NCBI GenBank assembly: GCA_039208735.1 | Contig: JBCCQY010000034.1 | Location: 1 to 64,000 of the forward strand | Direction: 5' to 3' | DNA length: 64,000 nucleotides | Origin: Myxococcota bacterium | GTDB taxonomy: Bacteria > Myxococcota_A > UBA796 > GCA-2862545 | Shown here: piece by piece, positions 1 to 64,000 of the stretch | Position numbering within the stretch: the stretch's first letter is position 1 | How the letters are laid out: every line of letters starts with the position of its first letter | Notes under the pieces: model-generated | What the model was told of the DNA's origin: nothing | The model's input: the letters and a program-made list of their open reading frames with translations, nothing else | Database searches by the model: none | Program-made: the position numbers and the translations under genes

Positions 1-368
1 GTTCCGGCGCCTCAGATTGCTACGAAGATCCCCACCCGAGGCTGTTCGAGAACCTGGCCACAGACTCCAACTTTCTCCAGTTGGAGCTGTGGGGCGGCGA
101 GGGGACAAACCGAGCCGCCATCGGCGCTCGGGTGGAGGTCCGAACCGGCGACGTCCTTCAGGTGCAAGAGGTCAACGGCGGCGGAGGGCAGTTCGGTGAT
201 CAGACCGAGCTGCTGCTGCACTTCGGGCTGGGCGAAGCCTGCGAGGCTGAAGTCGCGGTGCGGTGGCCAGATGCCACCCTCTCCGAGGAGACGTTTACCC
301 TAGGTGGCGGGTACCGCTACCGCATCGTGCAGTTCACTGGCGAGGCCGAGGTCGTGCCTCTGCCTTGA
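1..368 (+). CDS. ASPIC/UnbV-domain (CRTAC1-like) protein, C-terminal part; 5' end outside window
   Basis: Frame open from window start: PRLFENL...NFLQLELWGGEGTNRAAIGARVEV...QEVNGGGG...LLHFGLG...VRWPD matches the ASPIC/UnbV pattern. Confidence 0.85.
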   Translation, partial: SGASDCYEDPHPRLFENLATDSNFLQLELWGGEGTNRAAIGARVEVRTGDVLQVQEVNGGGGQFGDQTELLLHFGLGEACEAEVAVRWPDATLSEETFTLGGGYRYRIVQFTGEAEVVPLP

Positions 369-489
369 CCCTGTTGACGACGTCGACGAGCCACGCCGTT
401 CCTTGCTTGCGCGGCATTCGAAGGTGAGCGCACCATTCGATCGGCGTCGTCTGACGTTCGCTCCTCGAGCTACTGATTTGAACCGTCGC

Positions 490-1419
490 CTACGCTTCGG
501 TCGGATGAGCCACATCATGGGGCTTAGGCTCGTCATCGAAGGGAAGCGCCCGCCAAATCGCGAGCGCAATGCTCCCCGCTACGAGCCCAACCGCAAAGTC
601 AACGCCAAGGGTCGCGAGCGTCTCAACCGCTCCGGGCAAATGCAGTCCGTGGAGCCCATCGTGCACCCACGTGGCGAGCGGAGTAATGCCATGCAGAATG
701 ATCTGACCCCCAACGAGCACCATCGCGATGGTGCCCACCCAAGACACGCCCTTCATGAGATAGGGAGTTCCCTTCAGGATCGCGCGACCGAGCCCTGCGA
801 ACCCCGCATCCGCTTGGACGAGAGCCGCGCCGAGGTCATCAAGACGTACGAGCAGAGCAACCATTCCGTAGACCCCCACCGTCATCGCCACCGCAACGAC
901 ATAGAGGACGGCGACTTGGGTCCAAAAGTCTGCATCCTTTACTTCGCCAAGGGTAATCGCGACGATCTCGGCCGATAGAATGAGGTCGGTTCGAATCGCC
1001 CCCTGGACGCGTTGCCGTTCGAAGGTCTCGGGATCGACGCCTGCAGCAGGGGAAGCATGCGTCTTCTCGTGGTCCTTGGGATGTTGCACCTTGTGGAGGA
1101 TCTTCTCGACCCCCTCGAAACACAGGTACGTGCCACCGGCCATCAACAGTGGCGTCAGAATCCAGGGCACCAGCGCGTTCAGCACGAGAGCCGCGGGGAC
1201 GAGGATGATTCCCTTGTTGAACAACGAGCCCCGTGCGACCTTCCAGACCACAGGCAGTTCGCGGTCTTTAGACAGTCCAACCGCTTGCTGAGCCGTAACC
1301 GCCATGTCGTCGGTCACGAGCCCGGTGGTCTTCTTGGACGCCGCAAGGGTCAGGGTGGCGACATCATCGGCAAGGGCGCTAACGTCGTCGAGCAAGGCAA
1401 GCAGACCGCTAAAGGCCAT
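490..1419 (-). CDS. yedI: DUF808 family inner membrane protein (YedI-like)
   Basis: GLLALLDDV...KKTTGLVTDDMAV...RELPVVWKVARGSLFNK, LCFEGVEK, GAIRTDLILSAEI motifs. Confidence 0.9.
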   Translation of the reverse strand: MAFSGLLALLDDVSALADDVATLTLAASKKTTGLVTDDMAVTAQQAVGLSKDRELPVVWKVARGSLFNKGIILVPAALVLNALVPWILTPLLMAGGTYLCFEGVEKILHKVQHPKDHEKTHASPAAGVDPETFERQRVQGAIRTDLILSAEIVAITLGEVKDADFWTQVAVLYVVAVAMTVGVYGMVALLVRLDDLGAALVQADAGFAGLGRAILKGTPYLMKGVSWVGTIAMVLVGGQIILHGITPLATWVHDGLHGLHLPGAVETLATLGVDFAVGLVAGSIALAIWRALPFDDEPKPHDVAHPTEA

Positions 1420-1703
1420 GGACTCTCCGCCACTGGGTGGGGGTTCGGCACCACGTACACATGGACCTCGTCGCAGTCAACCACCAAGCTGCGGTCGGCG
1501 GAATCGCAGCGCTAATCCGGCGGCTGCGAAGACCGTATGAGATGTGATTTCCTTCACACGGATCCGACCCTTCTTTCCTTCGGTCTCGCCTGTGTCGCAG
1601 GGTCTGGCGAATTCGCCTTTTCATTGGCTGAAGCTTGAGACAGAGCTGCGACGGATCATAGGCGAGCCGCGAGCCAGTGTGGGTGGAGACACTGGAGTTT
1701 TGA

Positions 1704-2906
1704 ATGACACTGATTTGGTTGTCCGCGGTCGCCTTCGCACAGGACCCGTGCCCGGCTGGGGACGTGTGTTTCCCGGCTAACTACTGGGGAGCTTCCTGCG
1801 ACGGGGTGTGTGGTTTCGTGAACGGGACCATCGCCTGCGACCTCGATCTCGGTTCCGCAAGCTACGACTACATGGTTGCCATCTCAGATTTCGATGGCCA
1901 TGGCTCCCCGTCCTACAGCATCTTCGGAGGCACGGAGCCGGGAGGAAGCACCGGCTCCAACTTCGCCTGTTACTTCGACAACAGCCCTGCGGTCAGTACG
2001 ATGGAACTCGGCGGCTCGGGGGCAGACGATTTAATCCAGTTGGATTACGTCAATGGCTTTTGGCAGCTCGACGACCTCCTCTGGGTTTACGTATGGGGTG
2101 AAGCGGGCCAGGACACGATTCGAGGCACCAACACGGCGGTGATTGACTTTCTTTATGACGGTCACAACAACGACACGCTGAGTGATGGCCGATGGATGTT
2201 CGGAGAGGACTCGCTCGACACCATCACATGCTCGGACGACTATCCGTGCAGCTGTGAAGGCGGCGATCACGATGACACCATTGATTGTGGCAACAACCAA
2301 AACTGCCAGGCGTGGGGCAATCACGGCAATGACGTGATCACCGGCTCAGATTACGCGGACTTCCTTTATGGCGGAGTTGGCGATGATGAAGTCGATGGAG
2401 GAAAGGGAGCGGACACCATCTATGGTGGACCCAACCACGACGTCTTGAACGGTGGCGAAGGCGAAGACACCATCTATGGTGACGGTGGGCCGGACATCAT
2501 CGATGGAGGTCCGCACGACGACACCTTGTACGGTGGAGACGGCAAGGACAAGATCTTTGGTTCGGGCAGTGACGACGTCATCTACGGGCAGATCGGCGAC
2601 GACGAGCTGCGAGGGGGGCCCGGCGACGATGTGATCGAAGGCGGGCCTGGGCATGACCAGGTGAACTCGGGAACGGGGAATGACGAGATGTTCGGCGGAT
2701 CCGGTGACGACACGCTGTGTGATGGGTTCGACCTCTACCAGCCGGACACCATCGTGACGGGTGGGGGAGGCCAGGACCGCGGTTGGGTCTATTACGTCGC
2801 TGGAGCGACGGTGACCTTCACCTCGGTGGAGTCCTGTGGCCACGCCAACTACGACCTTACCTGCACGTTGCTGTTTCCTCCTACCTGCATCAGCGAAGCC
2901 CCCTAA
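1704..2906 (+). CDS. Secreted calcium-binding protein with hemolysin-type (RTX-like) GGxGxD repeats and Cys-rich ends
   Basis: GGAG RBS; signal peptide ending AFA; many repeats such as GGVGDD, GGKGAD, GGEGED, GGPGDD, GGSGDD. Confidence 0.85.
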   Translation: MTLIWLSAVAFAQDPCPAGDVCFPANYWGASCDGVCGFVNGTIACDLDLGSASYDYMVAISDFDGHGSPSYSIFGGTEPGGSTGSNFACYFDNSPAVSTMELGGSGADDLIQLDYVNGFWQLDDLLWVYVWGEAGQDTIRGTNTAVIDFLYDGHNNDTLSDGRWMFGEDSLDTITCSDDYPCSCEGGDHDDTIDCGNNQNCQAWGNHGNDVITGSDYADFLYGGVGDDEVDGGKGADTIYGGPNHDVLNGGEGEDTIYGDGGPDIIDGGPHDDTLYGGDGKDKIFGSGSDDVIYGQIGDDELRGGPGDDVIEGGPGHDQVNSGTGNDEMFGGSGDDTLCDGFDLYQPDTIVTGGGGQDRGWVYYVAGATVTFTSVESCGHANYDLTCTLLFPPTCISEAP

Positions 2907-2910
2907 AGGA

Positions 2911-3612
2911 CTAGGCGATCTGGTGCGGATGGTCCTCTCGCACCGCCAGTCGTTGCTGGGCTTCGAACGCAGAAGCCGCGCGCCGCCGCTCACCCGATGC
3001 GATCTGCGGCTCGGATCTGCGAACGGCCTCGGCCGTCTGAGCCTTGTTCATGCGCATCCGAGCTGCGGCTGCCCGTTGGGTGGCTTCTGCGGCCACGGCC
3101 ATGTCTTGCGCTGAGGGATTGCCCGGGGCCAGGGCCGCTGCGCGCACGCGTTGCATTCGGTCGATGGTCCCCTGTGCAGTCGAGCCACCGCCCATCTTGA
3201 CCACCACCTCACCACCCACCGCATACTGCCTGCCGTCCGGACCCCTCTGATAGACAAAGGTGGGGACGCCTCCGCCAATTGCAGCATGCGCGGCCTCGTG
3301 GGCGCGAACCTCGGCGTCCCTCGCGCGCAGTTCGTCGACCACCGCTTGGTCTTCGTCAGACAGCTCGCGAGGACCTGGGGCCTGATCCTCGCCTGGCGAG
3401 GCCCCGATCGGGTCGCGCAGCAAGGACTGGCGAGCTTCTTCCCATAGTTGGGCGTAGGAGGGTCCAAGTTCAACGGGCTCAATGGCATTGGCGTCGGACA
3501 ACTGAACCACATCCCTCGTTGAGGGGCTGTTCAACGCTGGAGCGTCGTCCCTCTCGGCCCGAAGACCAGGAGGTTCCGTGAACGGGACTTGGATTGGTGT
3601 CTCAACGCGCAT
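2911..3612 (-). CDS. SprA-related family protein (HExxH motif)
   Basis: ELRARDAEVRAHEAAH...YQRGPDGRQYAVGGEV...RAAALAPGNPSAQDMAVA. Confidence 0.85.
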   Translation of the reverse strand: MRVETPIQVPFTEPPGLRAERDDAPALNSPSTRDVVQLSDANAIEPVELGPSYAQLWEEARQSLLRDPIGASPGEDQAPGPRELSDEDQAVVDELRARDAEVRAHEAAHAAIGGGVPTFVYQRGPDGRQYAVGGEVVVKMGGGSTAQGTIDRMQRVRAAALAPGNPSAQDMAVAAEATQRAAAARMRMNKAQTAEAVRRSEPQIASGERRRAASAFEAQQRLAVREDHPHQIA

Positions 3613-3685
3613 ACGGACCTATCGGAACACCCAGGGTGAGGTTCGAGTCTACGCAGGACCTTCGCTTTCGCGGAACGAACTGCGA

Positions 3686-3700
3686 TTAATCCAGGATTAA
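3686..3700. promoter_or_regulatory. Perfect palindrome TTAATCC-A-GGATTAA, operator-like
   Basis: AT-rich dyad in the intergenic region between divergent genes. Confidence 0.4.
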
Positions 3701-3752
3701 GCGGACCGAAAGTCACCGCGCCCATACCTCCAGCAAAGCCTTGGGAGGTCAC

Positions 3753-4844
3753 GTGCGTCAGTTCTTGGGAGTCGCCATGGGATCTGCGTGGATATTCGCG
3801 GGATGCGCACCTGCGGACGAGCCATTGCAGGAGGCATCGTGGTTGCAGTCTGCCTACTTTGACTGGGATTTGTTCAACCATCGCGTCTCGGCCCTGCGCT
3901 TTGGCTTCGCTGGCGAGGACGTCGAGCTGGCGGTGGTGGGTGGGACCTCCACCACCAACACTCCCGCCGATCTCGACGACACGTGTGACCCGTCCACGTG
4001 CCAAGAGTTTCCGTTCGAGGACGTGTCGTTTGCTCAAATCGGGTGGGGGCGCGTGGTCAGCGATGAGGTGGTGATGGGGCTCGGGACCGTGACGCTGGAG
4101 GTTCCCCAAGGAGGCGCCACCGGCCAGTTCGACATCGCGCTCCCCAGGATTCCCGAAGGCGAGGTCGTAGCACTTCTCGCGGGCTTCACCGTCAACACGG
4201 ACCATCCGTTGTCGGGCGACGAGCCCGCCTGCTATCGCCCGGAGTACGGCTGGCACCCCCGTCGCTTCACCCTCGCGATCGACGCGATCACCATCGACGA
4301 GCCGTCGGACAAAGGAATCGTCGAAGTCACGGCACGGTTCGATGCCGGCCCCACGTTGGAGCCCGAGCGAGCCTGCATCGACGACGTAGTGAGTCGCTCC
4401 GTGGTGACCGTGGAGGTCGACGTGCTCCTCCTCGCCGGTGTCGACGACGTGTCTACCGAGGTGGTGAACTCGAGCGCGACCTACCCGATAGGCCCGGGGG
4501 GACGAAGGGAGCCCGCTGCACAGCCCGAGGTCGCGCCATCGCCCCTCGAGACGAACGCCCCGCTGGTTGGATGGTCCAGCCTCGACTTCGCCTTCGATTC
4601 AGGCGAAGACCGTGGCTCCTACCTGCGCAGCTTCGGGTTCGTGCTCGGCCCCGACGGAGCCGCTGGCGTGGCCACGAACTTCTCTCCCTTTACCCAGCTG
4701 ACGGACTTCGCCTATGCCTTCGAAGGAACGCTCGAAGCCCTTCAGCTCGACGGAGACATCGAGACGGGCACCGTGACGGTCGAGCGGCTCCTTCCCTCCC
4801 TCGATGGGTCAGACCAGCCAGTCGTCCAGCGCTTCTCGCGCTGA
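3753..4844 (+). CDS. Hypothetical lipoprotein
   Basis: GGAGG RBS before GTG 3753; lipobox-like IFAGC; long open frame. Confidence 0.75.
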   Translation: MRQFLGVAMGSAWIFAGCAPADEPLQEASWLQSAYFDWDLFNHRVSALRFGFAGEDVELAVVGGTSTTNTPADLDDTCDPSTCQEFPFEDVSFAQIGWGRVVSDEVVMGLGTVTLEVPQGGATGQFDIALPRIPEGEVVALLAGFTVNTDHPLSGDEPACYRPEYGWHPRRFTLAIDAITIDEPSDKGIVEVTARFDAGPTLEPERACIDDVVSRSVVTVEVDVLLLAGVDDVSTEVVNSSATYPIGPGGRREPAAQPEVAPSPLETNAPLVGWSSLDFAFDSGEDRGSYLRSFGFVLGPDGAAGVATNFSPFTQLTDFAYAFEGTLEALQLDGDIETGTVTVERLLPSLDGSDQPVVQRFSR

Positions 4845-5681
4845 AGCGACATGTTCTGGAGGAGCGGGCTCAAGGTCACCGAGACTCAGGTGCGCGATGA
4901 CGGCGTCAGGTTGGGGGACAAACCCCACCAACCCCATCGAAGGCCAAGGTCCCTGGGCACGGAGCGCGTCCCGGATGATCGCACGGGTGGTCCGCGCAAC
5001 ACCGGCTCGAACCACGATCGGTTGAATCGGGAACGGTCCGATGGATGTCAGCACGCGAACGTCTGCCGGCAGCCGAGGGCTGGCACCAACGGCCGCGAGC
5101 GTAAGCAACGTACTGTCGATCGTGATCGCATCGACCGTCTTACGGACGAGCGCCTCGATCGAGCCTGCATGCGAACCGGTCAATCGGACGCGGCCGAAAA
5201 AGCGGCTCGGAGAGGTGCCGAGGGAGGCCAGCGCCGATGCCATCCCCCACCAGCCGCTCAAGGAGACGGGATCGTTGTAGCCGAAGCAGCCACCATGCAG
5301 GTCGGAGATCGACTTGGCGGGATGGTCCCGGCGGACCACCACCGTGGCATAGTAAACGGGCTGACCAGCGTTACGAGAGTCGTCAAACAGAGGCGCAACC
5401 CCCAAACCCACGATGCTCCGACTCGGCTGCGCCCGCAGCGAGAGGTAGGATGGCGCGCAGATGAAGCCCACATCTGCCTCACCGCGAGCAAACGGGTCGT
5501 CCTCGGGGGTCGGCCCCGATCGGTTGGTGCGGGAGGCGACCTCGACCGGCCGCTTGAGGGCCTTCGCTAACACCCGACCAATCCGCTCGTAGAACGCCAA
5601 CGGAATGCTCGGCGCAAGCCAGGTCACGAGCCTCAGACTGGCGTTGTCGTCCTCAGCCCTTTGCCACACCCGTCCGTCCAA
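4809..5681 (-). CDS. PhnD/SsuA-type phosphate/phosphonate substrate-binding protein
   Basis: DVGFICAPSY, PVYYATVVVR, YNDPVSLSG, GSHAGSIEAL...DAITIDS motifs; start uncertain; no ABC permease adjacent. Confidence 0.8.
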   Translation of the reverse strand: MDGRVWQRAEDDNASLRLVTWLAPSIPLAFYERIGRVLAKALKRPVEVASRTNRSGPTPEDDPFARGEADVGFICAPSYLSLRAQPSRSIVGLGVAPLFDDSRNAGQPVYYATVVVRRDHPAKSISDLHGGCFGYNDPVSLSGWWGMASALASLGTSPSRFFGRVRLTGSHAGSIEALVRKTVDAITIDSTLLTLAAVGASPRLPADVRVLTSIGPFPIQPIVVRAGVARTTRAIIRDALRAQGPWPSMGLVGFVPQPDAVIAHLSLGDLEPAPPEHVASAREALDDWLV

Positions 5682-5753
5682 CGCCTCTACGAGCCCTCGT
5701 AATGGACAATGGCGGATCCGGCGACGACGACCTCCAAGCAGGCCGCCAAACCG

Positions 5754-7130
5754 CTAAGCGCTCGACGTCTTGGGGTTCCACGAGCGAGGTCTGGGACGTA
5801 CGGCTTCGTTGTCGGCGGCTTGCTTCGGAACCGCGCTCGGCAGGTGTACGGAAAACGTCGAACCTTCTCCGAGGGTCGATTTGACTTCCATCCGCCCGCC
5901 CATGAGGCGAGTCAGTTCACGACACAGGGTGAGGCCCAGCCCCGTGCCACCGTAGACGCGGGTAGTGGACTTGTCGGCTTGCTCGAAGGCCTCGAAGACC
6001 CTCTGCAAGTCGTCTTCGTGCATCCCGATACCGTCGTCCTGAACGACGATGACCACTTCCTGGGCCCTGAGGTCCGCTGACAGTCTCACGACGCCACGCT
6101 CGGTAAACTTGATGGCATTGCCAGCAAGATTGACCAACACCTGTTTGAGACGTTCGGGATCACCCGGAAGAAAACGAGCCTTCGGATCGATGTACACATC
6201 GAGCGAGTTGTGGCGCCTCAAGGCTAATCCTTCGAGCAATGCGCAGACCTCGTCGAACAACGGAACGAGGTCGAGCCTTTCGATACGCAGATCGAGCTTA
6301 CCGGCCTCGATTTTCGAGAGATCGAGAACGTCGTTGACCAACGCAAGAAGGTGGGAGCCCGCCAGCTGAATGCGCTCGATGTCGAGTCGAATCGGCTCGT
6401 CGGACTCAAGGTCCTCTTGCAGCAATTGCGCGTAGCCGATGATGGCATTGAGAGGTGTTCGCAACTCATGCGACATATTAGCAAGAAAGGCACTTTTCGC
6501 GTTGTCAGCCTCGAGTCGGGCATCGCGTTCCTTTACCACCAGCTGGACCAGCTCGGAGAGCATGTCAATGGTCGCCTTTGACATTTGTGCAGCTGCAAAC
6601 AGCATCGTGGCGATAACGGCAAACGCGGACACGCTCATCGAAAGGTAGGTCGTCTGCGTCAACGCACCCAAGTCGATGGGCTCGATGGGACTTCCAAGGG
6701 TCACCAGAAAGTACAGCAGCCCAGGGACGACCAATCCGCTCCAGAAGAACCACCGTTCTGACGGACGAACCAGGAGCAACACCATCGGAGGAAAGATGAA
6801 GGCAATGGTATGAAAGCCAGATGGAACACCGAGGAGGAAGCCAAGCGCGACGTACCCAAACAGGTTGACGGTGAACAGGAGGACCCTGGCGAGGGTGCGG
6901 TAGCCAACGTGGCTCGCCGCGATGGTTAGGCCCCAACCCGCGATGAGTCCGACAATGATCGCGACGGGCCGTGCGTCGACGAAGGACAGAATGACCGCCT
7001 GAGGGGTGGCGGCGCAGATCTCGGTGAGGGCGATGAGTTTGGCCGTCTGGCTACGCCGCTCCACATCAAGGGCCTCCATATCGGGCAGATGCGGGGCGTC
7101 GTCAAGACTCGCCTGTCGCAGTGGCTGCAT
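5754..7130 (-). CDS. Membrane sensor histidine kinase
   Basis: TM N-terminus; FLANMSHELRTPL H-box; NLAGNAIKFT, DDGIG, GGTGLGL boxes. Confidence 0.93.
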   Translation of the reverse strand: MQPLRQASLDDAPHLPDMEALDVERRSQTAKLIALTEICAATPQAVILSFVDARPVAIIVGLIAGWGLTIAASHVGYRTLARVLLFTVNLFGYVALGFLLGVPSGFHTIAFIFPPMVLLLVRPSERWFFWSGLVVPGLLYFLVTLGSPIEPIDLGALTQTTYLSMSVSAFAVIATMLFAAAQMSKATIDMLSELVQLVVKERDARLEADNAKSAFLANMSHELRTPLNAIIGYAQLLQEDLESDEPIRLDIERIQLAGSHLLALVNDVLDLSKIEAGKLDLRIERLDLVPLFDEVCALLEGLALRRHNSLDVYIDPKARFLPGDPERLKQVLVNLAGNAIKFTERGVVRLSADLRAQEVVIVVQDDGIGMHEDDLQRVFEAFEQADKSTTRVYGGTGLGLTLCRELTRLMGGRMEVKSTLGEGSTFSVHLPSAVPKQAADNEAVRPRPRSWNPKTSSA

Positions 7131-7145
7131 GAATGGTCTCCACGA

Positions 7146-8231
7146 TCAGGCGTTTGGACGAGTCAGACGACTCGAAAGCTCGAGAAGGCGCTCCGCGGTG
7201 GTCGCCGACATTCGGCCCATGCCGCACGAGCACGCCACATCTACGGCGTGACCACGGTGCTGCTCTACGATCGAAAGCAAGGTGTCGTGGTCATCATCGT
7301 CGAGTTCGGGGTGCACAAAGCCCGCAACGAGCCGTACTCCCTCGGGCATCGCGAGCTTGGCGAGCGGCTTGTAAAAGTCCGGATCCAGCGGCGGTGGTGT
7401 GGCGGCTTCAGCCAGCGGAATGTGGAGGTAGCGAAGTTCGTAGGTATCGGGCCATCTTGCGAGAAGGGCATTGGCAAAGCTCACCGCCTTGCGGATGCTG
7501 CCAGCCTTGATGAGGGCCTCGTTGTTCAGATCGCCAAAGCACAAATGGACGCCAAAGGGTACCGCTGGCCGCACTTGACGCAACAGGCGCACCACCCCGC
7601 CCGCAGGAAATCCATGAAGCAAATCGGGCAGCTGATAGGCCAAGGCAAGATTGCCTGGGACCTCGAGCTGAAAGGCGATGTCGCCCTCGTCCGCTTCGTC
7701 AAGGATCGCATTGGCCTCAAATGCCATGCGTCGGTCGAAGGTCGGAGCGTACCGAAGCGCATTCACCGGTGACATCATCGCGAAGGTCATGCCGATTCCC
7801 GTGGGAAGCCCCACTTGGAGTTTTAGATTCGGCAGGTTGTGAGCTTCCCGTAGCCGTTTGAACACCGGGTAGTTCTTACGGAATGCGTCTAGCCAACCAA
7901 AGTCAAGGTGCTCGAAAAGCGCCGAAGGAGCATGTCGCGGAGCAAGGCGGGGCCCTTTGTCATAGCCCGTGGGGAAGCCACTTTCGCCACGTTCCCCCTC
8001 ACGAATTACGCGAAATGCGGCCTCGTCTCTCATGCAACGGTCGATGATGACCTGGACCCAGGCGGCTCGCTCTCCGAGCGGGTACGCCTCGGAGTGTTCC
8101 CCGATCTCTCCGTCGGGAAGAGCCATCACGAGGCGGTCTCCGACCACCTCCAGAGCCTTCGTCATGGCCGTTTCTTCGTTCTCGAACGGCAGACTGCCGA
8201 CCAGCAGCACCCGGCGATGTTTCTCGTTCAC
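7146..8231 (-). CDS. Methionine synthase (cobalamin-independent) C-terminal-like TIM-barrel protein, function unknown
   Basis: LLVGSLP...LPDGE, QVGLPT, FGVHLCFGDL, AGFVH, VACSCGMGR motifs. Confidence 0.65.
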   Translation of the reverse strand: MNEKHRRVLLVGSLPFENEETAMTKALEVVGDRLVMALPDGEIGEHSEAYPLGERAAWVQVIIDRCMRDEAAFRVIREGERGESGFPTGYDKGPRLAPRHAPSALFEHLDFGWLDAFRKNYPVFKRLREAHNLPNLKLQVGLPTGIGMTFAMMSPVNALRYAPTFDRRMAFEANAILDEADEGDIAFQLEVPGNLALAYQLPDLLHGFPAGGVVRLLRQVRPAVPFGVHLCFGDLNNEALIKAGSIRKAVSFANALLARWPDTYELRYLHIPLAEAATPPPLDPDFYKPLAKLAMPEGVRLVAGFVHPELDDDDHDTLLSIVEQHRGHAVDVACSCGMGRMSATTAERLLELSSRLTRPNA

Positions 8232-8453
8232 CCGCCCTCCAGCCTTGGGAGGCTGACCCTACACCCTATTCGCAACGGGCAACCTGACATGAAGGCATCG
8301 ACGGTCTTATGAGCAAACGGGACGCAACACCAAGACGATCAGAAGAGGGGCTAAGCGATCCCAACAAGGGAACCGAGGCGACGAAAGCGGACCGCGTGGG
8401 CCTGCAGGCGCGTGGCGCTGAAGGTCAGCGGTATTCCAACAAACGAGTTTGCT

Positions 8454-9134
8454 CTAATTCGCCGGCTCGGTGTCGCTTTCGTCATCATCTTCCGACGTGT
8501 CTTCGTCCGATGAGCCAGCACTGTTCTTGAGCCGATGTTTGAGGGCCAACAGGGCCAACTTCTGCACACTCGGCCCTACGAACACGCCGATCTCGGGAAC
8601 TTCATTGAGGATGTCGGAGATGAAGGGAGAGTCTGGCGTACAATCCCCCGGGAAGCAGACATCCTCACGAATCGTTCCGACGAGGACACACTCCCACTCC
8701 CATTCGCTTTGGTCTATTCCATTGAGGACCACACGGGTTTCGTACACACCCACGTCGCAACTCGAACAGCACCATGTGGACGGAGACACAACCTGCATCG
8801 AGTTGACGACAGCATCGGGACAACCATCACCATCGTCGATTTCTCGCTCGCTGGAAGTATTGCAGCCTCCCAAAGGGATGTCCAAGACCCAGCCGTTGGA
8901 TTGCTGGATACCTGTCAGCTGGCAATCTCCATTTTCATCGGGCTCGTAGGACAAGGTGGTCTCGAAGCCATGGCATCGTGCCACGCCGCCATTGGTCTCC
9001 ATGGGCTGGGGATCCGTGCAGCTACCGAGTACGAATTGCTCGCACTCCGGCGGCTCCGGAGGATTCGAGGCGGCAACGTCTTGTCCAAACGCGCTGCCGA
9101 GCGATGAGACGATGAACAACAATCCAGTACACAC
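8454..9134 (-). CDS. Cys-rich secreted hypothetical protein
   Basis: AAGGAG RBS, GTG start, signal-like N-terminus, about 12 Cys, acidic tail. Confidence 0.65.
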   Translation of the reverse strand: MCTGLLFIVSSLGSAFGQDVAASNPPEPPECEQFVLGSCTDPQPMETNGGVARCHGFETTLSYEPDENGDCQLTGIQQSNGWVLDIPLGGCNTSSEREIDDGDGCPDAVVNSMQVVSPSTWCCSSCDVGVYETRVVLNGIDQSEWEWECVLVGTIREDVCFPGDCTPDSPFISDILNEVPEIGVFVGPSVQKLALLALKHRLKNSAGSSDEDTSEDDDESDTEPAN

Positions 9135-9467
9135 TTGCGCTCTCCTTTGAGATTCAGGTCAGGGTCACCGTGTCACGAAACCGACGAAGACAAGAGCCAG
9201 ATTGCTTTTTTGGCACCCCAGCATCGTCACGTGATGACAGTCGTACTTTCTGAAGTCGGTCTCCTGCGGCGACGAGGCTTGCAGTAGCTTGCAGTTGGAT
9301 TTGCGATTGAGTCACAACAGCCTACTGAGGGACTGCGGCTTCGAATGAGGTCCGCATGCAGGTCTCCATACGATGGAGAACACACGTTCAATATCCGGAC
9401 AAAATCTGCCCTAGTAACCAGCTAATCAAAGCTCATGGAACCGACCTTGCGGTTCCCTGGAGGTGCA

Positions 9468-9998
9468 ATGATTGGATTGTTCCTGTCCGTGGCCTTTGCA
9501 GGTGCTCTCGATGAGGGTCCCTACACAATCCAAGACGCAAGTGGGGCCAGGCTTGGCTTCACAAGCACGATCGGCCAAGGCATCGCCACGCTAGCCGGGT
9601 TTGAAGTCTGGGAGTGGCACCACGACCCATGGCCAAACTCGAACTTTTCGTTGGTCCCTGGCGCCACCTCGCCATCGCCCCACGCCATGGCCTATCCATC
9701 GGAGTCGTTCGGCCTCAATATGGTAGGCATAGCCGCTATTTTCGGTGCATCTGCGATCGTTTCAGTCGCCGATCGGCTCTATGCCGTTTCGGTGTGCACC
9801 AACAGCGAATGTATGCCCGTCGGCTTTGCATTCATTGAGAATGGCGGTGAACACACCACCTGGCTCGCCAACCAGGATTGGCCCCATGACCGCATCGTGG
9901 GGAGTCCTGAGTCCGTGATTCGTTTCGAGCATCTGGTCCAGGTGCCCGAAACCGACGAAACATTCCGTGTGCTCGAGCATGCGCTCGTGACCGATTAA
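9468..9998 (+). CDS. Secreted hypothetical protein, paralog of 10010-10573
   Basis: GGAGG RBS; signal MIGLFLSVAFA; shares DRLYxVSVC...DWP...FEHLVxVP...ET(F/Y)R with the next gene. Confidence 0.75.
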   Translation: MIGLFLSVAFAGALDEGPYTIQDASGARLGFTSTIGQGIATLAGFEVWEWHHDPWPNSNFSLVPGATSPSPHAMAYPSESFGLNMVGIAAIFGASAIVSVADRLYAVSVCTNSECMPVGFAFIENGGEHTTWLANQDWPHDRIVGSPESVIRFEHLVQVPETDETFRVLEHALVTD

Positions 9999-10009
9999 GG
10001 AGGTATTAC

Positions 10010-10573
10010 ATGATGATCATAGCATGGCTGCTCGCCGAGAGCGCTCATGCCCAAGCACTTGGCATCGGGGCCTTCTTCGGAAAGGTCAACTGGGGCCTTG
10101 CCCAATACGAGATTCGAAACGGCGAGGGGCCTCTCGGCGGAGTTCGCGTCACATTGTCCACGCCCGATGACGGGTACTTGCCCCATTCCGAGTACTGGCA
10201 CTGGGCATCTACGCCATGGCCCACAGGCGACTTTGAACTGGCCATCGAATCTGAGGTCACGGTCCCCAATACGGCCGACCGCTACGATTCCTTTGGACTC
10301 CCCGCCTATGCCACCCACACGCTTCCCGCCTCGATCGGCGGAAATGACCGCCTCTATCGGGTTTCGGTTTGCCTTGAAGCAACCATGCTCTGCGACGAGG
10401 CCGGCTACCTATACGTGAAGGATTCGGGGGCGAGCCTCGAATGGTACGCTTACGCGGATTGGCCGTACCGCAAGATCGCTGCAAGTGCCCGCCAGATCGT
10501 ACTCTTCGAACACCTGGTGAGCGTGCCGGGAGGCTCGGAAACCTACCGGTTTGTCGAAGACCATCGCGACTAA
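10010..10573 (+). CDS. Secreted hypothetical protein, paralog of 9468-9998
   Basis: AAGGAGG RBS; signal ending AHA; shared C-terminal motifs. Confidence 0.78.
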   Translation: MMIIAWLLAESAHAQALGIGAFFGKVNWGLAQYEIRNGEGPLGGVRVTLSTPDDGYLPHSEYWHWASTPWPTGDFELAIESEVTVPNTADRYDSFGLPAYATHTLPASIGGNDRLYRVSVCLEATMLCDEAGYLYVKDSGASLEWYAYADWPYRKIAASARQIVLFEHLVSVPGGSETYRFVEDHRD

Positions 10574-10690
10574 CGGCGTGATCTTGACAGAGACGAAGTC
10601 CACCAGCCTTCGCATCAACACCTGAAAACAGCGCCGAAGGCCAGCGGTGATCTCCATTGCAGTCACACCATGCGGAGGAACGTCCCGAAG

Positions 10691-12163
10691 CTATTCCAGT
10701 GCTTCGGACCCGACGCCGGCCGCCACCCACACGGGCAGGAACGCGGCTTCGCGAAAGGGGTGCCCCTTGATCTTTGCGAGCGTGGCGTTGGCGGCGTCGT
10801 CTTGACCCGCGGCGGCCTGCGCTTTCGCAAGATCGTGGCGGCAACGAAACGCGACCTCAGGGCACGTCTCTAGCATGAAGATGCCGGGTTGAATGTCGCC
10901 GACCGCGATATCCAGCACGCCGTGCAGGTGCGCGATGTCGTTCTTCAGGCCTGGTCGCGCGACGAGCTTGTCCGTAATCGCATGAAGCGTTTCGCGCGCC
11001 TCCTCAACGTTGCCCCGTCGCGCTGCCGCATGGGCCTTACCCAATGCGGCCTGGTCGCGTAGCTCCTCCGCAAACCCACCTTGGAGACCAACGGCCTTGA
11101 GGCGGGCCAGGGCTTCGTCGAAGGCCTTCGCCGCGTCTGACCAAGCCTCGACACTCAGCAGAATGCGTCCCCGGGTCAAGGCGGCAAAGGCGTACGTGCT
11201 GTTCAAGCCCTGCGCCTTGGCTTGTTGGCCGGCCTCCGCCAGGGTTGCCTCTGCTCCTGCGCGATCGCCTTGGGCCGCCAACGCCCATGCTTTCGCGGTG
11301 TGGGCGGTGCTTTTGTCGAGAGCCGTCGTCGCAGCTTGATGCCCCTTGTCGATCGCCGCCATTCCGCCTTCCCAGTCACCCCGAAGAAAACGGGTTTGAG
11401 CGATCCCGAACCAACCCACAAAAAAGCTTTGATCCACCTTGGTTGACTCGGTGAAGGCTGCCTCCGAGTCTGCAAAACGACCCGCCTCGAGGAGGATTTC
11501 GCCCTTGGAGTCGTGCGGGTTCGCCTCGTTGGGAGCCAACCCGATGTACCTATCGAAACTGGCGACCGCGCCGTCGAAATCGCCAAGCTGGGCCCGCGTA
11601 TAGCCCAGCATGTTCCAGGCGGGGCCCGCGTCGGGCGACAGTTCGGTCGCCTTCTGAAGGTAGTTTAGAGCTGCGTCGTAGTCGTCTTGAAAGAATGCGA
11701 CATTGCCGAGCTGCATCTGCACCCGCCAGTCTTTCGGAGCGAGCTCCGCGACCCTCTCGAGCAGCTCGATGCTCTCCGCCTGGCGACCCTTGGCGTTGGC
11801 CAACATCGATTGGATCAAGATGCGCTCCGCCTCAGGCAGCTCCCCTGCCGCCTCGTTGGCCTCGACCAGGAGGGCCAATCCCTCGTTCCCAGGTTTCAGA
11901 CTGCCGAGCATCGCCTTTGCACGCACGAAGCCCGGATCGAGTTCAAGGGCTTGATCAAAATCGAAGATGGCTTCCGCACCGCGAATGTTGTCGAGCGCCA
12001 CCATGCCAGCCTCGAACGATGCGCGAGCCTCTTCCGAGGAAGTTGTCACAGGAACCACAGTAGGGGGGGCTACTTCAACCGGCGGCGCCTCACCGGCGAC
12101 GAGTTCCTCCAGGGCGTCACAGGCGCCAAGTGTCATCATCAAGATACCAACGAGATTTTTCAT
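10691..12163 (-). CDS. Tetratricopeptide-repeat lipoprotein
   Basis: MKNLVGILMMTLGAC lipobox; TPR patterns (AWNMLGY...GDFDGAVASFDRYIGLAPNEANPHDSKGE). Confidence 0.85.
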   Translation of the reverse strand: MKNLVGILMMTLGACDALEELVAGEAPPVEVAPPTVVPVTTSSEEARASFEAGMVALDNIRGAEAIFDFDQALELDPGFVRAKAMLGSLKPGNEGLALLVEANEAAGELPEAERILIQSMLANAKGRQAESIELLERVAELAPKDWRVQMQLGNVAFFQDDYDAALNYLQKATELSPDAGPAWNMLGYTRAQLGDFDGAVASFDRYIGLAPNEANPHDSKGEILLEAGRFADSEAAFTESTKVDQSFFVGWFGIAQTRFLRGDWEGGMAAIDKGHQAATTALDKSTAHTAKAWALAAQGDRAGAEATLAEAGQQAKAQGLNSTYAFAALTRGRILLSVEAWSDAAKAFDEALARLKAVGLQGGFAEELRDQAALGKAHAAARRGNVEEARETLHAITDKLVARPGLKNDIAHLHGVLDIAVGDIQPGIFMLETCPEVAFRCRHDLAKAQAAAGQDDAANATLAKIKGHPFREAAFLPVWVAAGVGSEALE

Positions 12164-12359
12164 CCTTGCCAACCCCTATTGCCCCATATGCACCGTTCTG
12201 GGCCAAGAGTCTACCACGACGCTCCTCGTTCACGAGCATGTCCGGATGATCGTGTATCTCCGGTATCTTTTGTCAATCACAGGCCGAGCGCCGAGGAGTG
12301 GAGGACGGGATTCCTCGTCCCCGAGTGTGACCGTTATCAGTTTTGAAGCTACCTATCGC

Positions 12360-12446
12360 CTACCAGGCGACGGCAAGCCCGTACGTCGTGATCACACCAG
12401 CCACGGCAAACAGCGTCCCAAAGAAGAGATTGACGAAGTGATCCAC
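12360..12446 (-). CDS. Putative 28-aa small membrane protein
   Basis: GGGAG RBS 6 nt before GTG; MDHFVNLFFGTLFAVAGVITTYGLAVAW* is one hydrophobic helix; below the ORF-track cutoff. Confidence 0.5.
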   Translation of the reverse strand: MDHFVNLFFGTLFAVAGVITTYGLAVAW

Positions 12447-12623
12447 GTTGAACTCCCAAGTTGGTCATCGAGTGCCGCGCCGCAAATGGGTCGACCGGCC
12501 CACCCGCCATCGCTTGTTCGTTTGCTTGGGGCTTTGGATTGCCACCGAGTGGTCGCTGCCGCCGCTGAGTGGAGGGCCTTGGCCCCCGTGGACGGGGCGT
12601 CGCCACATTGCTAAGGCACAACC

Positions 12624-13547
12624 ATGGCTGTGCTGAGACGCTCCCGCGACGGGCGTACCGTCAGCGTCGGCGCATACACGCTCATCGGGCGCTATCCGTC
12701 CTGCGACCTCGTCCTTTCGGATTCCAGGGTGTCCGGGAACCACCTGTTGCTCCTCCACGACGACACCGGGTGGTTCATCAAGCCGCACTTGACCACCAAC
12801 GCCACGCTGCTCGCGGGTGTACCCATCCCTCCAGGACGCCGTCATCCCGTGGAGAACGTGGGGCTCTCTGTCCAAGTGGGCACTCCCGATGAGGTTTGGA
12901 CTTGGCTCGACCTCAGTCCGCCCGGCCCCGCGGCAACGGACGCCGAAGATCGGCTGCACGTCACAAAGGACCGCGTCCTGGTACTCCCCAACGAGCAACG
13001 TCCCTGGGGTGTGGTGGTATCGATCGGCGACCAGTGGTTTCTTCAGGCGGGCGAGGACCGAGTTGGCCTCGTCGACAACCAGATCGTTGAGCTGGATAGG
13101 CAGCGCTTCCGTCTCCACCTGCCGAAGAGCCTCGTGGGCGGTTCACAACGAACCGCCGAGGCCAACGAGGCTCCCCCTGTCGCCCTCGAACTGGTCATTA
13201 GCGCCAACGGCGACGAGATCCTGAGAAGCTGCCTGATCTCGGTCCGCGACCGCCGCGAACTCCGGGTCCGGCGCCACACGCACCTATTGCTGGAACTTGC
13301 CGAAGCTCGAGTGGCAGATGCGAACTCGGACTTAGCGGAATCCGAACGGGGGTGGGTAGACACCAACCTGCTGCGCCGACGACTCGGCCTATCTGCCCAA
13401 CAGCTTTACGTGCAGACCTTCCGAGCCCGCGCGCAGCTCGAAGACGCGGCGCCTGCCTCGCGTTCGCTCCTCGAGGTCCGAGGTGAATACGGGCGCAGAC
13501 AGCTACGGCTTGGAATCCATCAAGTTTCCGTAAGGTCCAATTCGTGA
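12624..13547 (+). CDS. FHA-domain protein with C-terminal putative winged-helix region
   Basis: LIGRYPSCDLVLSDSRVSGNH...TNAT FHA motif; C-terminal LAEARVAD...RGWVD...YVQTFRARAQL. Confidence 0.85.
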   Translation: MAVLRRSRDGRTVSVGAYTLIGRYPSCDLVLSDSRVSGNHLLLLHDDTGWFIKPHLTTNATLLAGVPIPPGRRHPVENVGLSVQVGTPDEVWTWLDLSPPGPAATDAEDRLHVTKDRVLVLPNEQRPWGVVVSIGDQWFLQAGEDRVGLVDNQIVELDRQRFRLHLPKSLVGGSQRTAEANEAPPVALELVISANGDEILRSCLISVRDRRELRVRRHTHLLLELAEARVADANSDLAESERGWVDTNLLRRRLGLSAQQLYVQTFRARAQLEDAAPASRSLLEVRGEYGRRQLRLGIHQVSVRSNS

Positions 13548-13596
13548 GACCGGACTTTCCTAAGACGAGGCTGCAGGTCGCAGCTATCCTGCGCCT

Positions 13597-16500
13597 GTGA
13601 TGCTGCGAAACCCCGCTCTTCTCGAGATCGAACAGGCCGTCGGCCCCTACCGAATCCGTGGTCAGCTGGGCCGAGGTGGTGGTGGTGTCGTCTACCTCGC
13701 TCAACATGCTCAGTTGAAGACCTGGCACGCGCTCAAAGTCCCTTACGGTCTTGAAGGTCGACACCGGCGTCGAGCCCTACAGGAAGGCCGTCTCCAGGCG
13801 ACGCTCGATGACCGTTTCGTCGTCCCCGTGCGCGATGTGCTCGAGGTCCAAGGTGGACTGGCACTGGTCATGCCGTACGTCGATGGCTGCTCCCTCGAGG
13901 CGATCGTTGCCGAGGGTCCGGTCCCCCCCGACGAGGTGGCCCTCGTGACCCAAACGCTGCTTCGCAGTCTGGCCGCCATTCACGACGCAGGCATCGTGCA
14001 CCGCGACGTCAAGCCTTCGAACGTACTGCTCGATTTCGTCGATCAAGACGTTCGGCTTCGGATGGCCGATTTTGGCATTTCGATTGCGGGCGACGAGCCA
14101 AAGTCCGGCTCCCGCGCTTTTCGCGCCACCCACGCCTATGCCGCTCCCGAAGTCTGCCGCGGCGACGCGCGAGTCAGCTCGGCGGCCGATCTCTGGTCGG
14201 CAGGGGTGATGGTCTACGAAATGTTGGTTGGCGAAAGGCCATTTCCCGGCCCCTCCCCCGCGGATCTCGACCGCCAGATCCTCTCGGGGGCGGTCGAGGT
14301 GAGCCGGATCCCGGAACCTTGGGATGAGTGGCTGAGATGCTGGCTCGTCGCCGACATTGCGCTGCGACGGAAGACCGTCGCCCGTGTGCGTCAACACCTT
14401 GACGGGTGGGCCCCTGGGCTCCGGCTCGCCGATGGAACAGTAGGGCGAATCGTCTCGCAATGGCGCGAACACACCACCCAGGCGCCTAAAACGGCCCCCC
14501 TCTCTGGCACAACGGTAACTCCTTCGGGGGCTCCCACCGACGGGTCCATCTTCGTTCTCGCTGCGTTCGCGGATCGGTTTTCGGTGAGCCGTGAAGTCCA
14601 TCGACTTCAGGATCTCGGTGTGGACATGAACTACACGTTCCCGCAAGCGCCGACGATGACGCTCTCGAACCTGGATCAGGCCTCCCTAGTGTCGAGCAGC
14701 GCGGTCCTCGTCTTCTGGTCGGTGGCCGCACGTCGAGATCCCCGCGTCGACCAAGGCCTTCGGCTGGCTCGTGAGGTTCAATCACACCGCGATGGACCAC
14801 AACGGTTCGCAACCGGCGAATCGCTCGACGGCTCCCCTCTACCCGCAGGACTGACGGGTCGTCCGGGCCGCATCACCGCACCCGTTGCAGTGGCGCTCGG
14901 GATCGGGGTCGTAAATGGGCTCGTGATGCTGCAGCGTCCGTCTCTGCCCACTGCAGCCTGGGTCGCGGCCACAGTGGCGGTGCTGATCCCTTCGGTCGTC
15001 GCCATTTTGCAGCTGATGCGTCAATCGACTCGCTTGTTGCGGGTCGGCGCGATGTACGAATTGGGACGTTGGATCGACCAGGCCGACGTGACCGCCTTAC
15101 TGTCCACGGCGGAGCGCTTCATCCAATGGGTGTTCGGACCTCGCATCGTGTCCTGGCAGGCCTTCAGCCGCTCCGCTCTGTTGAGCCTCACCATCATTGC
15201 GCCAATCTTGTTCGTGTGGCCGATTCGGGCCTACGAGGTCAGTTTTGCGGTTGGTACGGACTTGACCGAGGCCGTGGGCATCTGGCGGCGTCATTTGTAT
15301 CGCGCGTGGTTATTCAGCTGGCAGATCGCGCTGGCCAACGTCATTCTCGACTTCCTTTCCCTGGCGTGGACCCGATGGTTGTTGCGATTCGCACTCGCTC
15401 GGCCGACGACCCGACGATTCATCGTCGTTCTCCTCGTCGACGTGTTGTTTGTGCTCGTGGCATCGCTGGCCATCCTTCATGCCAACCAGGAAGTTGTTGA
15501 GGTGTACGAGGCGGTGCCAGGCGCCTGGCTACAGCTGGTCGCGTCCGTGGTCGAAAGCCTCTTTCAGGGCGAATACAACCTCGCCGCAGCGCTTAAGGAC
15601 CCCATGTCCGCCATCGTCCTCTCGGCTTTGGCGGGGCTGGTGACCGGAGTCCTTCCAACACTGATTCACACTACGCTTTTGGCGTTGGGCCTGGTGAACC
15701 GCCTCGCCTTTCGTGGGCCGTTTCGGTTCTTCGGGGACATGCTGCGGCGAGTGGCAGACAGCCCACACGGTCCATGGAACATCGCCATCCCGCTCCTCGT
15801 GGGGGGCCTTGCCGTCACCGTATGGGTCCTGCCGCGGCCCCCTGTCCCAGCGGCGATCGACACCCTCACGAAGACCCTGTGGTCCGCGCCACTCGATGGG
15901 ATGGATTGTGGCGAACCGTGCTCGATTGGATGCCCGAAGCCCTACGTTCCTTGCGATGCCGATCAAGAGATCGTGGTCGAGCCGCCGGCGCGGCCCTTCG
16001 TGCTCACCAAGACCGAGATCACTCAAGAACTCTGGACCGCGGTCTGGGATGCTGCAGAAGAGGTGGTGCCCGACCGATATGGCTTGCCACGGGACCCGTC
16101 CCTCTACCGAGCCCCCACACGGCCCGTCGACAACGTGTCGTGGTGTCACGCCGTGCGTTTCGCGAACCTGTGGACCGCGGTAGAAGCCGTCGAAACACCG
16201 GCCCTTGAACCCGCCTACGTCAACGGCCACGGTCCGCATCTAGGGCGCTGTGAGCGGATTGGGGCGAGTCGAGTCCCCGAGTCACTCGGCTATCGCTTGC
16301 CGACCGATGCCGAATGGAGCACGGCGGCTGGCGTCAGCCCAGGACAGCGCTTCATCATGGGAGACGATGTGGCGGACCTCGAAACGGCAGCCTGGTACAT
16401 CGACAACTCCAACATGAGGTCCCATCTTGTTGGCCAGCTAAGACCCAACGTCCACGGGCTCTACGACCTGTCCGGCAATGTTCTCGAATGGACTGAGAGC

Positions 16501-16707
16501 GACTTCGTCGGCGACTTCACTGCCAAGCACAGCGCTTGGCGCACCTTACGGGGGGGCAGCTTCTATGCTCAATCCCACATTCTGCAGGTGAGTGTTCGAG
16601 CGGCGTTGCCGGTGGGGTGGCACGACAGTGAGACAGGGTTTCGCCTCGCACGCACCCTTTCCCCCATCGGGGCGACGGTGGTTGAACCACGACCAAGCCA
16701 CCGATAG
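13597..16707 (+). CDS. Ser/Thr kinase + TIR-like segment + multi-TM region + FGE-sulfatase (SUMF1/EgtB/PvdO-type) domain
   Basis: GRGGGG, ALK, HRDVKPSN, DFG, APE; C-terminal TEITQ, PVDNVSW, RLPTDAEW, PNVHGLYDLSGNVLEW, RGGS, GFRLAR. Confidence 0.9.
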   Translation: MMLRNPALLEIEQAVGPYRIRGQLGRGGGGVVYLAQHAQLKTWHALKVPYGLEGRHRRRALQEGRLQATLDDRFVVPVRDVLEVQGGLALVMPYVDGCSLEAIVAEGPVPPDEVALVTQTLLRSLAAIHDAGIVHRDVKPSNVLLDFVDQDVRLRMADFGISIAGDEPKSGSRAFRATHAYAAPEVCRGDARVSSAADLWSAGVMVYEMLVGERPFPGPSPADLDRQILSGAVEVSRIPEPWDEWLRCWLVADIALRRKTVARVRQHLDGWAPGLRLADGTVGRIVSQWREHTTQAPKTAPLSGTTVTPSGAPTDGSIFVLAAFADRFSVSREVHRLQDLGVDMNYTFPQAPTMTLSNLDQASLVSSSAVLVFWSVAARRDPRVDQGLRLAREVQSHRDGPQRFATGESLDGSPLPAGLTGRPGRITAPVAVALGIGVVNGLVMLQRPSLPTAAWVAATVAVLIPSVVAILQLMRQSTRLLRVGAMYELGRWIDQADVTALLSTAERFIQWVFGPRIVSWQAFSRSALLSLTIIAPILFVWPIRAYEVSFAVGTDLTEAVGIWRRHLYRAWLFSWQIALANVILDFLSLAWTRWLLRFALARPTTRRFIVVLLVDVLFVLVASLAILHANQEVVEVYEAVPGAWLQLVASVVESLFQGEYNLAAALKDPMSAIVLSALAGLVTGVLPTLIHTTLLALGLVNRLAFRGPFRFFGDMLRRVADSPHGPWNIAIPLLVGGLAVTVWVLPRPPVPAAIDTLTKTLWSAPLDGMDCGEPCSIGCPKPYVPCDADQEIVVEPPARPFVLTKTEITQELWTAVWDAAEEVVPDRYGLPRDPSLYRAPTRPVDNVSWCHAVRFANLWTAVEAVETPALEPAYVNGHGPHLGRCERIGASRVPESLGYRLPTDAEWSTAAGVSPGQRFIMGDDVADLETAAWYIDNSNMRSHLVGQLRPNVHGLYDLSGNVLEWTESDFVGDFTAKHSAWRTLRGGSFYAQSHILQVSVRAALPVGWHDSETGFRLARTLSPIGATVVEPRPSHR

Positions 16708-16731
16708 CGAAGACCCTGTCGTTCCAAGTCG

Positions 16732-19700
16732 TCATCTGTGGCGGCGCTCGTCAGAGGTGAACGCGGCGGTGCGTAGTCGTCCCAGTCGGCTTTCGGGAGG
16801 GACGGCCAAGGCTTCCATCTGCGCATCAATCTCGGCGGAGTCGACCGCATCTCCCTCGAGGCGACGAGCCCAGGCCTGGGTGATCGCCCGTTCCAGCTCC
16901 AGGAGCGGCAACTCGCCCGGCACCTCGGCCACCTCGGCCAGCGCCGCCTCGGCTTGGGCGATGCGCCCATCGGCGAGGTACCGCTCGGCGAGCGCCACAT
17001 AGACCGATACCGCCACACTGCCCAAGGGATGCTGCCGAACGATCTCCATGGCCGCACGAAGGTAGCCGATGGCGACGTGGGATTCGGCGCGACGTCCCAG
17101 AGCCAAGTAAGCCTGCGCGATGAGTCCGTCGTCGGCACGCTCAAGCCCGATCTGGAGCGCCCGCTTGCCCAACGTCTCGGCGGTGGCCCGGTCAGGCGCC
17201 GTCAGGCAAGCGCCGAGGCACGCACTCGCGGCGCGGCGTTGGGAGTCCATGCGTTCCCAGCCCTCGACCGCCTCAACACTGTGATCAAAGGCGGCGGCCG
17301 AGTCCCGCTCTTGGAGTAGGAGCATCAGCCCGTGATGGGCACGTGCGATTGCTGACAGATCTTGCCCCTGTTGTGCCAGTCGCACCGCCGCTTCCAAGTG
17401 AGGACGCGCGGTCATGGGTTCACCGGAGCGCCGGCAAAGGTCAGCGAGCGAGAGGTGCCCGTGGCACTCCTTGAGCACATCGCCCTGTCGGTGAGCGGCG
17501 GCAATGGCCATTCGCCAGGCCGCAGGGGCATCCGAACGGCCCTCGTTCATCAGCATCTTGGCGCGCCATGACAACCGGAGCGACGCGCGGTTGGAATCGA
17601 CGAGCGCATCGTAAGCTCGGCGTGCGTACCGAGCGGCATTCGTGTACTCGCCTCGCTCAAACGCCCAACGGTACCGTTCGCTCACGACCTCCAAGGAGGC
17701 TTCGGGGTCTGCGGTCCGTTCCGCCGCCGCCTCGGCCCACTCGAGGTCCGCGAGCGCAGCGTCACGATCCCCAAGCCGCCGTACAAAAGCCCCTCGAAGC
17801 ACCCGGGTCCGGGCCTGGCCCGCTTCGTCGTCGTCGAAAAGGTTGAGAACCTGGCTCGCCAGTTCCGGGACCGCCGACGGAGGCCCCCACGACCACGCCA
17901 AGTCCGCCACCCCCATCAACAACCAGAGCGCCTGCTCCGCATTCCGGGCCTGAACCGCCCACTCGGCGGCCCGCTCGAGTTCGGGTCGAATCCGTCGCAG
18001 CTGTCTCAATTGTTCAGGTGGATAGAACGGGATCCGCTGCTTCACGTGCTCAACGACCCAGTCAGCGTGGCGTTCGGCCGCGAGGCCAGAAGGATCGTGC
18101 TTTTCGCGTTGGGCCGACGCCCAGGACCTCACCGAATGCGTCAATCTGAGCAGGACGGTGTCTGGAGCCTCGCCTGGGGTCTCGGCATGGAGCAGGCTCT
18201 GGTCTCGAAGCAATTGGATGACCTCGATGGCGTCGCCCGGCACGTCGACCACCGCGAGTGCCGCATCGAGGTCGAAGGACCCTGAAAACACCGAGAGCTG
18301 CACCAGTGCGGCCTTCGCCGGCTCCGACAACAACCCCCAAGACCACGCCACGGCATCTTCGATGCTCGCGTGTCGCCCCTTGCCCGTCGGCGACCGAGGA
18401 CGCTCGAGTGCGGTCAACAGCTGGGAGGTGCCCATAAGCCGCGTGCGGGCCGCGGCCAGCTCCAGCGCTAACGGCAGCCGGTCGAGCCGTTCGACCAGGG
18501 CCTCCAAGGTGGTCTCGTCGGTCGCAAAGGTGCCATGGATGGCCGTAGCCCGTTGTACGAAAAGTTCTCGAGCTTCTTCCGCGGCCAATGGGGGGACCTC
18601 GACAACGCGTTCGCCCACGAGCCCGGTGCGGCGTTGCGTGGTCACCAACAAGGGAGCCTCGGGGCCCGCTTGCCACAGCGCTTCGAGCAAGGGCTCATGG
18701 CCTTCGATCTGCTCGAGATTGTCGAGAACCAGCAATCCACCTCGCTGACTCCAGGCTCGTCCGAGGGCTGCCATTCGATCGAGCCGGGTGGGCACACTGG
18801 CGTGGAACACCCGGGCCACCCGCTCGACCATTTCGTCGGCGGTGCGTGCGGTCATGAGGTCGCACCACACACACCGGTCCCATTGGGCGGCGACCTCAGC
18901 GGCCAGGCGCGTCTTCCCGACCCCCGACGGACCCAGAAGGACGACGAGAGTTCGGGGCTGCAACACCTCAACCAGCTGCTTCCGCAGCGCTTCGCGGCCC
19001 ACAAACCGCGTTCGGGCACGCGGGGGCCCCACCGACGAAGGAGGAGGCCGTGGGTCGGCTGGAACGAAGACCGCTGGGGCGGGTTCGGGGGCGGGCTCCG
19101 GCACGCTTCGAAGCGCCGCTCCTAAAGCCCCTGACGAACGGCGCCCCACGTCCTCGAGAGCACGTTTTCCGGCTTGAACCTGCTGCTTGGCCTCTCGATA
19201 GCGGTCCAACGCCACCAACGCCCGGACGAGGTCTGCGCGCAGTGCCTCGTCGAGCGCGCGGGCGGCGACCAGTTCGCGTAACCATGGCAAGCGTGTTTCG
19301 GGTTCATGGGGGTGCCGAGCGACGAGTTCCTCGAGCGCCTCCACCCGTAGCGTAGCCAAGGCCTCCCGCTCTGCGAGCAGCCACGCTTGGAAGGTATCGA
19401 AGTCTTCGAACTCCAATCCTTCGAGCAATTCGGGTTTGAGTTGTTGCGTGAGTTCGGCGAGGTCCGAGCTGGGCAAGTCCCCAATGCCGTCCGCGACAAG
19501 GGCCCGGACGGCCAGCACGTCGATCTCCATCCCCTCGACGTTGAAGGATACCGACGTGCGCGACGCCTGGACCCTCGGGAGGTCCGGCTCGTCCACCACC
19601 TTGCGCAGTCGCGACAACACCCATCGCAGCGCAGCTCTGGGATCGTCAGCCACATCCCAAAGCAGCGTGCAGAGGCGTTCGCGCCGGTGCTCGCGGCCGG

Positions 19701-19830
19701 TGAGGACGAGGTAGGCAAGCATCGCCCGCATCTTCTTGGAACGAGGCAGCGCCACCGCGGCGCCGTCACGCTCTACGACCAGCTCCCCCAACATTGAAAG
19801 GCGCAGCGCCACGAACCCGGGCTCCAACAT
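16732..19830 (-). CDS. AfsR/SARP-type regulator: wHTH + BTAD + STAND (NB-ARC-like) ATPase + TPR
   Basis: RAMLAYLVL...RERLCTLLW...ALRWVLSRLRK; FQAWLLAERE; FVGRE; GPSGVGKT; LLVLDNLE; LDRLPLALELAAAR. Confidence 0.88.
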   Translation of the reverse strand: MLEPGFVALRLSMLGELVVERDGAAVALPRSKKMRAMLAYLVLTGREHRRERLCTLLWDVADDPRAALRWVLSRLRKVVDEPDLPRVQASRTSVSFNVEGMEIDVLAVRALVADGIGDLPSSDLAELTQQLKPELLEGLEFEDFDTFQAWLLAEREALATLRVEALEELVARHPHEPETRLPWLRELVAARALDEALRADLVRALVALDRYREAKQQVQAGKRALEDVGRRSSGALGAALRSVPEPAPEPAPAVFVPADPRPPPSSVGPPRARTRFVGREALRKQLVEVLQPRTLVVLLGPSGVGKTRLAAEVAAQWDRCVWCDLMTARTADEMVERVARVFHASVPTRLDRMAALGRAWSQRGGLLVLDNLEQIEGHEPLLEALWQAGPEAPLLVTTQRRTGLVGERVVEVPPLAAEEARELFVQRATAIHGTFATDETTLEALVERLDRLPLALELAAARTRLMGTSQLLTALERPRSPTGKGRHASIEDAVAWSWGLLSEPAKAALVQLSVFSGSFDLDAALAVVDVPGDAIEVIQLLRDQSLLHAETPGEAPDTVLLRLTHSVRSWASAQREKHDPSGLAAERHADWVVEHVKQRIPFYPPEQLRQLRRIRPELERAAEWAVQARNAEQALWLLMGVADLAWSWGPPSAVPELASQVLNLFDDDEAGQARTRVLRGAFVRRLGDRDAALADLEWAEAAAERTADPEASLEVVSERYRWAFERGEYTNAARYARRAYDALVDSNRASLRLSWRAKMLMNEGRSDAPAAWRMAIAAAHRQGDVLKECHGHLSLADLCRRSGEPMTARPHLEAAVRLAQQGQDLSAIARAHHGLMLLLQERDSAAAFDHSVEAVEGWERMDSQRRAASACLGACLTAPDRATAETLGKRALQIGLERADDGLIAQAYLALGRRAESHVAIGYLRAAMEIVRQHPLGSVAVSVYVALAERYLADGRIAQAEAALAEVAEVPGELPLLELERAITQAWARRLEGDAVDSAEIDAQMEALAVPPESRLGRLRTAAFTSDERRHR

Positions 19831-19893
19831 TTCGGAGCAGTGTACCGCGCGGGTGATGGTCGCCTGCGCGCAGTTGCTCCTGCGTAGAAACGC

Positions 19894-22800
19894 CTACCGC
19901 CGAGTGTCCCTGAGATGCTGCGCTTGGTGAGCGTGCTCCAAGACAAAGGCTTGAAGGGCGTCCATCGTGGGGTGGTCGAACGCCAAGGTAGGAGGCAAGA
20001 CCACACCGAGGTGACCGGCAAGCCGCTCGCGAAGCTCCATCGCCATGATGCTGTCCATCCCGACCTCGAAGAAGCTGGTGCTCCGATCGAGCGGATCGGT
20101 CGACGAACGACCAAGCACCTCGTGTACGGTACGCTCAACGACCTCATCAAGCGGCACGTCGACCGCCGACGCCAATGGCGAGGGTTCCTGGGTCGACACC
20201 CCCGCAAGACGAGCAACCAGGCGTACCCCCGGCCGAGACGCGCGAAACGCCGCCCAGTCGAAGGGCGCAACCACCCAGGCTCCCGATCCGGCAGCGAGGC
20301 AGCGCTCAAACACGTCCACCCCAACGGCGGGCGAAAGCGCCTGGATGCCCGAGGCTTCCCATTCTCTGCGGATGCTTGGCGGGACGCGATCGGCCAGTCC
20401 ATCGCCCGCCCAAGGCCCCCATGCAATGAGGGTTGTGGGCAACCCCTGCCGCTGGCGCCATTGCGCAAAGGCATCCAGGAACGCATTCGCCGCTGCGTAG
20501 GCCCCTTGACCGGGGTTCCCCAACCATCCTGCGATCGAGCCGAACAAAACGAGGAACTGCAAGTCGGGGAGCGACCGGTGAAGCGCACGAGTCCCGGCAA
20601 CTTTCGACCGAAGTACCGTTTCGATCTGAGCCTCGGAGAGGTGTTGGAGGGCGGTATCTGCGGTGACGCCTGCACAATGAACCGCCCCTACGATGGGCTC
20701 GTCGAGGTCCTCGATGAGGGACGAAAGCGCGACCTCCTCGGCAACGTCCATGGCACGAACGGTGACGTTGCAGCCCTCCTCCTCAAGGTCCCGAACCAGC
20801 TCCGCCGCCCGCTCGTGGTCCCCCCCGCGACGCGACGCCAGGACGAGATGACGGGCGCCTCGTGAGGCAAGCCGCCGCGCCATGGCTCCGCCGAGTGCCC
20901 CAAACGCCCCTGTGATCAGGATTGCGCCATCGGGTGGAGACCAGGAGGCCGACGCGACGTCCTGCGGCAAGAGCCGGGCCACTTCGATCCGATCCGTGCC
21001 AACGCGGATCACATCGTCGTCGAGGCCCGCTTCGAGGACGCTCAACAATCGGTCTGGTGCCGCGTCTAGTTCGATGCACCCACCACGACGTAGGGGCTGC
21101 TCGCTAACAAGGGTTCGCCACAGTCCCCTCAGAACCGCGGTGTCGGGCTCCTGAGCGTCCCGCGTTACGAACCACACCTCGGCGGCCGCAGGCAAGTCGC
21201 GAATCGCATGGACAGCCAGGGGAACAATGGCCTCGGCCAAACTTCCCGTTGGCGCAACGATCACGCCCATCGCGTGCTCGACCATCTCGGAATGCACCGT
21301 GGCCCCTCGAGCGACCAGAGCATCGGCGATCGCGGGGTCGCCCAGCACCACCCACGGTCCCTCAAGATCCCGGTGAGGCGCGGCTAGCGACGTGGGATGC
21401 CATGCGACCCGGAGGATCGACGTTTGCCGCGCTTCTTGCGACACTTCAGGCACCCAAAACCGCTCGGTGGACCGTTGGGTAGGCGGCATGGCGATCCGAC
21501 GGCCCGCGCCCAGGTGATCGAGGTCGATGCCCGAGAGCCGTAGACGCCCGAAGGCGAGCAGGAGCGCGGAGGGTTCATCCACCGCACGGTCCAGCGATGC
21601 CACACAGGACGTCCGAACACCGTTCCTCCTCGCCAACTCTGCGAGGACCGATCGGGGCCCGATCTCGAGGAAGCCGTCGCAATCGTCCGCAACGGCCTGG
21701 TTGACCGCATCCGCGAACCGCACCGGCTCTCGAGCCTGCCGTACCCAGTACGCAGGGGTCGCCATCACCTCGGCGGTCAATGTGGAATCGACCGTCGAAA
21801 CCATGGGTACATCTGGCTTGTGAAACGACAGGGACTCCGCGACCTTAGCGAGCCCCGATAGCGCCGGTCCCATCAAGGGACTGTGGAAGGCTCGCTCCAC
21901 CTGAAGGGAGCGGGTGCCGATGCCGCTGGTCGTGAAACGCTCCACGACGGCTTGAACGGCAACCTCCTCTCCCGAAATCACGGTTTCGTGGGGCGCGTTG
22001 ACCGCAGCAATGGTGACGCCATCCACGCGTTCGCAAATCGCCCCGACCAGCGAAGCCTCGGCAAAGAGGACGGCCATGGCTCCGCCGAGCGGCAGCTCCC
22101 CCATCTGTCGCCCTCGCTCCACAACCAGTTTGGCTGCATCATCGAGCGACAACATCCCCGCGACATGCGCCGCCGCGATCTCTCCCACCGAATGCCCGAT
22201 GACCGCATCGGGCTCGACGCCTCGCTCGTGCCACCACGAAGCGAGCGCCACCTGCAGCGCGAACAACGCGGGCTGGGTGTAACGGGTGCGATGCACGTCC
22301 TCGGTGCCGATTCGAGCGAGCAACGATTCGCCCAGATGCGAGTCGACGGCGTCGAGAACCTGGTCGTGGGCCCTCGCAAAGGACTCGTTACTGGCCCGCA
22401 GTCCTGCGCCCATGCCGACGTACTGGGAGCCCTGGCCCGAAAACAGGAAGGCCAGCCCAGCCGGTGTTCGTCGCTCGGTGCGAGCCACCCCGGTCGTCGT
22501 GTCTCCCCGCAGCCGTTCTCGGGCTTCCGCGGCCGTCGTCGCGACGACCGCAACCCCATGCCGAAGCTTCGCGCGCCCCGCTTGGGACACAAAAGCGGCA
22601 TCCGCCAACGCATCGTCGTCTAATGCCTCCGCCCACGCCACCGCCGTCCGACTGGCCGCATCGCGATCTCCTGCAGAGAGGGTGAACAGCACCGGACCGG
22701 CGTCGTGAGGAAACGGAGGCATCGACGGCGCACGTCCCAACACCACATGGGCATTCGTGCCCGAGAGTCCGAAGGAGCTGACCCCGGCGATTCGTCGATC

Positions 22801-23985
22801 GTCGGACCAATCCAGGGCGGACGTTGGAATCCGCAGGGCGGACCCCTCGAGCCGAATTCGTGGATTGAGAGGCTCGGCGTTCCGCTGTGGGGGAATCGTG
22901 GCATAGCGAATCGCCAGGGCAGCCTTGAGCAATCCCGTGATGCCCGCCGCTGCTTCCACATGCCCGACGTTCGCCTTGACGGAACCCAACCATACCGGCC
23001 GGCCATCGGCGCGAGCATTGAACACCTCGCGGAGAGCGGCAATCTCGATGGGATCGCCAAGGGGCGTTCCTGTCCCGTGCGCCTCGACCAATCCCACTTG
23101 GTCTGCATCCACATTCGCCACCCGCAACGCAGACCGAATGACCTGGGTTTGGGCACGCGCCGAGGGAGCCGTGAGGCCGTTCGACCGCCCGTCGTGATTG
23201 AGCGCGCTGCCCAAGATCACCGCCCAGGGCTCATGGCCTTTGTCGAGGGCGTCCGACAGGCGCATCAGGTGCAACATGACCGCGCCCTCGCCGCGCCCGT
23301 ACCCGTCGGCATGGGCGGAAAAGGTCTTGCAACGACCATCGTTTGCCAAGACCCCCAGCCGATGAAAGTACAGTCCGGGCACCGGGGAGAGCACGAGGTT
23401 CACGCCACCGGCCAACGCCGACTCAACTTCGCCGGCCCGAAGCGCGGTCACCGCCGTGTGCAATGCCACCAGCGAAGAGGAGCATGCCGTGTCCAAGGAC
23501 ATCGCCGGGCCGGTCAGCCCCAGCAGGTATGCAACGCGCCCCGCCGCCACCGAGAGAAACGCGCCCGTGCCCGCGTATGGAGTGATCCGGTCCGAATCCG
23601 AAGACAGAAAGTGCCGTCGCCCATAGTCCGAAAGCCCAACTCCGACGTACACTCCGACAGGCCGGTTCGCGAGCTGGTCGGGTGCCGTCCCCGACGACTC
23701 GAGCGCCTCCCAGGCGACGTCCAAAAGGAGCCGCTGAGCGGGGTCCATATCGACGGCCTCGCGGGGCGAAATGCCGTAGAACGCCGCATCAAACTGGTCA
23801 ATATCCTGCAGGAATCCGCCCCGGGTCGGGGCCTCGGGCCAGGCATGAACGTCCCATCGCCCCTCTGGAACCTCGCCGATCGCGTCGACCCCATCGACGA
23901 GAAGCTTCCAGTAGCTCTGCAAGTCCACGACGCCGCCCGGAAGCCGCAGGCCCGCACCGATGATCGCGATGGGTGGTGGTTGCAT
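19894..23985 (-). CDS. Type I polyketide synthase, single module KS-AT-KR-ACP (no DH, ER or TE)
   Basis: KS DTACSSS/HGTGT/KANVGH; AT GQGSQ, GHSVG, AFHS; KR GAFGALG, YAAAN; ACP GMDSIMA; ATG 23985 lies 4 nt after the upstream stop. Confidence 0.95.
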   Translation of the reverse strand: MQPPPIAIIGAGLRLPGGVVDLQSYWKLLVDGVDAIGEVPEGRWDVHAWPEAPTRGGFLQDIDQFDAAFYGISPREAVDMDPAQRLLLDVAWEALESSGTAPDQLANRPVGVYVGVGLSDYGRRHFLSSDSDRITPYAGTGAFLSVAAGRVAYLLGLTGPAMSLDTACSSSLVALHTAVTALRAGEVESALAGGVNLVLSPVPGLYFHRLGVLANDGRCKTFSAHADGYGRGEGAVMLHLMRLSDALDKGHEPWAVILGSALNHDGRSNGLTAPSARAQTQVIRSALRVANVDADQVGLVEAHGTGTPLGDPIEIAALREVFNARADGRPVWLGSVKANVGHVEAAAGITGLLKAALAIRYATIPPQRNAEPLNPRIRLEGSALRIPTSALDWSDDRRIAGVSSFGLSGTNAHVVLGRAPSMPPFPHDAGPVLFTLSAGDRDAASRTAVAWAEALDDDALADAAFVSQAGRAKLRHGVAVVATTAAEARERLRGDTTTGVARTERRTPAGLAFLFSGQGSQYVGMGAGLRASNESFARAHDQVLDAVDSHLGESLLARIGTEDVHRTRYTQPALFALQVALASWWHERGVEPDAVIGHSVGEIAAAHVAGMLSLDDAAKLVVERGRQMGELPLGGAMAVLFAEASLVGAICERVDGVTIAAVNAPHETVISGEEVAVQAVVERFTTSGIGTRSLQVERAFHSPLMGPALSGLAKVAESLSFHKPDVPMVSTVDSTLTAEVMATPAYWVRQAREPVRFADAVNQAVADDCDGFLEIGPRSVLAELARRNGVRTSCVASLDRAVDEPSALLLAFGRLRLSGIDLDHLGAGRRIAMPPTQRSTERFWVPEVSQEARQTSILRVAWHPTSLAAPHRDLEGPWVVLGDPAIADALVARGATVHSEMVEHAMGVIVAPTGSLAEAIVPLAVHAIRDLPAAAEVWFVTRDAQEPDTAVLRGLWRTLVSEQPLRRGGCIELDAAPDRLLSVLEAGLDDDVIRVGTDRIEVARLLPQDVASASWSPPDGAILITGAFGALGGAMARRLASRGARHLVLASRRGGDHERAAELVRDLEEEGCNVTVRAMDVAEEVALSSLIEDLDEPIVGAVHCAGVTADTALQHLSEAQIETVLRSKVAGTRALHRSLPDLQFLVLFGSIAGWLGNPGQGAYAAANAFLDAFAQWRQRQGLPTTLIAWGPWAGDGLADRVPPSIRREWEASGIQALSPAVGVDVFERCLAAGSGAWVVAPFDWAAFRASRPGVRLVARLAGVSTQEPSPLASAVDVPLDEVVERTVHEVLGRSSTDPLDRSTSFFEVGMDSIMAMELRERLAGHLGVVLPPTLAFDHPTMDALQAFVLEHAHQAQHLRDTRR

Positions 23986-23989
23986 GCCC

Positions 23990-25120
23990 CTACAACTCAA
24001 CGAAGGGGAACGGCGCTTCGGGAGGGTTCATGCTCCACCGCAACAAGGCCGCCGCCTGGGTGAAGCCGGCGCCAGGGATGTAGATGAGCACAAGGTCTCC
24101 CTTCTTCAGACGACCCGACGACCACGCTACCCAGAGGTTCAGTGGCGCACTGGCGGACAGCGTGTGAGCGAACCGTTGAAAGTGTTCTTCAGCGGGCACG
24201 ATGCGACGGTCGTCGATGCCGATGACCGCCGCACACGCTTCGCCAAACCACACCCCCGCCTGGGCACAAATGAAGAAGTCAACGTCGTCGGTGGTGAGCT
24301 GATTGCGCTCCAACAGCGCATGACACGCTTCAGCGGCGTAGTTTGGGCCCGAAGTACCCATCTGCACCGCCAAACGCGGGTCACGGGCCTGAATGACCAT
24401 GCGGCTTTCGGGAGCGCCCGACTCATACCACCGGCGCCGCCCATCGGTTGCCGCCAGCACGATGCCCTCGCGGAGTCCCCCCTTCGTCAGTTGCAACCCA
24501 TCGACGAAGCCAAGCCCCTCCTCGACGGGCCCGACTACCTGGGCCACCGCCGCATCACCCAGCTGGGTCGACGTGGGGTCCGTGTAGTCGATGATGCGCG
24601 ATGTCGCGCTCGACTGGAACAAAAGCGCGGAACGACCGTCTGTGCACAGACGACTGGCGTGGATGAACTGGGGGACGAAGCTTGCGCAGCTTGCGGCCAC
24701 CGTCATGGCGCTCAATGGTTGCCCGAGGGATGGCAGCCGGTGCGCGACGAGGCCGTGGTTGCCGAGCCCCGCATCATCTGAGACGGTGCTGTAGCCGAGC
24801 AGTGTCTGAACTTCAGAGGGTTCTCCCTGCAGCCCCTCAAGGGCTTGGGTGCACGCTGCGACCTCGAGGTCGCTCGCTTCGTGATCCTCATCGATCGCGC
24901 GTCGCTCCTTTGCCCCTCGGAACGGATCGTCGGTCCAGCGACTGGCGGCCCGCCATGCTGGCGAAGCTCGATCGTTGGCTACCCGCGAATGGCTCTCGTT
25001 GATGACCCCGCTTGGAGTGACGGGAAATCCGTTTTCGATCCACCAGGCATTCGATCGAACCGTCTTGGGTAGACAAGCGCCCAGCGAGCGAATCCCGACG
25101 CCATTACCGTCCTTTGGCAT
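23990..25120 (-). CDS. 3-oxoacyl-ACP synthase III (FabH-fold) enzyme with non-canonical active site
   Basis: VGIRSLGACLP, DPFRGAKERR, AASCASF (Cys), LGDAA, DFFICAQAG, FAHTLSAS, GDLVL..PGAG; ATG 25120 overlaps the upstream gene end. Confidence 0.88.
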   Translation of the reverse strand: MPKDGNGVGIRSLGACLPKTVRSNAWWIENGFPVTPSGVINESHSRVANDRASPAWRAASRWTDDPFRGAKERRAIDEDHEASDLEVAACTQALEGLQGEPSEVQTLLGYSTVSDDAGLGNHGLVAHRLPSLGQPLSAMTVAASCASFVPQFIHASRLCTDGRSALLFQSSATSRIIDYTDPTSTQLGDAAVAQVVGPVEEGLGFVDGLQLTKGGLREGIVLAATDGRRRWYESGAPESRMVIQARDPRLAVQMGTSGPNYAAEACHALLERNQLTTDDVDFFICAQAGVWFGEACAAVIGIDDRRIVPAEEHFQRFAHTLSASAPLNLWVAWSSGRLKKGDLVLIYIPGAGFTQAAALLRWSMNPPEAPFPFVEL

Positions 25121-26771
25121 TGTTCTTTCCCTTGAAACCGGCCGCCCGTGGATTGGTCGGCCGCACTGTGGGGTCGATGGGAATCCGAAGCACGAGCGGC
25201 CCATCCAGGCGGTCGGGGGGCTCGAGATCGGACAACGCCATCACGTCGATGGCTTGGGCCCCCATAGCCCTCGCGAAGTCGACCAACGAGACATCCGCAC
25301 GGTCTCCATGCGCAGATCGGCCGTAGCTTTCCTTCATTCCATGGTTCACCATGCCCCAACCACCGTCATCGAAAACCGCGAGCACCAGGGGTACTCGGTA
25401 GCGGACCGCGGTAGCCAGTTCGTTGCCCACCATGAGCATCGTGCCATCGCCGCAGATGCAGACGATCGGGAGAACACCCCCAACTTCGGCCGCCATGCCC
25501 ATGGCCCGGCCCACCGAAGCTCCCATGCCCCCAAGCCCGATGCGCACTTGAAAGCCTCCCGGAGGCGTCTTCATGGCCGCAGAGAACAACAAGTGATTGC
25601 CGATGTCGGACAGAAATCGAGTGTTGGCGGGCCAACGTTTCTCGAAGACCTCCACCACCACCCGAGGATCGAAAGGGGGAGTAGGCACTACGATAGGCTG
25701 GGAAGGGCCTGCTTCCTGTCGCCGCCCACACGCCTCCACGAGATGCTCGCAGGCCAGGGCAAGGTCACCGACGATCGCAACATCAACGGCAAAGGCTCGG
25801 CCGATACGAACTGGATCATGGTCCATTTGGATTCGTGTGCAATCCGAGTTCGCCGTCAGTGTGAAGCCTGCCGTGCTCGTGTCGTCGAGGCGCACGCCAA
25901 CCGTCAAAAGCACGTCGATGGGCTCGGCGAGGTAACGCGAAACCTTCTCGGTCTGCCCAATCCCCAGCGCACCCAAGACCATTGGGTCGTCGGGCGCGAA
26001 CAAGGATCGAGCCTCGATATCCGTCAAGATTGGCATCTTGAGCTGGGCCGCAAGCCTCGACAATTCGGGCCCCAGTTCGCGAACCTGGGCGCCGAGCCCC
26101 GCGATGATGGCGCCCCGTTTGGCCTCACGGAGGTGTTGGGCTGCCTCCTCAATCGCGGCCTGGTCGGGCATCACGGGTTGTGGAGGAGGCGGCAGTGCGG
26201 AATGGTCGGGCAGTTGCAGCCTCGCCAAAGCTTGATCGACCGGCAAACGAATCACCGCGGGGCCCTGCGGATAGGTCATCGCTGCTTGCCAGGCGCTTTC
26301 CATCAGCTCCACGACCGACCCCGGCTCATCCAGCGCCGCCTGGAATCGAGTCAAGGGTTGCAAGATCTGCCCAATGTTCAATCCCTGGGGCCCTCCGTCC
26401 TGAAGAGCCCCTTTCCCCGACCATTCTGAACGAACTTCGCCCACCAGAACCAGAAGGGGGATTTCGTCTTCCTTGGCGGCTGCGATGGGAGTGATGGCGT
26501 TCAGGATGCCAGGGCCACTCGTGACCGCGAGGACCCCTGGTCGCCGGGTTGCGAGCGCCTCGCCGGCCGCGAGGTGCCCCGCCATTCCCTCATGTTGGCA
26601 CTCGACGAGTTCGAGCGAACAGTCGTTGAGTGCATCGAAAAATGGACTGATGGCCCCTCCGGGAATCCCATACACTCTGGTGATTCCTCGGTCTTCGAGC
26701 CATCGCGCAATCGTATCCGCCGCTCTTAGCGGAGCGGCAATCTGGGTGGTTCGGCTGCTTGGCTCCTTCAT
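25104..26771 (-). CDS. Thiamine diphosphate-dependent enzyme (acetolactate synthase-like carboligase)
   Basis: YGIPGG, QHE, TSGPG, GGMG, GDG...FDDGGWGMV cofactor motif; start ATG 26771 preferred, GTG 26816 possible. Confidence 0.92.
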   Translation of the reverse strand: MKEPSSRTTQIAAPLRAADTIARWLEDRGITRVYGIPGGAISPFFDALNDCSLELVECQHEGMAGHLAAGEALATRRPGVLAVTSGPGILNAITPIAAAKEDEIPLLVLVGEVRSEWSGKGALQDGGPQGLNIGQILQPLTRFQAALDEPGSVVELMESAWQAAMTYPQGPAVIRLPVDQALARLQLPDHSALPPPPQPVMPDQAAIEEAAQHLREAKRGAIIAGLGAQVRELGPELSRLAAQLKMPILTDIEARSLFAPDDPMVLGALGIGQTEKVSRYLAEPIDVLLTVGVRLDDTSTAGFTLTANSDCTRIQMDHDPVRIGRAFAVDVAIVGDLALACEHLVEACGRRQEAGPSQPIVVPTPPFDPRVVVEVFEKRWPANTRFLSDIGNHLLFSAAMKTPPGGFQVRIGLGGMGASVGRAMGMAAEVGGVLPIVCICGDGTMLMVGNELATAVRYRVPLVLAVFDDGGWGMVNHGMKESYGRSAHGDRADVSLVDFARAMGAQAIDVMALSDLEPPDRLDGPLVLRIPIDPTVRPTNPRAAGFKGKNNAKGR

Positions 26772-26816
26772 GGCCTGTCGCTCGGCGGAGGGCACGAGCG
26801 CGAAGATGGAATCCAC

Positions 26817-26947
26817 ATATTATAGCTATCCCCTATATAATAATGCGAGCAAGCCTAGGAATTTGGCCCTATTGTACGGATAATCAATCCTGAGCCAACG
26901 CGGAAAATTTTCATGAATTTTGCAGAATGAACATGACTTTTTGCAGA
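26817..26947 (-). promoter_or_regulatory. AT-rich promoter region of the ThDP/KASIII/PKS operon
   Basis: TATAAT on - strand at 26824-26819; direct repeat CATGA-x-T(4-5)GCAGA at 26912-26926 and 26932-26947; palindrome GAAAATTTTC at 26903-26912. Confidence 0.55.
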
Positions 26948-27116
26948 CAGTTCTAAGAACCGCTCCAGTAACGGCTCCTAGCTAGCCACTTCGGCAATGC
27001 TCAGACGCGATCTCGACACTGGCTTCCCGCACAGTGCGTCGAAGATCGTAGACCCTACCGGCCGATACAGAGCCCAAGAAGGGCCGTATCGCTCGCTTCA
27101 AGGTCGTTAGGACGAT

Positions 27117-27145
27117 GCGGTGGGAGGCCGTGCCTCACCTACCGC
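27117..27145. terminator. GC-rich hairpin downstream of the VWA gene, possible terminator or RNA stabiliser
   Basis: GCGGTGGGAGGC-cgt-GCCTCACCTACCGC imperfect stem; no U-tract. Confidence 0.25.
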
Positions 27146-27183
27146 CAAACCAATACCCAACGACGGGGAACTCCCAAGCCAGA

Positions 27184-28257
27184 CTACTTGGGCTCGACCT
27201 CTACAGAACCCTGAGTCGCTGACAGCAACGTGTACGTGACCTGGATGCGGTCGAGGGGATCGGGGAGGAAGTTTTGGAAGGTGATGGAGTTGCGAGTCTC
27301 GTCGTAAGTCCATTCCCCAGAGATCAATACAGGAGGTTCGCTTTCGTCGAAAACGGCTCGATCGAAGCCAATCTTTGTCGGCTGTGGTGCGCCGGTGTCG
27401 CGGAGCACGACGACCTCGATGGTGTCGGCCACAGGCGTCTGCGAAAGGAAGTACTCCCTCTTCAACCCCGAAGCCTGGATGCCGAGCCGCTCGAGGACCG
27501 AGGCCCATGCTTCGTTCTGGATATCGGCCTCAACCCCGCCGATCTGATCGGTGACTTCAAGGTAGCGAGTACCGGGCGACTCGGTGATGTAAACGACGCA
27601 GTTCGGAAAACAGACGATAGATGAGAAACTTCGCTCGTCCAGCGATGACTTTAATCCGTCGTACCACCGTATGTATTCGCCTAGCGAAATCAGGCTGTCT
27701 GGCGTCTGATCGTTCTCATCGCTGATGGTCACGACATGCAGCGAGGCATCATCTCGGTAGAACCCTTCGTTCTGTGGGGCATCCCGTTTGAGTTCGAGCA
27801 TCGTGTAGCTCGATGCAAGCCCCTGCTCGATTCCTGAGCCGCTAGTTCCCAGCCGAGCCATTCCGTTGAAGACCAGCGACGCATCTGGGACGTTCGGCGT
27901 GATGAAGCGGAGTCCTTCCGACTCCCTTAGGATTCCGGCTTCGACCGAGTTGTCCACATCCGTAGAGACCGCGCCAATATGGTAGTCCAGGCCCGAACCC
28001 TCAAAGAACTCCATGAAAGTCGGAAAGTTCTCGCTCAGTTGCGCCTGATTGTTGTCCATCGAGCAACTGTTGTCGATGACGAATAGGATGTCGACCGCAG
28101 GCGTCGTGACCTGAGTGATCGTATCGGTTTGGGAAATGACCTCGGGCGGTCGGGCGGCCGGCACTTGGGCTTGCTCTGCATCATCGCCGAACGTGACGTC
28201 GCCTTGGCAAGCAACAAGGACCGAAAACAGTGCGACTCGCGAAAACCATCGGTTCAT
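27184..28257 (-). CDS. VWA-like (MIDAS) lipoprotein of the myxobacterial type
   Basis: LVAC lipobox; VDILFVIDNSCSM (DxSxS), DYHIGAVSTD, EQGL, FYRDDASLHVVTISDENDQ. Confidence 0.85.
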   Translation of the reverse strand: MNRWFSRVALFSVLVACQGDVTFGDDAEQAQVPAARPPEVISQTDTITQVTTPAVDILFVIDNSCSMDNNQAQLSENFPTFMEFFEGSGLDYHIGAVSTDVDNSVEAGILRESEGLRFITPNVPDASLVFNGMARLGTSGSGIEQGLASSYTMLELKRDAPQNEGFYRDDASLHVVTISDENDQTPDSLISLGEYIRWYDGLKSSLDERSFSSIVCFPNCVVYITESPGTRYLEVTDQIGGVEADIQNEAWASVLERLGIQASGLKREYFLSQTPVADTIEVVVLRDTGAPQPTKIGFDRAVFDESEPPVLISGEWTYDETRNSITFQNFLPDPLDRIQVTYTLLSATQGSVEVEPK

Positions 28258-28356
28258 CGTGTAGGCTCCACAGCCGGTTGGCCATAAGGCTTGGCTACTT
28301 AGGCAATGCCCGCAAACGCTGACGAACTTCTACATGCAGAGCGTTCTGACCCTCGA

Positions 28357-28872
28357 CTAGCGACAGTATCGCGCGGTGACCGAGTCCGTCAGCACCTCCG
28401 TCTCGACGTTGAGCAAGACGGATTCACCCTGGTCTTCGACGAACTGGATCGTGCCGTCGATCGGAACGGGTTCAATGTTGGCTGCATTGCGACGCCCGTT
28501 GCAAGGGAAGACCTCAAGGTCGAATGCAAGTTGCCCTTCCAGATCGTCGAGCCCGTTCCACCCCAGATGGTGAAAAACGATGATGTCCGAGCGCGAGTTT
28601 GTGAGGCCTCCGGGGCACGTCCCATCCCTCTCCTCAACTCCTTTGCGCCAGAAGTCGCACTCGTGTTCCTCCGGTGGCGAACTGAACGGGTTGAACTCGC
28701 TTCCGCACGAAACCCGGTTCGCTTGGATGATACCGAAGAGCGCATCAATCTCGAAGTTGGGCAATGGAAAGGAACACGGAACAAGCACAGCGACGCTGGC
28801 CCCATTGAAATCGCGTTCTCCTGGCTCGGGTCCACAGCCCACCAACAACAGCAGTCCCCATCCCAAACGCAT
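28357..28872 (-). CDS. Hypothetical lipoprotein
   Basis: MRLGWGLLLLVGC lipobox; several Cys. Confidence 0.65.
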   Translation of the reverse strand: MRLGWGLLLLVGCGPEPGERDFNGASVAVLVPCSFPLPNFEIDALFGIIQANRVSCGSEFNPFSSPPEEHECDFWRKGVEERDGTCPGGLTNSRSDIIVFHHLGWNGLDDLEGQLAFDLEVFPCNGRRNAANIEPVPIDGTIQFVEDQGESVLLNVETEVLTDSVTARYCR

Positions 28873-29044
28873 GTCACCCCCGACGTTGACATGCCCAGCC
28901 CTCGCAACAGAACTTCACCGAAAGCGCAACCCCAGGTTCTAGACGACGCATCTTCTGCACTCTGGCGGGCGTGGTCAACGCCGCGTGGCGAATCACACGT
29001 CGCGACCGTGACGGGAACCTGTCGGGGTCTTCCGGACGGGGGCG

Positions 29045-30406
29045 CTAGCGGCTCGCGGCCACCCGAGGACGTTGCAGCGACGTTGCATGGGCGATGTCTG
29101 AGAGATCCGGAATCCAAACTCGGAACGTCGACCCCTCACCCAGCGTTGACGAAACATCAATTCCGCCCTGCATCATCTTGGCAAAGTGACGCGAGATCGT
29201 CAGACCAAGGCCCGTACCCCCATGTCGACGTCGACTCGAGTTGTCGGCTTGCTCAAAGGGACGGAACAGACGATCGATCTGGTCCGATGGAATACCAATG
29301 CCGGTGTCGGAAATGGCAATTCCAAGCCGGCCGCCTGCGTTGTCGACCTTGACGACGATTCGCCCATTCTCGGTGAACTTAGCGGCGTTCGAAAGAAGGT
29401 TCAGCAGGATTTGGCGCACTTTCCGCCGGTCGAGCCACAGCAGGGGCAGCGTTGAATCTACGTCGACGTGGATGGTCGTGTTTCGTTCTGTCGCCACCGG
29501 GCGAATGGTCTGTATGGACTCCTGGATGAGGCCGGGTACGTCGACCAGTTCAAGGTCAAGATGCATCTGTCCGGCTTCGATTTTCGACATGTCAAGGACG
29601 TCGTTCACCAACGACAACAGGTGCGTGCCTGACCGGTGGATTCGTTCGACATCTTCGTGCTCGGCTGTCGAGGCGAGATCCTCGAGCAACAGCTCCGAAT
29701 AGCCGAGAATCGCGTTGAGTGGTGTACGAAGCTCATGCGACATCGTGGCCAGAAAACGGCTTTTGGCCTGACTTGCCGCATCGGCCTCCCGGACGGACTG
29801 TTCGAGGAGTATCTGATTTTCAGCTAGCGACTTTGCTTGCTGTCGAGCTCGGGCCGCCTCATCCCGAAGCCGGCCGACCACCCAGCTCACGACAAAACCG
29901 ATCATGGAGGTCTGGGCGATTGTCACTGCCACAAGAATGGTGAAGGGGTCCGCATCAAGGATGAACCATTCATCGCTCGAACCCAACCCATAGACCGCAA
30001 GTTGAACGGCGATGGCCCATCCGGTCAAGAACAACCCGACGTTGCGGCCGAGCATCAACGCGCCCATCAGGGCGAAAAGAACGAAGATCGGGGGCAAACC
30101 AAGGTCGTATCCACCGGCCATGAAGCTTAGCGGAGTGACGGCCAGCACGAGCGTTCCTACCGGAAGCCATGCCGCGGCTCCCACCGCACCCCGATGCAAC
30201 AGCGCCTTGGACGCAAGCAGGATCACGAACACCGGCAACAGGGTCAGGGTCGCCATCCGAAGCTGCGGCGTGGTCAGGTAGAGAACAGACAATAGTGAGA
30301 GGAAGCCCAGTCCCAATACGAGCGTGAAGTTGATGACCGCCGCGCGTTCGTTGAGTTCAGGGTCGTCGAACCGCGGACCTCTTAGCCAGTCGAGCAGTGC
30401 GTTCAT
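29045..30406 (-). CDS. Membrane sensor histidine kinase
   Basis: FLATMSHELRTPL, NLLSNAAKFT, DTGIG, GGTGLGL. Confidence 0.93.
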   Translation of the reverse strand: MNALLDWLRGPRFDDPELNERAAVINFTLVLGLGFLSLLSVLYLTTPQLRMATLTLLPVFVILLASKALLHRGAVGAAAWLPVGTLVLAVTPLSFMAGGYDLGLPPIFVLFALMGALMLGRNVGLFLTGWAIAVQLAVYGLGSSDEWFILDADPFTILVAVTIAQTSMIGFVVSWVVGRLRDEAARARQQAKSLAENQILLEQSVREADAASQAKSRFLATMSHELRTPLNAILGYSELLLEDLASTAEHEDVERIHRSGTHLLSLVNDVLDMSKIEAGQMHLDLELVDVPGLIQESIQTIRPVATERNTTIHVDVDSTLPLLWLDRRKVRQILLNLLSNAAKFTENGRIVVKVDNAGGRLGIAISDTGIGIPSDQIDRLFRPFEQADNSSRRRHGGTGLGLTISRHFAKMMQGGIDVSSTLGEGSTFRVWIPDLSDIAHATSLQRPRVAASR

Positions 30407-30473
30407 AGGCGTCCCCGGACCACTGGCCCATTGAAGGTCGTGGGTTCAATGTATTCCACCCAGACCCGATGGA

Positions 30474-31520
30474 TCACGCGACCGGCACCTCGACCCAACG
30501 CATTCCAGACTCCTCTGCGCTCACGCCGCCAAGACGCTCCGCAAGGCGCTCCACCACCGTACCCGCGATGTCTGCGGTAGGGGTGTCGAGGGACGTCGGT
30601 GCCTCAAGACGCAGCCAACCCGAACGGGGCTGACTGGCAGCCAGCGTGACCCCCTTCCTGTCCGAACTCTCGACCAGGGAGACGACAAGTAGACGGAGCA
30701 CGTCGACATCGAGCGTCGCCGACATTCCGGGGTGGATCGTGCTCGCAACTGAAGTACCCGCGTCGATCGCCGCGGAGGTCACCTCATCGTTCAACACCAC
30801 CACCCTCGGGGCCAGGGTCACGCGTTCCGCCTCGATCCGTGCCAAATCCAAGACCCGATTGACCCGCCCAAGTAGCCGGCGTGCCGCATGCTCGATGCGA
30901 TCGAGATCGGCAACCTCATCCACGGCACCGGCATCTTCGGCTTCGTCGCGAAGCAGATCGGCGTAGCCAAGGACCGCATTCAGGGGTGTACGCAGATCGT
31001 GAGAGCAGTTGGCAAGCAAGCGACTCTTCGCGAGGTTGAAGCTGCAGACAGCGACCAGCGCAACGAACAGCGCGCCGGTGAGGCTCATTCCAACACTGCT
31101 CTGGGCTCCACCGAGGGGAGCGTCGAGGAACCATCCGATTAGCGTCGTCGTGACCATGACCAACCCGAGGCTTAGGGCGCCGAGCCGTGCTCCTCCGGCC
31201 AGCGCCCCAACGACGGGTACAAGAGCCACGTACACCGTCGTGGAACCCGCGAGCCCGCTTTCAAGCACTCCGAACACCGTCGCGACGCCACTCACGGCGG
31301 TCAGCCACACCGCAGCGACGGCAACCCTGCCAAACCACACCAGCACGGGCGCTCCAACGCACAAGGCGGCGGCTAGTCCGTTGATGAGGGCCAGATCCCA
31401 ACGCCCTCTCGCCATTTGCCCACCGGCGAGCACGACTGACAATACCGTCGCGAGGAGCCCAAAGGTCTGAACGAAGCTCGCCCTCCGCTGTTCAACAGCC
31501 TGCCCTCCCGATGGCCTCAC
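30474..31520 (-). CDS. Histidine kinase-like membrane protein with HisKA domain and degenerate ATPase domain
   Basis: LLANCSHDLRTPLNAVLGY present; N, G1 and G2 boxes absent; GTGA overlap with the upstream kinase. Confidence 0.8.
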   Translation of the reverse strand: MRPSGGQAVEQRRASFVQTFGLLATVLSVVLAGGQMARGRWDLALINGLAAALCVGAPVLVWFGRVAVAAVWLTAVSGVATVFGVLESGLAGSTTVYVALVPVVGALAGGARLGALSLGLVMVTTTLIGWFLDAPLGGAQSSVGMSLTGALFVALVAVCSFNLAKSRLLANCSHDLRTPLNAVLGYADLLRDEAEDAGAVDEVADLDRIEHAARRLLGRVNRVLDLARIEAERVTLAPRVVVLNDEVTSAAIDAGTSVASTIHPGMSATLDVDVLRLLVVSLVESSDRKGVTLAASQPRSGWLRLEAPTSLDTPTADIAGTVVERLAERLGGVSAEESGMRWVEVPVA

Positions 31521-32832
31521 GCAGCCCCCGCCTGGGTCGACGCTTCGACTCCACCTGGGATCTCGAAGAAGAACCTCGTTCCGCGACTAGGCTCCGAATC
31601 TACCGCGATCCGTCCGCCCATCGCTCGCACGAGCCGATCGCAGATGGCGAGGCCAAGTCCGGTACCGCCATAGTGCTTCGCGGTGTCTTCGGTAGCCTGT
31701 TCAAACCCGTGAAACACGCGTCGCTGTTGCTCTTCGGTCATCCCAATTCCGGTGTCCTCGACCTCGAACCGGAGCCATCCTTCGGGCAAAGCCATCAATC
31801 GCAGCGTGATGCTATCGTTTTCGGTGAATTTGCACGCGTTGCCAAGGAGGTTGATGAGCACCTGCCGGATGCGTCCTTCATCGAGCAACGGCACATAAGG
31901 CAGCGGCTCGAATTCCACGACAAAGCGATTGCCACGACGCTTGGCGAGTGGCTCGACAGTCGCTCGAAGTTCGCCTTCGAGTCCGTCCAATTCAATGGGC
32001 CCCGGACTCATCACCACCTCGCCGGACCCGAGTTGAGCCACATCGAGGATGTCGTTGAGGATGGCAAGGAGTCCCTGCGAGGCGAGTCGAATCCGATCGA
32101 GGTCGGCAAGGTCGGCCTCTCGGGCCCGTCCCGCATCCCCCGACTCCTCCGCCAACACTTCGGTGTAGCCGACAACCGTGGTTAGCGGCGTGCGAAGCTG
32201 GTGCGACATCATCGCGAGAAACGCATCCTTTGCTTCGTTGGCCCGTTGAGCCGCCGTCTCCGCCTCGCTTACGTTCGCCGTGAGTTCATCGGCGATGTAG
32301 ACCGAGCCGATCGCGAGCCCACCGATAAGCACGATGAGGGCGAGGTTCGACAGGACCTCGAGGGGAGCCAGGTAGGGACCGAGCGCCACCGGAACCTCGA
32401 GCGGGGCGGCGACGGTGAAGGCGATCCAGGTCAACGCGAGCACGATCAGCCACGACAATCCGCCACGCAAGCCGCGTGTCAGCGTCACCGCCCAGGCCAA
32501 CGTGCTTAGCCACAAAAGCGATGGACCGAGGTGACCACCAGTGACGTAGGCGGTCGACGTCACCGTCACATAGACCGAAGCACAAAGGGCATGGGCGGCA
32601 AATGCAAGCCGACCTTGCCGCAACCAGCGCTCGGCCAACAAGAGCGGCAAAAGGCCGAGCCACTGGGTCAAAGCAAGAAGGGGTAACCCAACCCAAAGGT
32701 GGAAAATCGTAAACGGTAACGTTGCGAAGGGGGCCAATCGCACTGCATCGTGAACGACGGCAGCACGCCGGCGTCGATCGGATCATCATAGGGCAGCCCC
32801 TTCGGCGCCACCAGGGCAAGCAAAGACCGCAT
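31517..32832 (-). CDS. Membrane sensor histidine kinase with an apparent 1-nt frameshift near 32773 (intact frame 31517-32743)
   Basis: MMSHQLRTPL, NLLGNACKFT, DTGIG, GGTGLGL; N-terminus MRSLLALVAPKGLPYDDPID sits in a neighbouring frame. Confidence 0.85.
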
Positions 32833-33071
32833 GCGTCATCGTAGCGCCGCTTCCCTGTGGGCGGCGAGCTGAAGGCCTGGCTCTCGACGACTCTGCCTGG
32901 CTCGTACGAAAACAAGTCACTTCGACGCCTGGCTCTGGGGCAGGCCCATCGAAGGATCGAATTCTTCCCTCGAGGCGGTCATCCGCCGCCAAACCTGCGC
33001 GCGGTCGCAAGTCGTGAACAAGCGCCCATCACCCTACGGTAGACACGGCGCCCCATAGCAAGCCTCATCGT

Positions 33072-35381
33072 TCACCCACCGTAGTTCGCGCGAATCGTGT
33101 CGTAGACCGAGCTGAATTCTGGCACATGGGCGATCTGTAAGTCCGGTGCGCTGCTCCCAGCCGTCATAAGCGTCACGTTGCCGTTCCCAAAAATCTTCCC
33201 AAGCGCACCTTGGTTCTTTTGGAGGGAGTCAATGCGGTTGCAGAGCACCGAGGTGGCGCGCCGGAATAGAATCCCATCCCGACGGACCACCCGATCCGAC
33301 TCAATCGCATAGCGCCGCACGACCACGCTCCACCAGGCAAAGGGCAAGCCAAAGAGGATTGGGAAGAACAGGATTCCGACGAGGCCCAGCGGCACAACCG
33401 TGTTTGCCGGCGAGGGGCGAGCGATCTGCAGCACGTCATCGTCTTGTGCATGGGTGCCGAGGATGGCGTCCGCTCCGATCTTCCCGAGGAGGAGGGCATC
33501 CATCGCGTCGACCCTGGCGGCGATGTCCTCGATGTAGGCTCCGCTGACGATGTAGGGACGCTTCACCGAGCCTCCCTGGCCCGTCGGCATCTGCTGCTCG
33601 CCCGCCACGTAGACCGAGAACCGGCCTTGGTCGGTGAATGGAACGGCGACCGTCTCGACCTTCTTGATGTCGTCGTAGCGCGCGTAGGTGTGGCTACGGA
33701 AGACGATGCCGGTCTTTACCTCCAGGTGGGCGTCGTGAAACGTGACGTCCTGCCGCTGCACCCGCCAGGCGGTGATCACGGCAGAAAGAACGAGGATGAC
33801 AACCCAGGGCAGCGCGGCGAGCAGAGCCAGTGGCTCGGACGTGATGGCGACGATCACACAAAGCAGGATGACGATGAGCATCAAACTCACGAGAACCACA
33901 TTCTGGATGAGCCACGTGATGAGACTAAAGGATTGACCAAGTCGGCCCTGAACCGGGTCTCCCGCTGGAATACCGCACTGACGCAGCAACGCCGGCAGGT
34001 TGAGTTCGTGAGCGTTGATCGCCTCAAGCACAAGAGGCCTTGGGGCCCCAATGGACCAGATGGCCACCGTGAGCGTGCCCATCCAATCATCGAACGGCGT
34101 TCGAGAAACCTGCACGCCGGTGACCTTGTCGTAGGCGAAGGTCTGTTGGCTTGCGCCCACGAAGCTGTAGTCGCTTGCCATCGAGTTGGGCCCGATGCGA
34201 TACGTGGTGCGGGACGCGCGGATGAAGACGGACACGGCACCGATCAAGAACACCGGAAAGATGAGCAGCGCGGGCAGGAGACCGACCAACAGACGAGGGA
34301 AATTCATCTGGAGGTCGGCCGTCCACACATCTTCTGGGGCCACCACCGGAGCTGCGGGCGCAACACGGCGAGGCTCTCCTGGGACGTCAGCGCGGGCCTT
34401 GGGCGCTCGTGCCGTGATCTTGGGCAGGTGTTGGGCCTCTGACACGAGCGTCGCAATCGCCGCTTTGAGTTCAGGCCCGCGAGAGAGCTTGCGAAACAAG
34501 ATCTCGCTTCCGCTACCCTGGCAGCTCACACGGACGTCGTACAATCCGAGGAGCTGGTCGACGAATGTCCGCTGGGTGCTCGCGTCGGCGATGTTTTCGA
34601 ACGGGATGAAGGCATTGTCTCGGGTGAGGAAACCCTCGGTATACTCCACGGTATCGTCGTAGACGGTGTAGGTTCGCCGCGTGAGATCGAGGTAGCGCAC
34701 CACGAGGCCGCCGAGAGACAAGATGGCAGATCCGGCGGCGAGAACCAGGCCCAGCCCTCCAATCAACGTCGGTGCTGCCTCGATCAGCACGGAAATCAGC
34801 CCGCTAAGAAAGAACGCGAGGGTGACCGCCACCCCCAGGGCCGTCTGCACCACGTCAGTGGCAGCGCCGATGATGGTCGGAGACTCTTGGTGAAGGGTCT
34901 CTGAGCGCGTCAGCCGATAGCCGTTGGCCTGCATGAGGGATCGAACTTCTTCGTAGACCTGGATTGGCTCAGTGATGGCCTCGAACGTGATTTCGGCGCC
35001 AGCGCTCCCGGCGGATTCGACCCGCACTTCTCCGATGCGGAAGAGCTGATACCGGAGCCAGGGGAGGCGAATGCGCACATGCGTGATGTTGCGCACATCG
35101 AGTTCGGTGCGCCCATCCGAGAACAGCCCCCCGTGTATCGCAACAAGGTGGTCGGGATGCAGCTCGTAGCGCTCTTTCGTGTAGGCGACGTACGCGCCGT
35201 AGAACATGGGGAGCACCATCAGCCACACCAAGGGAATGGCGAGCAGTAGTGCTGATACATCAGAGGCCATGCTTCCAATTACGAAGCCGAGGGTGACGAC
35301 GACAGCGAACACCAGCGTGGCGACGATGCGCGGGAAGAGGAATGCGGTGCGAACTGGACGGAGGGTGCGCGGGGCCGACAT
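33072..35381 (-). CDS. Membrane protein with repeated bacterial PH (bPH_2) domains
   Basis: Repeated TM pairs followed by motifs such as RYAIESDRVVRRDGIL...RIDSLQKNQGALGKIFGNGNVTLMTAGS; GGAG RBS. Confidence 0.85.
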   Translation of the reverse strand: MSAPRTLRPVRTAFLFPRIVATLVFAVVVTLGFVIGSMASDVSALLLAIPLVWLMVLPMFYGAYVAYTKERYELHPDHLVAIHGGLFSDGRTELDVRNITHVRIRLPWLRYQLFRIGEVRVESAGSAGAEITFEAITEPIQVYEEVRSLMQANGYRLTRSETLHQESPTIIGAATDVVQTALGVAVTLAFFLSGLISVLIEAAPTLIGGLGLVLAAGSAILSLGGLVVRYLDLTRRTYTVYDDTVEYTEGFLTRDNAFIPFENIADASTQRTFVDQLLGLYDVRVSCQGSGSEILFRKLSRGPELKAAIATLVSEAQHLPKITARAPKARADVPGEPRRVAPAAPVVAPEDVWTADLQMNFPRLLVGLLPALLIFPVFLIGAVSVFIRASRTTYRIGPNSMASDYSFVGASQQTFAYDKVTGVQVSRTPFDDWMGTLTVAIWSIGAPRPLVLEAINAHELNLPALLRQCGIPAGDPVQGRLGQSFSLITWLIQNVVLVSLMLIVILLCVIVAITSEPLALLAALPWVVILVLSAVITAWRVQRQDVTFHDAHLEVKTGIVFRSHTYARYDDIKKVETVAVPFTDQGRFSVYVAGEQQMPTGQGGSVKRPYIVSGAYIEDIAARVDAMDALLLGKIGADAILGTHAQDDDVLQIARPSPANTVVPLGLVGILFFPILFGLPFAWWSVVVRRYAIESDRVVRRDGILFRRATSVLCNRIDSLQKNQGALGKIFGNGNVTLMTAGSSAPDLQIAHVPEFSSVYDTIRANYGG

Positions 35382-35506
35382 AGGAGTCTCCGGGACGAGG
35401 AAACTCTAGCAAGGGGCTACACGGCAGCCGACTGAGACGGCGTCCACACAAGGTCCGTGTTTCATTCATCGCGGGTTGACACCGGCGGCCTAGCTTCGGA
35501 CCGGAG

Positions 35507-35878
35507 GTGATCGTGGTGGAATCCGAACGATTCATCGTGGGAGGTCTACAGGCCCTGGCATTGGTGGTTTTATGCTTGGGAGCAAACGTCTGGCTTGCGG
35601 TGGTGGCTCCCACGGCCCTCTTGGGGACCGCACTTCTGAGCTTCGGCGCTGGCGCAGCTCCCGGCGCCGGTCAGGACGGGCTCCAATGGCTCGTGTGGGG
35701 CGGCGCGGGGGCCCTCATAGCTTGGCTGGTTGGTGTGATCTTGTTTGTGCTGGATGCGATACTTCGAGGGCCCGTCGCCGTTCGCATGCTCCTTCTGGGG
35801 ATATCGGCGCTTGGCGGCGCTGTTCCGCTCCTGGTGGGGTCGATGATTGGCGTCATATACGCTGCGATAGCGTTGTAG
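35507..35878 (+). CDS. Small hypothetical membrane protein (3 TM)
   Basis: GGAGG near start; strongly hydrophobic 123 aa. Confidence 0.65.
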   Translation: MIVVESERFIVGGLQALALVVLCLGANVWLAVVAPTALLGTALLSFGAGAAPGAGQDGLQWLVWGGAGALIAWLVGVILFVLDAILRGPVAVRMLLLGISALGGAVPLLVGSMIGVIYAAIAL

Positions 35879-35964
35879 ACGGCTTGGGCCTTGAATAAGC
35901 GTTGGGCGGGGCAAGGATGGGTTCGCCCATACCCGCCGCCGTTAGCTCGCGACCGGAACACCCC

Positions 35965-36891
35965 TTAGAACGGTGCGAAGCTTCCCGTCGCATCCGGCAT
36001 CGATGTCCAGCGTTCCTGAGCATCTCGTGGTTCGACCGCACCGCGCGGGGGCATCTGGCCGGAATCTCCGTAGAGCCACAGCACCAAGTTGGAGCGGCTT
36101 CCTTGGGTGATGGGGTGCGTTGCATGAGGGACGGTGCCCCGATGCATGGCGGCGACACCAGGCTCGAAGATCAGAGGGGTGACCTGACGCATTGTGGGGT
36201 CGAAGAAGTCGACTTGTGACCCTTCGTACCGTTCATCCGGAAGGTTCACGTTGACGTTCAACGTCACCGAGGACGCGTCAGTATGGGGCTGGAGCGAAGC
36301 GTCGGTGTTGGGCTCGTAGCGGATCGAGAAGCCGAAGGTCTGCGAGTCGTAGCCGAAGACCTCGGGAAACAGCAAGCGGGCGATCGGCCGCATGGCATGG
36401 TGGATCAAGGCCGCGTAGAGGTCCTGGAAAGCTGGGGCCGCGAGATAGCCCTCCGAGCGCCGATCCAGCATCGCGCCACCCCGGTTGAGCGCAATCCCGT
36501 AAGGCGGTCGCAGAGGGATGTTGGCGTCGGCCACCTGGTCCAGGTAGTCGCGGAGCGCGCTTAGGCGCTCGGGGTCAAAGAACGGGGCGACGAACACGCC
36601 GGGACAGCGTTTCGCCCACAACGCGCGAACGCCTTCCTCATGGGAGGGATCTTGCCATGCGTTCTCAAGGGCGCTCGCCAGTTTCGGGTCGAGCAGGGTC
36701 AACGGAGGCGGGAGGGTCGGTGCGCCCGACTGCTTTTCCCACTGCTCCCACGCCTCGGCCAGCAACACTCGGTTTTCGTTCCAGAATCGAGACACGGACG
36801 GCGCCCGGCGGAGCATGGCCTCGCGAGAGGGAAGGTCGAGAGCGCGGGCTTTTAGGAGCGCGTTGGCAGACATGTCGAGGGTCCTTTGCAT
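35965..36891 (-). CDS. 2OG-Fe(II) oxygenase (lysyl-hydroxylase-like C-terminal domain)
   Basis: PHTDASSVTLNVN (HxD), HATHPITQGSRSNLVLW (H...R); GAGG RBS before ATG 36891. Confidence 0.88.
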   Translation of the reverse strand: MQRTLDMSANALLKARALDLPSREAMLRRAPSVSRFWNENRVLLAEAWEQWEKQSGAPTLPPPLTLLDPKLASALENAWQDPSHEEGVRALWAKRCPGVFVAPFFDPERLSALRDYLDQVADANIPLRPPYGIALNRGGAMLDRRSEGYLAAPAFQDLYAALIHHAMRPIARLLFPEVFGYDSQTFGFSIRYEPNTDASLQPHTDASSVTLNVNVNLPDERYEGSQVDFFDPTMRQVTPLIFEPGVAAMHRGTVPHATHPITQGSRSNLVLWLYGDSGQMPPRGAVEPRDAQERWTSMPDATGSFAPF

Positions 36892-37029
36892 TGACCTCTT
36901 GAAGCTAGGTCCGCGGGAGCCGAGGCCAACGGAACCGTATGATGAAACACTTTCAACCCTGGGTTGAAAATCTGCCCTATCCCGCACCTTGGGACGATTT
37001 CTGGCTCAGTTTGGGGCTAGAGGCCGGTC

Positions 37030-38154
37030 ATGAATCCACAAGCATTTCTGGCCCAAATTGCAAAGCACCCCACGCCTGACCAATGGCGGGTACTGGCAGA
37101 TCTCTTAGCTGGAAGAGGTGATATTCGCGGTCCACTCTTGAACGCACAGCTCGGCGACTCTCTGACACTAGAGCAGATTCGGGCCCATCGTGCGGAGTTG
37201 CTCGGTCCGTTCGGGGTTGAGGCTGCCGTGCCCGAACGACCGTCGGGCACGCAGAAGGGTCTAGCGGCGCTCGTGGCGAGGGCTAGCGAGCCAGCTAACG
37301 AGCAAACCCCGTCGACTGAACCTGGTTTTGCACCTTGTTTGTTGCACGAGGATTGGTTTGGCGGCTTCCTCATCGAAGCAACGTTGGCAAGAGCGAATGG
37401 AACCTCTCCTCCGCTCGAGGAACTCCTGGACGTGCTGCTCGACCAGCCCGCAGGCGTGGCCCTGCGACGCCTTGCCTTCGGGAGCCCGAGCCGCCACACC
37501 GACGCGCCGGTGGATTGGTCCCATGTGATGCGGGTCCTTGTCAAACGGGGCCCTCATCCTTGGTTAAAGGAATTGCGCATTGGACATCCGCGCGATCCGC
37601 TGGATCGCGCCGGACCGACCGGTTCATTGCAGGGATTAGCACAGGCGCTGCCCAACCTCGAACGGCTTCACATCCGCGATGCCGTTGTTTCGGACTTTGA
37701 TTTCGACGTACTGGCCCAACTGGTGAGTCTTGAAGCCAGAGTCGATCCAGGGACGGTGTGGCTCGAAGCGCTCAAACACCCCATGTCCAACCTCGAACAA
37801 TTGGTACTGGACCTTCCAGACTTCAAGGGTCCGTTTTCGACGCTAAGGGTCGTGCCCTTGCGATTTACCTCGCTGCGCTCCCTGACGTTGCAGCGATACG
37901 CACGGCCTAGGTTCCTCGGTGAGATCGTGGAGCACCCCATTCTCCCCCAACTGGACGTTCTGTCTGTGGCGAATTGCGAGATCGACGAAGAAGGAGTGGC
38001 GCCCCTCTTCGCTGACCCCGACGCATTTGGCCACCTCAAGGCCTTCGACCTATCCGGGAACCAACTCTCCGAAGACGTCGTCGACAACCTTGGTGCACTG
38101 TTTCCGGATGCTGACCTCAGCGACCAGGACTACTACGAAGAGATCATGGAATGA
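37030..38154 (+). CDS. TIGR02996-like N-terminus + leucine-rich-repeat protein
   Basis: FLAQIAKHP...VLADLLAGRGDIRG; C-terminal LDVLSVANCEI, LKAFDLSGNQLS. Confidence 0.75.
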   Translation: MNPQAFLAQIAKHPTPDQWRVLADLLAGRGDIRGPLLNAQLGDSLTLEQIRAHRAELLGPFGVEAAVPERPSGTQKGLAALVARASEPANEQTPSTEPGFAPCLLHEDWFGGFLIEATLARANGTSPPLEELLDVLLDQPAGVALRRLAFGSPSRHTDAPVDWSHVMRVLVKRGPHPWLKELRIGHPRDPLDRAGPTGSLQGLAQALPNLERLHIRDAVVSDFDFDVLAQLVSLEARVDPGTVWLEALKHPMSNLEQLVLDLPDFKGPFSTLRVVPLRFTSLRSLTLQRYARPRFLGEIVEHPILPQLDVLSVANCEIDEEGVAPLFADPDAFGHLKAFDLSGNQLSEDVVDNLGALFPDADLSDQDYYEEIME

Positions 38155-38166
38155 GCGCATGCCGGG

Positions 38167-39048
38167 TCATTCGACGGGCGAACGGGAACGACTCCCCCAT
38201 GCATACAACGCGATCGCTAGCCAGATCAGTCCAAAGGTTAGCCCCTGTGTCCAGGTGAAGGGTTCGTCATAGACCGCAACCGCCAACAGGAGTTGGAGTG
38301 TCGGCGTAGTGTACATCAGCAGGCCAACCGTCGTGTACGGAATCCGCCGTGCGCCAAACGCGAACAGAACCAAGGGTACCGCCGTGGCGATCCCCGAGAG
38401 GATCAGAAGGGCCGAGGTTCCGATTCCCTGGTTGATAAAGGCGTCGAACGGCGCAGGCGGCCGAAGAGCAAGCCACCCCAAAGCGATGGGGGTGGCAAGC
38501 AGCATTTCTCCACACAATCCGGGCAACGCCTCGGCTGGCGAAAGCTTTCGAATGAGGCCATACATGCCGAAACACATCGCAAGTACAAGTGAAACCCAGG
38601 GCAGTGCTCCGACCGCATAGAGCGGCACACTGACCCCCAAAAGGGCAATCGCAATGGCGATGGTCTGCATTGGCGTCGTGCGCTCTTTCAACACCACCGC
38701 GCCAAGCAAGGCATTGAGCAGCGGATTGATGTAGTAGCCGAGGCTGACTTCAGAGACCCGGTCATGGGTCACCCCCCACACGAAGGTGAGGCCATTGAGA
38801 GAAATGAAGAAGCTCGCAGCCAGCGTAAAGGCAAAGCGTCGGCGATCGGTGAAGAGGTTTGCGACCGAGTGAAGCTGACGGGTAGCGGCTAAGACGACTC
38901 CCGCAAAGATCGTCGTCCAGATGATGCGGTACGCAATGACATCGATCGCAGCCACATGGGACAGCTGCTTCCAGAACAAAGGCAACAAGCCCCAGATCAG
39001 AAAAGCCGAAAATGCAGAGACGAGACCAAGCCTGGAAGACGGGGGCAT
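38167..39048 (-). CDS. rarD: EamA family transporter RarD
   Basis: IWGLLPLFWK, IAYRIIWT, SLGYYINPL, VLKER, YGLIRK, LMYTTPTLQ; ATG 39048. Confidence 0.92.
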   Translation of the reverse strand: MPPSSRLGLVSAFSAFLIWGLLPLFWKQLSHVAAIDVIAYRIIWTTIFAGVVLAATRQLHSVANLFTDRRRFAFTLAASFFISLNGLTFVWGVTHDRVSEVSLGYYINPLLNALLGAVVLKERTTPMQTIAIAIALLGVSVPLYAVGALPWVSLVLAMCFGMYGLIRKLSPAEALPGLCGEMLLATPIALGWLALRPPAPFDAFINQGIGTSALLILSGIATAVPLVLFAFGARRIPYTTVGLLMYTTPTLQLLLAVAVYDEPFTWTQGLTFGLIWLAIALYAWGSRSRSPVE

Positions 39049-39328
39049 CGCGAGCGCCGTAACCCTCTTCCCCATTACGCTGCAGGTGGGTGAGCAAGAG
39101 GCCGTGGGGTGGGAAGGCCCGGTGCGCACGGTTTCCGTGGTCAATGCAGAGATTGCAGAAGTGGTACGGGTGACGGATTCGGAGACGAGCGGAACTCGAC
39201 CATCGGCCAAGTTGGGAAGCCGGTTTGGAATCAGAGGGAAAAAGGCGGGGACAACAGACATTCTCGTCGTTGACACCAAAGGAAATCCAACCTCCCTTGT
39301 CGTGACGGTCCTTGAACCGTCACCCTGA
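38921..39328 (+). CDS. Pilus-formation N-terminal-domain-like small protein (CpaC/RcpA N-domain type); start unresolved, possibly a fragment
   Basis: ITLQVGEQ...VRTVSVVNAEIAEV...IRGKKAGTTDILVVDTKG...LVVTV. Confidence 0.55.
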   Translation: MMRYAMTSIAATWDSCFQNKGNKPQIRKAENAETRPSLEDGGIASAVTLFPITLQVGEQEAVGWEGPVRTVSVVNAEIAEVVRVTDSETSGTRPSAKLGSRFGIRGKKAGTTDILVVDTKGNPTSLVVTVLEPSP

Positions 39329-39949
39329 CGGCCCATTTGTTGAGTCGAGCAGCGCCTCGACCGCCGCTAACACTTGTTCAGCGTGGTGTTGATCCCAGGG
39401 CTCGACCGGGTAGTTCGGGAAGGTAGCTCCCTCATCGTCCACCTCGATGCGGACCACTCGTTGGTGCGCGGCCGACCAAGGTCCTGAAAGCGCCGCGGCT
39501 CGGCTGGCCGCCGCGACGGGGTCGAAATGCACACTGTCGAGGTAGTGGAATCGTCCATCGCCGAGGCGCGTCTCATAGAGGTCCTCGTGGAGCACGACCT
39601 GGACCTCGAGCGGGGCTCGGGCCCGCAAGGCCTCAGAAACGGGCAGGGCTCGGTCCGCCACCAGATAGCTACGGGCCGCGGGCCAAGGCCCCGACGGTGT
39701 CGGAGGAACCGTACGAAGTTCAGCGGGCAGCTGCGATGCCTCGAAGGGAACGGCCCGATGGGCTCGGAACACCAGCTGATGGAAGCGGTCCCACCGGGGA
39801 CTGTCTCGGATGAGGTGTTCCCAGCCTCCCTCGTCGTCGTCAAGCCAGGCGAGGAAGAACCCGTCAGCGCCCGCCGGGCCTCGTGCAGCGAACACCAAAT
39901 CCTCGTCATAGAGATCTTGGAAGAATGCAATGTCTTTGGAAGAGGGCAT
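39320..39949 (-). CDS. Hypothetical protein
   Basis: GGAG RBS; 209-aa ORF with protein-like composition. Confidence 0.65.
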   Translation of the reverse strand: MPSSKDIAFFQDLYDEDLVFAARGPAGADGFFLAWLDDDEGGWEHLIRDSPRWDRFHQLVFRAHRAVPFEASQLPAELRTVPPTPSGPWPAARSYLVADRALPVSEALRARAPLEVQVVLHEDLYETRLGDGRFHYLDSVHFDPVAAASRAAALSGPWSAAHQRVVRIEVDDEGATFPNYPVEPWDQHHAEQVLAAVEALLDSTNGPSG

Positions 39950-40252
39950 GCTTCACTCCTGAGGGAGTCTGTACGCCACCGACGACCACACTCTTGCACC
40001 GAATTGAAGAAGAGCCACCCGCGTGGACGGGCGGGTGGGAGAGCTGTGAGCCTCCCAAGTTGCCACTCCGTGTGTTCGCCCTGCCGTTCGCAGCTCCTGG
40101 CTCCTAAGGCTTCGGCACCCGTCGACACCCAGTTCCTCCGCCGCTGCGAGGATTCTTTAGTGTCGACCGCTCATGGCTCTGGATAAACGGACGAGATGGG
40201 GTCGAGAGTCGCACATTGCCAGAAATGGCAATCAATCCAGAGGCCGCCCACG

Positions 40253-40723
40253 TCAGCCGTCACCTCCGGAATCTCGGACGATGCGCGTGGCCTTGCCAAT
40301 GTCGACCTCGATGGGCCGCAGATGGTGTTCCAAGGCCGTTGGAATCGAGAATTCGACCACGACGTAGAAGCCTCGGACTCGAAGAACGCTCATGGTCGGT
40401 TCACCAGGGACATACTCGCAACTCACCACGTTGAAGGGAAATCGTTCCACATCACCTGAATGAACCAACACCAACTGGTGCGGATCCCTGTTGCGCACGT
40501 CGAACCCTGTACGTCGTACGTCGAATGGGCCAAACGCCACATCCGCGCATGGGTTGTCGTCGGGATCGATGGCCTGGGTCACGTCGACATACACGAGTTC
40601 GTTGGGCTTCAGGGTCGACCACAGCGGAGCCTCAGTGGCTGATGAGGTCAGTACGCGGATCGACGGACCGCAGCCCGCGAAGAGCACGCAGAACCATGCA
40701 AACAAGTGTGGCGATGGCGTCAT
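40253..40723 (-). CDS. Hypothetical lipoprotein
   Basis: LFAGC lipobox; follows the FAD oxidoreductase on the same strand. Confidence 0.5.
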   Translation of the reverse strand: MTPSPHLFAWFCVLFAGCGPSIRVLTSSATEAPLWSTLKPNELVYVDVTQAIDPDDNPCADVAFGPFDVRRTGFDVRNRDPHQLVLVHSGDVERFPFNVVSCEYVPGEPTMSVLRVRGFYVVVEFSIPTALEHHLRPIEVDIGKATRIVRDSGGDG

Positions 40724-40759
40724 GGGCGGAATGTAGCGCAACCGTCGTCCGACATGGCC

Positions 40760-41938
40760 TCATGGGTGCTGACAAGCCGCCAAGCCCGCCCGGCGGCCAT
40801 GGACAAGGCTGTCGGTCAGGCCGTTGCCCATCAATCGGTTTCGTCCATGAATGCCCCCGACCATCTCGCCGGCGAGCCACAGGCCTGGCACCCCCGAACG
40901 GCCATCCGGATCGACCTCAAAGCCGCCCAGTTGGTAGTGCAAGAAGGGAAAGACCAGTACATCCTCACCGACACTTCCCCACGCCTTCAACCGGCCGTGG
41001 AGTTTTGGAAACACATCGATAAGGGTGGATCGGGGCAACTCGGAAAGCGTGAGCCGAAACCCGGGATGGCCATCGGGCGCCTGTAGCGCGCGCCCTGCCT
41101 CGTTGGCCTCCAGCATCCGGCGAGTCAGAGCGTAGCGATCTTGCCGAATGGGCCCGAGTTCGATGCCATGCCGGTCCAGCAACCGTACCGAAAACCCATT
41201 GATGCTCTCGGGTACGCAGGTTCCGACACCACTCTTCAACGATCGGACCAGGCCGAAGGGATGGTACTGGTAGGCGTCGGGCTCCACCCGCGGAAGTCCC
41301 AACGAAACCAGCTCGTCGTATAGCGTATGGTTCTGGTTCACCGGGTTGGAAGTGGGGTGACCGCGCCGCAGCGCCTCTTGGTAGGACCGACCACCGCTGC
41401 AACACACGACTCGTGACGCCTCGATGGCGGCCTGCCCTGCCAATTCGACACGCAGTCCCTGGCTGACCGGCTGAATTCGCTCAACGCTGCAATTCCCGAG
41501 CACCGTCACAGAACTGCAGGCCAATCGTCGACGCAGCAGTTTGATGATGGCCGGCCCGATGAGTGTGGTGGTGTTGACGACCCGGGGCGCCCGCATTCCA
41601 CCCGCAATGCGCCTCACTGGCTCGCCCTGTTCATCCCGCTGCAGTTGGAGGCCCCACGAGACGAGCTGCGCGACCGTCTGTGGAACCGAACCGGCAAACG
41701 ACCGCACCCGAGCCTCATTCACCGGGACCCGCGCCGATTCAAGCATGTCGTCCACGAAGGCTGCGAGCGATGTCGGAGTCGTCAGAGGGAGTTGCAGGCC
41801 TCCCTGCGCCATCGCGGTGTTGGAACGCCCAACCGCACGATCGGTCACGAGCACGACCTCGGCTCGGGGCGCGGCGGCCAACGCGGCCATCAGCCCGGCG
41901 GCTCCGCTACCGATCACGACGAGTTGGGTCCGGTCCAT
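40760..41938 (-). CDS. FAD-dependent oxidoreductase, NadB/SdhA/FrdA family, lacking the C-terminal helical domain
   Basis: VIGSGAAG, SNTAMAQGG, QYHP, HYQLGG, GLWLAGE..GGIHGRNRLMGNGL. Confidence 0.85.
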   Translation of the reverse strand: MDRTQLVVIGSGAAGLMAALAAAPRAEVVLVTDRAVGRSNTAMAQGGLQLPLTTPTSLAAFVDDMLESARVPVNEARVRSFAGSVPQTVAQLVSWGLQLQRDEQGEPVRRIAGGMRAPRVVNTTTLIGPAIIKLLRRRLACSSVTVLGNCSVERIQPVSQGLRVELAGQAAIEASRVVCCSGGRSYQEALRRGHPTSNPVNQNHTLYDELVSLGLPRVEPDAYQYHPFGLVRSLKSGVGTCVPESINGFSVRLLDRHGIELGPIRQDRYALTRRMLEANEAGRALQAPDGHPGFRLTLSELPRSTLIDVFPKLHGRLKAWGSVGEDVLVFPFLHYQLGGFEVDPDGRSGVPGLWLAGEMVGGIHGRNRLMGNGLTDSLVHGRRAGLAACQHP

Positions 41939-42014
41939 CCGATCATCCGCATCGTTGATGGCCAAGATTTGCTCTCCCCACATTCATAGGGCAAAGCGCC
42001 ATTGTGGAGGGGGC

Positions 42015-42638
42015 ATGAGGGACGAAGAAGAGGCGATGTGTGACGCCATCACGGCCGCTCCAAACCACCTTATACCGCTTCGCATCTACGCTGACTGGCT
42101 TCTCGATCGGGGAGACCCACGAGCAGACTACTTGATCGGGGCGCTGCGGGTCCTTGAGGCGGATCCCTTCGACCCAGCCGTTCCCGCACTCAAGGCGTCA
42201 CGCGACGCAGCAGCGGCCTCGATCGATCCGACTTGGCTGGTGCGCATGCACAATCCACGCACCGTCTATCGTCCGCGCTTCCAGCACCTGCCCAAGGATC
42301 GTCGTACCCGATGGAAACGGCTCGACGGGCTCGGCTGGTTCAACGCCAGCGGACCGAGTGAGCCTTGGACAGGTGACGCCCCTGACTTCGCGCGTGCGCT
42401 GCGCGAAGCATTGGTGGAGAGCACCTGGGCCGCAGACTTCTGGTTCGGGCGCATGCGGCTATACGAAGGTCGCGATCTCATCATGCTCATCGCCCGCTAC
42501 AGAGGAGGAGGCGAAGCATGGGTGGCCGCTCGTAACCGAGCCGCCCTCGAGCAGATTCCGAAGTCCCTTCGGCGCGCCTGGAACTTCGCAGAACGACAAG
42601 TTGGAGAACACGCGCTCGACACTGGCCTGGCCCCCTAA
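42015..42638 (+). CDS. TIGR02996-domain protein
   Basis: GGAGG RBS; EEAMCDAITAAP...RIYADWLLDRGDPRADYL. Confidence 0.8.
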   Translation: MRDEEEAMCDAITAAPNHLIPLRIYADWLLDRGDPRADYLIGALRVLEADPFDPAVPALKASRDAAAASIDPTWLVRMHNPRTVYRPRFQHLPKDRRTRWKRLDGLGWFNASGPSEPWTGDAPDFARALREALVESTWAADFWFGRMRLYEGRDLIMLIARYRGGGEAWVAARNRAALEQIPKSLRRAWNFAERQVGEHALDTGLAP

Positions 42639-42871
42639 GTCAGGCCGAGGGGGGCTGAGACGGGTGAACCAAATCGTCCGCTCCGCGTGGGAAGGTCCTG
42701 CGCCAAGAGGGGATCTCGTCAATGGCCAGCATCGGAAATTCCGATGCCCGGTTTGGCGCCCTTCGCTCTCCATTACGGCTCTTCGGTCCAATTGGGACAT
42801 GGCCCCTAAGCGAAGGCGTGCGGCGAACTGCCTATGGTGCTGCGGCGCCTGGCCGGGCGCCCGGAGGCAAC

Positions 42872-44155
42872 GTGGCGCGGCCCATCCGACACCAGGACCT
42901 TCGATCCGAGGAAGTGCGACATCGGCGACTCATTGTGGTTCTGCGAGTCCTGCTTGTGGCGTCGCTGCTCGCCATCCCAACGCCATTGCCGAACGCATTC
43001 AACCCCGAGCTTGGCTCCACCGCCGTGGCGATCATTGCCTTGCTGGTCTTCATCGCCTCCGTATACGGGATCGCCCTGCTGTTTGCTGTAAATGGGCGCC
43101 CCCAAGTCGCGCAAACCTTGACGTTCATCGGATGGACCGTGGTTCCTGTCGGGGTGCTGTCGCTCTATGACGGAAAGGCTCCCGATGGCCTACAAACCGT
43201 CATTCTGACGCTGGCCACGCTGAGTCTTGGGATTCTGCAGAACGGCATGCTCGCACTTGGTACCTGGCGGCAAGCCCGTGCGTGGATGGCCTTCGGCCTC
43301 GTCGCATTCGGGGGTACGCTCCTCTGGCTTAGCTGGAGTCAGGGGCTCGATCCGGTGTTTGGCTTTTCGATCCTCATCATCTGCCTCTTCACGGGCATTG
43401 CCTTTGCCTGGCCCGCGCGAGTGATGCTGGGCGACCTGGAAGAAGCCCTGGTCGCCACCGAGAGCGCAAATCTCGCAAAGAGTCGCTTCCTCGCAAACAT
43501 GTCTCATGAGCTACGGACGCCTCTCAACGCCATCCTTGGCTACGTGGAACTCATTCGCGAAGACGACCTCAGTACGCCGCTCCAGGACGTCGACAAGGAC
43601 CTACAACGCGTCGAAGACGCAGGGCGACACCTCCTCAACGTGATCGATGCCATCTTGGATCTCACCAAGATCGAGGCGGAAGTCGTGCCGCTTCAGCTGC
43701 AGCCCACAGATATTGTTGGATTGCTTGATCAAATCGTGTTGTCGCTTCGCCCGCTTGCGAAACGTGGGGGTCTGGTCCTCGAACTTGCGGCCAAGCCGAT
43801 GGAAAGGTTGACCACCGATCCACATAAGGTCAGGCAAATTCTGATCAATCTGATCGGGAACGCCATTAAGTACACCCGACAGGGCTCCGTCACCGTTTCT
43901 GCGCACACCAATCCGCACGCTGTGACCATCGAGGTCCGCGATACCGGAGTAGGAATCGCGCCAGAAAACCTCGTTCATGTGTTTGAGCCTTTTGAACGGA
44001 CCGACGCCACCATCACCAAGCAGGTTGGTGGCACCGGGCTTGGACTTGCGGTGTCACAGAAGCTGGCCGAGCTGCTGGGTGGCACCTTGGTGGTCACCAG
44101 CGAACTGCAGCGGGGGTCTTGCTTCGCGCTGCGGTTGCCTCGGTCGGAGGCCTAA
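42872..44155 (+). CDS. Membrane sensor histidine kinase
   Basis: GGAGG before GTG 42872; FLANMSHELRTPL, NLIGNAIKYT, DTGVG, GGTGLGL. Confidence 0.92.
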   Translation: MARPIRHQDLRSEEVRHRRLIVVLRVLLVASLLAIPTPLPNAFNPELGSTAVAIIALLVFIASVYGIALLFAVNGRPQVAQTLTFIGWTVVPVGVLSLYDGKAPDGLQTVILTLATLSLGILQNGMLALGTWRQARAWMAFGLVAFGGTLLWLSWSQGLDPVFGFSILIICLFTGIAFAWPARVMLGDLEEALVATESANLAKSRFLANMSHELRTPLNAILGYVELIREDDLSTPLQDVDKDLQRVEDAGRHLLNVIDAILDLTKIEAEVVPLQLQPTDIVGLLDQIVLSLRPLAKRGGLVLELAAKPMERLTTDPHKVRQILINLIGNAIKYTRQGSVTVSAHTNPHAVTIEVRDTGVGIAPENLVHVFEPFERTDATITKQVGGTGLGLAVSQKLAELLGGTLVVTSELQRGSCFALRLPRSEA

Positions 44156-47100
44156 CGTGTAAGAATGGCGGACCTGCAGTTGTCGCGGAGGACCGGTTGG
44201 CCAGAGCGCTTGCCCCATTCGAATCCTATGATCCTCCACTCCCTGGGGTCCTGCAGCAGGTCGTCGATCGTGTGGCACAACGCCGGGCTCACGCAGCATC
44301 GCTTCCCGCCGGGTTGGCGTTGGACCATGCCTGGCGAGTGGTCCGCCCACTCCGGAGCGGCCCGCTGGGCGAACGATACTTGCTGCTTGATGAGGTCGCA
44401 GGCCGTCAGCGGATCCTCGAAACCTTCGTCCCTGCGGTGGACCGTGATGTAGACCCAAACGAGTTTCAGACACGGTTGAACGACGTGATCGAAACGTTCC
44501 GATCCACGGCTGCCGCAAACGTCGTCTCCCTCATCACCAGCGGTCGCCTCGATTCACGCTGGTATCTCGTATGGGCTCGCGTCATCGGTGTCCCGCTGCC
44601 GGACCACGTGGCCGCCGAAGGCCCCCTGGCGGAAGCGGACGCCCAATTGATGACCGAGTCGACCCTGGAAGCGCTCGCTGCGATGCAAGCGAGCGGCTGG
44701 CACCATGGCCACATCACCGCCGAAACCCTGCTCGTCCACCGCAGCGGCCAGAGCTGGCTCGGGGGGTGGGGTCCGAGCATCCTGGCGCGCTTGAATGCCG
44801 ATTCGGGTCCCGATCCGACCGCAGACGTACGGAACGTCGTCCGATGGTTCGCGCGATACTCGGTCGATTCGTCGACCCTGCACGACCTTGTCGATTGGCT
44901 GGTCACCGAACCGCAACGCACTGCACGTGACGCATTGGTGTGGCTCAGGGAACGGCCTGCGCGGGTCGGAACCATCCATCCCCGCCCAAGGTGCAACGTC
45001 CTCACGCCTTCCGACCTGCTCATTGGACGCACCAAAGCGCTGGAGGACCTCAAAGGTCACGTAGACGCACATCGGCTGGTGACGTTGGTAGGGCCCGCGG
45101 GTGTAGGAAAGACCAGACTCGCCCTCGAGTGGACAGCACGCGCACTCGTGCGGGACCCTGAGGTCGTGGTCACGGTGGTGGATGTCGCTCAGGCAGACGA
45201 AGACCTTGCGTTCACGTTGGCCCGCACCCTCGCTTTGGTCGCGACCCCCGAAACGGTATTCGATCGGGTGCTTCAGTTCCTCCGCGGCCACCCCAACCAC
45301 GTCTTGCTGGTCGATAACTGCGAGGTTCGCCGCTCCAACGTCGCGAACACGCTGAGTCAGTGGCTCGTCGAGGCCCCGTCCCTGCGCTGTCTCGCCACCT
45401 CTCGCGAGGGCCTCGGCGTTGTGGGTGAGCGGGTGGTTCGTGTCGAACCGCTGGCGACCGAAGGGCCCGAAAGCGAAGCGGTCCGGTTGTTCCTTCAGCG
45501 TGCCCAGACGTCCATCGCCGGGTCCGACCTTGTCCCGAGCGATCTACAGGCCGTCGAGCAGCTTGTCGCGAGCCTGGACGGACTCCCTTTGGCGATCGAA
45601 CTCGCTGCGGCACGGGTGGGGTTGCTGTCGGCAAGGGAAATGTTGGAACGCATGTCGGCTCGATTTGCTTGGCTGCGCACAACCCGACCCGACGTGCCCC
45701 CACGACGCGCCTCGTTGCGGGGAGCCCTCGAGACGTCATGGGACTTGTTGCGCCCCAACGAACGTCGCGCGGCAATTCAGCTCGCCGTTTTCGTCGGCTC
45801 CTTCACCCTCGAGGACGCCGAGTGGGTGCTCGAATTGAGCGACGTACCCACGATCGACTTGATCGAACGGCTGCTTGCAGCCTCGTGGCTAAGCCCCGGC
45901 CTTCGTCACGGCACGATTCGTATGCTGGTGAGCATTCGGGCCTTCGCCCTAGACCATCTACGACAATTCGACGCTCGAGAAGCCGTGCAGCAACGTCATG
46001 CGGAACGCTTCGCCCAGTTCGGCCGGCCCAACCGTCACATCGGCGACGAACTCTCGCGCGCGAGACTCGGGGAGGTGTGGACCGAGGCCGTAGCCGCAGA
46101 GGCCTGGGCCCGCGGGACGAACGCCCACCCACGGTTGGCCATTCTATTGCGCACCACGCTGGTCCGCGCGGACACGTTCGCGCATGCCATGCTGCATCTC
46201 AACCGACTCGTTCAGGACCTGCCCGAGCCATTGGATGCGTTCCCGGTCGAAGGGGCCAGCCTCCTTGCCCATTTGGCGCAAAACACCAGCAGCGCACTGA
46301 CCGGCAGCTCGGTAAGCAAAGCGCTCTACACCAGGGCGCTCGACATGCTGGACGCGTCCGGCAAATCTACGGCGCTGGCCGCCATCTATGCGGAGATTGC
46401 GTGGTTTGAACTACGGCAACGCCACCTCGAGGAGGCTTCGAAGTGGTTGGAGCGGGCGTTCGCCGCGTCGGACCACCTTTCGGACAGAGCCTTGGGCTAC
46501 GCGCTGGCGATTCAGGGCCTCATACGCTCGGAACAGAACCGAGAGCACGAAGCGATCGAGTATCTTGAACGCGCGCGAACGCTCCTTTCGGCAGGTCAGA
46601 CGACAACAGGTTTTGCCGAGTACTTCCGTGTCGCTCATGGATTCAGCAGCTACCGGGTCGGAGATCTCGATCAGGCTGCGGAGCTCGCACGCGAAGCCGC
46701 CCACTTTGCCCGCCGCGCCCGAAGGGAAAACCTGCTCTTTCGAGCCATTAGCCTCCTCTTCAGTGTGCAGATCGCCAAGGACGACCTTGCAGGCGCTGAA
46801 TCGGCCCTCGAAGAGCTGGCTGGATTGTGCGGTATCGAAGGGCCACTCGGCATTGGGCGGCGGTGCTCTCTCGCCCTCCGAAAGAGTGCCTGGCATCATG
46901 CTGCGGGCCGGCTCTCGGAAGCGAAAACAGAAGCCCTAAGTGCCTTACGAATGGCCGAGGAAGACCCGCACGCACGGGTCGTAGCCTCCGCAGCGTTCCA
47001 GGTTGCCAAGGTAGCGCTAGACGTTGGGGAACTCGACGTCGCCCAGACCCACCTTGACTTCACCGCTGAACATGCCGTGATGCCGCTCGAGAAGACGGGT

Positions 47101-47310
47101 GTGGCGACCTTTCGAGGTCTTCTCGCAGTCCAACGCAACGACCCTAAGCGCGCGACACTGGAACTCGACGAAGCCATACAGTGGATGTGTGAGTATCCCA
47201 TGGCAGAACGCAACCCGGATGCAATGTACATCCTGCGTCTCGCCAACACCGTGGGACGAGTCATCCCACCCGAGGCGTGGCTCCAACCGCCTGCCGACAT
47301 CGATCGTTAG
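44119..47310 (+). CDS. Pseudokinase + STAND (NB-ARC-like) ATPase + TPR protein; start uncertain
   Basis: Degenerate kinase (HGHITAETLL, LGGWG); LIGR, GPAGVGKT, LLVDNCE, TSRE, LDGLPLAIELAAAR; helical repeats. Confidence 0.85.
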   Translation: MLRAAVASVGGLTCKNGGPAVVAEDRLARALAPFESYDPPLPGVLQQVVDRVAQRRAHAASLPAGLALDHAWRVVRPLRSGPLGERYLLLDEVAGRQRILETFVPAVDRDVDPNEFQTRLNDVIETFRSTAAANVVSLITSGRLDSRWYLVWARVIGVPLPDHVAAEGPLAEADAQLMTESTLEALAAMQASGWHHGHITAETLLVHRSGQSWLGGWGPSILARLNADSGPDPTADVRNVVRWFARYSVDSSTLHDLVDWLVTEPQRTARDALVWLRERPARVGTIHPRPRCNVLTPSDLLIGRTKALEDLKGHVDAHRLVTLVGPAGVGKTRLALEWTARALVRDPEVVVTVVDVAQADEDLAFTLARTLALVATPETVFDRVLQFLRGHPNHVLLVDNCEVRRSNVANTLSQWLVEAPSLRCLATSREGLGVVGERVVRVEPLATEGPESEAVRLFLQRAQTSIAGSDLVPSDLQAVEQLVASLDGLPLAIELAAARVGLLSAREMLERMSARFAWLRTTRPDVPPRRASLRGALETSWDLLRPNERRAAIQLAVFVGSFTLEDAEWVLELSDVPTIDLIERLLAASWLSPGLRHGTIRMLVSIRAFALDHLRQFDAREAVQQRHAERFAQFGRPNRHIGDELSRARLGEVWTEAVAAEAWARGTNAHPRLAILLRTTLVRADTFAHAMLHLNRLVQDLPEPLDAFPVEGASLLAHLAQNTSSALTGSSVSKALYTRALDMLDASGKSTALAAIYAEIAWFELRQRHLEEASKWLERAFAASDHLSDRALGYALAIQGLIRSEQNREHEAIEYLERARTLLSAGQTTTGFAEYFRVAHGFSSYRVGDLDQAAELAREAAHFARRARRENLLFRAISLLFSVQIAKDDLAGAESALEELAGLCGIEGPLGIGRRCSLALRKSAWHHAAGRLSEAKTEALSALRMAEEDPHARVVASAAFQVAKVALDVGELDVAQTHLDFTAEHAVMPLEKTGVATFRGLLAVQRNDPKRATLELDEAIQWMCEYPMAERNPDAMYILRLANTVGRVIPPEAWLQPPADIDR

Positions 47311-47443
47311 ACGGGATCGCCAGATGGCTTCGGACGGCTTCCCGCGTCAAGGTCGACCTGGCGCGCAAGCACGTAGACCCCAGAAAGCCGAACGGTCCCA
47401 GGGTCCAGATCCACGATGGCTTGCCATTTCAGTGCCTTCTTGG

Positions 47444-47968
47444 TCAGAACGCCGGGATCAAAGTGCGCACTTGGGCTTCGAACGAGCCTGCCAACTCGGA
47501 GGTCCCGTTTGGGCCTGGCCGTTCGAACCAAGGGATTTGCGGGCATTCGAACTCGATACGGTACCGGTCGACGGATCCCAGGAGTTCGACGTCGGTGGCC
47601 AGGTAGCGTGCATCCACGCGGCAGTGCGGATCTCCCTCTCCGCCGATGATCCGTTCCTCATCCTCCTCGCTGATTTGCCAAAGGAACGCTCCACCTGCCG
47701 GAATATCGGTAACGGACTCGGATTCCAGCAGGTCCATCACCGCATCTTCGTCAGCCATCGTCAAGGTGCCGCTGAACATGGGCAAGCCGACCGGTTCCGT
47801 CAAGATGCAAGCAGCACTTGCGAATTTGATCGAATCGACGGTGCAAGCGCCCGCCGAGTTCACGGTCCACGTCTCGCCGTCCAACCTCAAGGAGACTTCA
47901 TCGGAAACGCTCGAATCTCCTCCTCCTCCGAGGCATCCACCGAGCAACAGGACGCACCATCGTGACAT
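47444..47968 (-). CDS. Hypothetical lipoprotein
   Basis: AAGGAGG RBS; MSRWCVLLLGGC lipobox. Confidence 0.7.
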   Translation of the reverse strand: MSRWCVLLLGGCLGGGGDSSVSDEVSLRLDGETWTVNSAGACTVDSIKFASAACILTEPVGLPMFSGTLTMADEDAVMDLLESESVTDIPAGGAFLWQISEEDEERIIGGEGDPHCRVDARYLATDVELLGSVDRYRIEFECPQIPWFERPGPNGTSELAGSFEAQVRTLIPAF

Positions 47969-48046
47969 GAGCCCTCCTTGGCTTGTCGCAGTGCCCTACC
48001 GCTCGCGTCTCATCACGTCCTTCCCCATGATTGGGGGGGACCTCCA

Positions 48047-49945
48047 CTAGGCACGCGCCGAGACCTCGCGAAGCGCGTCGCCTAGGACGGCCTTCAGCTT
48101 CTCAGCCACCGTTGGGTCATCGTTTTCGGTGAGTTCGTACCGAAAATCTTCCCCAAGCCGACGAAGAGCGGGGGTCCAACTTGCCAGCGCAGTCGCCGAA
48201 CCGCGGATCAGCCGAAAAAACCCCTCGGACGTACGGTGAACTTCGAGCCTTCTTGGCGAGAAGGGGAACCCTCTTAGGACGAGATGTTGCACATGGGGAT
48301 TGTCTGCAAGCGCGGCCAGACCACGCGACGTGACGTGAGTGAGTTCCACAACCTCGATTGGCGCGCGGCGCACCGCATCGACGTCCTCGTCCTGCAATGT
48401 CAGCACCACGGGCGCACGCGGAAGCCGATCCAGCGTGCGAAGCCCCTTGACCTCCCCGGGAATACCCAAGTGGTAACCAGCGCCTTCGCCCAACCCAGAG
48501 AGGAGCGGGAGATGGTCAAGCTGCGCGAGGAGCGGGAGGGAGGTCCGCGTCGGCGAATGCCAGTGTTGATACACCGCAACCGCCGGTGGCCTCGCCAGAT
48601 CAATTCCGAAGCCCTGGTCTGTCTTCACAAGCCACACACCGTCTTCTCGTGGCTCCCAGGCTGACACGAAGAAAAACACACGCTCGACCTCGGGTGACAT
48701 GACCTCCAGCATCCGCTTCAGGATGGCCTGGTCTACCCTTCCGTTTGGGTCTCCCCGGTGGCGAATCCACAGGCACAGTTCCTGGCTCTTCACCGCGGCC
48801 ACCTGATGAACGTCGGTCGGCGAGATAGTCAGTTCAATCCTTCTCAACCTAGGAAACAGGTCCTGCGCATCCGACAGGGTGCGGTCATCGTCCAACCACC
48901 CGAAAGTGCAATCAACCTGGATTGCTTCAAGCTGCGGACATGCCTCGGCAATCCAGTGCCGGTCGTGCACGCTGAATGAACCCAAACTCCGAAGGTTCGG
49001 AAGGTTCGAACTCGTGAGGAAGTCTCGCATCCTCGGTCCGCCAAAGGCCGCTGGCGGAAGGTGCAACCGTCGCACCGTCCGTAATGCTGGCGAATCGACC
49101 AACGCTTCCAGATAAGTCAACCGCTCGATGGTCAAGGTGTCGAGAAATCCTCGACAGGGTCTTAGGTGACGGGTCGAAGCGACCAGCGTTGCTCCGAACC
49201 AGTCTTTGCCGTGCCGTAGGACCAACCGGTGGTTCTCGTAGGTCCACCTGCCTTGAAGCTGACGACGTGTGAATGCCCCTCGTGGATTCCCCTGCTGGAT
49301 CCAGAGATCGGCGAGCACCTCACGCGGCTCGTCTTCATTGGGATTCGCGACAATCGCGTCAATCAGGACCGCTTCCATAGGGTTTGCGTCATCGAACCGG
49401 CGTCCCCAGGCTACGACCTGGGCCTCGGCGTCGGGCGGCAACGCAGTCGGAGCAACTGCTTCGCTTCGAATCGCCATGATCTGGCGGGCTAGCTTCGCCC
49501 GTGGTCCAACCACAGGCCCGAACCTCCGAGCAGCCACCTCGGCTAGGTTCGTTCCATGGGGAAGCCCCTCTCGAAGCACACGCTCGACGAGCGCTTCGAA
49601 ACGTTCCCGATGCTTGGCGTAGGGAGGCCGTTCGACCCACCTTTGGGCCGCGGCAACGATGCGAGGGTCTGCACCACGTTGCCAGAGCACATCAAGGCGC
49701 TCCACCGCCTCCTCAACTCGGGAAGAACACAGGGTCTCGAGCAGCGCCTCGACCTGCGTGTCCCGTCCCGACATTGCGTGTGCGATCCAGGCCGTGTGAG
49801 CCTTCAATGACCCTGGAGGCAGCAGTGCTACCGGCTCGCTGGCGATTCTTCCGAGTTCCGCGATGATGCGCTCGAGCCGTGGGTCGCGCGTGCGCCGCCA
49901 CAACCTCAGCGCCTCGGTCAACTCGGCCGCGGGATCGTCGGACAT
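48047..49945 (-). CDS. Protein with internal TIGR02996 domain and degenerate LRR-like region
   Basis: LIDAIVANPNEDEPREVLADLWIQQGNPRG...RGFL...LRTVRRLHL. Confidence 0.78.
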   Translation of the reverse strand: MSDDPAAELTEALRLWRRTRDPRLERIIAELGRIASEPVALLPPGSLKAHTAWIAHAMSGRDTQVEALLETLCSSRVEEAVERLDVLWQRGADPRIVAAAQRWVERPPYAKHRERFEALVERVLREGLPHGTNLAEVAARRFGPVVGPRAKLARQIMAIRSEAVAPTALPPDAEAQVVAWGRRFDDANPMEAVLIDAIVANPNEDEPREVLADLWIQQGNPRGAFTRRQLQGRWTYENHRLVLRHGKDWFGATLVASTRHLRPCRGFLDTLTIERLTYLEALVDSPALRTVRRLHLPPAAFGGPRMRDFLTSSNLPNLRSLGSFSVHDRHWIAEACPQLEAIQVDCTFGWLDDDRTLSDAQDLFPRLRRIELTISPTDVHQVAAVKSQELCLWIRHRGDPNGRVDQAILKRMLEVMSPEVERVFFFVSAWEPREDGVWLVKTDQGFGIDLARPPAVAVYQHWHSPTRTSLPLLAQLDHLPLLSGLGEGAGYHLGIPGEVKGLRTLDRLPRAPVVLTLQDEDVDAVRRAPIEVVELTHVTSRGLAALADNPHVQHLVLRGFPFSPRRLEVHRTSEGFFRLIRGSATALASWTPALRRLGEDFRYELTENDDPTVAEKLKAVLGDALREVSARA

Positions 49946-50051
49946 CGCACTTTATCCTTCGCACCGTTCATCAGCGAGAAACCCTCTTAACCAGAATAAC
50001 GATGGAACCCCTAAGCTCGACAGGGCATCCTTGGCACAATGAGGGGGCCGC

Positions 50052-51083
50052 GTGGTGGCATGGATAGCAATGACGGTCCTCGCCTATGGGCAGGCGCCTA
50101 CCCTCGAGACCAAGAACAAGCAGGTGCCTCTTACGAGAGCCAAGGTTGACGCTCGGATCGAAACCCCACCAGAGCGCCGCCCTGCGGAATGGGCACCTCG
50201 AGTCGAAATGGGGATTGAGCAACACTTTGAGCCATCGAAGCGCCTTGCCAAGCACGGCGGCCGGTACCGCTTGGCGCTTTCTCCCGCTGCCCAACTTCGC
50301 ATGGTGGTGCTTCGATGTGGCGATGGCCCCATCGAGAACCGGGCCCCAACGGTGCAGCGCGACGAAAGGACGGGGGATCGAGTTCTCGTCCTCGACCTTG
50401 AGCCCTGCGAGTCGAGCGTCCAGATTGCACTCCAGCAAACGACCAGAGCGGAGTTCTCCGACGGGAGAGCCACCATCACGATGCCTAGAGATCACATCGT
50501 AGCCATGCGTTTTGCCTCGAATGCGGCGCTGGCCGTCCAGTCCGAGACCCACCAACTCGAGGAGCGGCTGAGCAAGGGGGAGCGTTGGGTCAATCTCCCG
50601 GGAACGGAACCGGGAAACCCGATCATCGCTTGGGAGGTCCCCCCGGCCAAAGCGGATCGCGCCGAACCTAGCCTAGCCATCGGTGGCCTCATCGGCGTGA
50701 AGCGCCCACCTGAACGGCGTCACTGGCGAGGCCCCAAGAGCCCAGGAGGGCTCGTGCAATTGGGCGATTCGACCGTCCTCGGCAAGCTGGAACGAGCATC
50801 GCTGAATGCGACCCTCGAACGTGAACTTGCGGAACTCGAAGCCTGCTTCACACCCCGGCTGAAGGAAGCCCCCGAGCTGAAAGGCACCGTCATCGTGAAG
50901 GTCACGGTGGCCAGCGATGGCTCGGTGAGCAAGGCGACTCGCAAAGCTGGCACGCTCGACGACGAGGTAGTTCAGGAGTGCGTTGTGGAGCGCTTCAGCC
51001 GCCTACGTTTCGCGCCGCCAGGGGGCGGTGGCATCGTGATTGCCAGCGTTCCCCTTATCTTTAGACCTCACGGAGCGGAATGA
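50052..51083 (+). CDS. Secreted protein with AgmX/PglI-type (TonB C-terminal-like) domain
   Basis: ELEACF...PELKGTVIVKVTVASDGSV...VQECV...LRFAPPGGGGIVIASVPLIF. Confidence 0.8.
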   Translation: MVAWIAMTVLAYGQAPTLETKNKQVPLTRAKVDARIETPPERRPAEWAPRVEMGIEQHFEPSKRLAKHGGRYRLALSPAAQLRMVVLRCGDGPIENRAPTVQRDERTGDRVLVLDLEPCESSVQIALQQTTRAEFSDGRATITMPRDHIVAMRFASNAALAVQSETHQLEERLSKGERWVNLPGTEPGNPIIAWEVPPAKADRAEPSLAIGGLIGVKRPPERRHWRGPKSPGGLVQLGDSTVLGKLERASLNATLERELAELEACFTPRLKEAPELKGTVIVKVTVASDGSVSKATRKAGTLDDEVVQECVVERFSRLRFAPPGGGGIVIASVPLIFRPHGAE

Positions 51084-51507
51084 CCAAGCCAAGCGCCATC
51101 GCCGGCCACCCACCTCGCCGCAGCGGGGACCAGGCAGCGTTCACCAAGTTTGCGGCCGGATCTGATTGAGGGTCGGCGGTTGGTGGAAGCACTCGGACTT
51201 TCCAAGGTCGAGGCTAGCTATTTTGCCGACCTTGACGGCCGGCGTCGAGGTGTTCCTCGATGCGATGGGACTGAGCCACGACGTGGTTCTGTTCACCGGT
51301 CCGGTGCCACGACACCTCCCACGAGCCCGAGTCCAGCGGGGGGAGGTTCGCGTTCGTTCCTTGAACCTTCGTGCCTACCGTAGGGGGCACTTCGGTGGTG
51401 TAAACCAACAGAATACTGAAGCCTCATCCTAATTAATCATCAAAGGACGAAATTTATTTCGCGATAAACATTGCACATCTTAAAGCGTGACGTAACAGAG
51501 CTGGCCG

Positions 51508-51885
51508 ATGGAGGTCAGGTTGACTGCACAGGTGATTCCTTGGCTATTCACGCTCACCGCCTATCGAGAAGTCGTTGGCGACTGGCAGGCGATCAACGTC
51601 TCCACCCTCAACCAGCGAAGCACTGCAAGCGGCATCCTCGAAATCGATCGAGACGGCGAAACCCTGCTGGACATTGAGTTTACCGGTGAGGGCCCGTCCG
51701 GCACGATCCGGGCGATTGGGATCACCGACCTCGAAAATCGGTTTTCCCTTGTTGGTACCTTTGGGCCGGACGACAGGCCCATCGGCATTGAAGGCACTTG
51801 GAACCGTTCAGACCAATCGCTCGTTTGCCTCTTCGATCTTGATGATGTGGATTGGACCCTGTTGTTGCGACGGGCATCGCGCTGA
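51508..51885 (+). CDS. Hypothetical protein
   Basis: 125-aa ORF after an AT-rich segment at about 51400-51490. Confidence 0.45.
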   Translation: MEVRLTAQVIPWLFTLTAYREVVGDWQAINVSTLNQRSTASGILEIDRDGETLLDIEFTGEGPSGTIRAIGITDLENRFSLVGTFGPDDRPIGIEGTWNRSDQSLVCLFDLDDVDWTLLLRRASR

Positions 51886-51996
51886 GTCCAACCCAACGAC
51901 CCTGAACGCCTCGCTCCACGCAACGTCATGGGCTACGTCAGCGCGTCGTGAGAACCGCGACCGCCGAGCCGATCCGCGTTCGATCGAGGTCCCACC

Positions 51997-54165
51997 ATGC
52001 TCATCAACGCTGTGATCGCGTCGGCACTTGGACAATCGACCGACCCTTCAGCCGCTGAGGGGTCAACGGAACCCGACGAAGACCTACCTGAGATCATCGT
52101 CGACGGCCAACATCTTCGCGATCTGTCCAATATGGCAGGCACGACGTCGGTGATCACCGAGTCTGATCTGGACAGGATGGCGCCAATGTCGACCACCGAA
52201 GCACTGTCGTTGGCTCCTGGCGTGTTCGTCAATGTGGAGGAAATGTCGGGGCTGCGACAGAACATTGGCATCCGAGGCCTTCTTCCTGACCGAAGCAGCA
52301 AGGTCACGATCCTGGAAGACGGGGTCCCAGTCACCCTCGCCCCCTACGGCGAGCCCGCGCTCTACGTCACCCCTGTCGTCGATCGACTCCGACGCATCGA
52401 GGTGATCAAGGGGGCGGGAAGCATCCAGTACGGCCCGCAGACGGTTGGGGGGGTCGTGAACTACCTCACCCACTCCGCACCCGAGACCCTCCGGTGGCAT
52501 GCCGAGGTTCGAGGTGGAACCTGGGGGCACGTACAAGGAATCGGCTCGGTCGGAAACACCGTCGGCCAGGTCGGCTACCGCCTCGACGTGAGCCACCTCG
52601 AACTTAGGGGCGATCGACGCCAGGATGTCTCTCGCACGGACGTTAACGCACGTCTCGACCTCGCCCTCGACGACCGACACTCCTTGGTGGTCAAGCTGCA
52701 GGCCTACCACGAAGACAGCCGGGCGACGTACTTGGGATTGACCACCCCGCAGTTCGCCGCAGATCCCCTTCTCGTCTTGGCTCGCCACGACCGTTTCGTC
52801 GCCGACCGCATCGGGGGCATGGTCCGCCACAAGCTGGCACAGCCACACTGGACGGTCGTGAGTACGATCTATAGCCACCAGGTCGGCCGCGACTGGCGAC
52901 GGCAAGGCTTTGACCGAATGGACGAGGGCGGGGACTACGAGTGGGTCGTGGGCCCGACCGGAACGCCGTGTGCGTTCGACTGTCCAGACGACGGGTCCGC
53001 CGTGTTCCTCGAGGAGCGAGGCCGCACCCGAAGCCGGTCGTTTCAGGTTCTCGGGTTCGAGACCCGCACTCAATTCGAGGCCCACCCCGGAAAGCCGGGG
53101 CACCGGTTCGAGGTCGGAGCGCGCACGCATCTGGAGTCCATCGAGGAACGCATTTTCGAACTCGAAGACGTCACCCAAGGCGTTGGTGACTTGGGACGGG
53201 CCGAGCGCCGGTCCACCACTGCCGGTGCGACGTGGGGATTGCTCTCGCTGCAATCAAGGGATGGAATCTTCAGCCTCGCCCCCGGCATCCGGCTCGAAGC
53301 CATGCGATTCGTCAACACCCGTCTTCGAAACAACGAGGGGGACTTGCCCGAAAATCGGGTTGCCAACCTGGACCTAATCGTGCCACTGCCTGGGCTGGGT
53401 GGCAGGTTTGAACCCATCAAAGACATCGTGTTCTTTGCGGGGGTCCACCGCGGTTTCTCGCCGCCGAGAACCCGAGACACCTTGGACGACGATGGCCGCC
53501 CCGTTGCGCTCGACGCCGAGGTGTCCATCAACAGTGAAGTGGGCATCCGCATCGAAAGCCGAGCCTGGATTCGTGCAGAACTCGCAGCCTTCCATCTCGA
53601 CTTTCGGCGCCAGGTGATCCCGCCCACCGAGTCGGCACTCGCCGACGCACAACTCGGTGTGAACAGCGGAGAAAGCACTCATACCGGTGGCGAATTCGGT
53701 CTGTGGCTCGATGTGGGACGAGCGCTCAAGTCGACCCTCGAAGTGCCCGTGAACGTAAGCGGGACCCTGCTGCGAACGCGACTCGGCGACGGATGGGGTC
53801 GCGAGCAACTCGGCAATGCGCTTCCCTACGCGCCTGCCGCCCAGCTGACGGTCGCGGTCGGCGCCTGGCACCCCCGCGGCTGGGGGGCTCAGCTCCGAAC
53901 CCAGTACGTGGGCGCGATGTTCGCCGACCGCGGCAACGCCGTTCAGGCCACCGCGGATGGGCTCCTCGGACGGATTCCGGAGCGGTGGGTGGCCGATGGG
54001 CGAGTCGCTTGGCAACATCGCTCATCGGGCCTGTCCATCGCGTTGACGGTCAAAAACCTGACCGACGCGGTCTACCTTTCCTCTCGTTCACCGAGCGGCA
54101 TCCAGCCTGGCCCCCGTCGGCATGTGTTGCTCTCGGTGGCCACCCGCACTCCGTCAACGCGTTAG
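51997..54165 (+). CDS. TonB-dependent receptor (FecA-like)
   Basis: Plug motifs NIGIRGL, ILEDGVP..APYG, RIEVIKG..SIQYGPQTVGGVVNY; C-terminal VKNLTD..Y...PGPRR. Confidence 0.92.
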   Translation: MLINAVIASALGQSTDPSAAEGSTEPDEDLPEIIVDGQHLRDLSNMAGTTSVITESDLDRMAPMSTTEALSLAPGVFVNVEEMSGLRQNIGIRGLLPDRSSKVTILEDGVPVTLAPYGEPALYVTPVVDRLRRIEVIKGAGSIQYGPQTVGGVVNYLTHSAPETLRWHAEVRGGTWGHVQGIGSVGNTVGQVGYRLDVSHLELRGDRRQDVSRTDVNARLDLALDDRHSLVVKLQAYHEDSRATYLGLTTPQFAADPLLVLARHDRFVADRIGGMVRHKLAQPHWTVVSTIYSHQVGRDWRRQGFDRMDEGGDYEWVVGPTGTPCAFDCPDDGSAVFLEERGRTRSRSFQVLGFETRTQFEAHPGKPGHRFEVGARTHLESIEERIFELEDVTQGVGDLGRAERRSTTAGATWGLLSLQSRDGIFSLAPGIRLEAMRFVNTRLRNNEGDLPENRVANLDLIVPLPGLGGRFEPIKDIVFFAGVHRGFSPPRTRDTLDDDGRPVALDAEVSINSEVGIRIESRAWIRAELAAFHLDFRRQVIPPTESALADAQLGVNSGESTHTGGEFGLWLDVGRALKSTLEVPVNVSGTLLRTRLGDGWGREQLGNALPYAPAAQLTVAVGAWHPRGWGAQLRTQYVGAMFADRGNAVQATADGLLGRIPERWVADGRVAWQHRSSGLSIALTVKNLTDAVYLSSRSPSGIQPGPRRHVLLSVATRTPSTR

Positions 54166-57100
54166 CGAGGTTCCCAGCTCGGAAGCCGGCCCGGCGTCCA
54201 GGGGGCTCCGCTCTGCTCGACCTCTTGCTCGAGGGCGGTCAGGTCATCCTCCAGGCGCCTCAGCTGTGGAAGCACCTTTTCGAACTCCGCCGATGCGATC
54301 GCGTAGGCTTCTCGGTGCGTACCCGTCGGCGCGGCCAGGCTGCTCCAGTGCCCCCCCACGATGCTGCCGACCCGAGCCCGGATCGACCATGGCGCAGGCT
54401 CGTTGCGGCCCGCCAAGGTCCAGTCGCCCGTCATGACCACGTCGAGATCTTCAAGCACCGCCTCTAGCGCGCTCAGTCGGTCGCGGAGAGGCTCGGAGAG
54501 TTCGGGCGTTCGTTCAAAGGCCGCCTTGAGATGGTCAATCCGAGAGTGGAGTTCACCCATGGAGCGTCCAGCCCCGGATACCGCCCGACTCAACGCGGCG
54601 GTCTCGTTTTGGAACGCGAGCAATCCCGCACGATCGTCGGTCACGAGCGGACTCTCCACGGGCAGAGGTCGCACCTCGAAGGACGCTCCCTTCCCGAGGG
54701 TGGTGAGCTTGCCATCAACCCGCTTCGCGAGCGTCACGCGATACGTGCCGGGGAGCACCAGAGGTCCCTTTGGCGCCTCCCACCACGGGGGCCGAAACTC
54801 GGGCGCCTCAAGCGATACGGGCTCGCGACTCGGATACCGAAGGTCCCAGGCAACGCGGTGCATGCCCGGGGCCGCCGGGGCGGTCAGCCGCCGAACCACT
54901 CGACCCTCGCTGTCCTCCACCACGAGCACGACGCTGGGCGCTTCCTCCCGGTCTTCACGACGTAGCGCCTCCCAACTCGGGTAGGGATTGTCGTCGCCAT
55001 CGCCCAGACGCTCGCGTTCGGCATCGCGCCGCTGTTTGCGCAGGGTCTCGTAGCCATCGCGCAGGTAATACGTGAAGACCGCGCCGTGGGGCGGGTTGTC
55101 AACCTGGTAGTAATCCGCGCCCCGACTCCCCTTTTCGCCGCCGCCGAACTTCTGACGAGGCACGTACTGCCAGGCATCCTTCGCTGCAAAGAGGGTAGCC
55201 TCCCTCTCTTCGAGCGACTCAGCCGATGTCCGCAAGGGGCTGAAGTCGTCCAGTACGTAAATCCCACGACCGAACGTCCCTACCAGCAGATCGCTTTCCC
55301 GACGTTGGATCTCGAGATCCCGAACGCTGATGGTGGGCAGCCCGCCCTTCAACGGAACCCAGTGTTTGCCTCGGTCCTGCGTGAAGTAGACCCCGAACTC
55401 CGTGCCGACGAACAGCAGGTCAGGGTCGACGTGATCTTCGACGATGGCGTGAACCGCTCCGCGCAACGGGAGGTCACCGGAGATGAGACGCCAGCTTCGC
55501 CCTTGGTTGCTGCTTCGAAGCACATAGGGCTTGTGGTCTCCCTTCTTATGGTTGTCGATCACGGCGTAGGCCACGTTCACGTCGTGAAGCGAGGCTTCGA
55601 TATCCTCGACGTAGGCGAGGTCTGGCACACCCGGGAACGACCGGGTCTTACGCCAACTCTCACCGCCATTACGCGTGACCTGAATCAACCCATCATCCGT
55701 GCTGACGTAAATGAGCCCCTCTTTCAACGGGCTCTCGGCGATTCCGATGAGCGAGCCCCAAAAAGAGGTCGAGTCGTTCTTGGCCACCGCATCGACGCTC
55801 CACACGCGACCCATGACCTTCAGGGCATTCCGGTCGATTTGGCGTGTGAGATCGGGGCTCACCACGGTCCAGCTGCTGCCACGGTCGTCGCTTCGAAAGA
55901 GACGCTCGGCGCCGTAGTACAAGCGATTGGAGTCGTGAGGACTGATGAGGAGCGGGCTGTTCCAATTCCATCGGTATTGGGGGGCGCCGCTGGGCGGCTG
56001 CGGGGCAATGTAGACCAACTCACCCGTGGTGCGGTCGTAGCGAGCGAGACCGCCGTATTGGTACTGGGCGTAAATCACGTTGGCATCGGTGGGATCGATC
56101 TGCGGCTCGTAGCCGTCCCCTCCGACGACGATGGTCCAGTCTTCGTTGGTGATTCCTTCCTCGAACGTCGTTTGGGAAGGCCCGCAAAGGCTGTTGTTGT
56201 CCTGCGTCCCGCCGCACACGTTGTAGAACGGCGCATCGTTGTCAGCCGCAATCCGGTAGAATTGGACGATAGGCAGCGCATCGAGGTGACTCCATCGCTC
56301 CCCATAGTCGAACGACTCGTAGATTCCGCCGTCACAGCCCATCCGCAAATGGCCAGGATGGTTGGGGTCAATCCACAGTGCGTGGTCATCGACGTGTTTG
56401 TGTTCCGACCCGAGGCGTGAAAACGTCTGTCCGCCATCGATCGAGACGTGGGTGAAGGTATCGAGTACGTAGACTCGATCCTCGTCGGTCGGATCGATGA
56501 CCAGCTCGTTGTAGTACTGGGGACTCGAGGTTCGGTAGTCGCTGACCTTGTTCCACGATTCGCCGAAATCATCGGACCGATACACCCCGGCACCGCCCTT
56601 CTCTTCGGCCTTGCCCTCGAGAGGTTCGACCTCGATGATGGCGTACACCACATTCGGAGCGCTGGGGGCCGAGGCGAGCCCGATGCGGCCCATCTCGACC
56701 GAGGGGAGTCCAGAGGTGATCTGAGTCCAGGTCTGCCCGCCATCGATGGACTTGTGAATCCCGCTGCCCGGCCCGCCATTCAGCAGCGTCCAAAGGTGCC
56801 GGCGACGCTGGTAGGTAGAGACGAGGAGTTCGTTCGGGCGCGTGGGGTGGAGGACGATCTCGTTAGCGCCCGTGTCGGCGTCGATCGCGAGTACGCGCTG
56901 CCAACGTTCACCGCCGTCGGTGGTCTTGTAGAGGCCCCGTTCGCCACCACTGTTCCAGAGGGGGCCCTGGGCGGCGACATAGACGGTGTCGGAGTCAGAC
57001 GGGTCAATGACGATGTCGCCGATGTGGGCAGAATCCTGCAGGCCCATGTTGCGCCAGCTCTTTCCCCCGTCGGTGGAGCGGTAGACCCCATCACCATAGG

Positions 57101-57458
57101 CGACGCTGCGTTGTGCGTTGTTCTCGCCGGTTCCTACCCACACCACTTGGGGATTGCTGGGATCGATCTCCACGACCCCAGTGGCGAAGCTCGCCTCGCC
57201 ATCGAAAAGAGGTTGCCAGGTGTTTCCATTGTCTTCGGTCAACCAGAGCCCGCCGGACGCAACCGCAGCAAAGTACCGATGAGGTCGCTCTCGGTGCACG
57301 GCAAAGTCAGCGACCCGGCCGGATGGGAATGCGGGCCCGAGTGCACGGACGCTCAGGCCATCAAATGGGCTCGAGTTCTCCTCCTGATCCGTGGGTTTCG
57401 AGTACGCCGTCGTGGACAGCACGAGGGCGATGAAGAGGCTTGCGATGATGGTTGGCAT
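54162..57458 (-). CDS. Secreted BNR/VPS10-type beta-propeller protein (glycosyl hydrolase-like)
   Basis: GPAFPSGRV, WVGTGE; many Asp-boxes (STDGGKSW, TTDGGERW, SDDFGESW); GGTQDN, GTFGRG. Confidence 0.92.
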   Translation of the reverse strand: MPTIIASLFIALVLSTTAYSKPTDQEENSSPFDGLSVRALGPAFPSGRVADFAVHRERPHRYFAAVASGGLWLTEDNGNTWQPLFDGEASFATGVVEIDPSNPQVVWVGTGENNAQRSVAYGDGVYRSTDGGKSWRNMGLQDSAHIGDIVIDPSDSDTVYVAAQGPLWNSGGERGLYKTTDGGERWQRVLAIDADTGANEIVLHPTRPNELLVSTYQRRRHLWTLLNGGPGSGIHKSIDGGQTWTQITSGLPSVEMGRIGLASAPSAPNVVYAIIEVEPLEGKAEEKGGAGVYRSDDFGESWNKVSDYRTSSPQYYNELVIDPTDEDRVYVLDTFTHVSIDGGQTFSRLGSEHKHVDDHALWIDPNHPGHLRMGCDGGIYESFDYGERWSHLDALPIVQFYRIAADNDAPFYNVCGGTQDNNSLCGPSQTTFEEGITNEDWTIVVGGDGYEPQIDPTDANVIYAQYQYGGLARYDRTTGELVYIAPQPPSGAPQYRWNWNSPLLISPHDSNRLYYGAERLFRSDDRGSSWTVVSPDLTRQIDRNALKVMGRVWSVDAVAKNDSTSFWGSLIGIAESPLKEGLIYVSTDDGLIQVTRNGGESWRKTRSFPGVPDLAYVEDIEASLHDVNVAYAVIDNHKKGDHKPYVLRSSNQGRSWRLISGDLPLRGAVHAIVEDHVDPDLLFVGTEFGVYFTQDRGKHWVPLKGGLPTISVRDLEIQRRESDLLVGTFGRGIYVLDDFSPLRTSAESLEEREATLFAAKDAWQYVPRQKFGGGEKGSRGADYYQVDNPPHGAVFTYYLRDGYETLRKQRRDAERERLGDGDDNPYPSWEALRREDREEAPSVVLVVEDSEGRVVRRLTAPAAPGMHRVAWDLRYPSREPVSLEAPEFRPPWWEAPKGPLVLPGTYRVTLAKRVDGKLTTLGKGASFEVRPLPVESPLVTDDRAGLLAFQNETAALSRAVSGAGRSMGELHSRIDHLKAAFERTPELSEPLRDRLSALEAVLEDLDVVMTGDWTLAGRNEPAPWSIRARVGSIVGGHWSSLAAPTGTHREAYAIASAEFEKVLPQLRRLEDDLTALEQEVEQSGAPWTPGRLPSWEPR

Positions 57459-57524
57459 GGCGCCACTTTTAAATCAGGTGGAGGGTTTCGTCGTACCCAC
57501 CCGGCCAACAAATGGGCCCAACGG

Positions 57525-58349
57525 TCATGGGAGTTCCCGCAGCGCCCGTCGAATCGCCACCGCCGAGGCCACAGTGTCGTCGAGCCGCAAGTCAGGATTC
57601 CGCCGCGCCACCTCGACGAGCCGCCCGAACGTGGCCCTAGGCACATCTGCGACCGCGTCCCAAGCAACGGCATCGGCAGGCGGAGCGGTGAGGATCAGCG
57701 CTGGCATGGGCCGGTAGGCGGGGCCGGGCGCGCCAAGGATCATTCGCCACGTTTTACGACACTGGGCGGCATAGGCCTCCAACGTGGCCTCACGCCAGTC
57801 CCGTGAGCCAAGCTCAAGGTGGCGACATCGGTTCGCGGCGAGCGCCGCTGCGGCATTGCTCACCCCTGTCACGCCCGTGGTACCTCGCCAACCGGCAACA
57901 CAGACGCTCCGAACCGCGCGCCAGGCAAGACGCTGCGGAATCGGCACCTCGGCGCCCCAGCCGAGCGAGAGCCGGCGGTACCATTGAAAGGCCAAACGCG
58001 GCGTAGCGACCGCTCGAGCTCGACGAAGGTCAGTCAGAGCCTCGTGGGCGAGTCGAATCGGCGCATCGCCCACGTCCTCCAACAGTGGCAACGCACGTCT
58101 CACGCCAAGCACGGTGGCATCCACGAGCGCCCAACGATCCAGTCGGTGCAGGTGAGGCATGAGCGAGACCGCCTCATGATGGAAACTCAGCCCCTCCACC
58201 AGATACCTCCATGCTAAACGCGTGGTGCGCAACGCAAGACGGGTTTGTTGCGCCTCTTGACGGGCGCGATTCAAAGCGGCGATGCGACGGGCGTGAATGC
58301 CCGACGCCGTTCGGACACGACAGCGGCGCTGCCGACGATGTGTAGCCAT
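57525..58349 (-). CDS. Hypothetical Arg/Ala-rich protein
   Basis: GAGG RBS before ATG 58349; no family motif recognised. Confidence 0.55.
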   Translation of the reverse strand: MATHRRQRRCRVRTASGIHARRIAALNRARQEAQQTRLALRTTRLAWRYLVEGLSFHHEAVSLMPHLHRLDRWALVDATVLGVRRALPLLEDVGDAPIRLAHEALTDLRRARAVATPRLAFQWYRRLSLGWGAEVPIPQRLAWRAVRSVCVAGWRGTTGVTGVSNAAAALAANRCRHLELGSRDWREATLEAYAAQCRKTWRMILGAPGPAYRPMPALILTAPPADAVAWDAVADVPRATFGRLVEVARRNPDLRLDDTVASAVAIRRALRELP

Positions 58350-58547
58350 GAAGTCCTCGGGCGAAGGACCAAGTCGAAGCTTGGTCATCCGAAAGCTCGG
58401 GCGGCGGGCCAAACCCGATCGTCAGGCCCGATGAATGCGCCTCAGAGGCAGTCGAGGATGTGGAGGAGAAAACGCATGGTTGCTCCCGCCGTCATGGATT
58501 CACGGTTCAGCTAAGCGCTCCGAGGCCATCCGTCGACCAGCCGCAAA

Positions 58548-58599
58548 GTCAACGGTGTTGACGCACGAGCCTCAACCCCTTAATGTCAACACCGATGAT
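58548..58599 (+). promoter_or_regulatory. Sigma70-like promoter overlapped by two operator-like dyads
   Basis: TTGACG (58558-58563), 17-nt spacer, TAATGT (58581-58586); GTCAAC-ggt-GTTGAC at 58548-58562 and GTCAAC-acc-GATGAT at 58585-58599. Confidence 0.65.
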
Positions 58600-58643
58600 T
58601 TCGCTACCGAAGGTGGATGCGAAGCCGATCCTGGAGGAAAGCA

Positions 58644-59471
58644 ATGCCCGACTCCCTGTTCACCGTGCATCGTAGTGCCGTCTCAGATCCCGGCTCCTCG
58701 GGCGCTCCACAGGTGTGGTTGCTGCACGGGGTCTTCACCGACCACCGACTGTGGGATCCGGTGTTGCCCGCCCTACATGGGCTCGACGTCGTGCGACTCG
58801 ATGCCCCAGGTCACGGCGAAGCCGCCCTTGACCGTGAGATGCCTTCGTTGATGGACCAGGTCGACGATCTGGCCGAGCTAATTCGTGCCCGTGCGCGCCA
58901 CCCGGTCGTCTTGGCCGGCCATTCCTGGGGAGGCATGCTCGGCCTGCGACTTGCTGCCGCCAAGCCGGATGTTCTCGCTGGACTCGTGCTGACAAACACG
59001 CCGCTGCGGCGCAATTCGGGAACCAGCCGGCTCGGCTTCAGGGCCCAGCAGCTTCTGCTGTGGGCTGGGTTTCCGCTCGGCTCGTACGGGCGAATCGCGG
59101 CCCGGTCGATGTATGGCCATGAATACCAACGAACTCATCCCGAGGTCCTCGACACGACTGCGTCGACCCTGAAGCGTCTCGGGCGCCGTGGAGCGCGGTC
59201 CACCCTACAGCGGGTGCTCCTCGAGCCCGAGGATGCCATCGACCTTCTCGCCGGGCTTAAGGTTCCCGTGACCTTGCACGCGGGGGTCGACGACTACGCG
59301 GGCAACGATCAGGTGCGTGCGTTGGCGTCGACGGCCGGCCACCCGATTCACCATCATGAAGGCGGGCACATGGGGCCCGCCGAAGCCCCTCTGCACCTTG
59401 CGGAGGCCATTCGCGGCATGGTGCAGGCCCTCAACCCTGAAGGGTCAAGGCTGAGCGTCCTTGAACAATGA
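58644..59471 (+). CDS. Alpha/beta-fold hydrolase
   Basis: LLHG, DAPGHG, GHSWGG nucleophile elbow, GVDD, GGHM; GGAGG RBS. Confidence 0.9.
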
Positions 59472-60026
59472 ACGGAATTCGCCATACCCCTTCGCTTCTA
59501 GCTCCTCGACAGGGATGAAGCGCAAGGACGCCGAATTGATGCAGTAGCGAAGACCGGTCGGCGCGGGGCCATCGTTGAACACATGGCCCAGGTGACTGTC
59601 CCCGTGCTTCGACCGGACTTCGGTCCGCACCATGAAGTGCGTCGTGTCGCGCTTCTCAACGACATGCCGGCGCACCAACGGCTTGTAGAAGCTCGGCCAA
59701 CCCGTCCCGCTCTTGAATTTGTGCGTCGACGAGAAGAGCGGCTCACCGCTCACGATGTCAACGTAGATTCCGGGTCGCTTGTTGTTCCAAAACTCGTTTG
59801 AGAACGGACGTTCGGTTCCGTCCTGCTGCGTCACCCGGTACTGCAGTTCGGTAAGGCGCTTTCGGATCTCCGCATCCGATGGCTTGGGGTAGGTTTTTGA
59901 CGCGTCGACCTTGACTTCGTCAGCCACCGGAGGTCCCGCGATGGCACCGTCGTACCAACGGCTCCCAATCGCAATCGCGATCAGCACGATTGCGACGGCC
60001 AAGCCCTGTCCGACCAAGTTCCTCAT
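59445..60026 (-). CDS. msrB: Peptide-methionine (R)-S-oxide reductase with N-terminal signal/anchor
   Basis: [44 protein letters not shown]; no CxxC zinc motifs. Confidence 0.96.
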
Positions 60027-60122
60027 GGCGCCACTCCTCTACGTTCGCGAGTCATATCCTTCTGTATGCGACGCTGGCGCAGCGTTACGCGGGGCGTAAC
60101 CGCATCCCAGTTCGAAGCTCGC

Positions 60123-60932
60123 TCAGTCCGTAATTCGGTGATCGATACGCCAGACCTTGTCGCACGGTCGGCAAAGCGAGGTGGGCAATCCGGAGTTGCG
60201 CCGCGTGCGTCCCGAGACGGCCTTGAACACCGGGCCGCTGTTGTCCTCGTCACACTGGATACAAGCGTTCGGAGCACCATCTTCGTCATGGTACGGGGCA
60301 TTCAGCAGGCTGATACACGTCTCGAGACAGACTTGGCCCGTGTGGGCCGTGTTGTAGGCCCAGATCTCGGCGCACCGATCGGTAAAGCCGAGCTCCTTCA
60401 GGCACGGAACCGAGTCCAGCGGATCTCCGCCGAAGCTTTCGAGGCCACACTGACGCACGGGGGTTGTCAGGTCCTGCTGCTCGATGTAGACAGCCAAATC
60501 CTCGAGCGAAGAGCACATTCCACAGGGTCCGCCGTGCGTGACCCTTGCCCCTTCCTCCCAAGCCGCCTCCTGACTCGCGAAGGATTCCAGGCGATAGGTC
60601 AGTTCGTCTGCGTCGAGCACAGTCAACCCACAGACGCCCCCTTCATCCAGGGACCACTTCGCAGGCTCGGTGTAGGGATCCACCGTCAGGGCATTCGCAG
60701 GATTGTCCAACGTCCATGCACGCAACGCGGCGAGGTCGTCAGGGGTGTAGTCGGGCACCGCCCAAGTGGCGTCACCCGCCGTCACCTCCGACTTGCAGGC
60801 ATCGGTGGTGAGTCCAGTATTTTTGCCGGGCATCCCGAACAGGTGGTCACACGTGGCGTCGGTCCACGGAGTGACATCTCCTTGGTCGATGGGGACGGCA
60901 CAGGACACGAAGACGAGGAGAAGACAGCGCAT
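60123..60932 (-). CDS. Cys-rich hypothetical lipoprotein
   Basis: FVSC lipobox; THGGPCGMCSS...CIQCDEDNSGPVFKAVSGRTRRNSGL. Confidence 0.8.
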   Translation of the reverse strand: MRCLLLVFVSCAVPIDQGDVTPWTDATCDHLFGMPGKNTGLTTDACKSEVTAGDATWAVPDYTPDDLAALRAWTLDNPANALTVDPYTEPAKWSLDEGGVCGLTVLDADELTYRLESFASQEAAWEEGARVTHGGPCGMCSSLEDLAVYIEQQDLTTPVRQCGLESFGGDPLDSVPCLKELGFTDRCAEIWAYNTAHTGQVCLETCISLLNAPYHDEDGAPNACIQCDEDNSGPVFKAVSGRTRRNSGLPTSLCRPCDKVWRIDHRITD

Positions 60933-61027
60933 GCCCGGAGGATAGAGCAGCCCTGCGCACGGGTCTACCGCTCAGACGCAATCGACACCACGTTAGAGTC
61001 GAAGCCGGCAACATCTCCGAGGTTTCC

Positions 61028-61537
61028 ATGATTTGGTTGGTGCTGTTCGCGTGCGATTCACCATTGACGGAGTTGGCAACCACGTCTTCCCCGAGTACTC
61101 CTCCGAAGACGTCGACCGAACCCGAAACGAACGCTCCGAAGGACTCGTCGGACCCCGCCCCCACCGGGATGACCGGAACCCCGATGACCAACACAAAACC
61201 GCCCTGCGACCTCGACGATGTGGAGCGGGCGCCGGGACCGGGTTGGTCCGATAGCTATTCGGTTGACGGACGCTGCTACTGCGACACGACATACGACCAC
61301 GACATCGGTGACGTGATGGTCGACACGCCGGTGGGGCCCCGCACGGTTCGCCAGATCTGTGAGGCGATTGGACCTGGGCCAGGGGCCGATGGCAATCCTG
61401 TGTACAACGATGTGCAGTGCGGGAATGGGCCTCCCAACAACGCAGGCGACGAGGACTGGTGCCCGGGTCGGGTGGACCAAGGCAAGGATGGGTGTTGCAC
61501 GACTGGACCGACCTGGGACCTAAGCCTGGTGCAATAG
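61028..61537 (+). CDS. Cys-rich hypothetical lipoprotein with Pro/Thr linker
   Basis: GAGG RBS; MIWLVLFAC; WSDSYSVDGRCYCD...YNDVQCGNGP...CPGRVD. Confidence 0.8.
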   Translation: MIWLVLFACDSPLTELATTSSPSTPPKTSTEPETNAPKDSSDPAPTGMTGTPMTNTKPPCDLDDVERAPGPGWSDSYSVDGRCYCDTTYDHDIGDVMVDTPVGPRTVRQICEAIGPGPGADGNPVYNDVQCGNGPPNNAGDEDWCPGRVDQGKDGCCTTGPTWDLSLVQ

Positions 61538-61610
61538 GGCTTTTTCAGGCGTCAGGCCGGCAGCCGCAACGGTTCGCGCGGCTGACGCATCCCTGGACTA
61601 CAATCCGAAT

Positions 61611-61865
61611 ATGAAACCCGCCCATTTGCCTACGTTGTTGCTTGTGGCCAGCTCAGCCGTGGGTTGCCCTGGCCCCATCATCGCTCCAATGGCGCCTCCG
61701 GTCGACACGAGCGAGATTGCCCCAATGCCACCTCCCGATACAAACGACACGAGCGAAGCGCCCATGCCGCCTCCGGATACCAGTGACACCGGCCAGGCTC
61801 GGGCCGTTCCTGCGTCGCTGTCGCCCCCACCTTCGAGGCCCCCGCTTGTCCGACGCACCGTCTGA
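61611..61865 (+). CDS. Small lipoprotein-type peptide with three APM(A/P)PP-DT repeats
   Basis: MKPAHLPTLLLVASSAVGC signal/lipobox; repeats differ mainly at synonymous codon positions. Confidence 0.72.
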   Translation: MKPAHLPTLLLVASSAVGCPGPIIAPMAPPVDTSEIAPMPPPDTNDTSEAPMPPPDTSDTGQARAVPASLSPPPSRPPLVRRTV

Positions 61866-62826
61866 CGACACCCAGCTCGACCCTCATTGGGCGACGTGGA
61901 TTGCCGAGAACCTGCTTCGCGGAGCGCCGCCTCGCGATTTATGGGCGGTGCTGGAATCCGAAGGAGTGCCCCCGGATCGCGCCCGAGCCGAGGTCAACGC
62001 CCTGGACGGCTCTGCCGCACTGGAGGCGGCCCGGCGGGTCATGGGCCGATCGGCGGGCGTCGAGCAGGCGGCCCGCTTGGTCCGCGCCCATGCGCAAGCC
62101 GGTTGGGAGGTCGACTCACTCGACGACACCACCTTCGAGCTGGGCTACCGTTCGGCTCATCGGCCGGTCGTCTTTCGCCAGGGCGCTCGGAATTGGCCGG
62201 CGCTCGAATGGACGCATCGGGGGCTCGCTGAACGAGTGGGGGAGGTCGAAGTCGAGGTGTTGCGGGGTCGTTCCGATCATGCCCAATGGTGGCTCAAGCG
62301 GGAGACGCTGCGCACGCGGATTCGCTTTGCCGAGCTTCTTGAGCAGTGCCTCGAAACCACGGGAGACGATCTCTACGCCGTCGGCCGCAACGACCTGCTT
62401 GACGAGCCCGGATTGGCGGTCCTCAAGGACGAAATCGGCCGCCTGCCAGGTTGCAAGACCGATCCCGGGGCCCGCCTGTGGATTGGGCCGGCGGGGACCC
62501 GAACCCCGCTTCACCACGATCAGAACAGCGCATGGCTGGTCCAGGTCGAAGGCCAAAAACAGATTTGGATCGCGAGCCCGCTCGAGCCGACCCTGCTGGA
62601 CTCGGCGCAGGGCGTGTTCAATCGCTTCAAGCCGGATTCCGCTCCGCCAAACGACCCGGTGCACTGGCGAACAACGACGCTTGAACCAGGAGATGCGGTG
62701 TTCTTACCAGTGGGTTGGTGGCATCAGGTGGTGGCCATCCGTCCATCCATCTCGGTTTCGCTCGGTCACCTGAACGGGGACGTCCCCGCGACGTGGTACC
62801 ACCCCGGCCGTCGCATGCCCGGCTAG
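61846..62826 (+). CDS. JmjC/Cupin_8 2OG-Fe(II) oxygenase with N-terminal helical extension
   Basis: GAGG then TTG 61846; RPVVF...WPA, LWIGPAGTRTPLHHD, QVEGQK, LEPGDAVFLPVGWWHQV. Confidence 0.9.
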   Translation: MSDAPSDDTQLDPHWATWIAENLLRGAPPRDLWAVLESEGVPPDRARAEVNALDGSAALEAARRVMGRSAGVEQAARLVRAHAQAGWEVDSLDDTTFELGYRSAHRPVVFRQGARNWPALEWTHRGLAERVGEVEVEVLRGRSDHAQWWLKRETLRTRIRFAELLEQCLETTGDDLYAVGRNDLLDEPGLAVLKDEIGRLPGCKTDPGARLWIGPAGTRTPLHHDQNSAWLVQVEGQKQIWIASPLEPTLLDSAQGVFNRFKPDSAPPNDPVHWRTTTLEPGDAVFLPVGWWHQVVAIRPSISVSLGHLNGDVPATWYHPGRRMPG

Positions 62827-62854
62827 GGGTCGGCGGTTGATGAGCGTCGCCGCT

Positions 62855-63748
62855 CTACTCGCTACGGCCGACACCCGCGAGGCGGGGCGCCGCATGCGTA
62901 AACGCCTCAGCCATGTGGTCCATGAAGGCACGCACTCGGGTCGTGCTGCGAAGCTCCCGCAGGGTAAGTAGCCAGACGTCGTGAGCATGCTCCTCGAAGA
63001 TGGCACTGATTCGTCGAACGCCGGGCCAGGCGTCTCCTTCAATACACGCAAACAGACCGACGCCAGTGCCCGCCCGCAACGCGCATTCCCGGGCCCGCGC
63101 GTTCTCGTCGAGTCGCAGTACGTACTCCCCGCCGGGGGCGTGGGTCTCGAGCCAACGATCGAGCCAGGCTGCGGCAGGACCTTCACCCCATCCGAGCCAC
63201 GGATAGGCCTCCAGAGGAGCCTCTTCGCCGACCCTCGCGACCAAGGCGTCCGCTGCGTAGACGGCGAACTGCATACGGCCGACCTTTCGACCCACGAGGT
63301 ACTCGGGCGGCTGGTTCGTAAGCCGCAGGACCACATCGGCCTCGCGACGGGTGAGTGAGACGCGGTCGAGCGAGGTGTCGACCGCCAGATCCACCTCGGG
63401 GTAGCGCTCCACGAAGGAAGCGAAGGCATCGTGGAGGTTGCAGAAGAACAGATCCATGGTGGAGACCCGAAGCGGACCATCCAGTCGGGTGTCGCGACCG
63501 AGCATCCGCCCTTCGGCCGCGTGCACATCTCCCTCGATCTGCTCCGCGACCTCGGAGAGGTCTCGTCCCGCTACGGTCGGCACGAGCCCCTCGGGCGTCC
63601 GATCGAACAAGCGCACGCCGAGGGTGGACGCGATGCGGCGAAGTCGTCGCCCCACCGTCGTGTGGGTGACCCCAAGCTCCTTGGCGGCCCGGGCCAACGT
63701 TGGAGCACGGGTGAGCGCGAGCACGTAGCGGAGGTCATCCCAATCCAT
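62855..63748 (-). CDS. LysR family transcriptional regulator
   Basis: MDWDDLRY...AAKELGVTHTTVGRRL...LFDRT...PTVAG; READVVLR. Confidence 0.93.
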   Translation of the reverse strand: MDWDDLRYVLALTRAPTLARAAKELGVTHTTVGRRLRRIASTLGVRLFDRTPEGLVPTVAGRDLSEVAEQIEGDVHAAEGRMLGRDTRLDGPLRVSTMDLFFCNLHDAFASFVERYPEVDLAVDTSLDRVSLTRREADVVLRLTNQPPEYLVGRKVGRMQFAVYAADALVARVGEEAPLEAYPWLGWGEGPAAAWLDRWLETHAPGGEYVLRLDENARARECALRAGTGVGLFACIEGDAWPGVRRISAIFEEHAHDVWLLTLRELRSTTRVRAFMDHMAEAFTHAAPRLAGVGRSE

Positions 63749-63857
63749 GTGTGCATTCTTGCACGCCCCACGAACATCCCTGCTTCTTCCTTCCATCCGC
63801 ACGGAGACCTACGTTTCATATCCAAGCGGGCTCCGCAGAGACCCCAGGAGGTTGGTG

Positions 63858-64000
63858 ATGAATGCGCTGGTCGTACCCAGGTACGGGGCTCCCGAGGTGG
63901 TCGAGATCGTCGCGATGGCCGAGCCGAAGGCAGGGCCAAGGGAAATCCTCGTCAGGGTCCGGGCGACCACCGTGAATTCGGGCGATGCACGAATCCGAGC
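63858..64000 (+). CDS. NAD(P)-dependent MDR-family oxidoreductase, N-terminal part; runs off window
   Basis: AGGAGG RBS; MNALVVPRYGAPEVV...PKAGPREILVRVRATTVNSGDARIR; divergent from LysR. Confidence 0.85.
   Translation, partial: MNALVVPRYGAPEVVEIVAMAEPKAGPREILVRVRATTVNSGDARIR

Follow-up and report, generated by a model that had tools for sequence, protein, structure and literature searches.

We find that a 6.9-kb unit of three tightly coupled minus-strand genes in an uncultured myxobacterium encodes, in order, a CybE-type ThDP-dependent carboligase (26771..25104; ATG to TAA, 555 aa), a CybF-type KAS III-like enzyme (25120..23990; ATG to TAG, 376 aa) and a stand-alone type I PKS module with the domain order KS-AT-KR-ACP (23985..19894; ATG start, 1363 aa), all positions being those of the 64,000-nucleotide stretch analyzed here, hereafter the window. 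We regard it as roughly an even call that the three genes together build a butenolide (furanolide-like) lactone or an acyloin ester, whose acyl part would be made by the module and released by the KAS III-like enzyme. The gene boundaries in the sequence reproduce the coupling described in the first-pass annotation, with a 17-nt overlap between the ThDP and KAS III-like genes and a 4-nt gap between the KAS III-like stop and the PKS start, and the Pfam domain content bears out the anatomy and family assignments given there to all three. The start of the KAS III-like gene at 25120 is backed by the N-termini of 25 homologs; the ThDP gene has an alternative GTG start at 26816, which would give 570 aa.

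This arrangement is not an assembly chimera, because contigs from a second study, ≈97% identical to the window, bridge both gene junctions. The study behind run X2 is different from that of the probable source run, X1, and two of its contigs cover the KAS III/PKS junction (23502-24075; 574 nt, 17 differences) and the ThDP/KAS III junction (24578-25212; 636 nt, 9 differences); a 303-nt X6 contig covers 23789-24090. Upstream of the operon lies a 412-nt intergenic region (26772..27183, minus strand) with a single promoter-like site, TTGGCT-16-TACAAT (26898..26871, minus strand), which is not above chance, as the promoter and terminator scan returned 2 sites where 1.2 were expected. The stretch has no Rfam match and no tRNA genes in a tRNA scan, and a repeat search around the PKS gene gave short chance matches only and no insertion footprint.

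The ThDP enzyme carries the Pfam domains TPP_enzyme_N, M and C (E-values 2e-34 to 1e-23), the three-domain organization of the acetolactate-synthase superfamily. Its top PDB matches are CsmA (8e-63, 216 bits) and BbmA (3.6e-57, 198 bits), and acetolactate synthases trail both, at 174 bits for the best, an ancestral reconstruction, and at most 143 bits for natural ones. CsmA and "BpmA", spelled BbmA in the PDB entry, are called CybE homologs in PMC12395478, so that the enzyme is nearer to characterized CybE homologs than to acetolactate synthases as judged through CsmA and BbmA rather than through the CybE sequence. Grouping with housekeeping IlvB, the outcome that the first-pass annotation had named as counting against its reading, is not what we find: the protein scores 240 bits against TIGR00118, which has a cut-off of 538, and a separate match above that cut-off on another contig (C185) is the genome's true IlvB. 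By these scores the two are distinct, and the acetolactate-synthase small-subunit family is absent from the 47 window ORFs scanned with Pfam.

The KAS III-like enzyme (Pfam ACP_syn_III and ACP_syn_III_C) has an active-site signature of its own. Cys145 occupies the position of the FabH cysteine and is found in all 26 rows of the family alignment, no histidine stands at the position of FabH His244, and the position of FabH Asn274 is taken by His319, present in at least 90% of the same 26 rows; Asn328 is also part of the signature. In a FastTree phylogeny of 85 rows, the enzyme falls in a 30-row clade (support 93) together with Enhygromyxa salina P0130, separate from a His-bearing FabH-type clade (support 95) that includes FabH and a Streptomyces member. 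P0130 has the same signature, with only 34% identity over 364 aa (E 7e-59). At 374 aa it matches the E. salina cybF homolog ENSA7_38410 (1125 bp; Table S6 of PMC8777810) by species, annotation and length, the three attributes by which we equate the two. The closest Atlas cluster to the window's enzyme is cyanobacterial (score 0.96, TM 0.86), which we treat as a lead only; look-ups of the family clusters gave names only for P0130, one Streptomyces protein and two proteins from Myxococcales MAGs, and cyanobacterial CybF was not identified among these named members. We conclude that the enzyme groups with the printed cybF homologs, as judged by sequence through P0130 and not through CybF of Tolypothrix sp. 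PCC 9009. The CsmA and BbmA matches and this clustering with P0130 uphold the earlier likening of the pair to CybE/CybF.

The third gene is a complete module. Pfam finds ketoacyl-synt N and C, Acyl_transf_1, KR and PP-binding domains, and DH, ER, TE and loading domains are all absent, in agreement with the initial description of a module with neither loading module nor thioesterase. When the usual definitions of KS, AT, KR and ACP motifs are applied to the translation within the Pfam domains, all catalytic motifs are intact. On the minus strand and in residues of the 1368-aa frame, the KS (22876..23973; 10-375) has the DTACSSS cysteine and the HGTGT and NVGH histidines, the AT (21529..22449; 518-824) has GHSVGE, the KR (20407..20928; 1025-1198) has the NADPH motif and the Lys/Ser/Tyr/Asn residues, and the ACP (19954..20139; 1288-1349) has the phosphopantetheine serine in GMDS. 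AT specificity can be read from the HAFH/YASH motif position, where this domain has RAFH, and by that rule it is predicted to be malonyl-specific. KR stereochemistry can be read from the LDD motif and from the tryptophan of A-type domains; here TAD stands in place of LDD and the tryptophan is absent, which predicts a B-type KR. The intact KR motifs and the lack of a DH together predict a 3-hydroxyacyl donor, held on the ACP and not on CoA.

From the operon structure and the absence of a thioesterase and a CoA ligase, we infer that the PKS is the source of the acyl donor and that the KAS III-like enzyme offloads it. On the proposed route, the ThDP enzyme would furnish the acyloin acceptor, and the KS of the module would take an acyl thioester of primary metabolism as its starter, which would be extended once with malonyl and reduced to a (3R)-3-hydroxyacyl-ACP. 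The KAS III-like enzyme would then shift the acyl group, via Cys145, to the tertiary alcohol of the acyloin and close the lactone, and the same transfer would free the chain from the thioesterase-less module. It counts against this route that the published CybF cascade takes an α,β-unsaturated acyl-CoA (PMC12395478, PMC13288894), and not a 3-hydroxyacyl-ACP such as a module with a KR and no DH would deliver. In the window's version, the β-hydroxyl would play the part that the Michael adduct has in CybF, and its loss would lead to an unsaturated product.

The lack of a loading domain could also be read in the opposite direction, with the KAS III-like enzyme priming the module with a ThDP-derived starter, the module extending and reducing it, and a release enzyme encoded elsewhere. 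Priming of carrier proteins is a common task of KAS III enzymes, NzsF with NzsE being an example given in PMC7466098, but the ThDP product would be a free acid and not a thioester, the clade of the window's enzyme no longer has the FabH His and Asn required for decarboxylative Claisen priming, and 23 related loci have the pair but no PKS or ACP with it. We consider this order of events very improbable.

The pair can be compared with the clusters for cyanobacterin (CybE/CybF), nostoclide (ncl) and maculalactone, where, as in the window, a ThDP acyloin synthase adjoins a Cys-active KAS III-like enzyme; the likeness to CybF itself runs through P0130 and the cyanobacterial Atlas cluster. In those clusters an ammonia lyase and a CoA ligase make an enoyl-CoA donor, whereas the window's contig has neither gene. 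With a KS-AT-KR-ACP module in place of the lyase and ligase, the window's donor would therefore be ACP-bound, aliphatic and β-hydroxylated. The absence of an acyl-CoA ligase, a free ACP and an ilvN/ilvH subunit, reported at the outset for the window, holds up and extends in part to the contig, where PP-binding matches nothing but the ACP of the module and AMP-binding matches nothing at all; among the 47 window ORFs, Pfam finds no thioesterase-domain partner for the PKS and no cyclase or CoA-ligase family. Elsewhere, the genome has 27 AMP-binding matches and two genes of the aromatic ammonia-lyase family (Lyase_aromatic matches on a single contig, C45), so that the pair may conceivably draw on a conventional cinnamoyl-type donor instead.

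Carbazole biosynthesis offers a second precedent, as there, according to PMC7466098, the acyloin formed by a ThDP enzyme is coupled to a 3-hydroxyacyl-ACP by a KAS III-like enzyme. The NzsH/NzsJ/NzsI (CqsB3/B1/B2) system resembles the window in its ThDP and KAS III-like enzymes, its donor is of the kind that the KR of the module would give, and if the window followed this logic the product would be an acyclic or differently cyclized acyloin-derived compound and not a furanolide-type lactone. The module would yield exactly the β-hydroxyacyl-ACP that CqsB1 and CqsB2 need, and the same review reports NzsH/J/I-like clusters in a myxobacterium. In the Nzs/Cqs system, however, the donor is the work of FabG, a KAS III and a discrete ACP, and the pathway depends on a dedicated cyclase, for which no candidate family appears in the window ORFs scanned. 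The KAS III-like protein, lacking the FabH His, groups with the E. salina cybF type and apart from the His-bearing clade of FabH and a Streptomyces member, and by this active-site signature it would belong to another clade than the carbazole type; the best solved relatives of the ThDP enzyme include CsmA, a named CybE homolog. Carbazole-type chemistry thus strikes us as an unlikely outcome. The tetronate FabH-like enzymes RkD and NvlD, described in PMC9324945 as converting a PKS ACP-bound chain to a five-membered lactone with release, are a precedent for the proposed offloading of an ACP-bound chain by a FabH-like enzyme. Their partner substrate is a glyceryl-ACP, supplied by an FkbH-like enzyme and a separate ACP, whereas the partner in the window would be a ThDP-made acyloin; neither an FkbH-like enzyme nor a second ACP is found in the window ORFs or in the contig-wide PP-binding search.

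How far the operon is conserved depends on which of its genes are followed. The ThDP gene adjoins the KAS III gene in 23 of 28 related loci, widespread in Myxococcota, and the PKS module is present in none of the 28, so that of the two halves of the synteny whose loss was to speak against the original reading, the pair is conserved and the link to the PKS is not. Since no related locus carries the PKS, the pair must function without one elsewhere. The three-gene synteny recurs only in the ≈97% identical variant from another study's metagenome, and comparative support for the association of the PKS with the pair is limited to this one variant. Searches of genome contigs recovered no relative with the single KAS III protein and only 4 loci with a 13-row KAS III alignment, and a search of metagenome contigs found none.

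The module could then be a passenger, a duplicate inserted after the pair and transcribed along with it while serving another pathway or none, the pair keeping the donor of its PKS-less relatives. A genome of the same genus (G004) carries the pair without the PKS, and the neighborhood has been rearranged: an operon for large STAND proteins, which is the neighbor of the pair in 6 of 9 loci of the same KAS III type, lies on another contig in the window's genome. The nearest relatives of the PKS, 45-48% identical to it, are modules within the lineage's large PKS reading frames (2070-4692 aa, mostly >4000 aa), which likewise favors a passenger; no close ortholog was found in a protein database of 5.8 billion clusters. 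In the reading we propose, the module most likely came from a multimodular PKS gene of the same lineage and took the place of the CoA ligase route. Against a passenger, the 4-nt spacing, the shared strand and the four intact domains point to a working, co-translated gene, the arrangement is kept in a variant that has diverged by ≈3%, and a module lacking a TE and partner modules needs a release enzyme acting in trans, for which the KAS III-like enzyme is the sole nearby candidate. We hold a passenger role to be improbable.

The surroundings of the pair differ among KAS III subtypes. In the other three subtypes, 11 of 19 loci have hybrid histidine kinases as immediate neighbors of the pair, whereas in relatives of the window's subtype the pair lies beside the STAND operon and not beside kinases. 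The window has a STAND NTPase gene of its own (16732..19830, minus strand; 1032 aa, Pfam AAA_16/NB-ARC/nSTAND1) 63 nt downstream of the PKS, with no terminator-like site in the gap; it is possibly co-transcribed with the operon, judging from this spacing, and its membership in the unit is doubtful. As a conserved partner it was rejected, as it has no BLASTP match to the STAND proteins flanking the pair in relatives and is one of 55 such matches in the genome. A role of the STAND neighbors in defense was likewise discarded, with 0 PADLOC matches for 9 proteins.

The ThDP/KAS III pair on its own is a furanolide-type cassette of a kind already known, and myxobacterial cybE/cybF pairs are in print: the stand-alone homologs of Plesiocystis pacifica and Enhygromyxa salina have been proposed to make the (deoxy)enhygrolides, a role that is unproven since the producer could not be mutated (PMC8777810). 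These pairs resemble the window in belonging to the same phylum and in being co-localized without the rest of the cyb operon; unlike it, they have no PKS. The new part is the PKS module, and the combination of ThDP enzyme, KAS III-like enzyme and PKS is the feature that sets the operon apart from the 28 related loci.

Furanolides are bioactive lactones, described as chemical mediators in one cyanobacterium (PMC9324945), and two enzymes and an activated acid suffice for their core. If that acid is delivered by a PKS carrier domain, the accessible side chains widen from the cinnamate type to the polyketide type, and the transfer, if it occurs, would be a new mode of release for a chain on a thioesterase-less module. 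At 6.9 kb and from an uncultured organism, the operon is compact and lends itself directly to testing by heterologous expression. More speculatively, and at a probability we rate as low, it may represent a furanolide synthase fed by a PKS and not by a CoA ligase, making a new class of alkyl butenolides that uncultured marine or mat-dwelling myxobacteria use as diffusible signals. It would then belong to a phylum-wide family of ThDP/KAS III signal synthases whose other branches are connected to STAND proteins, hybrid histidine kinases or receiver-fused ThDP enzymes. With this operon, the ThDP/KAS III cassettes found in the Myxococcota gain a further variant.

The operon consists of three tightly coupled minus-strand genes, as the first-pass annotation had described, and the ORF list, junction sequences and translations bear this out. 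The ThDP enzyme (26771..25104, 555 aa; Pfam TPP_enzyme_N/M/C) overlaps by 17 nt the gene for the KAS III-like enzyme (25120..23990, 376 aa; ACP_syn_III and ACP_syn_III_C), whose start at 25120 is consistent with the N-termini of homologs in the family alignment, and the PKS (23985..19894, 1363 aa) begins 4 nt past the KAS III stop. Pfam resolves the PKS into KS (N and C), AT, KR and PP-binding domains and finds no DH, ER, TE or loading domain. A Pfam scan of 47 window ORFs (13 + 34) returns no CoA ligase, free ACP, acetolactate-synthase small subunit, dehydratase, cyclase or aminotransferase family; the contig as a whole has a single PP-binding match, the ACP of the module itself, and no AMP-binding matches. 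With gene layout, Pfam and contig scans in agreement, the initial description is right on every point that could be checked.

The arrangement is also found in contigs of a second study. We compared Logan contigs of four sequencing runs with positions 19500-27300 and find that two contigs of run X1, the probable source, cover this interval with no differences, while run X2, from another study, contributes a 574-nt contig with 17 differences (23502-24075) that bridges the KAS III/PKS junction and a 636-nt contig with 9 differences (24578-25212) that bridges the ThDP/KAS III junction; run X6, of the same study as X2, adds a 303-nt contig (23789-24090). Since a variant diverged by ~3% retains both operon junctions, the operon is not an assembly chimera.

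The family assignments made at first pass for all three proteins hold up against Pfam, solved relatives, alignments and a tree. The ThDP enzyme is not the housekeeping acetolactate synthase: it scores 240 bits against TIGR00118, for which the cut-off is 538, and a separate match above the cut-off lies elsewhere in the genome, on contig C185. The best solved relative is CsmA (8x3z; 8e-63, residues 16-530 aligned), followed by BbmA (8x3x; 3.6e-57), both ahead of any acetolactate synthase; PMC12395478 lists CsmA and 'BpmA' among homologs of CybE. Some 50 relatives are found at E ≤ 1e-60, nearly all of them metagenomic, the two named ones being proteins of Archangium sp. and Nannocystis sp.

The KAS III-like enzyme (P0002) matches FabH weakly among solved structures (3e-19), and FabH alignments reveal that the FabH cysteine is retained as Cys145, that the position of FabH His244 is Ala, in a motif I-C-A-Q, and that the position of Asn274 is His319. 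A word-index search recovers 27 relatives with E-values from 1e-134 to 6e-47, followed by a steep fall to ordinary FabH at 2e-27; in a 26-row alignment every sequence has Cys145 and Asn328, and at least 90% have His319. Profile searching against 1.84 billion representatives returns 775 proteins at E ≤ 1e-30, among them P0130, a 374-aa 3-oxoacyl-ACP synthase 3 of Enhygromyxa salina. By species, annotation and length rather than by locus tag, P0130 matches ENSA7_38410 (1125 bp), which Table S6 of PMC8777810 gives as the E. salina SWB007 homolog of cybF. P0002 and P0130 share 34% identity over 364 residues (E 7e-59) as well as the Cys/no-His/His signature. A FastTree phylogeny of 85 of the 173 aligned rows (20 from the close family, all of P0123-P0134, every third remaining hit, 13 picked by signature and 6 FabH-like) places both in one 30-row clade with support of 93, in which 29 rows carry the signature; a second clade (45 rows, support 95) retains the FabH His and includes FabH together with a Streptomyces member. 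The nearest Atlas cluster, 379 aa and mostly cyanobacterial (features 0.96, structure TM 0.86), is no more than a lead. Judged by its sequence against the E. salina protein, P0002 is of the CybF type and a candidate member of the CybF clade.

For the operon as a whole, we examined 28 related loci from Myxococcota genomes and MAGs by tblastn of the three proteins. ThDP and KAS III genes adjoin each other in 23 of these (7/9 in the first set, 3/3 new loci in the second and 13/16 in the third, where one of the three loci lacking the ThDP gene stops at a contig edge), and a PKS lies beside the pair in none (0/28). Of the three-gene synteny, only the pair is thus kept in these loci; even in a genome of the same genus (G004), the pair, at 52% and 56-57% identity, is followed by a convergent gene and not by a PKS. 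The window's subtype also includes KAS III-like genes with no adjacent ThDP gene, in two genomes that share a genus (L012:6705-10480 and L016:38-2716); there, a PPDK_N/PEP-utilizer (phosphotransferase-type) protein adjoins the gene instead.

The nearest relatives of the module are single modules, 45-48% identical, within long PKS frames (2070-4692 aa, most of them >4000 aa) from the same family of genomes, one of them on contig C29 of the window's own genome. The best module matches listed from a collection of 5.8 billion clusters reach only 35-47% identity, with no close ortholog among them, and none is on a contig of the same length as one that carries relatives of the pair. Taken together with its absence from the 28 loci, these comparisons argue that the module is a lineage-specific addition, probably derived from a local multimodular PKS. 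The ThDP/KAS III pair itself is already known, published for cyanobacteria and proposed for marine myxobacteria; what is new is the polyketide module within the operon, for which the loci and databases searched offer no equivalent. Another contig of this genome combines, within 11 kb (C13:77640-88569), a PKS frame that has four tandem PP-binding domains with genes for an AMP-binding and a FabH-like protein; this stretch resembles a PUFA-synthase-like cluster, or another lipid cluster, and has no relation to the operon.

In translation, the module has KS motifs DTACSSS, HGTGT and NVGH, AT motifs GHSVGE and, at the HAFH/YASH position, RAFH, and the ACP motif GMDS; the KR has its NADPH motif and the Lys, Ser, Tyr and Asn residues, with TAD at the LDD position and no A-type Trp. 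By motif rules, the AT is presumably malonyl-specific and the KR is predicted to carry out B-type reduction. The AT-KR linker has ~200 residues, not enough to accommodate a DH, and Pfam shows none there. The module would extend a starter by one malonyl unit to a (3R)-3-hydroxyacyl-ACP, and the KAS III-like enzyme would join this acyl group to the acyloin made by the ThDP enzyme and so free the chain from the module; on our own reasoning, the resulting 3-hydroxyacyl ester could undergo aldol closure and water loss to a CybF-type product. This proposal draws on the translational coupling of the genes, on the lack of a release domain, and of any further carrier or ligase, across the contig, on what has been published about CybF chemistry, and on KAS III-like enzymes that take ACP-bound donors, as described in PMC7466098 for carbazole biosynthesis and in PMC9324945 for tetronate systems. 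The chief difficulty is that CybF, in the accounts of its donor in PMC12395478 and PMC13288894, uses an enoyl-CoA, whereas the window's module has no dehydratase. Overall, we give the three-gene mechanism an even chance of being correct.

By active-site signature, four subtypes of KAS III-like gene can be told apart across the 28 loci, with differing neighbors. The window's subtype is found at 9 other loci, and in six a STAND/AAA_16 protein of 1300-1750 aa adjoins the pair (L011:10675-19941, L013:5760-9941, L014:5208-9509, L021:5861-15652, L022:11092-20881 and L015:12295-16188); five of the six are alike over nearly full length, and that of L015 matches three across 430 to 1170 residues. The counterpart in the window's genome lies on another contig, in a similar three-gene arrangement (L025:3953-14054), and two large genes with no Pfam family precede the STAND gene in at least L011 and the window's own genome. 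Nine proteins screened from the STAND neighborhood give no PADLOC matches. The STAND gene behind the PKS (16732-19830 (-)) is unrelated to those beside the pair in relatives and, as one of 55 such matches genome-wide, is not counted as a member of the system. These matches form a large family of ~1000-aa STAND NTPase paralogs that combine NB-ARC/AAA_16 with repeats and differ from one another in the N-terminal ~250 aa; a second copy in the window lies at 44119-47310 (+). Convergent with the copy behind the PKS is a gene (13597-16707 (+)) for a 1036-aa Ser/Thr protein kinase with a C-terminal FGE-sulfatase (formylglycine-generating enzyme-like) domain.

Of the 19 loci of the other three subtypes, 11 have a hybrid histidine kinase gene directly after the KAS III-like gene: eight with the kinase on the same strand (L023, L057, L059, L060, L062, L063, L067 and L069) and three with it convergent (L061, L065 and L066). 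A common architecture among the same-strand kinases is HisKA-HATPase-REC-HATPase, at a length of ~1000 aa; upstream, L023 and L067 have HTH_17-receiver regulators and L057 has a DUF2378 protein. The window itself has five histidine-kinase genes (29045-32743 (-), 5754-7130 (-) and 42722-44155 (+)). Three of these follow one another 2.3 kb upstream of the operon, and the second of the three has HisKA and no ATPase domain. Pairs of the fourth subtype (signature F-H/N-T-P ... A-N) stand beside luciferase-like monooxygenases, an aminotransferase with cytochrome P450s, or alpha/beta hydrolases (L061:1859-3931, L065:731-2827, L066:6668-7753; L018:9629-13631, L071:7564-9969; L064:9236-10276, L068:12528-13646), which suggests that they yield further tailored products.

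PMC9324945 reports that nostoclide, a furanolide, serves Nostoc punctiforme as a chemical mediator, and a signaling role for such products is, by analogy, conceivable. Four ThDP enzymes of 688-712 aa (P0346, P0347, P0348 and P0350), 32-34% identical to that of the window, have a precomputed Response_reg (receiver) domain, which would put a carboligase under direct two-component control.

Follow-up and report, generated by a model that had tools for sequence, protein, structure and literature searches.

The overlapping gene pair

The window analysed here, a stretch of 64,000 nucleotides, is the start of a contig (C34) in a 9.4-Mb assembly with 64% GC, whose best-named protein matches are mostly from Myxococcota, which suggests a myxobacterium-like source. 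Close to its end, two overlapping genes encode a predicted lipoprotein precursor (P0002) and a JmjC oxygenase (P0001) (Table 1). An earlier note, drawn from the letters of the sequence, had described an 84-aa ORF with an AVG-C lipobox and three APMxPP repeats, wobble variation in the repeat codons, a 20-nt overlap with a TTG-started JmjC gene, the hiding of the peptide by an extended JmjC frame, an intact HxD...H triad, and an extra N-terminal WIAENLLRG helical domain on the enzyme. Our analysis bears out these observations, with the AVG-C site better called lipobox-like.

Table 1. Features of the gene pair (positions in the window).
Feature	Positions	Strand	Support or remark
Predicted lipoprotein precursor, 84 aa (P0002)	61611..61865	+	ATG start; homologs upstream of JmjC relatives
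Predicted signal peptide; its n-region contains Pro (MKPAHLP), and a lipobox-like AVG-C19 ends it	61611..61667	+	Sequence
Core 1, APMAPP	61683..61700	+	Sequence
Core 2, APMPPP	61719..61736	+	Sequence
Core 3, APMPPP	61758..61775	+	Sequence
C-terminal SLSPPP, a candidate follower; tails in the close clade have the GL[ST]PLP form of this motif	61815..61832	+	
GAGG, likely RBS of the JmjC gene, within the peptide ORF	61835..61838	+	
JMJD5-like JmjC (Cupin_8) oxygenase, 326 aa (P0001), signal peptide not evident	61846..62826	+	
N-terminal three-helix domain (WIAENLLRG) and long linker helix, residues 13-82	61882..62091	+	No Pfam family
Metal ligands H223-x-D225	62512..62520	+	71/71 relatives
K238, aligned to 2-oxoglutarate-binding K336 of JMJD5	62557..62559	+	71/71 relatives
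V257 in the betaIV-betaV insert; class of residue differs between enzymes with Met-core and Gln-core partners	62614..62616	+	
H293, third metal ligand	62722..62724	+	70/71 relatives, remaining one truncated

The TTG start of the JmjC gene lies 20 nt inside the end of the peptide ORF and 7 nt downstream of the GAGG; the protein of a relative 80% identical to the JmjC of the window begins MSDVPSDD. With 403 open codons, the JmjC frame runs across the peptide ORF, so ORF finders stretch the oxygenase over the peptide and mask it.

The repeat ORF of P0002 is not a product of chance. Its core codons differ at wobble positions (GCT CCA ATG, GCC CCA ATG and GCG CCC ATG), and TRF reports a 39-nt repeat at 61703-61780. 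A six-frame scan of the genome for triplets of P[MQ]xP inside 60 residues gave nine places, and only one of them, the peptide of the window, reads as APMxPP repeats. Contigs of an independent study, one run of which (X1) may itself be the source of the window, span the overlap junction, where the differences listed comprise only an in-frame 3-nt insertion. Five of the six differences listed inside the peptide fall at third codon positions, and a loose end in these contigs carries the repeat onward in frame. One might still see here a chance low-complexity ORF or a frameshifted single-gene fusion, given that the JmjC frame has no stop along the peptide and that third-position GC in the peptide ORF is only 0.68. 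This reading is refuted by conservation, as dozens of genomes have two separate ORFs arranged in this way and the independent contigs keep the junction in frame; we leave it practically no chance.

The putative export signal is less canonical, with an off-consensus Ala at position -3 of the lipobox. All 27 short partner peptides examined from related enzymes have a Cys behind a hydrophobic stretch, and 24 of them match a relaxed lipobox pattern of our own. In close relatives, L[TS]PxP is found at the position of the P0002 signal-peptide region. No NCBIfam family was found for P0001 or P0002 and no sigma-70 promoter for the gene pair; an Atlas search with the peptide reached a best score of 0.85, which is a lead only.

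The neighbourhood holds other genes of similar appearance. A 169-aa Cys-rich lipoprotein-like ORF (MIWLVLFAC..., 61028-61537, forward strand) ends 73 nt before the peptide and has no match in Pfam or NCBIfam; pieces of relatives were present in all four sequencing runs compared. Divergent from it is a 269-aa Cys-rich lipoprotein-like ORF (60123-60932, reverse strand), also without a Pfam or NCBIfam family. A gene at 59445-60026 on the reverse strand, 1.6 kb from the pair, encodes an MsrB (SelR domain) whose N-terminus is extended by a hydrophobic, signal-like segment. Between the 169-aa gene and the peptide, a GC-rich hairpin at 61549-61590 is weak (z -2.1 over 61535-61612) and lacks a U-tail.

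Conservation and diversity of the pairing

The neighbourhoods of JmjC homologs with the WIAENLLRG domain were surveyed in two sets. The first comprised 38 distinct loci, after removal of duplicates and of one locus starting at a contig edge. The second was held out and drew on 47 further loci, the best-scoring part of the matches, of which 33 were kept (we removed 11 duplicates, 2 loci where no N-domain was called and 1 locus of an unpublished genome). In the resulting 71 hand-classified loci, partners with P-[M/Q/T]-x-x-P cores lie directly upstream of the enzyme in 55. Their cores are of Met type in 31 loci, of Gln type in 13 and of Thr/Cys type in 11 (5 long Sec-type proteins and 6 short lipopeptides); the remaining loci have other signal-bearing peptides (5) or no clear partner (11). 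Counting only upstream ORFs with at least two copies of [APST]P[MQ]x[PY], we found partners at 23 of the 38 loci of the first set and at none of 17 JmjC loci lacking the N-domain. The expectation of the earlier note, that such enzymes would have proline-core peptides upstream, thus stands for most of the family and fails for the 11 enzymes without a partner. Junctions are most often 4-nt (G/A)TGA overlaps, spacers diverge (2-24% acidic), and the general core motif fits all types except a short Thr-type variant (L151, PPTACH). The gene pair is a real, conserved two-gene module across the phylum.

Polyproline runs stall ribosomes, in ways that depend on EF-P or on secretion, as in SecM and MifM. 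The small ORF, with its PPP runs, its signal sequence and a downstream RBS inside it, might therefore be a regulatory leader in which stalling tunes translation of the overlapping oxygenase. We find this very unlikely: partners carry up to 13 core copies, those of Thr/Cys type have no PPP runs, and at some loci the partner ends 70-270 nt before the enzyme.

Beyond the pair, little is shared. Flanking genes, compared by ORF starts only over at most 4 kb at nine loci, differ, no shared protease or transporter was seen among the flanking genes of relatives, and the oxygenase is the sole conserved enzyme seen at these loci. Three neighbours in the window, namely msrB, lysR and the 169-aa gene upstream, were unmatched in the other loci tested, most of which offer no more than 1.5 kb of flank. 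This matters for the idea that the repeats serve at the membrane as Cu(I) ligands or oxidant scavengers, the oxygenase belonging to the same stress response and leaving them untouched. The Met-rich repeats and the msrB gene nearby on the opposite strand are what one would expect of such a system, yet Gln replaces Met in 13 loci and these three neighbours did not recur in the loci tested, so its chance is slimmer still than that of a leader.

The distribution of the JmjC family is patchy. Relatives were found in 24 of 49 family genomes (E 1e-40), in 32 of 401 genomes of the phylum (E 1e-20; not all of these relatives have the N-domain) and in 46 of 351 genomes of another class, a tally that includes the unpublished genome. 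A scan of genome contigs returned no relatives with a single-protein query and nine with an alignment query; a metagenome scan returned one, with nearly no upstream DNA. On the enzyme tree, loci with the same type of partner group together (16 changes, compared with 36.8 on average after shuffling), which is expected from kinship.

The Thr/Cys-type partners are of two kinds. At five loci (L008, L011, L012, L013, L023), the upstream genes encode Sec-type proteins of 244-281 aa that end in APTCG[PA]CCHG and have no Pfam match; they pair with one monophyletic JmjC clade (HFDPHN) and are candidate C-terminally modified proteins. At six others (L144, L146, L147, L151, L157, L166), short lipopeptides, most with repeated PTAGPCAH[DN]PxxPxC-type cores, pair with a JmjC clade of HHDGD type; their Cys/His cores might bind metal. 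Variant Y[VI]GT[QP]P cores occur in the upstream ORFs of L007 and L034, the latter mixing in PPMPPP, and the partner at L039 has its N-terminal part in other frames, probably through sequencing error.

Peptides without an oxygenase, which the earlier note had named as an observation that would count against the pairing, did not turn up: no stand-alone leader-plus-core peptide was found in the 49 family genomes. A leader-plus-core profile gave 13 matches below E 1e-6 in these genomes, of which 11 were training peptides beside JmjC genes and two were new and ran to contig ends. Among 17 weaker loci, two were linked to JmjC genes and none of the others had a real multi-core ORF. DNA patterns for PPMPP were noisy, with matches, many of them without a JmjC, in 47 of 61 and 110 of 401 genomes; JmjC was present at 6 of 50 such loci inspected, and most of the others were antisense frames or linkers. 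The 50 loci included a different lipoprotein with PPGAPM linkers (L096/L097) and a core-type peptide at a contig end (L102) in a genome whose JmjC gene starts another contig. A separate candidate, L193, proved to be an antisense frame.

The converse, enzymes without an adjacent peptide, does occur. In the close clade of the window they number 7 of 16, five of them in one subclade. Three of these enzymes have a partnered paralog elsewhere in their genome (G424, G427, G429), and one has only about 120 nt of upstream sequence. A homolog with the N-domain on a Ralstonia plasmid follows an unrelated 90-aa ORF, and one on a Sinorhizobium plasmid also has other neighbours; the enzyme family is therefore not confined to the proline-core partner. 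The Sinorhizobium meliloti locus (L120, 4866-10845, plasmid NZ_CP066360.1) has the JmjC homolog convergent with a RiPP-like cluster of a B12-radical SAM protein, a flavoprotein, a 2OG oxygenase and an unannotated 72-aa Cys-ending ORF (7047-7265, reverse strand).

The oxygenase and its N-terminal domain

P0001 scores 80 bits against Pfam Cupin_8 (cut-off 27.4), and its best match by sequence and by fold is JMJD5 (Foldseek E about 1e-15). A word search with 8000 scored candidates gave 684 relatives, with a tight group at 44-80% identity. The AlphaFold2 model (pLDDT 89) places helices at residues 13-82, followed by the JmjC core. The metal ligands H223, D225 and H293 and the Lys K238 are invariant in 32 close homologs, and none of the 71 relatives lacks Y177, T220, H223, D225 or K238. 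Together with W212, these residues (H223/D225/H293/K238/Y177/T220/W212) align to H321/D323/H400/K336/Y272/S318/W310 of JMJD5, in a numbering taken from the alignment and calibrated on H321/D323 as given in the available text of PMC5862942. In fold and in the aligned HxD...H, Lys, Tyr, Ser/Thr and Trp residues, P0001 thus resembles the JMJD5/FIH subgroup as described in that text (PMC5862942). It differs in its extra N-terminal helical domain, in the replacement of E238 by Leu and in the lack of conservation at N327, and in being a bacterial enzyme coupled to a dedicated small gene.

Some matches carry the label of the ribosomal oxygenase YcfD/RoxA, which hydroxylates Arg81 of L16. The Arg-binding E238 of JMJD5 aligns to L139, a position that is neutral in 67 of 71 relatives and Glu in only three. 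The RIOX enzymes carry a winged helix, according to the available text of PMC5862942, whereas the model of P0001 ends in a short coil after a strand at 301-306, with the C-terminal winged helix absent. The L16-Arg81 label is disfavoured because of these two differences, and we rejected it.

A 70-position profile of the N-domain matched 684 representatives. Of 145 new matches examined, 97 carry a JmjC core and most others look like N-terminal fragments. Among 16 N-domain proteins picked for Pfam, one has two copies before a prolyl-4-hydroxylase-like domain, and another fuses a JmjC core, a second copy of the N-domain and a prolyl-4-hydroxylase-like domain; an Atlas structure search also indicates a prolyl-4-hydroxylase-like context, but below its naming bar. 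The domain was observed in a JmjC/prolyl-4-hydroxylase-like fusion (P0199), in tandem before 2OG-FeII_Oxy_3 (P0208) and on a KAP NTPase (P0204). Modelled in isolation it is a three-helix bundle. A fold search found nothing above background, the best hit being the primase RepB' (Z 6.4, rmsd 3.0, 62 aligned), and a word search gave four matches, none of them new. We also considered a RiPP recognition element of the PqqD type, with three beta-strands and three helices; the domain is all-helical in both models, and its scores do not rise above background, with Z 5.0 for PqqD (rmsd 2.5, 52 aligned) and Z 4.8 for lasso B1 (rmsd 2.7, 53 aligned). From its occurrence on two hydroxylase classes we infer a substrate-reading role, and it is plausible that it recognises the precursor peptide.

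These contexts bear on whether the lipopeptide is the substrate at all. The JmjC could hydroxylate another cellular protein, such as the proline-rich tails of envelope proteins, with the lipopeptide as a co-expressed partner or one of many substrates. The 11 of 71 enzymes without an adjacent partner, five of which form one subclade, and the other contexts of the N-domain are in its favour. Partner type nevertheless tracks the enzyme clade, junctions are tight, and the L16-Arg81 target named by some labels misfits an enzyme that has E238 replaced and a model without the winged helix. We regard this explanation as unlikely.

One of 318 columns, residue 257, splits the enzymes with Met-core partners (aliphatic in 18/18) from those with Gln-core partners (aromatic in 7/7). 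In the held-out loci the residue is aliphatic in 13/13 Met-core enzymes and aromatic in 5/6 Gln-core enzymes, a single locus (L161) breaking the rule; a covariation rule at residue 139 failed there. Residues 257 and 258 may be the counterparts of R238 and Q239 of FIH. Neither R238 nor Q239 occurs in the available text of PMC5862942, which does describe the betaIV-betaV insert as binding the substrate in JMJD5, FIH and YcfD. The pattern at residue 257 amounts to 1-2 independent pairs and is not significant, and a single Met-core clade is not rejected (p-AU 0.29); we therefore treat it as a hypothesis and not as evidence of coevolution.

A putative lipopeptide hydroxylation module

Our results suggest, with a probability of roughly two in three, that the pair is a minimal module in which the JmjC hydroxylates each core of the precursor before export and lipidation at Cys19. 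The overlap of the genes would couple their translation, and the N-domain would bind the precursor through its n-region or its tail. P0001 has no evident signal peptide, and any contact between enzyme and precursor must therefore precede export; such an order of events was shown for MNIO DAG-RiPPs in the available text of PMC13056109. The cytoplasmic JmjC would then hydroxylate each P-M-x-P-P core once (+16 Da), presumably, as the analogy to JMJD5 and FIH suggests, at the C3 (beta) carbon. The modified precursor would then leave through Sec and be lipidated at Cys19 without further proteolysis, giving a membrane-anchored, multiply modified proline-rich peptide. Its role is likely to be structural or at the surface, as a stiffened, possibly further decorated polyproline rod.

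The modification might instead fall on the Pro-rich n-region or the C-terminal tail and control export or turnover, the repeats being an unmodified spacer. A PxxP[AL]V-like n-region recurs in Met, Gln and Thr partners (14/32 with one pattern), and the close clade has GL[ST]PLP tails. Since the n-region motif is degenerate, the same pattern misses the peptide of the window, and the cores are much better conserved, we hold this to be quite unlikely.

If the core is the substrate, the invariant Pro (at -1 or +3), which alone recurs in Met, Gln and Thr cores alike, has slightly less than an even chance of being the target. The central Met or Gln is possible at somewhat lower odds; the exchange of Met for Gln, the neutral pocket and residue 257 would point to it. 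Any other residue is an unlikely target. Hydroxylation of Asp or Asn, also proposed by the earlier note, is improbable because the spacers are unconserved whereas P-[M/Q]-x-P is conserved. No JmjC prolyl or methionyl hydroxylase was found in the available texts of PMC4543633 and PMC5862942. Only tentatively, at odds well short of even, do we extend the proposal to a phylum-wide JmjC family with a three-helix reader, which would write the first JmjC-type prolyl or methionyl/glutaminyl hydroxylations on multi-core lipoproteins and on C-terminally tagged secreted proteins.

The closest known systems are the DAG-RiPPs (DybA-DybH, NedA-NedBC), which, in the available text of PMC13056109, share with our pair a precursor with a lipoprotein signal (predicted in our case), repeated cores (NedA), an adjacent cytoplasmic non-heme iron enzyme and short clusters. 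Large proteins bearing a C-terminal motif are further substrates of their enzyme family, and the JmjC family spans a similar range of lipopeptide and tagged-protein partners (PMC13056109, available text). The enzymes there are MNIOs, whereas the enzyme here is a predicted mononuclear Fe/2-oxoglutarate JmjC, and the cores of the window are rich in Pro, Met and Gln and free of Cys, unlike the Cys-containing cores of the MNIO families. An MNIO-dependent DAG-RiPP of the chryseobasin, bufferin or oxazolin types was therefore rejected: the enzyme is a JmjC and not an MNIO (DUF692), and the cores lack Cys. The words 'JmjC', 'cupin' and 'proline' do not occur in the available main text of PMC13056109. 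Judging from sequence, the gene pair would work like a DAG-RiPP outside the MNIO families.

JmjC enzymes do act on RiPP precursors elsewhere. According to the available texts, CzlI converts Phe to Tyr and its gene lies directly beside that of the precursor (PMC11575548), and BipG is an ornithine hydroxylase acting on a RiPP precursor (PMC12707348). Both perform tailoring steps in multi-enzyme clusters that yield released compounds, as far as these texts go (PMC11575548, PMC12707348), whereas at our loci no conserved enzyme was seen besides the oxygenase, and we predict a product that stays lipid-anchored. Bacterial JmjC homologs in RiPP-like contexts are noted in PMC12710340, whose available text does not include this pair. 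We found no description of a lipopeptide-JmjC module in the mostly freely accessible literature searched, and the module is apparently undescribed so far.

Plant extensins and other hydroxyproline-rich glycoproteins combine a signal peptide with X-Pro-Pro-Pro repeats, and prolyl 4-hydroxylases act on them in the secretory pathway. By analogy, the precursor of the window has a predicted signal peptide and proline repeats as candidate sites, with a JmjC in place of the prolyl 4-hydroxylase. If the tentative extension to a phylum-wide family is correct, myxobacteria would possess an extensin-like hydroxylated, possibly glycosylated, envelope polymer, and at least three core chemistries (PPMPP, PPQPP and PTxGPCxH) would be matched to enzyme clades. 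A hydroxylated Pro, Met or Gln would be an addition to what the available texts of PMC4543633 and PMC5862942 report of JmjC reactions. The two-gene, multi-core format also suits the engineering of site-specific hydroxylation tags. A large family of bacterial 'cupin-like domain-containing proteins' gains a concrete candidate substrate, and the logic of lipoprotein RiPPs, demonstrated to date for MNIOs only, would extend to Fe/2-oxoglutarate JmjC oxygenases.
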